From Gemmata obscuriglobus (GTDB lineage Bacteria > Planctomycetota > Planctomycetia > Gemmatales > Gemmataceae), in the NCBI RefSeq assembly GCF_008065095.1, contig NZ_CP042911.1, positions 2,820,001 through 2,852,000 on the forward strand: a stretch of 32,000 bases of DNA, in the 5' to 3' direction. Both the position numbers and the translations under genes were made by a program. The notes beneath the pieces were generated by a model. That model was not told the origin of the DNA. It saw nothing but the letters and a program-made list of their open reading frames with translations, and ran no database searches. Positions 1 through 32,000 of this stretch are shown here, in pieces (position 1 is the stretch's first letter; each line of letters opens with the position of its first letter).

Positions 1-839
1 CCGGGAACATCAACAAGGCCGGCGACACCACCCACGACCGGTTCCGGCAGATCGTGCGCAAGGCCAAGCAGAAGGGCATCCCGATGCGGATCGGGGTGAA
101 CGCCGGGAGCCTGGAAACCGAGGTGAACCTGAAGTACGGGTTCCCGTGCCCGCCGGCGATGGTCGAGAGCGCGCTCCGCTACATCGAGGTGGCCGAGAGC
201 GAGGGGTACCACGACATCATCGTGTCGCTGAAGTCGAGCGACGTGCTGGTCGCGGTCGAGGCGTACCGGCTGTTCGCGCAGATGTGCGACTACCCCACGC
301 ACATCGGCATCACGGAAGCCGGCAAGCCGCCGTACGCGGTGACCAAGAGCGCCGCGGGGCTCGCGCCGATCCTGCTCGACGGCATCGGCGACACGATTCG
401 CATTTCGCTGCTGGGCGACCCGGTGCCGGAGATCGCGGCGGCGTTCGACATCCTCCAGGCCACCCAGCGGCGGGTGCGCCGGCCCGAGCTGATCGCGTGC
501 CCGACCTGCGGCCGGCTGGCGATCGACCTGGAAGACATCATCGCGAAGCTCGAGGCCCGGCTGAACGGGAAGCGGCTGCCGGTGAAGATCAGCGTGCTGG
601 GGTGCATCGTGAACGGCCCGGGCGAGGCGCGCGAGGCGGACATCGGCATCGCCGCCGGCAACGGGCAGGGGATGATCTTCCGCAACGGCGAGATGGTGCG
701 CCGGGTGCCCGAGGCCGAGATCGTGGACGCACTTATGGAAGAACTCGCACGCTGGGAGAGCGAGAACCAGCACCGCATTCCCAAAACGACCGACGCCGAG
801 GGCCTGGGGCGGCGCAAGCTGCCGGTTGTGGCGAGCTGA
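1..839 (+). CDS. ispG: 4-hydroxy-3-methylbut-2-enyl diphosphate synthase IspG/GcpE, 5' end cut by window edge
   Basis: Frame 3 is open from the window edge (GNINKAGDTTHDRF..., the tail of the RINPGNI motif). The translation contains ITEAG, ACPTCGR and GCIVNGPGE blocks typical of the IspG Fe-S enzyme. Confidence 0.9.
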   Translation, partial: GNINKAGDTTHDRFRQIVRKAKQKGIPMRIGVNAGSLETEVNLKYGFPCPPAMVESALRYIEVAESEGYHDIIVSLKSSDVLVAVEAYRLFAQMCDYPTHIGITEAGKPPYAVTKSAAGLAPILLDGIGDTIRISLLGDPVPEIAAAFDILQATQRRVRRPELIACPTCGRLAIDLEDIIAKLEARLNGKRLPVKISVLGCIVNGPGEAREADIGIAAGNGQGMIFRNGEMVRRVPEAEIVDALMEELARWESENQHRIPKTTDAEGLGRRKLPVVAS

Positions 840-1021
840 TCTGCGGCCCGGTCGGTCGCTGCTTTGGGCTTGTGACCCGATGCGCGTCGGTGTTGTGGCC
901 GGCGCCGCAGCGCGGGCTTCTGGCTCGCCTGCTGTTGGCGGTTTGGTCCGGCTCCGCGGAGGTGTCAGGCTCACTCCCGGCGCGTATCAGCGAGCCAGCG
1001 GTAGCGTGAAGGGCGCGGCCC

Positions 1022-1027
1022 TATAAT
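1022..1027 (+). promoter_or_regulatory. candidate -10 hexamer upstream of response regulator 1
   Basis: Perfect TATAAT in a GC-rich context, about 30 nt upstream of ATG 1060. No convincing -35 element. Confidence 0.25.
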
Positions 1028-1059
1028 GCGCGTCAGCCCGCACCCGCGTGAGGCGCCGC

Positions 1060-1746
1060 ATGAGCCTGAAACTTCTGGTCGTCGAGGACCAGGCCGACTT
1101 TGCGGATTTCGTGGTTCGCGGGCTCCGGGAAGAGGGGTTTACGGTCGAGAGCGCCGCGGACGCACGCGCCGCCTGGCACGCGCTCGCGACCGCCGACTGG
1201 GACGTGGTGCTGCTCGACCGTGGTCTGCCGGGCGAGGACGGCTTGTCTCTTCTGAAGCGGCTCCGCGCGGCGGGACGCTTTACCCCGGTCCTGATGCTCA
1301 CCGCCCGGGACGCCGTGCCCGACCGGGTCGCCGGGCTCGACGCCGGCGCCGACGACTACCTCACCAAGCCGTTCGCGTTCGACGAACTCCTGGCCCGCGT
1401 CCGCGCGCTCGCACGGAGACCGGCCGCGGTCACCGGCACGACCCTGTCCCACGCCGACGTTCGAGTCGATCTCGCTACCCAGCGCGCCGAGCGGGCCGGG
1501 CACAAGCTCGACCTGACCGCCAAGGAGTACGCGCTGCTGGTGCTGTTCCTGCGGCACCCCGGCCAGGTGCTCACCCGCACCCGCATCTACGAACACGTTT
1601 GGGACGAGCGGTACGACGGCACCTCCAACACGCTCGAGGTTCACGTCAAGGACCTCCGCCGGAAGCTGGAGGGGCACGGCCCCCGGCTGATTCACACGCT
1701 CCGCAACCGCGGGTACCGGTTCTCCACCGACGGGGACGCGCCGTGA
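1060..1746 (+). CDS. OmpR-family response regulator (REC + winged-helix)
   Basis: MSLKLLVVEDQ..., acceptor context VVLLDRGLPGEDG, DDYLTKPF, and C-terminal LTAKEYALLVLFLRHPGQVLTR...GYRF. ATG 1060 preferred over GTG 1048. Confidence 0.9.
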   Translation: MSLKLLVVEDQADFADFVVRGLREEGFTVESAADARAAWHALATADWDVVLLDRGLPGEDGLSLLKRLRAAGRFTPVLMLTARDAVPDRVAGLDAGADDYLTKPFAFDELLARVRALARRPAAVTGTTLSHADVRVDLATQRAERAGHKLDLTAKEYALLVLFLRHPGQVLTRTRIYEHVWDERYDGTSNTLEVHVKDLRRKLEGHGPRLIHTLRNRGYRFSTDGDAP

Positions 1747-3191
1747 GCCTCACCACCCGGCTGCTCCTCTTCTCGCAGGCGGCGCTCGCGGCCGTCCTCC
1801 TGGTCTTCTGCTCGGCGCTCTACGCCGTCGCGCACGGGTACGTGCACCACGCGGCCGTAGCGTCCGCGGACCGGTCGGCGGCCACTCTGGTGGCGTCCGT
1901 GGACATCGAAGCGGACGCGGTCGAATGGGAGCCGTCCGACCGCGACGTGTCCCTCGGCCCGGGGCCGCTCGGCGGTACGGTTTACTGGTACGTCACCGAC
2001 GCCCGCGGGGCGCCCGTCGATCGGAGCCCGGCGCCCGGTACCGCTGAACTGATTGCGGCATCCGGACCGGGAACGGACGAGCCCTTCGCCGAGGGGTGGG
2101 TGCTGTCGCGCAGGCTTGTTCACCCGCCGGGCGCGGCGGGCCGGCTCCTCACGCGCGACCGGACGAAGGAAGAAACCGAGAAGGGCGAGTACCCGGCCCT
2201 GGTGTTCACGGCCGGGGTGCGGACCGGGCCGCTGCACGCCGCGCTCAACGCGCTGGCGGCCGGGCTCGCCGTCGTGTCTCTGGCGGTGTGGCTCGGCGCG
2301 TGGGCGGCCGGGCGGTGGGTCTGTCGGAGGGCGCTGCGCCCCCTCACCGAGATGGCCGGGGCCGCGCGGGCGATGCGCGCCGAGGACACCGGCGCGCGGC
2401 TCCCGCCGCCGGGCGCGAAGGGCGAACTGGAGGAGCTGCACGCGGCCATGAGCGACCTGCTCGGCCGCCTGCGCTCGGCCCTGGAGCGCGAGCGCCGGTT
2501 CACGGCCGAAGCCTCCCACCAGCTCCGCACCCCGCTCGGGACCATTCTCGGACAGGTCGAAGTCGCCCTCCGGCGTCCGCGGCCGCCGGAGGAGTACGAG
2601 CGCGTGCTGGACGTGATCCGGCGCCAGGCCGCCGAACTGACCCGAAGCGTCGACGCGCTCCTGTTCCTCGCCCGATCCGACGCGGACGCCCCGCCGCCCC
2701 GGACCGAACCCGTTGACCTCCGCCAGTGGGTGCCCGAGTTCCTCGCCAGCCTCACGTCCCGGGCGCGGCACGGGGACATCTCCTTCGAGCCCGAACCGCG
2801 AGCCGCGCTTCGCGTGGCCGCGCACCCCCCGCTGCTGCGCGAGCTGGTCGGGAACCTGATCGATAACGCGCTCAAGTACAGCCCGCCGGGCACGCCCGTC
2901 GTCGTTCGCGCGTTTGCCGAGGGCGCGAGCACCGTGATCGCCGTCGAGGACCGCGGGCCGGGAATCGATGCGGCGGACCTGCCGCACGTGTTCGAGCCGT
3001 TCTTCCGCTCCGGGCGTGCGACCGCGCTCCCCGGTTCGGGGCTCGGGCTGGCCGTGGTGGCCCGCCTCGCGGGGGCGTTCGGGGGCCGGGTGGTGGCCGA
3101 GAACCGACCGGACGGCGGCGCCCGGTTCCGGGTCGCCCTGCCCGCGTTGGCAGATGAAGAGAACTTTATCCGCACTTCACGGGCACATTAG
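1743..3191 (+). CDS. sensor histidine kinase (two TM segments, HAMP, HisKA, HATPase)
   Basis: GTG 1743 overlaps the regulator stop (GTGA). N-terminal TM SLTTRLLLFSQAALAAVLLVF, H-box EASHQLRTPL, N-box LIDNALKYS, G-boxes DRGPGI and GSGLGLAVV. The upstream part of the 721-aa ORF is Arg-rich and overlaps the regulator in another frame. Confidence 0.88.
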   Translation: MSLTTRLLLFSQAALAAVLLVFCSALYAVAHGYVHHAAVASADRSAATLVASVDIEADAVEWEPSDRDVSLGPGPLGGTVYWYVTDARGAPVDRSPAPGTAELIAASGPGTDEPFAEGWVLSRRLVHPPGAAGRLLTRDRTKEETEKGEYPALVFTAGVRTGPLHAALNALAAGLAVVSLAVWLGAWAAGRWVCRRALRPLTEMAGAARAMRAEDTGARLPPPGAKGELEELHAAMSDLLGRLRSALERERRFTAEASHQLRTPLGTILGQVEVALRRPRPPEEYERVLDVIRRQAAELTRSVDALLFLARSDADAPPPRTEPVDLRQWVPEFLASLTSRARHGDISFEPEPRAALRVAAHPPLLRELVGNLIDNALKYSPPGTPVVVRAFAEGASTVIAVEDRGPGIDAADLPHVFEPFFRSGRATALPGSGLGLAVVARLAGAFGGRVVAENRPDGGARFRVALPALADEENFIRTSRAH

Positions 3192-3268
3192 TTCGCGGCG
3201 TTACCCTGCACCTTGAAGGTCGGCTGACGGTCGTACACGGCGACCCCGCCGGCCGCAGGAGAACAGCC

Positions 3269-3634
3269 ATGACACGCCACCCCGAACGATACATCGGATT
3301 CGGTTTCCTGCTCCTCGTTTGTTCGGTGGTCGCGCCCCCCGTGGCGGATCACGTTCGGACCCGGCTTCAGCTCCCGAGCGGGTACGGGGCGGAAGGCGAC
3401 CGGCAGCGGGCCGCCCGCATCCCCGCCCTTGTCCGCCCCGCCGTGGAGGCGCTGGCGGCAGGCGCCGAGGGGAACTGGCTCCGGGAGCGCGTCGAGGGCG
3501 GGGTGTGGGTCTACGACCTTCACGTGCTCAAAGGCGGGCGGGAGTCCGTCATCCACCTCGACTCCGGTGGTAACGTGATCGCGCCAGCGGTCGCGGAACC
3601 GGAACCGGAGGTGCCGGCGGAGGCGGGCGAGTGA
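3269..3634 (+). CDS. small exported protein, tentatively PepSY-like
   Basis: N-terminal hydrophobic segment IGFGFLLLVCSVVAPPVA. C-terminal VWVYDLHVLKGGRESVIHLDSGGNVI resembles a PepSY beta-hairpin. Same strand, directly after the kinase. Confidence 0.5.
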   Translation: MTRHPERYIGFGFLLLVCSVVAPPVADHVRTRLQLPSGYGAEGDRQRAARIPALVRPAVEALAAGAEGNWLRERVEGGVWVYDLHVLKGGRESVIHLDSGGNVIAPAVAEPEPEVPAEAGE

Positions 3635-3894
3635 ACCGGTTCGCCCTTCGGGCTATTGGGCCATCACGCGCCGCACAGGTCGGAACGTCGGCGCCACAAA
3701 CACCCAGACCAAAAACGGACACCGGTAACCGGAACGTGAATGAATAACACAGCGGCGCCCATCGAGTGGCTCCGGGACGAGCGCCGCCATGAACTGGAAA
3801 TGAGAGCGCCACTCGCCGGGCGCAACACCTCAACTGCACACCGTTCTTCTCGCACAAGGGCCGACAGAAGCCGACCCGCAACGAGGAGAGAGCC

Positions 3895-4152
3895 ATGATC
3901 CGCAAGCTGATCCTGTCCGCCGTGCTCGCCGCCGGGGCTACCGCCGGCGTGGCTTCGACCGCGAACGCCGCTCCTGACGTGTTCGATCGTCACGACCGCC
4001 GCGACGTGCGGTTCGAGGTGAAAGTGCGGCACCACGGGCACTGGGACACTTACGGCACCTACCGGGACCGGGACGACGCCCAGCGCGTCGTTCGGATGCT
4101 GGAACGCCGGGGCCAGGACGCCCGGATCGAGGTGGAACGCAGCCGCTGGTGA
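3895..4152 (+). CDS. small secreted protein rich in His, Arg and Asp; hypothetical
   Basis: GAGGAGAGAG Shine-Dalgarno-like run just upstream of the ATG. Clear signal peptide MIRKLILSAVLAAGATAGVASTANA. Mature part contains RHHGHW. Confidence 0.6.
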   Translation: MIRKLILSAVLAAGATAGVASTANAAPDVFDRHDRRDVRFEVKVRHHGHWDTYGTYRDRDDAQRVVRMLERRGQDARIEVERSRW

Positions 4153-4158
4153 GCGCGC

Positions 4159-4206
4159 AAAAACCGGTCGGCACCCGCGGGAGCTGGTCCCACGGATGCC
4201 GACCGG
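4159..4206 (-). terminator. intrinsic terminator for the DUF1328 gene, between convergent genes
   Basis: ccggtcggca (4164-4173) pairs perfectly with tgccgaccgg (4197-4206). A5 at 4159-4163 gives a U5 tail on the minus strand. Confidence 0.6.
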
Positions 4207-4229
4207 CGCTGTAACCGAACGTCGGCGCG

Positions 4230-4400
4230 TCACGACACCGGCGGACCCTTACGACCGAACAGCATCGACACCACAGCCAGGATCAGGAACACCACGAGCA
4301 GGATCTTTCCGATCCACGCGGCATCGCCCGCGATTCCACCGAACCCGAACAGGGCGGCGATCAGCGCGATGATGAAGAACAGGATAGCCCAGCGAACCAT
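4230..4400 (-). CDS. UPF0391/DUF1328 small membrane protein (YtjA-like)
   Basis: [51 protein letters not shown] matches the family signature. Internal ATG at 4398-4400 chosen over the longer ORF. Confidence 0.85.
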
Positions 4401-4499
4401 GACGGCCTCGAACGTGATAAGAGTGTAACTGACCTCGGTCAGCGAGCCTCTATGCACTTCCGGGGCCACTCGTTGCCACGGCTCATTTTGTTGGGATCA

Positions 4500-4682
4500 T
4501 CACGCGCGCTCGCGCATCACGCTGCTTGCCGCCACGCCCCGCATTGCCTCCATGTAAGCCGGTCCGTTCACACTGCGACGGCCGCAGAGCCCTACGAACG
4601 GCACATTCCGCGCTATCGCGTGTTGGTGGAGGAGGCAGAACGGCCGATCGGTGAGCTGATGCCGCTTCTTGGGTCGCGTCAT
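4500..4682 (-). CDS. possible 60-aa ORF translationally coupled to the VOC gene
   Basis: ATG 4680-4682 overlaps the VOC stop TGA 4679-4681 (ATGA). 47 of 60 codons end in G or C by my count. No recognisable family. Confidence 0.25.
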   Translation of the reverse strand: MTRPKKRHQLTDRPFCLLHQHAIARNVPFVGLCGRRSVNGPAYMEAMRGVAASSVMRERA

Positions 4683-5044
4683 TTCGGCTCCCACAACTCG
4701 AAGCGGTTCCCTTCCGGGTCCGTTGCCCAGCCGAAGCGTCCGTAGTCGTAGTCCTCGACCTTCTCTTCGACCTTCACGCCGGCGGCGCGGAGTTGCGTCA
4801 GCATGGCGTCGAGGTTCTTCACGCGGTAGTTCACCATGAACGTCGCCGCACCGGGGCCGAAATATTGCGTGTCGGCGGGGTGGACGGCCCAGACGGTCAT
4901 CTCGCCCGGTCCGGTCGAGGTCAGCGCCCCGAACGTTTGGTCCGCGTCGACCGGGAGCCCGAGATGTTCCCGGTACCAGGCCGCGAGGGCCTTCGGATCG
5001 CGGGCCTTCAAGAACACCCCGCCGATACCCTGCACCTTCTCCAT
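4679..5044 (-). CDS. VOC / glyoxalase-bleomycin resistance family protein
   Basis: MEKVQGIGGVFLKARDPKALAAWYREHLGL... and ...YGRFGWATDPEGNRFELWEP are typical VOC-fold blocks. Confidence 0.88.
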   Translation of the reverse strand: MEKVQGIGGVFLKARDPKALAAWYREHLGLPVDADQTFGALTSTGPGEMTVWAVHPADTQYFGPGAATFMVNYRVKNLDAMLTQLRAAGVKVEEKVEDYDYGRFGWATDPEGNRFELWEPK

Positions 5045-5215
5045 GACGATCTTCTCCGGGATGGTTGTTCGCCGAGTGCGGCTTGCGGAGAGCCTGGGGA
5101 GGGCAAGCAGAACGGCTCGGCGCGTCGAGGTCAGGAGGCGCGAGCCGCCGCGTCCCCGAGCGCGGTTTCCGTAAACTGCCTCAACGCAAAGTGGAACCGA
5201 GGGGGCCGTTGAACT

Positions 5216-6040
5216 GTGAACCCGTGGGTCGCCGGTTTAGTTCTCTTTTCGGCCTTCTTGCACGCGTCGTGGAACGCCCTGCTGAAAGGGCGGGGCGATC
5301 GGATGCGCTCGATCACGGTGATGGCCGCGACGGCGGGGTTGGCGTCCGCGGTGTGGGCCGCCTTCCTGCCGCTCCCGCACACGGCGAGCTGGGGCCACAT
5401 GTTCCTTTCGGTCGTTCTCCACGTCACCTACAACTTCCTGCTGGTGCTGGCGTACCGGCACGGCGATCTGGGCGTTTCGTACCCGGTCGCCCGCGGCTCC
5501 TCGCCGATGCTGGTGGCCGCCGGCGCGGCGGTCGTGGCGGGTGAACAACTCGACGCCTTCACGCTCCTCGGCATCGCTCTGGTTTGCGGGGGGATTCTCG
5601 GGCTGGCACGTGAGGGACGAGAGGGCGGGTTCACCCGTGGCATCGTCCCCGCCGCCCTGGCGGGAGCGACGATCGCGGCGTACACGGTTATTGACGGCCT
5701 CGGGAGCCGGGCGTCGGGTAACGCCTGGTCTTATGCGGCATGGCTGTTCATCTTCAACGGTTTGGCCATGCTGCCGGTCTGGGCGCGTGGACCCGTTCGG
5801 CTCGATTCCGGCTCGATGCGCTCGGCGGCGGGCGGGGTGGTGTCGCTGGCGGCCTACGCCATCGTCATCTGGGCGGCGAGCATCAGTCCGATGGGGCAGG
5901 TTTCGGCGCTGCGGGAGTCGAGCGTCGTGGTCGCGGCCGTCCTGGGTTGGCTCTTCCTCGGCGAACAGCTCGGTTCGAGGCGGCTGGTCGCGTGCCTGAT
6001 TGTGGCCGCGGGCGCCGGGTGCCTCGGGTTGCGAGGGTAG
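5216..6040 (+). CDS. EamA/DMT-superfamily transporter
   Basis: About ten hydrophobic segments. Contains HASWNALLKG, YPVARGSSPMLVA and ISALRESSVVVAAVLGWLFLGE motifs. GTG start at 5216. Confidence 0.85.
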   Translation: MNPWVAGLVLFSAFLHASWNALLKGRGDRMRSITVMAATAGLASAVWAAFLPLPHTASWGHMFLSVVLHVTYNFLLVLAYRHGDLGVSYPVARGSSPMLVAAGAAVVAGEQLDAFTLLGIALVCGGILGLAREGREGGFTRGIVPAALAGATIAAYTVIDGLGSRASGNAWSYAAWLFIFNGLAMLPVWARGPVRLDSGSMRSAAGGVVSLAAYAIVIWAASISPMGQVSALRESSVVVAAVLGWLFLGEQLGSRRLVACLIVAAGAGCLGLRG

Positions 6041-6384
6041 CGGTTGTGCCGCGGGTAGTGGCACACTTCCGAGAGCGCGGACGGCACGCCGTTTCGTGGT
6101 GCGGACATCCACGCCGAGCGTTGCCACCTCGGAGCAGCGGACGAGGTGTCCGCGGTTCCAGAGGAACACCGCCCATCGCACTTTTGACCTGTCACATCGG
6201 CCCAGCTTGAAACAACGAGATTCGCTACGGTACGTCGTTCGGCGGGCCGGTCGCCGTTTAGTATCAGAGGCGACGCATCGCCGTTCTGGGCGGTGCCATC
6301 TGTGAGTTAGGGGCGGCGTGGGGGCACCGCGCTTCCGCCCCGTGTTCCGTCCGGCGCTCCCTTTCGGGACACACAAGGCAAATG

Positions 6385-6435
6385 GAGCACGTTCAAAGGC
6401 AACGGATCAGCACTTTTTTGCCTTTTAACGTGCTC
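6385..6435. repeat. imperfect inverted repeat / hairpin in an AT-rich non-coding island
   Basis: gagcacgttcaaaggcaa versus the reverse complement of ttgccttttaacgtgctc matches at 17 of 18 positions. Loop is about 15 nt. Confidence 0.5.
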
Positions 6436-7159
6436 GCCAGCTCAGTGCTTGAAAGGCTGCGCGGGTAACGCCCAATGGGGCATCGACTGGACATTCGCTG
6501 CCGTCCGACAGGTCACGAACTACCAACGAACTGGTACCGGGCTACCCACGAATCGCTCACCCTGGCCCGCGCGGACGCTTTCGATGGCAACCGAAACGTG
6601 TCTTGGAGATACATGAGCAATGCGTCGTAACGTTTTGCTATCATGGTGTTTGTGTTAATAGGTCTGGGGCGGGGTATTTGCCTCTCGCCCGAGTTACAGA
6701 CGGCGGGCACGCGGTTCAGAATGATCGCCGTGGTAGTTCGGACCTCCGGTATCACTGACACTGGGGCTGAGGACGCGAAGGAAGACGAATTGCAATCGTT
6801 TGACTGGTTGGCGGGATCGTAATTCCTCGCGACGGATTGTCGATCGGATTTGTGTGATTGGATGAGTAATGCGGATTAGCTGGCTTTTCGGTTGCGTGGC
6901 GTTTTGATCGATTCGCGCGGGGCGATTGCCGGGCGCCCGCCGCCGGCGCGAGGCCGTCCGATCCTCAACCCGTTCACGGATTTGCGGACCGTTGAAAACC
7001 GCTCCGGCGGGCGTGTTCTGAGCGGCGGGGCCGGTTTCTCATCAGGTTTTCGGGGGTGAGGTCGAACCGGGTTTCGCGTTTCGTTTCTCATACCCAACTC
7101 ATTGCGACCGGGTAAACTCAGATATCCGGGTGGGTTGCTCCGGACCGCGAGGGCGAATC

Positions 7160-7858
7160 GTGCGTGTGCTGCTCGTTGAAGACCACCAGCCGCTTGCCAA
7201 GGCGCTGCGCCAGGGCATGGAGGAAGAGGGGTTCGCCGTTGATGTCGCGACCGACGGCGAGGAGGCGGACGTCAAGTGCCGCAGCACCGCGTACGACGTG
7301 GTCGTGCTCGACGTGATGCTCCCCAAGGTGGACGGCCTGTCGCTGCTCAAGCGGTGGCGCGCGTCCGGGGTCAACACCCACGTGCTGATGCTGACCGCGA
7401 AGTCCGAGACGGCCGACAAGGTGACCGGCCTCGACACCGGCGCCGACGACTACCTGAGCAAAGCGAACCTGGACCTGGAGGAGCTGTTCGCTCGCATCCG
7501 GGCGCTGATCCGCCGCGGGCACCAGCAGAAGGACCCCGTCCTGCGGTGCTACGACCTCGAGATCGACACCGCGGCGCGCACCGTGCGCCGGGCCGGGCGC
7601 TCGATCCACCTCACGCCGCGCGAGTACGCGCTGCTGGAGTTCCTGGCGTTCCACCGCGGCAAGGTGGTGACCCGGAGCATGATCTGGGAGCACCTGTACG
7701 ACGAGTACGACGAGAACACGTCGAACGTCGTGGACGTGTACATTCGCTACCTGCGCAACAAGGTGGACAAGGAGTTCGATCCGCAACTGATCCTCACCCG
7801 CTGGGGCGAGGGGTACATGCTCCGCGGGGAGGACGACCCGCCGGCGGCGGCGAAGTAA
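7160..7858 (+). CDS. OmpR-family response regulator
   Basis: GTG 7160 gives MRVLLVEDHQ with GAGGG 7 nt upstream (GTG 7130 is an alternative). Contains VVVLDVMLPKVDG and LTPREYALLEFLAFHRGKVVTR...GEGYML. Confidence 0.9.
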   Translation: MRVLLVEDHQPLAKALRQGMEEEGFAVDVATDGEEADVKCRSTAYDVVVLDVMLPKVDGLSLLKRWRASGVNTHVLMLTAKSETADKVTGLDTGADDYLSKANLDLEELFARIRALIRRGHQQKDPVLRCYDLEIDTAARTVRRAGRSIHLTPREYALLEFLAFHRGKVVTRSMIWEHLYDEYDENTSNVVDVYIRYLRNKVDKEFDPQLILTRWGEGYMLRGEDDPPAAAK

Positions 7859-7964
7859 CAGGCAACAGGGAAGGGCGCAACCGCGGGCGGCGGGCCGTCG
7901 CCGCCCCGGACCGATCGCGGGCGCCTTCCCGTGCCTTCCCCTTTTACCTTTCGACCCGACTCCC

Positions 7965-10091
7965 ATGCGCTCCATCCGCCGCTCGCTGCTGGGCTACCTG
8001 CTGGTGCTGCTCGCGCTCGCGCTGAGCGCGGTGGGCGGGCTCGTGGACCGGTTCGCCAACGCCGCGGTGCGCAACCGCGAGGCGTCGGAGGCCGGGCGCA
8101 TCGAGCAGGGGTTCAAGCTGAGCGAGCAGAAGGCGAAGGGGCGGGCCGAGGAGGCGCGGCGGAAGTTCGACGCGGACCTGCTCGCGGAAGCGAAGGTGCT
8201 CTCGAAGGAAGTGCAGTACAAACTCGCGGCGATTCTGGGCCAGAACGAGCGCCGGCTCACCGTGACCGAGTGGCAAGCGATTCAGGCCGGGGCGTCGATC
8301 GCCGCGGCCACCTTCGGCCCGTGGCCCGGGCCGGGACCGGGGGCCGGCCCGCGCCCGCTCGGCGGGGGCGGGGGCGGGGGCGGGGGCGGCGGGCGGTTCG
8401 TGGACCCTCCGGCGCCGGTGAAGGCGCCGGAAGAAGAGGCCCGCGCGTTCCGGCTCCGGGTCGCGCTCCTGGAAGCGGCGGCGGCCCCCGACCCGCTCGC
8501 CACCTGGGTCCTGATTTCGGCCCTGGAGCCCCGCGCGGCGGGCGGCGCGTCGTCTTCCGACCCGCGGGTGTTCAACGACCCGCGGCGGTACAACCCGTTC
8601 CCGGGGTGGATCGAGTACGACGGCCCGCGCGCCCTCGCCCGGATTGCGGAGGCTCTGGGCAAGGCGTTCGAGGACGACGACCACCCCGGCGGGTTCCAGA
8701 TCGCGCTCGCGGGCGGCCCGTTCCGGCGCCCCGCGCAGTTCGTGACGGTCGCGTACCCGGCCCGGATCGGGAACGCGCGCGTGGAACTGCCGGTCGACCC
8801 CGAGTGGCTCCACGCGGACCGGGAGACCGAGCCGAAGATCGACGAGGTGGAGACACCGGAGGGCACCCTGCGCCGGGTGACGAGCGCGACCAGCCCGAAC
8901 GGGCGGTCGATGCTCTTCGACGTGTGGCTCGCGCCGCCCCCCGTGCTGACCGCCGCGCCGGTGCAGTTCCGCGCGGTGCCGCGGGGGCCGCACCTGTCCC
9001 TGCGGGTGGTCGTTCAGCTCGCCCGCGCCCCGGTGATCCCGAACGACGGGCTCGCGGCGGCGCGCGCCGCCCACGACGCCGAGCTGGACCGGGTGCGGTC
9101 GGAAACGCAGCTCGAGCTGGCGCAGCTTCGTGCCCGGCTGGTCACCATCGGGGCGGCCACGTTCGCCGCGCTGGTGCTCGGCGGGTGGTTCATCGTGGCC
9201 CGCGGGCTGTCCCCGCTTCGCACCCTCTCCGATGCCGTTAGCCGGGTATCCGAGAGGGACTTCCGGCTCCCCGTGGGGCCCGAGGAGCTGGGCCGCGAGC
9301 TGGCCCCGATCCACGCCCGCATCACCCAGACCCTCACCCTCTTACAGCGTGCCTTCGCACGAGAGAAACAGGCCGTGGCCGACATCTCACACGAGCTGCG
9401 CACCCCCATCGCGTCCCTGCTGGCCACGATCGACGTCACGCTGCGCAAGCCCCGCAGCCCGGAGCAGTACCGCACCGCCCTTGAGGAGTGCCGGCTGATC
9501 TCCCGCCAGCTCGGGCAGTTGGTCGAGCGGATCATGACGCTGGCCTCGCTCGACGCGGGCAACGATCACACGCAAGTGGTGCGCACGGACGCGGGCGAGC
9601 TCGCGCGGGGGTGCGCCGCGGTGATCCGGCCGCTGGCCGCCGCGAACGACGTGACCCTGACCGTGCGCGTCGACGATGAGGTGCGCCTCGACACCGACGC
9701 GGGCAAGCTGCGCGAGGTGCTAATGAACCTGCTCCACAACGCGGTGGAGTACAACCGCCCCGACGGCACCATCGAACTCGTCGCCCGGCGCGACGGCCCG
9801 GCGGCGGTCTTCGAGGTGTGCGACACCGGCATCGGGATGGCCGCGGACGTGCGGGAGCGGATCTTCGAGCGGTTCTACCGGGCCGACTCTTCGCGCACCG
9901 CGACCGGCGTTCACGCCGGGCTGGGGCTGGCGATCGTGAAGGAGTACATGGCCCGGTTGAAAGGGACGATTACGGTGGAGAGCGAGCCGGGCGTCGGCAC
10001 GACGTTCCGGGTGACCCTCCCGGCGAGCCCGGACGAGTCTGCCACACCGGATCACGTTCTGGCGCGCGCCGCCGCGGCCGCCGCGCCGTGA
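7965..10091 (+). CDS. sensor histidine kinase with a large extracytoplasmic domain (about 370 aa)
   Basis: TM1 LLGYLLVLLALALSAVGG, TM2 LVTIGAATFAALVLGGWFIVA, HAMP-like RGLSPLRTLSDAV, H-box DISHELRTPI, N-box LLHNAVEYN, G-boxes DTGIGM and GLGLAIV. Confidence 0.9.
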   Translation: MRSIRRSLLGYLLVLLALALSAVGGLVDRFANAAVRNREASEAGRIEQGFKLSEQKAKGRAEEARRKFDADLLAEAKVLSKEVQYKLAAILGQNERRLTVTEWQAIQAGASIAAATFGPWPGPGPGAGPRPLGGGGGGGGGGGRFVDPPAPVKAPEEEARAFRLRVALLEAAAAPDPLATWVLISALEPRAAGGASSSDPRVFNDPRRYNPFPGWIEYDGPRALARIAEALGKAFEDDDHPGGFQIALAGGPFRRPAQFVTVAYPARIGNARVELPVDPEWLHADRETEPKIDEVETPEGTLRRVTSATSPNGRSMLFDVWLAPPPVLTAAPVQFRAVPRGPHLSLRVVVQLARAPVIPNDGLAAARAAHDAELDRVRSETQLELAQLRARLVTIGAATFAALVLGGWFIVARGLSPLRTLSDAVSRVSERDFRLPVGPEELGRELAPIHARITQTLTLLQRAFAREKQAVADISHELRTPIASLLATIDVTLRKPRSPEQYRTALEECRLISRQLGQLVERIMTLASLDAGNDHTQVVRTDAGELARGCAAVIRPLAAANDVTLTVRVDDEVRLDTDAGKLREVLMNLLHNAVEYNRPDGTIELVARRDGPAAVFEVCDTGIGMAADVRERIFERFYRADSSRTATGVHAGLGLAIVKEYMARLKGTITVESEPGVGTTFRVTLPASPDESATPDHVLARAAAAAAP
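8361..8396 (+). repeat. hexanucleotide (GGCGGG)n repeat encoding an 11-residue Gly run; G-quadruplex motif
   Basis: ggcgggggcgggggcgggggcgggggcggcgggcgg. Four G5 runs are separated by single C residues on the coding strand. Confidence 0.9.
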
Positions 10092-10141
10092 CCTTTCACC
10101 CCGGCGGGCGGGGGCGCGCCACCGCCCGTTGGACGATCGCC

Positions 10142-10150
10142 GCTCCTTTC
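10142..10150. repeat. target-site duplication, left copy (gctcctttc)
   Basis: Identical 9-mer abuts the outer ends of both IS inverted repeats. Confidence 0.8.
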
Positions 10151-10169
10151 GAGGTCACGCCACGGTTTG
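10151..10169. repeat. IS terminal inverted repeat, transposase 3' side
   Basis: gaggtcacgccacggtttg is the exact reverse complement of 11865-11883. Confidence 0.85.
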
Positions 10170-11784
10170 TGCTGTGGCACCCTCTGATTTGTGGCAGAGT
10201 GTATCTCGTTTGCGGAACGAGGAGCCCGGCCGTTCGGCGAAGAACCGTGGGAGCCGGTCGTCTTGGCTCAGCACGGCGGCCCGCAGTTGCAGGATCGATT
10301 CGGCACCGTCGGGCCGGGTCCAATGCTTCTGTGTGCTCTTCACCCGGGCGTTGATCTCGCCCACCAGTGACTCGACCAAGCTACTCGTCGTCGGTAGCCC
10401 GTTGCGCCGGTATCGCGGGTACGCCATGCGATCCCGATTGTTCCCCAAGTAGGTCCGCGCGTGCGCCACCACCCGGCGCGGGTCCCGGCGCTCCTCGGCC
10501 GTCGCCGCCTCACCCGGTGGGGGCTCACCCAGCCGCGCCTGCCACTGATCCAGTTCGGTGAGCACTTCTCCAACGCGACCCTGCCAGCACGCGCGCATCC
10601 AGGCCACGTATTGGGACCAACCCGACGCCTCATCGGGGCTCACGGCCGCGGCCGACGAGAACACGTAACACACCGCGTGCAGGAAATCCACGATCGGCTC
10701 GAACGCACCAAAGTACCCGCGCCAGATGGTCCAGTTGTACGCCTGACCGTCGGCTACGAACGCCCGACGCGGGGCCTCATAGAAGCGCCGCTCCTGGGCC
10801 TCGGCGGCCATCATCGGGCCGAACGCGGTACTCCCCTCCAGGCTCGCCACGCACGTCCGCACCAACCGCGTCGGGGACCACCGCTCGGCCCCTTCGGGTT
10901 CCCCGGCCGGCACCGGGGGCGTCGATTCGTCCACGGTTTCCGGGGGCGCGACCTCGCCCGCCGGGCCCTTCATCTGCTGCACCAGGCGCCGCACCCGGCG
11001 CGGGCAGCGGAACGACTCGGGCGGCTCGGGGCACGGGTCCGTGGCGAACGTGGGGCCACTCAGGGTGGCCAGGCACGCCACCTTGTCCTCCTTGTTCTGG
11101 GCCTCGTGAACACCCGGGCCGGCGCCCGCGGCGCGGGTGCGGATGCGCCCCCCATCGACCTCGACCACCACGGCCACGGGCACCACCGCGGTCCGCGGCT
11201 CTAACTGGCGGCGCCGGTGCTCGACCGCCTTCCGATCGCGCCGCGCGATCAACTCGTGCCCGACCTCGTGAGCCAGTCGGCGCACCTGGTTGTCGCTGAT
11301 CGTGACCCCGGTCATCCGCACCGCCTCGGCGGCATCCCGGAACGAGGAGAACCGGGCGGCGGCCGTGACGATGCGTTGAACGACCGAGGAACTGTACCCG
11401 TGCTCATCCAGCCCGAGGGCCAGCCGCAGGGGGGAAAAAGTCCCGCCGGCAGGCGGGACAATGGGCGATCCGTTCGGCCTGTTGAACCGTGGCCCCTTGG
11501 GCCGCCAGGGTGCGGGTGTGTGGTCGGGTCGGGCACGGCTCGCCACACACCGGACACGGAACCTGTTCGGGCACCTTCCGGGCCTGCTGGTGGAGCATCT
11601 GCTGGAGGGCACCTTCGGTGAGCCCTTGTGCCGCCGCGGTGGCGATCTGCTCCATCGTCCGGAAGTCCACGTCCAATCCCGGCCCGTCGTCCCCGAACGC
11701 CCGCTTGGAAACGATTTTGCCCCACTCCGCCGCCAGTGCTCGAAGGCGGTCGAGTTCCTCGGCCGTGAAACGCGGTGTGCTCAT
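10155..11784 (-). pseudogene. ISKra4-family transposase split into two frames by a 1-nt frameshift
   Basis: The N-terminal ORF (ATG 11782-11784, MSTPRFTAEELDRL...CPVCGEPC...CPACRRDFFPP) stops at 11404. The rest (...LRLALGLDEHGYSS...VVEVDGGRIRTR...FVADGQAYNWTIW...DFLHAVCY...NNRDRMAYPRYRRNGLPTTSSLVES...) continues in the other frame to 10155. Removing one C from the T5C6 run restores RRDFFPLRLALGLDEHGY. Confidence 0.8.
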
Positions 11785-11864
11785 GACTCGCCCCGCACGA
11801 GAGTTGCGGCGAAATCGCCCCGCGCTTTTCCTATCCCGTGCCCCGAGGACCGCAAGGCCTACTG

Positions 11865-11883
11865 CAAACCGTGGCGTGACCTC
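11865..11883. repeat. IS terminal inverted repeat, transposase 5' side
   Basis: caaaccgtggcgtgacctc is the exact reverse complement of 10151-10169. Confidence 0.85.
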
Positions 11884-11892
11884 GCTCCTTTC
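11884..11892. repeat. target-site duplication, right copy (gctcctttc)
   Basis: Identical to 10142-10150. Confidence 0.8.
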
Positions 11893-11997
11893 TGGTTTGC
11901 GCTGGCGTTGGTTTGCGCCGGTGTTATACTTCCGTAGGTTCGGTGCGCCGAACTCCCGCCACGACTGCCGATCCCGCCTCAACCTGGAGCACTCTTT

Positions 11998-13626
11998 ATG
12001 CGGCTCCGCTCGCTGCTACTCGCGGCCGCCTGTACCCTCGCGCCTGCGTTCGCTCGCGCGGGCGATTTGCCCCCGGCGTCGAAACCGATCGAGGAGGTCA
12101 TTGACCTGCTCGTCGGGGCCGCACTTACCGAGGCCGGGATCACTCCCGCTCCGCAAGCGGACGACGCCACCACCATCCGCCGGCTCACGCTCGACCTCGT
12201 CGGCCGCATTCCCACGACCGCCGAGGTCGACGCTTACATCGAGTCCACCGACGCCGACAAGCGGGCGAAGCTCGTGGACCGGCTCATGGCGTCTTCGGGG
12301 TTCGTGCGGCACCAGGCGGCCCAGTTCGAGGTCATGCTGAGCCCCGAAGGGGACCGCCGCGGGGGCGCCGCGTTCCGGGCGTACCTCACGAGCGCCCTCA
12401 ACGAGAACAAGCCCTGGAACCAGATCTTCCGTGATGTCATGTTGCCCGACGAAGCCGACCCGAAGCTGAAGGGCGCGGCCGAGTTCCTCCGCGGCCGGCT
12501 CGGCGACGCGGACAAGCTGACCGCGGACGTGAGCGTGGCGTTCTTCGGCGTGAACGTGAGCTGCGCGCAGTGCCACAACCACCCCAACGTCGAGGCGTGG
12601 ACCCAGGACCACTTCTACGGCATGAAGGCGTTCCTCGCCCGCACCTTCGATAACGGCGGGTTTCTGGCCGAACGCGGGTACGGGGTTGTCAAGTACAAGC
12701 CCACCAAGGGTCCCGAGCGCACCGCAAAGATGATGTTCCTGACGGGCGCCGCCGTCGACGACCCGACCGCCAAGGAGGCGACCGCCGCCGAGCAGAAGGT
12801 CGAGAAAGAGGCGCTCGACAAAGCCAAGACCGCCAAGACCGCGCCGCCCGCACCGAAATTCAGCGCGCGGGCCAAACTGGTCGAGGTGGCGCTGAAGGGT
12901 GAGAACGCGGACTTCTTCGCGCGGTCGATCAGCAACCGGCTGTGGCACCGGCTCCTCGGCACCGGGCTGGTGGCCCCGTTGGACCAGATGCACAGCGAGA
13001 ACGCGCCGAGTCACCCGGAACTGCTCGCGTGGCTGAGCCGCGACACCGCGGCCCACAACTACGACCTCAAGCGTCTGATCCGCGGCATCGTGATGAGCAA
13101 AACCTACTCGCGGAGCAGCAAGTACGAAGAGTCCGCGGGCGCACCGCCGTTCAAGACCTATGCCGTCGCCCGGCTCAAGCCGTTGACCCCGCTCCAACTC
13201 GCGACCTCGCTCAAAATCGCCGCCGCCGACCCGTCGAGCTTTGACAGGCTGAAGCCGGACGAACTCGAAAAGCGGCTGGAGCAGATCGAATCGTCCGCAC
13301 GCGGCTTCGCGGCCGTGCTCGCGCAGCCGACGGACAACTTCCAGATCGGCGTGGGCGAGGCGCTGCTGTTCAGCAACGGTGAGCGCGTGATGAAGGAGCT
13401 GCTCACCGACGGCGGCGGCTCGGCGCTCGGGCGCACGAAGGGGATGACGGAGCCGAAAGAAGCGGTCGCGTTCCTGGTGAAGGCCGCGTACGGCCGCGCG
13501 CCGACCGAGGCAGAAGAAGGGGCCTTGGTCGCATACGTCGAGAAGCGAAAGGACCGAGCCCACGAGGCCCACAAGCAGATTTTATGGGCGCTCGTAACGG
13601 CCCCCGAGTTCCGGTTCAGTTACTGA
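11998..13626 (+). CDS. DUF1549/DUF1553 domain protein (planctomycete PSCyt/PSD family), short form
   Basis: Sec signal MRLRSLLLAAACTLAPAFARA. Contains RRLTLDLVGRIPTTAEVDAYI (DUF1549), CAQCHNHP...DHFYGMKAFLART, and NRLWHRLLGTGLVAPLDQMHSENAPSHPELLAWL...LIRGIVMSKTYSRSS (DUF1553). Confidence 0.88.
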   Translation: MRLRSLLLAAACTLAPAFARAGDLPPASKPIEEVIDLLVGAALTEAGITPAPQADDATTIRRLTLDLVGRIPTTAEVDAYIESTDADKRAKLVDRLMASSGFVRHQAAQFEVMLSPEGDRRGGAAFRAYLTSALNENKPWNQIFRDVMLPDEADPKLKGAAEFLRGRLGDADKLTADVSVAFFGVNVSCAQCHNHPNVEAWTQDHFYGMKAFLARTFDNGGFLAERGYGVVKYKPTKGPERTAKMMFLTGAAVDDPTAKEATAAEQKVEKEALDKAKTAKTAPPAPKFSARAKLVEVALKGENADFFARSISNRLWHRLLGTGLVAPLDQMHSENAPSHPELLAWLSRDTAAHNYDLKRLIRGIVMSKTYSRSSKYEESAGAPPFKTYAVARLKPLTPLQLATSLKIAAADPSSFDRLKPDELEKRLEQIESSARGFAAVLAQPTDNFQIGVGEALLFSNGERVMKELLTDGGGSALGRTKGMTEPKEAVAFLVKAAYGRAPTEAEEGALVAYVEKRKDRAHEAHKQILWALVTAPEFRFSY

Positions 13627-13678
13627 CCGCCCGCACACACTCACCCGGCGGGCGCCCGCCCGCACAGGAGCACCTCGC

Positions 13679-14983
13679 ATGGCCCGGAACACCTTCTGCC
13701 GCTCGGCCGACCACGCCGTCGACCGCCGCGCGTTCATCGGCGGCGCATTGGCCGCCGGGGCTGCTCTTGCGGCGGACATGACTCAGCTCAACGCGCTGGC
13801 CGCCGCCGACGTGAATAAGGCGCTGAAGAAGACCCAGAAGCGGGTCATCCTCCTGTGGCTCGCGGGGGGCGCGTCGCAGCTCGAGACCTGGGACCCGAAG
13901 CCCGGCGCGAGCACCGGCGGGCCGTTCCGTTCCATCCAGACGGACGTGCCCGGGTTACGCATCTCGGAACTGATGCCGAAGATGGCCGCCCGGATGAAGA
14001 CCACGTGCGTGATCCGCGGGCTGAACACCAAGAACGGCGACCACGGGTCGGCCGCCGTGACGATGATGAAGGGGCGCCGCGACGAGGCCGCGGTTCGCTA
14101 CCCGGACCTCGGCGCCGTGGTGGCGCGCGAGATGGGCCGCGCGGACAGCAAGGTGCCGGATTACGTCACATTCTACACCCAGACCGAGGGCCGGGGGATG
14201 GCCCCGGGCACCGCCGGGTTCCTCGGCGCTCGTTACGCCCCGATGGAACTGACCACCAACAACTACCCCGAGTTCATCAAGAAGCTCGACGGCATCTCGG
14301 ACCTGGACCACGTCGAGCGCGGCGCCCTCCGTGACCTCCTTGGCAAACAGTTCGGCCAGGGGCGCAGCTCGGAGACGATGAGCAGCCAGAACGAGGCGTA
14401 CCAGCGGGTCCGCGGGATCATGGCCAGTGAGAAGCTGTTCGACGTGACGCAGGAGCCGCAAAAGGTGCGCGACCGGTACGGGCCGACGCAGTTCGCCGAG
14501 CAGACGCTCATCGCCCGGCGGCTGGTGGAGGCCGGCGTGCCATTTGTCCGGGTGGGGCGCGCGTGGTGGGACAGCCACGGGCAGAACTTCGAAACGCACC
14601 AGGAAATGGTGCCGGAACTCGACCACGTGATGGCCACGCTGCTCGACGACCTGGGCGAGCGCGGGCTGCTGGACGACGTGATGGTCGTCACCCTGGCGGA
14701 GTTCGGGCGGACGCCGGCGATCAACGCGAGCCTCGGGCGCGACCACTTCGCGAGCGCCTGGAGCTGTACGATCTCAGGGGCCGGGATCAAGCGCGGCGCG
14801 GTGTACGGCAAGACCGACCCGAAGGGGCAGACGGTGACGGCAGAAGAAGTGGACGCCGGCCGCCTGTTTGCCACGATCTACTCGGCTCTGGGCGTCGACC
14901 CTGAGAAGAATTACTACGTGGGCAGCCGCCCGGTGCCGCTAGTGAACCCCGGCGTCCACGCGATCGAAGAAGTGCTTCAGTGA
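13679..14983 (+). CDS. DUF1501 domain protein (sulfatase-like fold) with Tat signal
   Basis: Twin-arginine DRRAFIGGALAAGAALA, then LLWLAGGASQLETWDPKP and LAEFGRTP...GRDHF blocks. Confidence 0.9.
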   Translation: MARNTFCRSADHAVDRRAFIGGALAAGAALAADMTQLNALAAADVNKALKKTQKRVILLWLAGGASQLETWDPKPGASTGGPFRSIQTDVPGLRISELMPKMAARMKTTCVIRGLNTKNGDHGSAAVTMMKGRRDEAAVRYPDLGAVVAREMGRADSKVPDYVTFYTQTEGRGMAPGTAGFLGARYAPMELTTNNYPEFIKKLDGISDLDHVERGALRDLLGKQFGQGRSSETMSSQNEAYQRVRGIMASEKLFDVTQEPQKVRDRYGPTQFAEQTLIARRLVEAGVPFVRVGRAWWDSHGQNFETHQEMVPELDHVMATLLDDLGERGLLDDVMVVTLAEFGRTPAINASLGRDHFASAWSCTISGAGIKRGAVYGKTDPKGQTVTAEEVDAGRLFATIYSALGVDPEKNYYVGSRPVPLVNPGVHAIEEVLQ

Positions 14984-15046
14984 GTCACCCGCGGGCCGCC
15001 CTCCGTCGTTGCGGCCCGCTCCACCTTAACACAACTCCGACCTCAC

Positions 15047-16051
15047 ATGAACGCTCTCAACCCGGACACGCTGAAGCAGGTGAAGGACCTCCCGCGACCG
15101 ACCATCACCTTCGCGGTCGCCCGCGCCGACGGGGCCGATGTCGCGTACCTGGGTGGGTCGGATTTCAAGGTCTATCGAGCCGATCTCGCGGCCCCAAAGT
15201 TCGAGCCCAAGGAGCTGTACGCGCACGAGAGCTACGTTACCGGTGTCGCGCTCGCGGGTGCCACACTCGTCAGCGGTGGCTACGACGGCCGGCTCACCTG
15301 GTTCGACACCGCCGCGGGCAAAATCGTTCGCACTCACGACGCTCACGCGAAGTGGGTCCGCAAGGTGGTTGCCTCGCCGGACGGGAAGCTGATCGCGAGC
15401 GTTGCCGACGACATGCTCTGTAAGGTGTGGGACGCGAAAACCGGTCAACTGGTCCACACACTGAAGGGGCACAAGGAGAAGACCCCGCACGACTTCGCCT
15501 CGATGCTCTACGCCGTCGCGTTCTCGAACGATTCGGCGCTGCTGGCGACGGGCGACAAGGTCGGACACGTGGTCGTGTGGGACGCGAAGACCGGGACGCG
15601 ACTCGGCTCGTGCGAGGCGCCGGTGATGTACACGTGGGACAAGGTGCAGCGGCTGCACTCGATCGGCGGCGTGCGGTCCCTTGCGTTTTCGCCCGACGGC
15701 CGATCGCTCGCGGTGGGCGGGATGGGTAAAGTTGGGAACATCGACCACCTCGAAGGCAAGGCCCGGGTGGAGGTGTTCGACTGGAAGGCCGGGAAGCAGA
15801 CCGCGGAGTTCCCGGGCGACAAGTTCGTGGGGCTCGTGAACCGGCTCGCGTGGGCGCCGGACGGCTCGTGGCTGCTCGGCGCCGGTGGCGCCGGTGAGGG
15901 GTTCTTGTGCTTCTTCGACGCGGCCGCCAAGAAGGTACTGCGGCAGGAGAAGTTGCCGATGCACGTCCACGACTTCGCCCTCTCGGCCGCAGGCGATCAG
16001 ATTACCAGTGTCGGGCACAACCGCATCACGGTTCACCGTTTGGGAGGGTGA
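15047..16051 (+). CDS. WD40 / beta-propeller repeat protein with no signal peptide
   Basis: Repeated units such as GGYDGRLTWFD, ADDMLCKVWDAKTG, GDKVGHVVVWDAKTG and SLAFSPDGRSLAVGG. Lies 63 nt after the DUF1501 gene on the same strand. Confidence 0.85.
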   Translation: MNALNPDTLKQVKDLPRPTITFAVARADGADVAYLGGSDFKVYRADLAAPKFEPKELYAHESYVTGVALAGATLVSGGYDGRLTWFDTAAGKIVRTHDAHAKWVRKVVASPDGKLIASVADDMLCKVWDAKTGQLVHTLKGHKEKTPHDFASMLYAVAFSNDSALLATGDKVGHVVVWDAKTGTRLGSCEAPVMYTWDKVQRLHSIGGVRSLAFSPDGRSLAVGGMGKVGNIDHLEGKARVEVFDWKAGKQTAEFPGDKFVGLVNRLAWAPDGSWLLGAGGAGEGFLCFFDAAAKKVLRQEKLPMHVHDFALSAAGDQITSVGHNRITVHRLGG

Positions 16052-16070
16052 GCCCCGGACGGTCGGTTCC

Positions 16071-16090
16071 AAAGCCCCCGGCTTTTATTC
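16071..16090 (+). terminator. short hairpin + T-tract between convergent genes
   Basis: aaagcc-ccc-ggcttt followed by tatt. The 6-bp stem is weak and it overlaps the stop of the minus-strand gene. Confidence 0.3.
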
Positions 16091-17056
16091 AGAACGATGC
16101 TTGATAATCGTAATGCGGTTGCCGATTGCGTTGTGTTTCACGTCGTCCATAAACGAGCGGATGAGCAACAGCCCGCGCCCGCTCGGGCGGTCGACGCACT
16201 CGGGCGAGGTCGGGTCGGGCAATGAGGCCGGGTCGAACCCGGACCCCTCGTCTTCGATCACGAACGTTGCTTTGGCAGGGCTGATCCGGGCCACCACGTG
16301 TACCCGCCGTTCGGCGTAGGGGGGCCGGGTGCGGCGCTCGCGGGCGAGCGCCAGGAACGCTTCGTCCCCGTTCTCCTTTAAGTCGGAACTCATTTCCAGG
16401 TTCCCGTGGTAGATCGCGTTGAGTAGCGCTTCCTCAAGCGCGATGGCGATCCGGGTGAGCCCGTGCCGGTTGCACACCCCCACCGCGAGCAGGTCGTCTC
16501 GCAACTGGGCCACCAGCGGGCCGACCAGTCGGGCGTCGTTCTCGAGCTTGAAGCGGCTGATCTGGCTCGTCATGCCGGAGAGCAGGCGCACGCGGTCCGA
16601 TTCGGCGCGGGCGTTGGTGAGGACGCGCTCGAGGATGCGTCCGAGGTCGGTGACCATCGCACGCTTGGGGATGTAGTCGGACGCCCCGGCTTTCAGCGCG
16701 TCGACCGCGGTTTGCTCGCTCCCGTGCCCGGTCATCAGCACCACCGGCACGCTCGGGAACCGGTCCCGAATCTGCTCGACGAGCACCAACCCGTCCATCT
16801 TGGGCATGTACACGTCGGTGAGCACAAGGCTGGGCGGCGCCTGTTCGATCATCTTGAGCGCCGAGAGCCCGTCGGTGGCCTGGATGATGTTCCACGTCCC
16901 GGCCGCGTCGAGCAGCGAGTGGACGATGCGGCGCTGGACGGACGAGTCGTCGACCAGCAGCACCGTGGGCGCGTTGTGCGACACCGCAGACGTGGTGCTC
17001 GGGGCAAAAGTGGGTGACGGGGTGGCGTCCAGGGTGGCACCGAATTGGGTGGTCAT
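16085..17056 (-). CDS. receiver domain fused to an RsbW/SpoIIAB-like Ser kinase ATPase domain (REC + HATPase_c_2)
   Basis: ATG 17054-17056 with GGAGG upstream. REC: VLLVDDSSVQRR...LVLTDVYMPKMDG...DYIPK. C-terminal: IALEEALLNAIYHGN...FVIEDEGSGFDP...GRGLLLIRSFMD. Confidence 0.85.
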   Translation of the reverse strand: MTTQFGATLDATPSPTFAPSTTSAVSHNAPTVLLVDDSSVQRRIVHSLLDAAGTWNIIQATDGLSALKMIEQAPPSLVLTDVYMPKMDGLVLVEQIRDRFPSVPVVLMTGHGSEQTAVDALKAGASDYIPKRAMVTDLGRILERVLTNARAESDRVRLLSGMTSQISRFKLENDARLVGPLVAQLRDDLLAVGVCNRHGLTRIAIALEEALLNAIYHGNLEMSSDLKENGDEAFLALARERRTRPPYAERRVHVVARISPAKATFVIEDEGSGFDPASLPDPTSPECVDRPSGRGLLLIRSFMDDVKHNAIGNRITIIKHRSE

Positions 17057-17359
17057 GGGAAACGCCTCCGCGATGCCGAGCAGGGTCGAGCAGGGCCGAG
17101 TGAATGCGAGATCGTTTCGAGCGTAGAACAGGGCGAGAACGGAGCAGGTGCAGGGCGGTGCCCGTGGGCGCGTTTTTCGCACACCAGGCGCGCCATTTGC
17201 GCTGGTCGCGAAATCGTTCGCCCCGGCGTGAGTCGCGACCGACGGGCGCAAACGTTTCGTTCCGTTCGGCGTGGCGTCACGGGCCGTAGATGATTTTCGC
17301 GTCCGCGTGGGTGCCGACCGAAGGGCACCTCGCGTTCACGCGCCGGCTCGTCGGGCACG

Positions 17360-18571
17360 TCAATCGACCTTTTTGGAGCCCGCCTCGCCGGGCGGTACTC
17401 GCCACCGACGCACGGTTTTGTCCCAGCTCGCGGAGAACACGAACCGTCCGTCCCGGGTGAAACACACGCCCTGAACCCCGTCCTTGTGACCCTCGAACCG
17501 CTTCAACTCCCGACCGGATGCGAGATCCCAGATGCGTACCGTTCTGTCGTAACTCGCGGACGCGACCCGCTTGCCGTCCGGGCTGAGCGCGACGTGGTAC
17601 ACGTGTTCCTTGTGCCCCTCGAGTCGCTTCAGTTCTCGCCCCGAAGCCACGTCCCAGACGCAAACGGTTTTGTCGCGCGCGCCCGAGACCGCTGCCTCCC
17701 CGTCGGCAGTGACCGCGATCGTGTTGACCGCGGTACCGTTGTGCTTGTCGAACCCGCCGACCACGTCGCCGGTTTGCGCGTCGTATACGGTGACGGCGCC
17801 CAGGCCGCTGCCGGCCAGCACGTGCGTCCCGTCCGGAGCTACCGCCACGCTTTCCACCGAAGCCTTTGCGGCCCCGTACTGCTTTACCTCTTGACACGCT
17901 ACCAGATCCCACGCGCGGCACGTTTTGTCGCTGCTCCCGGAGATCAGCGTTTTACCGTCGGCGGTCAGCGCCAGACCCCGGACAGCGGCCGCGTGGCCGT
18001 TGAGCTTGGCGAGCTCCTTGCCGGTCTTCAGGTCCCAGATGCGGATCGTACTGTCGCCGCCCGCGGTCACCGCTTTCGACCCGTCGGGAGTGACCACCGC
18101 GCTGCCGACCCACGCCGTGTGCCCTTCAAGCACCCGGAGCGGTTTCCCGGTTGATGCGTCCCAGAGGCGAACCGTGCGGTCGTTGCCCGCCGAGATGAGC
18201 GTCCGGCCGTCGGGCGTGACGGCCACCGCCGCTACTGCACTTGTGTGCCCTGATAATGCGAGTGTGAACAGGTCCGGGTTCTGTTTCTCGATTTCCTTGA
18301 GGCGTTCGGTCGGTACCCGATTTTGGTTGCCGGTGGTCACCGCTGTTACTGCGCCGTGCCACCTGGTGGCGCCGCGCCGGTCCGCGGGTTCCACCTTGGT
18401 ATCCGTTCCGGCCGATGCGTCGGCCATTTTGAACACGTCACCGCTTACCTCGACGGCTCTGACGCCTTGCGCGGGCGATGCTTCGGCCGCGGCAACCGCT
18501 GACGCCAACCTCACCAGAGTGAGCGCGAGCAGTGCGGCGGTCGCGCAGGCCGGGATGAGTGAACCGGCCAC
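17360..18571 (-). CDS. secreted WD40 repeat protein
   Basis: GTG 18569-18571 with GGAGG 6 nt upstream gives signal peptide (M)[30 protein letters not shown]. Followed by repeats of the type GHTSAV...SPDG...SGSxDxTxRxWD. The rest of the 638-aa ORF is antisense to pdxA. Confidence 0.82.
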
Positions 18572-18658
18572 AGCGGGCCTCCGGAAGGGAAGGCGGCGGG
18601 CCGTACAATGACGCGTGCGACGCCCGCGTTCGATCCGCACGCAAGAAACGGTAGCACG

Positions 18659-19621
18659 ATGTCCGCACGTCCGCGAATCGCAGTCACCATGGGCGATCCG
18701 GCCGGGGTCGGCCCGGAGCTGTGCCTCCGGCTCCTCCGGAGCGAAGAGGTTCGCGAGCTGTGCGAGCCCGTTGTGTACGGCGCCCTCGGCTTGTTGCGGC
18801 GCGTTGCGACTCACTTGAACTGGCCGGAACCCGATCCGGCCGCCGTTCGCGATCTCGCCACGGTTGACGGCGGGTGCGACGCGATCGTACCCGGGCGCGT
18901 GTCCGCGGCGTGCGGGGCCGCTGCCTACCGCTACTTTACCACCGCCATTGATGACGCCCTGGTCGGTCGGATCGACGCCATCGCGACCGCGCCGCTGCAC
19001 AAGGAGGCGTTGCACGCGGCGGGCTTCCCGTTCCCGGGTCATACTGAGATCCTCGCGACCCGCACGACCGCCGAGCGGTCGTGCATGATGCTCACCGCGG
19101 AAGCGATCACGTGCAGCCTCGTTACGGTCCACGTTGGCTACCGTGAGGTTCCCGGGCTCCTCACCGTCGAGCGCATCTGCGACACGATCGAACTGACCGC
19201 GGACGCGATGCGCCGCATCCGCGGGCGCGACCCGCGACTCTTGGTGTGCGGGCTGAACCCGCACGCCGGCGAGCACGGGCTGTTCGGCGACCGCGAGGAG
19301 GAGCGGCTCATCGTGCCCGCGATCGAGGCGTCACGCGCGAAGGGCATCGACGTGAGCGGCCCGCTCCCGCCCGACACCGCCTTCTTGCCGAAGCACCGTG
19401 CGCGGTGCGACGCTTACGTGTGCATGTACCACGACCAGGGGCTGATACCGCTGAAGGCGCTCGCGTTCGAGGATGCCGTCAACGTGACACTCGGGCTTCC
19501 GATCGTGCGCACCAGTGTCGATCACGGCACGGCGTTCGACATCGCGTGGCAGGGCGTCGCGGACGTTTCCAGTTTAATTCAGGCGGTGAAACTGGCCGTG
19601 AAGCTGTGCCGCGCGGTTTGA
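18659..19621 (+). CDS. pdxA: 4-hydroxythreonine-4-phosphate dehydrogenase
   Basis: [45 protein letters not shown] and [14 protein letters not shown] motifs. Confidence 0.9.
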
Positions 19622-20122
19622 GCGGAACGCCGCTCCCTACTCATCAGATGGCAGCGACGACCGGTGCGGAGGGAGGCTGTCCCAATTGTCGACCGTAACC
19701 AAGGCGCATCTCAATATCCCACATTGGTTTGCAGCCGCGGCTGCGCCCGGCCGGGCACTCCGTGCCATTTGAACTTTGGACGCAACACGCGCCCGAGATG
19801 TCGCTCAACGTTCTGATTGGCCCATTTCAACCGATGCAACCGATACAATTGGAGCCCTGTTTGGCGTCACCGCACCGCCGCCAACGTGCCACTTCGAAGC
19901 CACTTTTTTGCCATCAGTTGTGGTAGCTCCGCGGCACTGGCGGTGCGAGGCACGCCTTCCGGCTTCGGAAACGTGAACTCGTGGGTTCGTGCATCGGGCT
20001 CGTGAACCTGCCCTACCTGTCGGGCGGTCCCTTTCGGCGTAACATGCTCTCTGCGGCGCCCGGGAGGTTCCGGCTGTACGTCCGGGTGCCACGGGTGCCG
20101 CTCACGAAAAGGCATCTCCATC

Positions 20123-21985
20123 ATGGCGACCGAAGCGGAACTCAAGGCGGCGGGCGAAAAGTACATCCCCAAGGACTACGACCCGGCGCTGTACAAGCTC
20201 CGGCACTCGCTGGCGCACGTGCTGGCGCAGGCAGTGGTCGAGAAGTTCCCGCAAGCCAAACCCACCATCGGGCCGCCCAACGAGTACGGCTTCTACTACG
20301 ACTTCGACCTCGACGTGAACCCGACCGAGGGCGAGCTGGAGTGGATCGCCAACCGGATGAAGCAGATCATCAAAGGCAAACACGCCTTCAAGGTGCGCGA
20401 GATCAGCGCCGACGAGGGGCGCGCACTGTTCAAGGACAACCCGTACAAGCTCGAACTGATCGACGGCCTCACCAAGGGACAGGACGAGTACGGCAACGCC
20501 TCCGCCGCCGCGCCGGTGCTCACCGTCTACCAGCAGGACACCTTCGTCGACCTGTGCCGCGGCCCGCACGTCGAAGCCACCAACGACCTGGACCCGAAGG
20601 GCTTCAAGATCCAGCAGGTGACCGGTTCGTACTGGCGCGGGGACAGCAAGAATAAGTCCCTCAAGCGGTTCCACGCGACCGCGTGGGCATCGGGCGACGA
20701 CCTCAAAGCCCACCTCGCGCGGCTCGAAGAGGCGGCCAAACGCGACCACCGCAAAGTGGGCCGCGAACTGGACCTGTTCGCCAACGAGCCGGTGTTCGGC
20801 TCGGGCTTCCCGATGCTGCTCCCGAAGGGCGCGACCATCCGCCGGCTGCTCGAAACCTTCATCACCGACTACGAGCGCCGGGCCGGATACCTGCACGTGT
20901 TCACCCCGGACATCGCGAAGAAGGAACTGTACAAGATCTCGGGCCACTGGGACCACTACAAGGACAGCATGTTCCCGCCGATGGACATGGGGGAGGGCGG
21001 GAACGACGACGAAGAGCTGTGCCTGCGGCCGATGTGCTGCCCGCACCACATCCAGGTGTACAAGAGCAAGGCCCGGAGCTACCGCGACCTGCCGATCCGG
21101 ATCGCGGAACTGGGCAACATGTACCGGTTCGAGCGGAGCGGGGTGGTCGGCGGCCTGTCACGAGTTCGGTGCATGACCCTCAACGATGCGCACCTGTTCG
21201 TGCGCCCGGACCAGGTGAAGCACGAGATCGCCGGCGTGCTTCAGTTGATGAAGAAGGCCTATGCGGACCTCGGCATCACCGAGTACCGGTTCCGGCTGTC
21301 GAAGAACGCGGACCCGGACGGCCCGCCGTCGGACAAGTACGTCGACAACCCGGCCATGTGGGAGAGCAGCACCAAGATGCTGCGCGAGGTGCTGCAGGAA
21401 AGCGGGATGCCGTTCTTCGAGGCGTGGAACGAGGCCGCGTTCTACGGCCCGAAGATCGACGTGCAGGTGAAGGACGTGATGGGGCGCGAGGAGACCCTCA
21501 GCACCATCCAGGCCGACCAGCACCTGCCGGCGAAGTTCGAGCTGGAGTACAAGGACAGCGACGACACCCCGAAGCGCCCGGTGATGATCCACCGCGGCGT
21601 GATCTCCACCATGGAGCGGATGATGTCGTACCTGATCGAGCTGTACGCGGGCGCGTTCCCGGTGTGGCTGGCGCCGGTGCAGGTGGCGATCGTGCCCATC
21701 GCGGACCGCCACTTCGCGTTCGCGCAGAAGCTCGGCGACGAACTCCTCGACAAGGATTACCGCGTGGACGTGGACCTGGGCGACAAGCGGATGCAGGCGA
21801 AGATTCGCGACGCTCAGCTCCAGAAGATCCCGTACATCCTGGTGATCGGCGACAAGGAAATGGAAGCGAACGCGGTCGCGGTGCGGCTGCGCGACGGCAC
21901 CGACCTCGGGGCCAAGCCGGCTGCGGAGTTCGTCGCCATGCTCGAAGCGGTGGCGAAGTCGCGCACGCTGAAGCTGCTGCCGTAG
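20123..21985 (+). CDS. thrS: threonine--tRNA ligase, without N-terminal TGS domain
   Basis: RHSLAHVLAQAV, GFYYDFDL, CRGPHV, YWRGDS, AAKRDHRKVGRELDLF, HWDHYKDSMF, RVRCMTLNDAHLF, AFYGPKID, MIHRGVISTMERM, WLAPVQV. Confidence 0.93.
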   Translation: MATEAELKAAGEKYIPKDYDPALYKLRHSLAHVLAQAVVEKFPQAKPTIGPPNEYGFYYDFDLDVNPTEGELEWIANRMKQIIKGKHAFKVREISADEGRALFKDNPYKLELIDGLTKGQDEYGNASAAAPVLTVYQQDTFVDLCRGPHVEATNDLDPKGFKIQQVTGSYWRGDSKNKSLKRFHATAWASGDDLKAHLARLEEAAKRDHRKVGRELDLFANEPVFGSGFPMLLPKGATIRRLLETFITDYERRAGYLHVFTPDIAKKELYKISGHWDHYKDSMFPPMDMGEGGNDDEELCLRPMCCPHHIQVYKSKARSYRDLPIRIAELGNMYRFERSGVVGGLSRVRCMTLNDAHLFVRPDQVKHEIAGVLQLMKKAYADLGITEYRFRLSKNADPDGPPSDKYVDNPAMWESSTKMLREVLQESGMPFFEAWNEAAFYGPKIDVQVKDVMGREETLSTIQADQHLPAKFELEYKDSDDTPKRPVMIHRGVISTMERMMSYLIELYAGAFPVWLAPVQVAIVPIADRHFAFAQKLGDELLDKDYRVDVDLGDKRMQAKIRDAQLQKIPYILVIGDKEMEANAVAVRLRDGTDLGAKPAAEFVAMLEAVAKSRTLKLLP

Positions 21986-22162
21986 GAACGTATCCGGTCG
22001 AACCGCCTATAAGGACTTCCGGTCAAAAGTTCGCTCGTCGAATGTCGTAACGTCACAAATTCAGTAGGGGCAAAAGCCCTGTGGCTTTATGACTTGCTGA
22101 CCTGACGACTTCTGACCGGTAGACCTAAGCCTGATACCCTTCATTAAGTGTGAGGTTTGCGT

Positions 22163-22211
22163 CTCCGCGGGTTGTGATTGCAAGACGGTCGCGCAACCAC
22201 AACCCGCGGAG
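22163..22211. repeat. 19-bp inverted repeat (one mismatch) with 11-nt loop
   Basis: ctccgcgggttgtgattgc / gcaaccacaacccgcggag. No U-tract on either strand. Confidence 0.7.
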
Positions 22212-22237
22212 GCCGCGTCGCTTTCCGTGCCCGGTGC

Positions 22238-22732
22238 TTACCTGGCAGAAGCTTCGACCTGTTGCACGGGGCAGAGTGCGGGCACGCTTGCCATAACCTC
22301 GCGCGAGAGTGTGGCGAGTACGGCGCCGGCGCGAGTGTGGCAAATACGTCTGGCAATTGGGTTGCGGTGCTTGTGGGCCGGGGCCACAGCCGTCGGCGTT
22401 GAACTGGTGAGACCCGCGATCTCGTGGGGCCGAGGACTGGTTCCTTTCGGGTTCGCACCATACTTCGATGCGGAGGCACCCGCCGCCTGGTCCCGATACA
22501 TCTGGAATGCCGCTTCGGCGGCGATGAGGCGCTTCCACGGGTACGGGGACCGCCGGTCGTCGCGGACGAACGCTTCTAAAACCGCATTATCGTTGGTTCG
22601 GTAGCGCAAGCTGGCGTTCGCGTTAACCGCCCGGCAGATTACGTCAGAGGCAAATTGATTTGTCTTGGATAATGAGTGTTGGCGCGATGGCACTTCGTGC
22701 ATCGTTGTATCGAACCGGCCATCATCGAACAC
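22238..22732 (-). CDS. hypothetical protein or decayed gene remnant in a GC-depressed region
   Basis: The central part has GC-rich third positions and a balanced composition (AFVRDDRRSPYPWKRLIAAEAAFQMYRDQ). The N-terminal codons are AT-rich, no family is recognised, and a plus-strand ORF (22227-22604) competes. Confidence 0.3.
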   Translation of the reverse strand: MFDDGRFDTTMHEVPSRQHSLSKTNQFASDVICRAVNANASLRYRTNDNAVLEAFVRDDRRSPYPWKRLIAAEAAFQMYRDQAAGASASKYGANPKGTSPRPHEIAGLTSSTPTAVAPAHKHRNPIARRICHTRAGAVLATLSREVMASVPALCPVQQVEASAR

Positions 22733-22772
22733 GCCTGATACATGAACCCATCTGCGGTGCCGCTTTCTTGAC

Positions 22773-22834
22773 GAGCCGCGACCGCCCGGGAGCGGGATAC
22801 GTCACCCGCTCCCGGGCGGTCGCGGCTCGTTTTC
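22773..22834 (+). terminator. perfect 24-bp-stem hairpin followed by GTTTTC (intrinsic-terminator-like, plus strand)
   Basis: gagccgcgaccgcccgggagcggg, loop atacgtca, cccgctcccgggcggtcgcggctc, then gttttc. Confidence 0.55.
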
Positions 22835-22917
22835 AAACGTTACAACCAGCCACGGGTACGTGGTTAGAGTCCCGGCGGCGCGCCCGGAGCGACCGCCGAT
22901 ATTCGGAAGACAGCGCC

Positions 22918-22948
22918 GCGAACGATTTGGTTCGTTCGCAGCCTTTTT
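22918..22948 (+). terminator. 8-bp hairpin followed by a T5 tract
   Basis: gcgaacga-tttggt-tcgttcgc, then agccttttt. Confidence 0.35.
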
Positions 22949-23059
22949 GGCCCGTTTCGGGTGCTTGAGGGGAGTAAATCGCCGGCGCTCGGCGTTACAG
23001 AACTGGCGGACCGGCCGCGGGGCGCCGGCCCGCATCTCGACTTCCGGAGGACGGTACCG

Positions 23060-23290
23060 ATGACGACCCCTCAACCGTGCGCCCGGTGCGGCAACGAGAT
23101 CCCGGCGGAGCGCCTTCAGGCGCTCCCCGAGACGCAGGTGTGTGTGGCGTGCAGCCGCGCGATGGGCGGTGAGTTCACGGTGTACGTAACGCCCGAGCGC
23201 ATCAGCAAGGAAGGGAGCCTGAAGAAGAACTACGGCGGCTACACCACCCGCAAGGTGCGCAAGCCTATCAAACCCGCGGGTGGCGAGTAG
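23060..23290 (+). CDS. TraR/DksA-family C4 zinc-finger protein (76 aa)
   Basis: GGAGG 9 nt upstream of ATG 23060. CARCGNEIPAERLQALPETQVCVACS gives the CxxC...CxxC finger. Confidence 0.8.
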   Translation: MTTPQPCARCGNEIPAERLQALPETQVCVACSRAMGGEFTVYVTPERISKEGSLKKNYGGYTTRKVRKPIKPAGGE

Positions 23291-23303
23291 CGCCGCGGCC
23301 CGG

Positions 23304-24611
23304 TCAGCCGACGGACACGAAGTTGGTGTTGAGCCGGTCGATGCTCCCGCTGATCGGGAGCTTGACACCGGTTCGCCCGTTGTACGATCCGTAGATCGAG
23401 GACTCGCCGGCGATGATGTCGGCCAGTCCGTCCCCGTCGGCGTCGACGGCCGCCAGGGCGACGAACGCAACGGTCGGAGTCGTGCGGGTGTCGAGGAAGC
23501 TGAGCGACTCGGCGTTGGTTTTGCCGTCGAACACCTTGATGTGTCCGGCGGCGGGCGCGCCGGTGATGATGTCCGCGAACCCGTCCCCGTTCACGTCCCC
23601 CGCAGCCACCAGCGCCGGCCCGGTGTACCCGGAGTAAGCCAGGAAGCTGCGCACCTCGGCGTTGGTTTTCCCATCGAACACCTTTACGTGACCGTTGATA
23701 CCGGCCCCGGTGATGATGTCCGCGACTCCGTCCCCGGTCACGTCCGCCGCGGCCACGTCCACCGCGCCCGGGAAGCCCGGGTACGCCAGGAACGAGCGCA
23801 GTTCGGCACCCGTCGCCCCGTCGAACACCTTCACGTGCGCGTTAATATCGGCCCCGGTGATGATGTCCGCGACTCCATCACCGTTCACATCACCCGCGGC
23901 CACGCGCACCGCCCCGGGGTACCCGGGGTACGCCAGGAACGAGCGAAGCTCGGCCCCCGTCGCCCCGTCCAGCACCTTGACGTGCCCGTTCACCGACGCG
24001 CCGACGATCACATCCCGGATGCCGTCGCGGTTGATGTCCCCGAGGGCCACCGACAACGTTCCGTTGAACCCGGCGAACGGGACGAACGACGATCGGAACC
24101 CGGTCGGCAGGATCTCGCTCGCGTTCGCAGCGGAAATGTTCACCGTCGTCTGTTGGGGAGAGGCGAACTGCGAGGGGGGCTGGGCCGATGCGACCAGCGT
24201 TCCGTCGTCGTCGAAGATCGTAGCGGTGGCCGACACCGACGTGCCGAGCGTCGCCCCGCCGGTCGGGTTCGACAGGGTGAACGTCGCGGTTTCGGTCGGC
24301 TCCTTGCGCGTGTCGTCAGTAACCGGGACGGTAACGACCTTCGTCACCTCTCCGGGCGCGAACGTCACGGTGAACGGCCCGGCGGCGAAGTCGGTTCCAG
24401 AAGTCGCGGTGCCGCCGGTCGCGGTAAGCGTGGCCGACACTATGCCATCGGACCCGTCGGTGCGAATGACGGTCACGTTGACGGCGGCACCGGGAGTCTC
24501 AAACGCATTACCCGCGAACGAGATCTCCATCACCCCGGCCGCGGGCACCGTTCGGTCCTCGAACGGCTCGCAGTTGAGCCGGGCACGCAGAGGGGAAGGA
24601 AGAAAAGACAT
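23304..24611 (-). CDS. Calx-beta + FG-GAP/VCBS repeat protein with EDR-type N-terminal leader
   Basis: AGGAG upstream of ATG 24609-24611. N-terminus is MSFLPSPLRARLNCEPFEDRTVPAAG. Calx-beta: TATSGTDFAAGPFTVTFAPGEVTKVVTVPV...ATIFDDD. Five units of the type GDVNGDGVADIITGA..NGHVKVFDG.TGAELRSFLAYPG. Confidence 0.88.
   Translation of the reverse strand: MSFLPSPLRARLNCEPFEDRTVPAAGVMEISFAGNAFETPGAAVNVTVIRTDGSDGIVSATLTATGGTATSGTDFAAGPFTVTFAPGEVTKVVTVPVTDDTRKEPTETATFTLSNPTGGATLGTSVSATATIFDDDGTLVASAQPPSQFASPQQTTVNISAANASEILPTGFRSSFVPFAGFNGTLSVALGDINRDGIRDVIVGASVNGHVKVLDGATGAELRSFLAYPGYPGAVRVAAGDVNGDGVADIITGADINAHVKVFDGATGAELRSFLAYPGFPGAVDVAAADVTGDGVADIITGAGINGHVKVFDGKTNAEVRSFLAYSGYTGPALVAAGDVNGDGFADIITGAPAAGHIKVFDGKTNAESLSFLDTRTTPTVAFVALAAVDADGDGLADIIAGESSIYGSYNGRTGVKLPISGSIDRLNTNFVSVG
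23400..24060 (-). repeat. intragenic tandem repeats of about 147 bp (FG-GAP units)
   Basis: cggtgatgatgtccgcga... recurs at 23561, 23708 and 23855 (147-nt spacing). Diverged copies lie near 23408 and 24002. Confidence 0.85.
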
Positions 24612-24896
24612 TCGGACGATCTCCTGATATTTTTGCCCGCCGGAGCCACCATTTGCCACGCCGGTAAAGTCTAATTTTGTAACCGCTTGTGGCAACGTCT
24701 CGGACCGAAACCGTCGGTTCGTGCTCGAACGTCGCTGATGACGTGAACCGAGCCATCAGCGGCTATCGTCTACCAGAAGTTGAGCGCAGGGGTTGGCGGG
24801 CGCGATCCGGCCGACCGCAGTTCGGGAGCGGGTTTGCGTACTTTCGTTGCAAACCGCAGCGCGATTGAAGGGTTGGCGAGCAAGTGCATTGAGCGG

Positions 24897-25697
24897 TCAG
24901 ACGTGGTCGTCCGGACGGTTGTCCATGTCCGCGTCCAGGAAACTGCGCAACTCGGCTCCGGTCATCCCGTCGAAAAGCTTCCGGTGCGTCGATCCAATGG
25001 CGAAGGTGCTGATGTCGTTGCCGCCATCGAGTGCGGGTTCGTAACCCAGGCCGATGCTGCCGGTGAACCCCGCATACGCGAAGTAGCTCGTGACCTCTTT
25101 GCCGGTCCGGCCGTCGAACACCTTGACGTGCCCGTTAACGTCCGCGCCAGTTACGATGTCGGCAACACCGTCTCGGCTGACATCGACCGACAGGACGTTG
25201 ACCGACCCGACGTAGCCGGAGTACGCGAAGAACGAGCGAACTGCTTCCCCGGTTCGGCCGTCGAACACCCGGACGTGTCCGTTGGTGCCGGCCGCGGTCA
25301 CAATGTCGCTGGGGCCATTACCGTTGGTGGCGGTAACGCTGAGGGAGACCGAGCCGGTGTAGCCGGGGTACGCGATGAAGCTGCGCAGTTCCGCGCCGGT
25401 CCGGCCGTCGAACACTTTAACGTGCCCGTTAATGCCGGCCATGAAAACGTAATCCCAAACGCCGTCCCCGCTGACATCAGCGCTAGCGGCCACCGCACCT
25501 CCCCCGTCGTAGCCCGCAAAGACTTGGGCGAAGGAAGGGACCGAGGCGCGCGGGTAAAAGGCGAATGCGTCCTCGCCTTCAATGCGCACTTCCGTGGGCG
25601 GTTCGGCCGAGGTGACGGTTGATGACGGCGTCAGGCGGTCTTCGAGCGCCTCGGCTCTGAGTCGGGCACGCAGGTTCGGGGCGCGAAGAGCAGACAT
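24897..25697 (-). CDS. FG-GAP/VCBS repeat protein with EDR-type N-terminal leader (paralog of 23304-24611)
   Basis: ATG 25695-25697 gives MSALRAPNLRARLRAEALEDRLTPSS, followed by repeats INGHVKVFDGRTGAELRSFIAYPGYTG and similar. Confidence 0.85.
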   Translation of the reverse strand: MSALRAPNLRARLRAEALEDRLTPSSTVTSAEPPTEVRIEGEDAFAFYPRASVPSFAQVFAGYDGGGAVAASADVSGDGVWDYVFMAGINGHVKVFDGRTGAELRSFIAYPGYTGSVSLSVTATNGNGPSDIVTAAGTNGHVRVFDGRTGEAVRSFFAYSGYVGSVNVLSVDVSRDGVADIVTGADVNGHVKVFDGRTGKEVTSYFAYAGFTGSIGLGYEPALDGGNDISTFAIGSTHRKLFDGMTGAELRSFLDADMDNRPDDHV

Positions 25698-25856
25698 TTC
25701 AAATCCCAGCGCAATTTCACCATCAAGATCGGCCGAATCGGCTGACCCAGGGTTGGCATTGTAATTGGACGATAGCGGCACTCCGGAGGTGCGCCAATAC
25801 GGCTCTTCTTTGCGGGAATCGCGAATGTGCCAATGTTATCGTCTTGTGCGCTACCA

Positions 25857-26615
25857 TCACCCGGCCCGGAGCGCCGGGCCGGAGCCGGTCGTGTCGTGCG
25901 GGCCGGTGTGATACCGTTGCTCGCGCAAGGCGGTCGCGGCGTGCAGGTCGCGGTACATGCGGTCGAAAATGTAGGCGCCCAGTTCCAGGCCCTGATCGAC
26001 GAAGTAGCGGCGCGTGCCGTTCTGCCACCCGGGCTCCACCACTGCGAAGAACTCTTCGGCGTGGCGCTCGTCGATCTCCGCGTGCAACTTGTAGTGAACG
26101 AGTTGTTCCGCCGCAACCCACCCGTTATCGACCACCGCGCGGCCGATCAGGGCCGAAATGCCCGCGAACGCCTGCTCGATCACCCCCATACACGCCACGC
26201 CGATGTCGAGGTCGTCGAGCACACAGGCGGCGGTGAGCACGCTGTTGAACGCCCGCACCTCGGGCCAGATCATGAGGTCGTCGAGCCGCTCCGGGGCCGC
26301 CCCGATGGTGCGCAGGAACTGCTGGAACGTGGTGTGGTGGAACTGGCTCTCGTTGAACTCGCCGTGCTCCTCGACCAGGTTGTGGAGGATGTCGAGCCGC
26401 TGCTTCGGGTCCGGGATGCGGCCCACGAGCGCGGCCATCGGCCGCGGGAAAAACGTGACCGCGAAGAAGAACTGTTCCTGGGTCCGGCGGAACGCGTCCA
26501 GGGACATCGTTCCGCTCCGGAGGTCGCGGAAGTACGGGTTCGCCATGATCCCGGACCGCTCCAGCACCTCGGTCGCACGGGCCGTGACGCCCGGTGCGCG
26601 GCTGACTTCGCTCAT
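25857..26615 (-). CDS. heme-oxygenase-like diiron oxidase / iron-containing redox enzyme family (CADD/PqqC-like fold)
   Basis: All-helical sequence with carboxylate/His clusters HNLVEEHGEFNESQFHH, GVIEQAF and HYKLHAEIDERHAEEF. Start is 3 nt after the upstream stop. Confidence 0.7.
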   Translation of the reverse strand: MSEVSRAPGVTARATEVLERSGIMANPYFRDLRSGTMSLDAFRRTQEQFFFAVTFFPRPMAALVGRIPDPKQRLDILHNLVEEHGEFNESQFHHTTFQQFLRTIGAAPERLDDLMIWPEVRAFNSVLTAACVLDDLDIGVACMGVIEQAFAGISALIGRAVVDNGWVAAEQLVHYKLHAEIDERHAEEFFAVVEPGWQNGTRRYFVDQGLELGAYIFDRMYRDLHAATALREQRYHTGPHDTTGSGPALRAG

Positions 26616-26618
26616 GGG

Positions 26619-27554
26619 CTAAATCTCCGCGGTGTTGATCTGCCACCGGCACCCCGTTTCGAACCCCGACGCGAACACGGTCGCCGGGGCGACGACCGTT
26701 CCGGGCTCGTCCAGAACCGCGAGCACCGGGTCCGCTTCGTCTGCCGGGACGGCGGTGAACAGCGCCGGGAACCCGCGCCGCGCGGCCGCCCCGCACGCGG
26801 TTCGGAGTAGGGCCGCGAGCGAGCGGTGGTTTGCGTACCCGGTACAGGACAGGTGGGCCGCTATCATCTCGCCGTCGGTCGCGATTAAACGCTTCGCGAG
26901 CCGGGTGTCTTCGAGGCGCCCGACGGCGGACCCGTCCGGTGCCGCCAGCCACGTCGGGTCGGTTTGCGAACGCGCTTCGGGCACGCCGCCGGCGGTACCG
27001 GTGTGCCCCGACGAAAGCTCCGCGAAGAGCCCGCGGCCGCTCGCCTCGTCGGTTTCCCACGCCGCGCCCGGCGCCGTGTGTGCGGGGATGCGCAAGACCG
27101 TGACCCGGGCGACTTCACGGAACGGCGGAACGCCGAGCCGCCCCGTGTAGCGGTCGGGTGTGACCGGCGTACCGTCCATGACCACCCCGAACCCGCGCTC
27201 GGCTTTCCCCGCGCAGCATGCCGCGGCAGCTTCTGCCAGGCGCGGGAGGGCGCGGCCGCCCCGCGCCGCGGGCGCCAACTTCAGATCACCGACGTAAATC
27301 GCAGGGCGCTCTGCGCCGCCGGGGCCGCGAACCCGCGTCCGGGCGAGTCCGATCACGCCCAGCACCTCGCCCGCGCGCTCGGCGACGAAGCACGCCGCGT
27401 CCCCGATCGCGCGAAAGAAGCGCGGGTAATCGTCGCCGTGTGAGATGCGGAACGAGCGCCCCGCGCCCAGCGGGTACGTGAACTGCTCCTCGAACCGCGC
27501 GAGTGCCGCGGCGAGGTCGGCGCCCGGTGCGGCGGTCAGGTGATGAACGTTCAT
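26619..27554 (-). CDS. tandem GNAT-like (acyl-CoA N-acyltransferase fold) protein, function unknown
   Basis: ATG 27552-27554 overlaps the upstream stop (ATGA). FVAERAGEVLGVIGLA...AIYVGDLKLAPAARGG resembles a GNAT core and a second similar half follows. The family call is tentative. Confidence 0.5.
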   Translation of the reverse strand: MNVHHLTAAPGADLAAALARFEEQFTYPLGAGRSFRISHGDDYPRFFRAIGDAACFVAERAGEVLGVIGLARTRVRGPGGAERPAIYVGDLKLAPAARGGRALPRLAEAAAACCAGKAERGFGVVMDGTPVTPDRYTGRLGVPPFREVARVTVLRIPAHTAPGAAWETDEASGRGLFAELSSGHTGTAGGVPEARSQTDPTWLAAPDGSAVGRLEDTRLAKRLIATDGEMIAAHLSCTGYANHRSLAALLRTACGAAARRGFPALFTAVPADEADPVLAVLDEPGTVVAPATVFASGFETGCRWQINTAEI

Positions 27555-28636
27555 CGCTTCCGCCCGATGTGCAAGGCTCGGTAGAAGAAACTCCGGTCGC
27601 GCGCGTGCAACTCGGCGGTGTCGTCCCAGGCGAACATCGGCCCCGACGCCGGGATGTCGAGCGTCGAGTTCAATTGCCGGATCACGACCCAACCGCCGGG
27701 GCGCAGCGCGTTCGCGGCCACATCGAGGGTTGCGGTGGCTTCTTCGGGTGAGAGCCAGTCGAGAATGTTCGAGAGGTGGACCACGTCGAACGCGCCGGGG
27801 GATTCGCGGAGCGCGTCGGCCATCATCGCTTGGCGCCAGGTGATTTCGGGCGGGTATGCGGGCGCCGGAAGCCGCAGCCAGTCGGCAGGACCTGCGGCCG
27901 GGTACTGGTCGAGAAGCATCTGCCAGAGGAACGGGTTGTTCGCGGCCGGCAGCGTCGCGAGGGCGTGGCGGACGCGCCGTGCGAAGTGTCTCGAAAACGG
28001 TTCCACGGGGTTACGGGTCGCGCCCTCACCGAACAGCGCGACCAGGTTCGGCAGACTCAGGGTGGAGCCGAGCGCGGCATCGAGCGCCTGTCCGAGTGCC
28101 GTGTCGGGAGCCGTCCGCCGCGCCTGCTCGTCAGGGGCGGACAGCGCGAGTGCGGCCCGGAGCTCGTCACGGACGTTCAAGAGTGAGGCGTTCAGGGCCT
28201 GAAAGCACCGCTCGTAGCGGCCTTCGCGGTCCGGGCCGAAGGCCAGAACCCGCTCGGGCAGTCCGAGTGCATCCGCCGCGTACCCGAGCGCGGCCAACTC
28301 GGCGGTGAGGATCTCGCGCCGGGCGTCGAACCGCATCTCTCCGTGACCCAGAAGCGCCAGCCGATCGACAACGCTGTGCCGTTCCAGCAGACGCAATTTT
28401 AGCCGTGCAAGTGCGAGTTGCGCCGGGCTCGCGTCCACGAGATGCAGCCGCGCGACACCGGGCATGGTCGCGAGTACGGCCGCGGTGCAGCCGCCGGAAG
28501 CAACCATGCACACCCGCGCGCCGCCTCCGGCGCGGCTTACGACGTGCTGATCGATGCGCGGGTCTTCACGCACCTGAGCGAACGCGATCGGCAGGCGGGC
28601 CGCTTCCGCGACCCAGTTCGGGGGTGCGTGTGACAT
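27551..28636 (-). CDS. DUF3419 family protein (BtaA-like, putative SAM-dependent transferase)
   Basis: ATG 28634-28636. Contains FAQVREDPRID, MVASGGCTA, HLVDASPAQLALARLKLRLL, FDVVHLSNILDWLSPEE, LRPGGWVVIRQ and DRSFFY. Confidence 0.75.
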   Translation of the reverse strand: MSHAPPNWVAEAARLPIAFAQVREDPRIDQHVVSRAGGGARVCMVASGGCTAAVLATMPGVARLHLVDASPAQLALARLKLRLLERHSVVDRLALLGHGEMRFDARREILTAELAALGYAADALGLPERVLAFGPDREGRYERCFQALNASLLNVRDELRAALALSAPDEQARRTAPDTALGQALDAALGSTLSLPNLVALFGEGATRNPVEPFSRHFARRVRHALATLPAANNPFLWQMLLDQYPAAGPADWLRLPAPAYPPEITWRQAMMADALRESPGAFDVVHLSNILDWLSPEEATATLDVAANALRPGGWVVIRQLNSTLDIPASGPMFAWDDTAELHARDRSFFYRALHIGRKR

Positions 28637-28638
28637 GC

Positions 28639-28710
28639 TGCGAGCGTACCAAACCCGCCCCGGAAACGCACGCGGGTGCTTCGGGCACATCTCCCGGCCG
28701 TGCGAGCGTA
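28639..28710 (-). promoter_or_regulatory. pair of exact 10-bp direct repeats in the operon leader
   Basis: tgcgagcgta at 28639-28648 (2 nt upstream of the DUF3419 ATG) and at 28701-28710. A partial inverted copy ctcgcacgc lies near 28750. Confidence 0.3.
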
Positions 28711-28766
28711 TCTTAAGGCGAAAAGAATGGGAACGCGATCGGGGCGGATCTCGCACGCGGTTCGCG

Positions 28767-29231
28767 TTACATTCCCGGGCGGCCCTTCTCGGCGTACCGG
28801 TTCAGCACCTCGTACAGTTCGGCCGGCGGGAGCGGCTTCGTGAAGTGCAGGTCGAACCCGGCTTCCGCCATGCGTTCGAGTGAGCTGTAGTCGCCCAACG
28901 CCGTTAGAGCGATGAAGAGCTGTTCCTCGCTCCCCGGCAACTCGCGGAGCCGCCGGGCGAGTTCGCAGCCGTCAATCTCCGGCATCGAGATGTCGAGTAC
29001 ACACACTTGTGGTTTGAACTGCTCGACCTGAGCGAGTGCGGACGCGGCGTCGTGGGCCACCAGGGCCTTGCAGCCGACCATTTCGAGGATCGCCCCGAGC
29101 GAGTCGGCGGCGTCCACGTTGTCGTCCACACACAGCACGCGGAGGCCCGGCGGGGGCGGGAGAGCGGCACCCGCAGTCTTTTCGGTCAGCGCGGGCAGAA
29201 CGTCGCTCGGGGTTGAGGTCGGCGTGGTCAT
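28767..29231 (-). CDS. stand-alone CheY-like receiver protein
   Basis: LRVLCVDDNVDAADSL..., VCVLDISMPEIDG, ALTALG, HFTKP. No output domain. Confidence 0.88.
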   Translation of the reverse strand: MTTPTSTPSDVLPALTEKTAGAALPPPPGLRVLCVDDNVDAADSLGAILEMVGCKALVAHDAASALAQVEQFKPQVCVLDISMPEIDGCELARRLRELPGSEEQLFIALTALGDYSSLERMAEAGFDLHFTKPLPPAELYEVLNRYAEKGRPGM

Positions 29232-29337
29232 CGGTCGGGTCGATCCGGAAAGCGGGTGCCCGTGCGGGCCGGTTCGCGACGACAGCCGTCGTGAAGTTGG
29301 TGCCGCATACGCAGCAACCCGCGCGCCGAAAGTCCGG

Positions 29338-30810
29338 TCAGCGGATCAGGTCCGTGACGACGTGCTGCTCTTCCACCCCCGTGAGCCGTTGATCGAGCCC
29401 CTGGAACTTGTAGGTGAACTTCTTGTGATCGATGCCCATGAGGTGCAGAACGGTCGCGTTCAGGTCGTTCACGTGAGCCGGTTTGTCGGTCACGTTGTAA
29501 CTGTAGTCGTCGGTCTCGCCGTACACCTGCCCGCCTTTGATCCCGCCGCCCGCCAGCCACATGCAGAAGTTCCGCGGGTGGTGGTCCCGACCGTAGTTCG
29601 TCTTCGACAGGCCGCCCTGACTGTACACCGTCCGCCCGAACTCGCCGCCGCACACCACCAGCGTGCTGTCGAGCAGCCCTTTCTGCTTCAGGTCGGCCAG
29701 CAGTGCCGCGGTGGGCTGGTCGGTGTCTTTGCACTGCGAACGGATCTCGCCCGGCAGGTTCCCGTGCTGGTCCCATCCGCGGTGGAGGATCTGCACCGCG
29801 CGAACGCCGCGCTCCACGAGCCGCCGCGCCAGGATCGCGCTGGCGGCGAAGCTGCCGGGCTTCTTCACGTCGGGGCCGTACATTTCGAGCGTCTTTGCCG
29901 GTTCTTTTGATAAGTCCGTCAGGTCCGGGACGCTCGTTTGCATCCGGAACGCCATTTCGTATTGAGCCGTCCGCGTGAGCGTCTCGGGGTCGCCGTACTT
30001 CTCGGCCGTGCGTGCGTTGAGTGCGCCCAGCGCGTCCAGCATCGCGCGCCGGTTGCCCGCGCCCACGCCGTCCGGGTTCTGGACGTACAGGACCGGATCG
30101 CCGACGCTGCGGAGCGCGACGCCGCTGAACTTGCCCGGCAGGAACCCGCTGGCCCACATCCGCGAGAACAGCGCCTGCGCCGCGGCGCCGGAACTCCAAG
30201 AGGGCGTGAACACCACGAACGCCGGCAGGTCGTTGCTCTCGCTCCCCAGCCCGTAGGAGAGCCACGACCCCACGCTCGGCTTGCCCGGCGTTTCGCTCCC
30301 GGTCATCACGAAGGTGCAGGCGGGGTCGTGGTTGATCGCGTTCGTGTGAACGCTCTTCACGAGCGCGATCTCGTCCACCCACTTCGCGGTGTGCGGGAGC
30401 AGTTCGCTGACCCACATCCCGCACTGACCGTGTTGCGCGAACTTGAACATGGACGGCGCGACCGGGAGCCGGGACTGCCCGCTGGTCATGGTGGTGATAC
30501 GCTGGCCCTTGCGGACGCTCTCCGGCAGGTCCTTGTCGAACTGTTCGGCCAGCTTGGGCTTGTAGTCCCAGGTGTCAAGCTGGCTCGGGCCGCCGTTCAG
30601 GTGCAGGTAGATGACGGCTTTCGCTTTTGGCGTGTGGTGCGGGAACCCGGGCAGCGGCGGGTGGACGCGCGGCGCGGCTTCGGCGCCGCGGGCGCGGCCG
30701 GCGCCGAGCAGCGCCATCGCCAAGCCGCCGAGCCGGATGCCCGTGGAACCGAAGAACTGCCGGCGGGTGAGGTCGACTTGCTGTTCGTTGAGAAGGTGCA
30801 TGGCGGCCAT
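29338..30810 (-). CDS. DUF1501 domain protein with Tat signal
   Basis: [24 protein letters not shown]..., [26 protein letters not shown]...GRDHHP. ATG 30799-30801 is an alternative start. Confidence 0.88.
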
Positions 30811-30941
30811 TTGGTGGAGGGGATGCCGGAGCGCGGGCCTCTGGCCCGCTTCGCGATTCCGGTAGTATCGCTTTGCGGTATTGTCACACGCGACCACAAC
30901 TGCGAAGCAAAGCGGGCCAGAGGGCCGCGCTCCGGCGCCGA

Positions 30942-32000
30942 TCAGTTCCGACTCACGGCTTCATCCAGGTTCAGCACGAGGTTGGCGATCATCGTCCACG
31001 CCGCCACTTCCGCGTCGGCCGCGGCGCCCTTCGGCTTCGACTCGCCCGCGTGAACCACCTTCTTCGCGCCGACCGGGTTCGCCGCGAACAGTTCCCGCTG
31101 TCGCTCCAGGGCGGCGGCGACGAGCTTCACCTCTTCGGCGTCGGGGCGGCGGCTCAGCACCGTGCGGTACAGGAACGCGATCCGCTCCTCGACCTCCTTC
31201 CCGCCCTCGGTGAGGACCCGTTCGGCCAGCGCCCGTGCGGCCTCGAAGTGCTGCACGTCGTTCATCAGTTGCAGGGCCTGGAGCGGCGTGTTGGTGCGGT
31301 CGCGGCCGGCGCACAGTTGCTCGCGGTTGGTCGCGTCGAAGTTCGTCAGGAACGGCGCCGGGGCCGTGCGCTTGATGAACACGTAGAGGCTGCGCCGGTA
31401 CAGCGCCGCGCCGTGGTCCTGGAGGTAGTAGCGGGTGTTGCTGTCGGCGTAGCCCACCGGCTCCCAGATGTTGGGCGGCTGGTACACGTTCACCCCGCGC
31501 CCGCCCATCTCGTGGCTCATCAGCCCGCTCACGAACAGGGCGTTGTCGCGCAACTGCTCGGCGTCGAGCCGGAACCGCGGCCCCCGGCTGAGGAGCCGGT
31601 TCTCCGGGTCCTTCAGGCGCACCGCGGGCGGCTGGGCGGCGTCGCGCTTGAAGGCGTCCGAGGTGACGAGTAGTTTTACGAACTTCTTGGTGTCCCAGGA
31701 TGAGCGGTACTCGCCGGCCAGCCAGTCGAGCAGTTCGGGGTGGCTCGGCGGTTCGCCCTGGGAGCCGAAGTCGGAACTGGTCTTCACCAGCCCGACGCCG
31801 AAGAACTGCTGCCACAGGCGGTTCGCCGCGACGCGGGCCGCGAGCGGGTTCTCGGGGGACGTGATCCAGTTCGCGAGGTCGAGCCGCGTCGCGCGCTTCG
31901 ACGGGTCGGCGAGCTTGAGCGGCGGGAGCGCCGCCGGCACGCCGGGCTGCACCTTGTCGCCCGGCTTGTCATACTGCCCGCGGAGCATCACGAACGAGTC
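30942..32000 (-). CDS. DUF1553 (PSD-type) domain protein, 5' end beyond the window
   Basis: The frame stays open to the window edge. Contains [47 protein letters not shown] and LQALQLMND. Confidence 0.88.

Follow-up and report, generated by a model that had tools for sequence, protein, structure and literature searches.

The btaA-btaB operon directs synthesis of the betaine lipid DGTS in Rhodobacter sphaeroides, Sinorhizobium, and Agrobacterium. BtaA-type chemistry, like that of LuxI, displaces MTA from the gamma-carbon of SAM, and the only acceptor precedent we know of for aminocarboxypropyl transfer by the BtaA family is diacylglycerol. Other enzyme families are known to transfer aminocarboxypropyl groups to RNA and protein. 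N-myristoyltransferase (NMT) uses its own C-terminal carboxylate as the catalytic base. Among the heme-oxygenase-like dimetal oxidases (HDOs), most characterized members have amino acid substrates (PMC13185094, PMC13133933).

Here, we analyze three adjacent genes of Gemmata obscuriglobus, P1, P2, and P3, whose products are related to these enzymes by family or predicted fold. The trio is not described in the searchable literature on DUF3419/PF11899, PF14518, BtaA in combination with an HDO, HDO neighborhood surveys, or btaA in Planctomycetes, in keeping with a preliminary description of this DNA, whose author knew of no pathway with this gene combination. Because no matching pathway was found, the cassette may make a new acylated, SAM-derived lipid or lipo-amino acid. 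We know of no enzyme activity for any member of the three subfamilies.

Gene anatomy and inheritance of the trio

The window analyzed here is a stretch of 32,000 nucleotides of the G. obscuriglobus genome. Its minus strand carries P1 (27551-28636, 361 aa), a class I SAM-dependent enzyme of the DUF3419/BtaA family; P2 (26619-27554, 311 aa), a tandem-GNAT acyltransferase whose predicted structure has an NMT-like architecture; and P3 (25857-26615, 252 aa), a CADD/BesC-proximal HDO. Together they span about 2.8 kb. P1 and P2 are 100% identical to a deposited G. obscuriglobus "DUF3419 family protein" and to GobsT_24230, respectively. We place the start of P1 at the ATG at 28636, the position at which 40 homologs begin; a longer GTG open reading frame extends to 28756. 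As previously described, the three minus-strand genes can be read directly in the sequence, the stop codon of P1 overlapping the start codon of P2 as ATGA (27551-27554), an arrangement for translational coupling, and a 3-nt spacer (26616-26618) separating P2 from P3. The spacer reads CCC and lies between the P2 stop codon, TAG (26619-26621), and the P3 start codon, ATG (26613-26615), which has GGAG 9 nt upstream.

The promoter of the trio presumably lies in the 130-nt intergenic region upstream of P1 (28637-28766, minus strand). This region is bordered by the stop of a response-regulator gene (28767-29231; PF00072 Response_reg) that is not conserved at other loci, and no sigma-70 consensus was found in it. 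A scan likewise detected no sigma-70-like promoter or terminator patterns inside the trio, a result of limited value for a planctomycete. The GC content of the trio (0.67 to 0.74) is slightly above that of its flanks and thus gives no clear island signal in the window, which also contains no Rfam elements.

All three genes are present at 78 of the 87 loci that were fetched, well beyond Planctomycetota. In a set of 84 non-redundant related loci, 69 have a measurable P1/P2 junction, and 64 of these keep the 4-nt overlap; the P2-to-P3 gap is 0 to 6 nt in most loci with the Gemmata gene order. The tight packing is therefore not a product of chance, and both the co-translated unit and the synteny in related genomes anticipated by the preliminary description hold. 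Three gene orders occur: P1-P2-P3 (the commonest), P3-FAdes-P1-P2 (where FAdes encodes a membrane oxygenase), and P1-P3-P2-MmpL. The pairwise-identity matrices of the three proteins correlate (r = 0.74 to 0.84), and P3 matches P1 and P2 in conservation. The three genes are inherited as one unit, and their linkage has survived all three arrangements. Xenobiotics are commonly modified by stand-alone methyltransferase-, acetyltransferase-, and oxygenase-type enzymes, and three unrelated tailoring or detoxifying enzymes could in principle merely lie side by side. However, the frequent co-occurrence, the conserved coupling, the correlated divergence, and the persistence of the linkage through rearrangement effectively refute this reading, to which we give almost no credence.

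Horizontal transfer has carried the cassette into at least nine bacterial phyla. Its hosts include G. obscuriglobus, Stieleria tagensis, Verrucomicrobium sp., and Mycobacterium riyadhense. The Gemmata proteins are nearer to the copies of Alcaligenaceae, Armatimonadota, and Opitutales than to those of other planctomycetes, and some copies are flanked by transposases, an integrase, or toxin-antitoxin genes.

Family, fold, and active-site features of the three enzymes

P1 matches PF11899 over its full length (profile positions 12 to 384 of 385; 83.8 bits against a cut-off of 28.2; E = 1.8e-23), which agrees with its earlier assignment to DUF3419, and its C-terminal half also matches Methyltransf_12/25 in Pfam. 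The motif I segment ASGGC (A46-C50), D68, and an HLSNxLDW block (287-294) are invariant in 37 to 41 homologs. P1 has the class I SAM-binding Rossmann motifs, namely, the glycine-rich motif I (A46-C50) and the acidic residue after beta-2 (D68). A helical insert of some 190 residues interrupts the Rossmann core. When the AlphaFold model (pLDDT 92.5) was searched against the PDB with Foldseek, the Rossmann half alone matched, to class I methyltransferases, and no relative of the whole fold was found; the PDB holds no DUF3419 structure, and a sequence profile of P1 retrieved nothing significant from it. P1 has no transmembrane segment and is predicted to be soluble. DUF3419 is functionally heterogeneous, with a Streptomyces subfamily in a quite different gene context, and P1 could be a plain methyltransferase. 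Anti-phage defense was considered and set aside, as PADLOC returned a marginal match for P1 (mad2, E = 2e-4) and none for P2 or P3.

P2 had been described as tandem-GNAT-like, and its predicted structure agrees, with a GNAT fold that appears duplicated in tandem. By sequence, the PF00583 match (residues 35 to 108; E = 0.017; 15.8 bits) falls under the cut-off of 20.7, although some orthologs have precomputed PF00583 or PF13527 matches, and a profile search of the PDB reached GNATs at E values of about 0.3 to 1, with nothing significant and no NMT. The AlphaFold model (pLDDT 92.7, pTM 0.90) yielded 243 Foldseek matches in the PDB at E ≤ 1e-3, and the best 50 of these are all two-GNAT NMTs (E = 9e-12 to 3e-10; TMq 0.60 to 0.67). 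Pfam gave no match at E ≤ 1 to the NMT families PF01233/PF02799, and the resemblance to NMT is one of predicted structure alone. The preliminary description had pointed to FeeM/NasY-type N-acyl amino acid synthases for comparison; this likeness failed to appear (no PF13444 match at E ≤ 1), and the model resembles NMT instead.

The P2 family comprises 314 clusters (50% identity) at E ≤ 1e-30. The C terminus is positionally fixed, ending in W-x-I-N-T-A-E-I in Gemmata, and 77 of 78 distinct orthologs terminate exactly as W-x-[IVLM]-x-[ST]-[AST]-E-[IVM]; the termini of P3 vary freely. Matches in the representative search likewise extend to the last residue. Invariant Arg, Asp, Glu, and His residues are numerous, suggesting a polar substrate. 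P2 is soluble, without a membrane anchor. No Rosetta-stone fusions were found, the long matches being a transposase fragment or free of domains.

The NMT-like fold predicted for P2 raises the possibility that the cassette modifies a macromolecule, such as a protein N terminus or RNA, with P2 as a bacterial NMT analog and P1 as a protein or RNA methyl- or aminocarboxypropyltransferase, for which other enzyme families provide a precedent. We consider this quite improbable. The flank census found no conserved target gene, a patchy, horizontally transferred distribution is atypical of a modification of the translation machinery, and partners such as the membrane oxygenase and MmpL are at odds with such a role.

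P3 falls within PF14518 (66.5 bits against a cut-off of 28.9; E = 3.4e-18), as the prior description of a heme-oxygenase-like diiron oxidase implied. Its ligands E83, H93, E147, H178, D182, and H185 align with E81, H88, E142, H174, D178, and H181 of CADD; all six are retained by 95% or more of 69 orthologs and are invariant in a further alignment (A8). The 3-His/3-carboxylate set for which the preliminary description had called is thus complete. Profile searches of the PDB placed P3 nearest to CADD (1e-17), the p-aminobenzoate (pABA) synthase 9pj4 (2e-11), and BesC (5e-10), with BesC distant in a single-sequence comparison (E = 0.04). UndA, SznF, and AetD, which had been named alongside CADD and BesC, have no sequence relation to P3 at E ≤ 1. 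P3 has no membrane anchor and is soluble.

As CADD is its best relative in both the PDB and NCBIfam, P3 might be a self-sacrificing pABA synthase of the CADD type, with its neighbors as folate-related accessories. Several features oppose this assignment. P3 scores 47.3 bits against a cut-off of 200 for the CADD subfamily model TIGR04305, a near-invariant Ile157 stands where CADD has the amine donor Lys152, and Phe29 aligns with the sacrificial Tyr27, though Tyr28 is adjacent. No folate genes lie near the cassette, either in the flanks or among the window open reading frames. We reject CADD-type pABA synthesis on the subfamily score and the Lys152 position, and its probability is very slight.

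In N-oxygenase HDOs such as SznF and RohS, auxiliary helix 2 supplies a Glu as seventh ligand (PMC13133933). In P3, no conserved Glu stands at the corresponding position as judged from the sequence, 20 to 30 residues ahead of E83; the conserved stretch there is F56-x-R58-P59-M60.

Genomic context and candidate products

In 34 of 84 loci (about 40%), the cassette has a coupled fourth, optional gene for a membrane oxygenase of the FA_desaturase fold with four transmembrane segments; the nearest curated model of this enzyme is GntB, a hydroxylase of free arginine. No homolog of this partner, of an AraC regulator, or of an MFS protein was found in the Gemmata window. The genes flanking the cassette are unrelated, and a census of 274 flanking open reading frames revealed no recurring partner, with no family exceeding six matches. 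A methyltransferase domain of any kind occurs in only 4 of 141 upstream flanking open reading frames of related loci. No BtaB-type methyltransferase accompanies the cassette, and none lies among the scanned main open reading frames of the window; the locus is not a standard DGTS locus, as had been claimed. Some neighbors are lipid-related: an MmpL transporter directly downstream of the cassette on a Mycobacterium riyadhense plasmid; in Melainabacteria, downstream same-strand genes for a CDP-alcohol phosphatidyltransferase, a PlsC-type acyltransferase, and CdsA; a PAP2_3 gene after the cassette of a Gemmataceae locus; and an LPG_synthase_TM gene adjoining the cassette at one further locus (L005). 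These are sporadic, a handful among about 280 flanking open reading frames, without statistical enrichment. Verrucomicrobium loci have an MFS exporter and an AraC regulator divergently upstream. Spot checks of the small neighbors that recur yielded nothing beyond an EthD-domain protein, at some loci of gammaproteobacteria, and a protein of about 240 aa that lacks annotation.

Our leading, though tentative, reading is that the trio forms a co-translated, self-sufficient, mobile module that builds an amphiphilic product, a lipid or lipo-amino acid, from universal precursors. A lipid is favored because P1 belongs to the BtaA family, because the best 50 matches of the P2 model are exclusively NMTs, which use fatty-acyl-CoA, and because the partners and neighbors include the FA_desaturase-fold oxygenase, MmpL, and phospholipid genes. 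We infer a sequence of steps that follows the commonest gene order. With SAM as its alkyl donor, P1 would attach a 3-amino-3-carboxypropyl (homoserine-type) group to a common acceptor through a hydroxyl or another nucleophile, and MTA would be released. The alpha-amino group so introduced would then be acylated by P2, with a long-chain acyl-CoA as donor; the invariant C-terminal carboxylate of P2 might serve as the base, as in NMT. P3 would bind the remaining free carboxylate and carry out an O2-dependent oxidative decarboxylation or fragmentation, or a hydroxylation; a free-carboxylate substrate is favored because its nearest characterized relatives are CADD and BesC and because a conserved Glu appears to be lacking at the seventh-ligand position of the N-oxygenases. 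Where present, the FA_desaturase-fold oxygenase may add a further hydroxylation or desaturation.

The solubility of all three proteins, none of which has a membrane anchor, speaks against a lipid and suits a small water-soluble or secreted metabolite derived from an amino acid, such as an N-acyl or N-hydroxy (hydroxamate-type) compound, an opine-like metallophore, or a modified arginine or lysine. In that case, P1 would be a methyl- or aminocarboxypropyltransferase with a free amino acid as its substrate, P3 would serve as an N- or C-oxygenase, and P2 would add an acyl cap. Such a product is possible given that GntB is nearest to the FA_desaturase-fold partner and that nearly all characterized HDOs act on amino acids (PMC13185094, PMC13133933). 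BesC, which takes a lysine-derived substrate, is the nearest enzyme to P3 with a free substrate, and the exporter and regulator at the Verrucomicrobium loci and the many invariant charged residues of P2 point the same way. Even so, the 274-ORF census shows no recurrent TonB receptor, NRPS, ATP-grasp, or dedicated exporter, the P2 model resembles a long-chain acyl-CoA enzyme, the seventh Glu of the N-oxygenase HDOs appears not to be conserved in P3, and the membrane oxygenase, MmpL, and phospholipid-gene neighbors suit a lipid better. We regard the water-soluble product as possible but doubtful.

A very unlikely third product is N-acyl-homoserine or its lactone, made by a route independent of LuxI. 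P2, a GNAT-fold acyltransferase like LuxI, would place the acyl chain on the amino group of SAM or homoserine; P1 would catalyze attack at the SAM gamma-carbon with loss of MTA, the displacement common to BtaA-type and LuxI chemistry; and P3, with the desaturase where present, would oxidize the acyl chain. The small, self-contained cassette is consistent with this route, but the flank census found no conserved regulator, of the LuxR receptor type or any other, the response regulator adjoining the Gemmata copy is not conserved, and the conservation of P3 at the level of P1 and P2 is unexpected for an optional chain-tailoring step.

Returning to the amphiphilic product, if this reading is correct, three enzyme families, each with few characterized members, would form a new lipid or lipo-amino acid pathway; DUF3419 would gain a second function beyond BtaA, the NMT architecture would exist and work in bacteria, and a lipid-type or carboxylate-triggered reaction would be added to the fast-growing HDO superfamily. 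In its boldest form, which we rate as rather unlikely, the cassette makes a new class of SAM-derived lipid, with a homoserine-type head group installed by a BtaA relative, N-acylation by the first bacterial NMT-type enzyme through its own C-terminal carboxylate, and oxidative decarboxylation or fragmentation by a substrate-triggered diiron oxidase. This rather unlikely form would represent a third fate of BtaA chemistry besides DGTS, spread by horizontal transfer among soil, freshwater, and marine bacteria. The wide environmental distribution suggests that an unrecognized lipid or biomarker may occur in soil and aquatic lipidomes. As the cassette is small, needs no partner genes, and occurs in cultivable, genetically tractable hosts, the hypothesis is directly testable by heterologous expression.

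Comparison with described pathways

Stieleriacine/N-acyl-dehydrotyrosine clusters are planctomycete N-acyl amino acid pathways that likewise combine acyltransferase, methyltransferase-type, and oxidoreductase genes, and S. tagensis also has the present cassette (L058). However, those clusters consist of NasY, ThiF-like, nitroreductase, and methyltransferase genes (PMC12479983), so the enzyme families differ at every step, P2 is not a NasY/FeeM-type synthase, and we reject a pathway of this type. The ornithine-lipid and acyloxyacyl aminolipid pathways (OlsBA, OlsF, OlsHI; hydroxylases OlsC/D/E) resemble the proposal in that an amino acid head group is N-acylated and then oxidatively tailored, in stand-alone operons, and both occur in planctomycetes. 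Their enzyme families are entirely different, and the amino acid unit of the cassette would come from SAM. A 2026 aminolipid review contains no counterpart of DUF3419, of an NMT-like GNAT, or of an HDO (PMC12971839), and aminolipid pathways were rejected as a match.

CADD (the Chlamydia pABA synthase) and BesC (4-chloro-allylglycine synthase) share the Pfam family and six aligned metal ligands with P3 and are its best sequence relatives among solved structures. P3 differs from CADD in its score below the subfamily cut-off and in the replacement of the amine-donor Lys by Ile157, and from BesC, a distant relative, in that the cassette lacks the halogenase and PLP partners of the bes pathway. Eukaryotic NMT (PF01233/PF02799) resembles P2 in its predicted two-GNAT architecture (Foldseek E of about 1e-11; TMq of about 0.65) and in a motif-A-like P-x-x-R-G-G segment of the N-terminal GNAT. 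The fixed position of the P2 C terminus may be a further likeness, since a catalytic terminal carboxylate would call for it. In contrast, P2 has no sequence-level similarity to NMT in Pfam or PDB profile searches, is about 100 residues shorter, and is bacterial; it also shares an operon with small-molecule enzymes, which makes a protein N terminus an improbable substrate.

P1 is tied to BtaA by Pfam family membership, as both belong to PF11899 and P1 matches in full, while DUF3419 subfamilies elsewhere stand in other contexts. The btaA-btaB operon and the present cassette are both small, self-contained, horizontally spread operons that need, or in the case of the cassette would need, SAM and common lipids alone. 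The cassette differs in lacking the BtaB N-methyltransferase, in whose place it carries a predicted NMT-like acyltransferase and a diiron oxidase.

The three genes and their products

The trio consists of three minus-strand ORFs, encoding a DUF3419/BtaA-family SAM enzyme (P1, 27551-28636), a tandem-GNAT acyltransferase (P2, 26619-27554), and a heme-oxygenase-like diiron oxidase, or HDO (P3, 25857-26615). These coordinates are exactly those of the preliminary description, and both of the tight junctions that it reported can be read in the sequence. On the minus strand, the ATGA at 27551-27554 is common to the P1 stop and the P2 start, and the 3-nt CCC at 26616-26618 is the sole spacer between the P2 stop and the P3 ATG, which has a GGAG 9 nt upstream. 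P1 is 100% identical to a deposited "DUF3419 family protein" and P2 to GobsT_24230. An alternative GTG-started P1 ORF reaching 28756 is conceivable, but 40 homologues begin at the ATG position instead.

The family calls made earlier for P1 and P3 both hold in profile searches. P1 covers the entire PF11899 profile (DUF3419, BtaA family; 83.8 bits against a cut-off of 28.2), and generic profiles of class I methyltransferases match the C-terminal half of the protein as well. The homologue alignment shows no variation in motif I (ASGGC), D68, or an HLSNxLDW block. In a confident AlphaFold model (pLDDT 92.5), a helical insert of ~190 residues splits the Rossmann core. Foldseek retrieved no PDB entry related to P1 across its whole fold (best E 1e-3, TM about 0.2), so the DUF3419 fold lacks a solved structure. 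Another DUF3419 subfamily lies on the Streptomyces plasmid NZ_CP098484.1 (317780-320821) in the order DoxX, "BtaA family," DUF2071, and methyltransferase, a context that shows functional heterogeneity within DUF3419.

P2 is the least annotated member of the trio. Its only profile match, to PF00583, is below threshold, and it has no sequence relative that we could find in the PDB. The GNAT call fails at the level of the profile and stands at the level of the predicted fold: a confident AlphaFold model built from 36 homologues (pLDDT 92.7, pTM 0.90) returned only N-myristoyltransferases (NMTs) among its best 50 Foldseek PDB matches (E 9e-12 to 3e-10, TMq 0.60-0.67). NMTs are two-GNAT enzymes that use fatty acyl-CoA as a substrate. 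GNATs bind the CoA pyrophosphate at the segment after the fourth strand, and the N-terminal GNAT of P2 has a P-x-x-R-G-G segment (K92, P95, R98, and G100 invariant) in this position, which fits the NMT-like picture. The C-terminal carboxylate of NMT is its catalytic base. Unlike the freely varying termini of P3, the C-terminus of P2 is fixed, with 77 of 78 distinct orthologues ending at the same ...[ST]-[AST]-E-[IVM] residue; in terms of sequence, this is consistent with a carboxylate-base mechanism of the NMT type, although not proof of one. P2 appears to represent an NMT-like family in bacteria that comprises a few hundred clusters at 50% identity. That the cassette modifies a macromolecule is quite improbable.

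P3 scores 66.5 bits against PF14518 (cut-off 28.9). With the family profile, its best solved relatives are CADD, the Chlamydia pABA synthase (1e-17), a second pABA synthase (2e-11), and BesC (5e-10), while UndA, SznF, and AetD gave no match at E<=1. The metal-ligand set on which the preliminary description had staked its oxidase call is complete: E83, H93, E147, H178, D182, and H185 each align with a CADD ligand, and at least 95% of the 69 orthologues keep them. P3 is not a CADD orthologue. It reaches only 47 bits against the TIGR04305 cut-off of 200, the position of the amine-donor Lys152 is a near-invariant Ile157, and that of Tyr27 is Phe29. Synthesis of pABA in the manner of CADD is thus a very improbable role for the trio, the closeness of P3 to the two pABA synthases notwithstanding.

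Inheritance and mobility of the cassette

The three genes form a single unit that is inherited together and is mobile. When one genome per species was searched by pattern, 127 relatives of P2 emerged, and the best 80 loci were studied. Their hosts include Planctomycetota (Gemmataceae, Isosphaeraceae, Pirellulaceae such as Stieleria tagensis, Tepidisphaeraceae, and Phycisphaeraceae), Verrucomicrobiota, Gamma-, Beta-, and Alphaproteobacteria, Myxococcota (Nannocystaceae), Latescibacterota, Vulcanimicrobiota, and Melainabacteria/Cyanobacteriota; a protein from an Armatimonadota MAG is also among the homologues. The synteny predicted for related genomes is borne out by the full trio at 78 of 87 loci, the exceptions being mostly cut contigs. 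Among 84 non-redundant loci, the order is P1-P2-P3 at 43, FAdes-P1-P2-P3 at 16, P3-FAdes-P1-P2 at 14, and P1-P2-P3-FAdes at 1, where FAdes denotes an optional gene for a membrane oxygenase; one more locus has P1-P3-P2 followed by MmpL. Linkage that survives rearrangement favors function over inherited synteny as its explanation, and it is hardly credible that unrelated enzymes adjoin here by chance. The 4-nt overlap of P1 and P2 recurs at 64 of 69 junctions, and the three proteins diverge in a correlated manner (r 0.74-0.84).

The flanks of the cassette are unrelated, with no Pfam family occurring more than six times among 274 flanking ORFs. Transposases of the IS3 and IS110 types bracket some copies, which also have an integrase close by; others lie among toxin-antitoxin genes. 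The Gemmata proteins are nearer to copies from Alcaligenaceae, Armatimonadota, and Opitutales than to those from Pirellulaceae or Tepidisphaeraceae, which points to horizontal transfer. On the Mycobacterium riyadhense plasmid NZ_OY970457.1 (416109-418826), DUF3419, HDO, and GNAT genes are directly followed by an MmpL (RND) transporter gene, with three tyrosine recombinases, an IS110 transposase, and PE/PPE genes beside them. One of the copies between IS3-type and IS110 transposases with an integrase (L001/L002:6908-8004) looks like a decaying mobile copy, as its P1 is broken into two ORFs, of 296 and 76 aa. The M64-peptidase gene and the two Zn-ADH genes that follow the full cassettes at L066 and L067 also follow a lone P2 homologue (L065:6001-6906), which has neither P1 nor P3 beside it.

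Accessory and neighboring genes

FAdes, a 4-TM protein of the FA_desaturase fold (PF00487, 4.6e-45), shows translational coupling with the cassette at 34 of 84 loci, for example in Verrucomicrobium sp. BvORR106 (L083:3859-4839), and is absent from the window. Its nearest curated model is not a lipid desaturase but GntB, the guanitoxin arginine gamma-hydroxylase (83 bits against a cut-off of 380), followed by CrtR, CrtW, and DesB.

Other neighbors, the MmpL gene of M. riyadhense among them, are sporadic but may be informative. Two Melainabacteria/cyanobacterial MAGs encode a CDP-alcohol phosphatidyltransferase, a PlsC-type acyltransferase, and CdsA downstream of the cassette and on its strand, PAP2_3 comes after the desaturase in a Gemmataceae MAG, and LPG_synthase_TM adjoins the cassette at one locus (L005). 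In Vulcanimicrobiota, the neighbors comprise an M64 peptidase together with two Zn-dependent alcohol dehydrogenases, and in Verrucomicrobium sp. an AraC regulator and an MFS transporter are encoded divergently upstream. An EthD-domain protein is encoded just downstream of P3 on the same strand at L034:7765-8487 and 3-4 other gammaproteobacterial loci, and about 6 loci have an unannotated protein of ~240 aa upstream.

Within the window, the gene directly upstream of P1 (28767-29231, also minus), 130 nt away, encodes a lone response-regulator receiver protein; other genomes do not conserve it beside the cassette, and it is probably unrelated to the trio. Directly downstream lie two paralogous FG-GAP/beta-propeller repeat proteins (23304-24695 and 24897-25781, both minus) with the common repeat ...GHVKVFDGxTGAELRSFLAYPGY..., a pair not conserved beside the trio elsewhere. 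The window also encodes two planctomycete-type pairs of PSCyt2/PSD1 (DUF1549/DUF1553) and DUF1501 proteins (11998-14983, plus; 29338-31991, minus), histidine kinases (1026-3191 and 7965-10091), WD40 proteins (15047-16051 and 17360-19276), and a ThrRS-like class II aaRS (20123-21985).

Proposed chemistry and comparison with known systems

The presence of the cassette in very different hosts without a required partner implies that its inputs are universal, namely, SAM, acyl-CoA, O2, and a common acceptor. To our knowledge, the sole DUF3419 activity is that of BtaA, in which the diacylglycerol hydroxyl displaces MTA from the gamma-carbon of SAM. If BtaA-like, P1 would make a homoserine-type unit with its amine and carboxylate free. 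The amine would then be acylated, with P2 as the obvious candidate, and likeness to NMT suggests that its donor may be a long-chain acyl group. That the cassette instead serves an N-acyl-homoserine (lactone) route is improbable. P3 shows no conserved Glu at the presumed position (20-30 residues before E83) of the seventh-ligand Glu of N-oxygenase HDOs. HDOs without this Glu are "substrate-triggered" by a substrate carboxylate (PMC13133933), and by this rule P3, with BesC and CADD as its nearest relatives, may be such an enzyme. The alpha-carboxylate left free by the first two steps could trigger it, leading to oxidative decarboxylation or fragmentation, or to hydroxylation, and FAdes would add an optional tailoring step.

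We infer these chemical steps, and we tentatively favor an amphiphilic product made through them, as the BtaA family, the NMT fold, the membrane oxygenase, MmpL, and the phospholipid-gene neighbors converge on one. That this product is specifically a diacylglycerol-based membrane lipid is rather unlikely. The main alternative, a soluble metabolite derived from an amino acid, is also unlikely but has some support: known HDOs are biased to amino acids, the FAdes partner is GntB-like, P1, P2, and P3 are all soluble, and P2 has many invariant charged residues.

The cautious interpretation in the preliminary description is supported overall, with corrections. It was aware of no described pathway with this gene combination, and our search of the open-access literature and bioRxiv found no description of it. 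The cassette is neither a pathway for ornithine lipids nor a cluster of the stieleriacine or NasY type, nor is it a known defence system. The btaAB (DGTS) locus includes BtaB, the N-methyltransferase of DGTS synthesis, whereas the cassette does not and is therefore, as had been argued, not a standard DGTS locus. It is a compact biosynthetic operon in which every enzyme comes from a known superfamily, small and portable enough that its product and chemistry are open to direct test.
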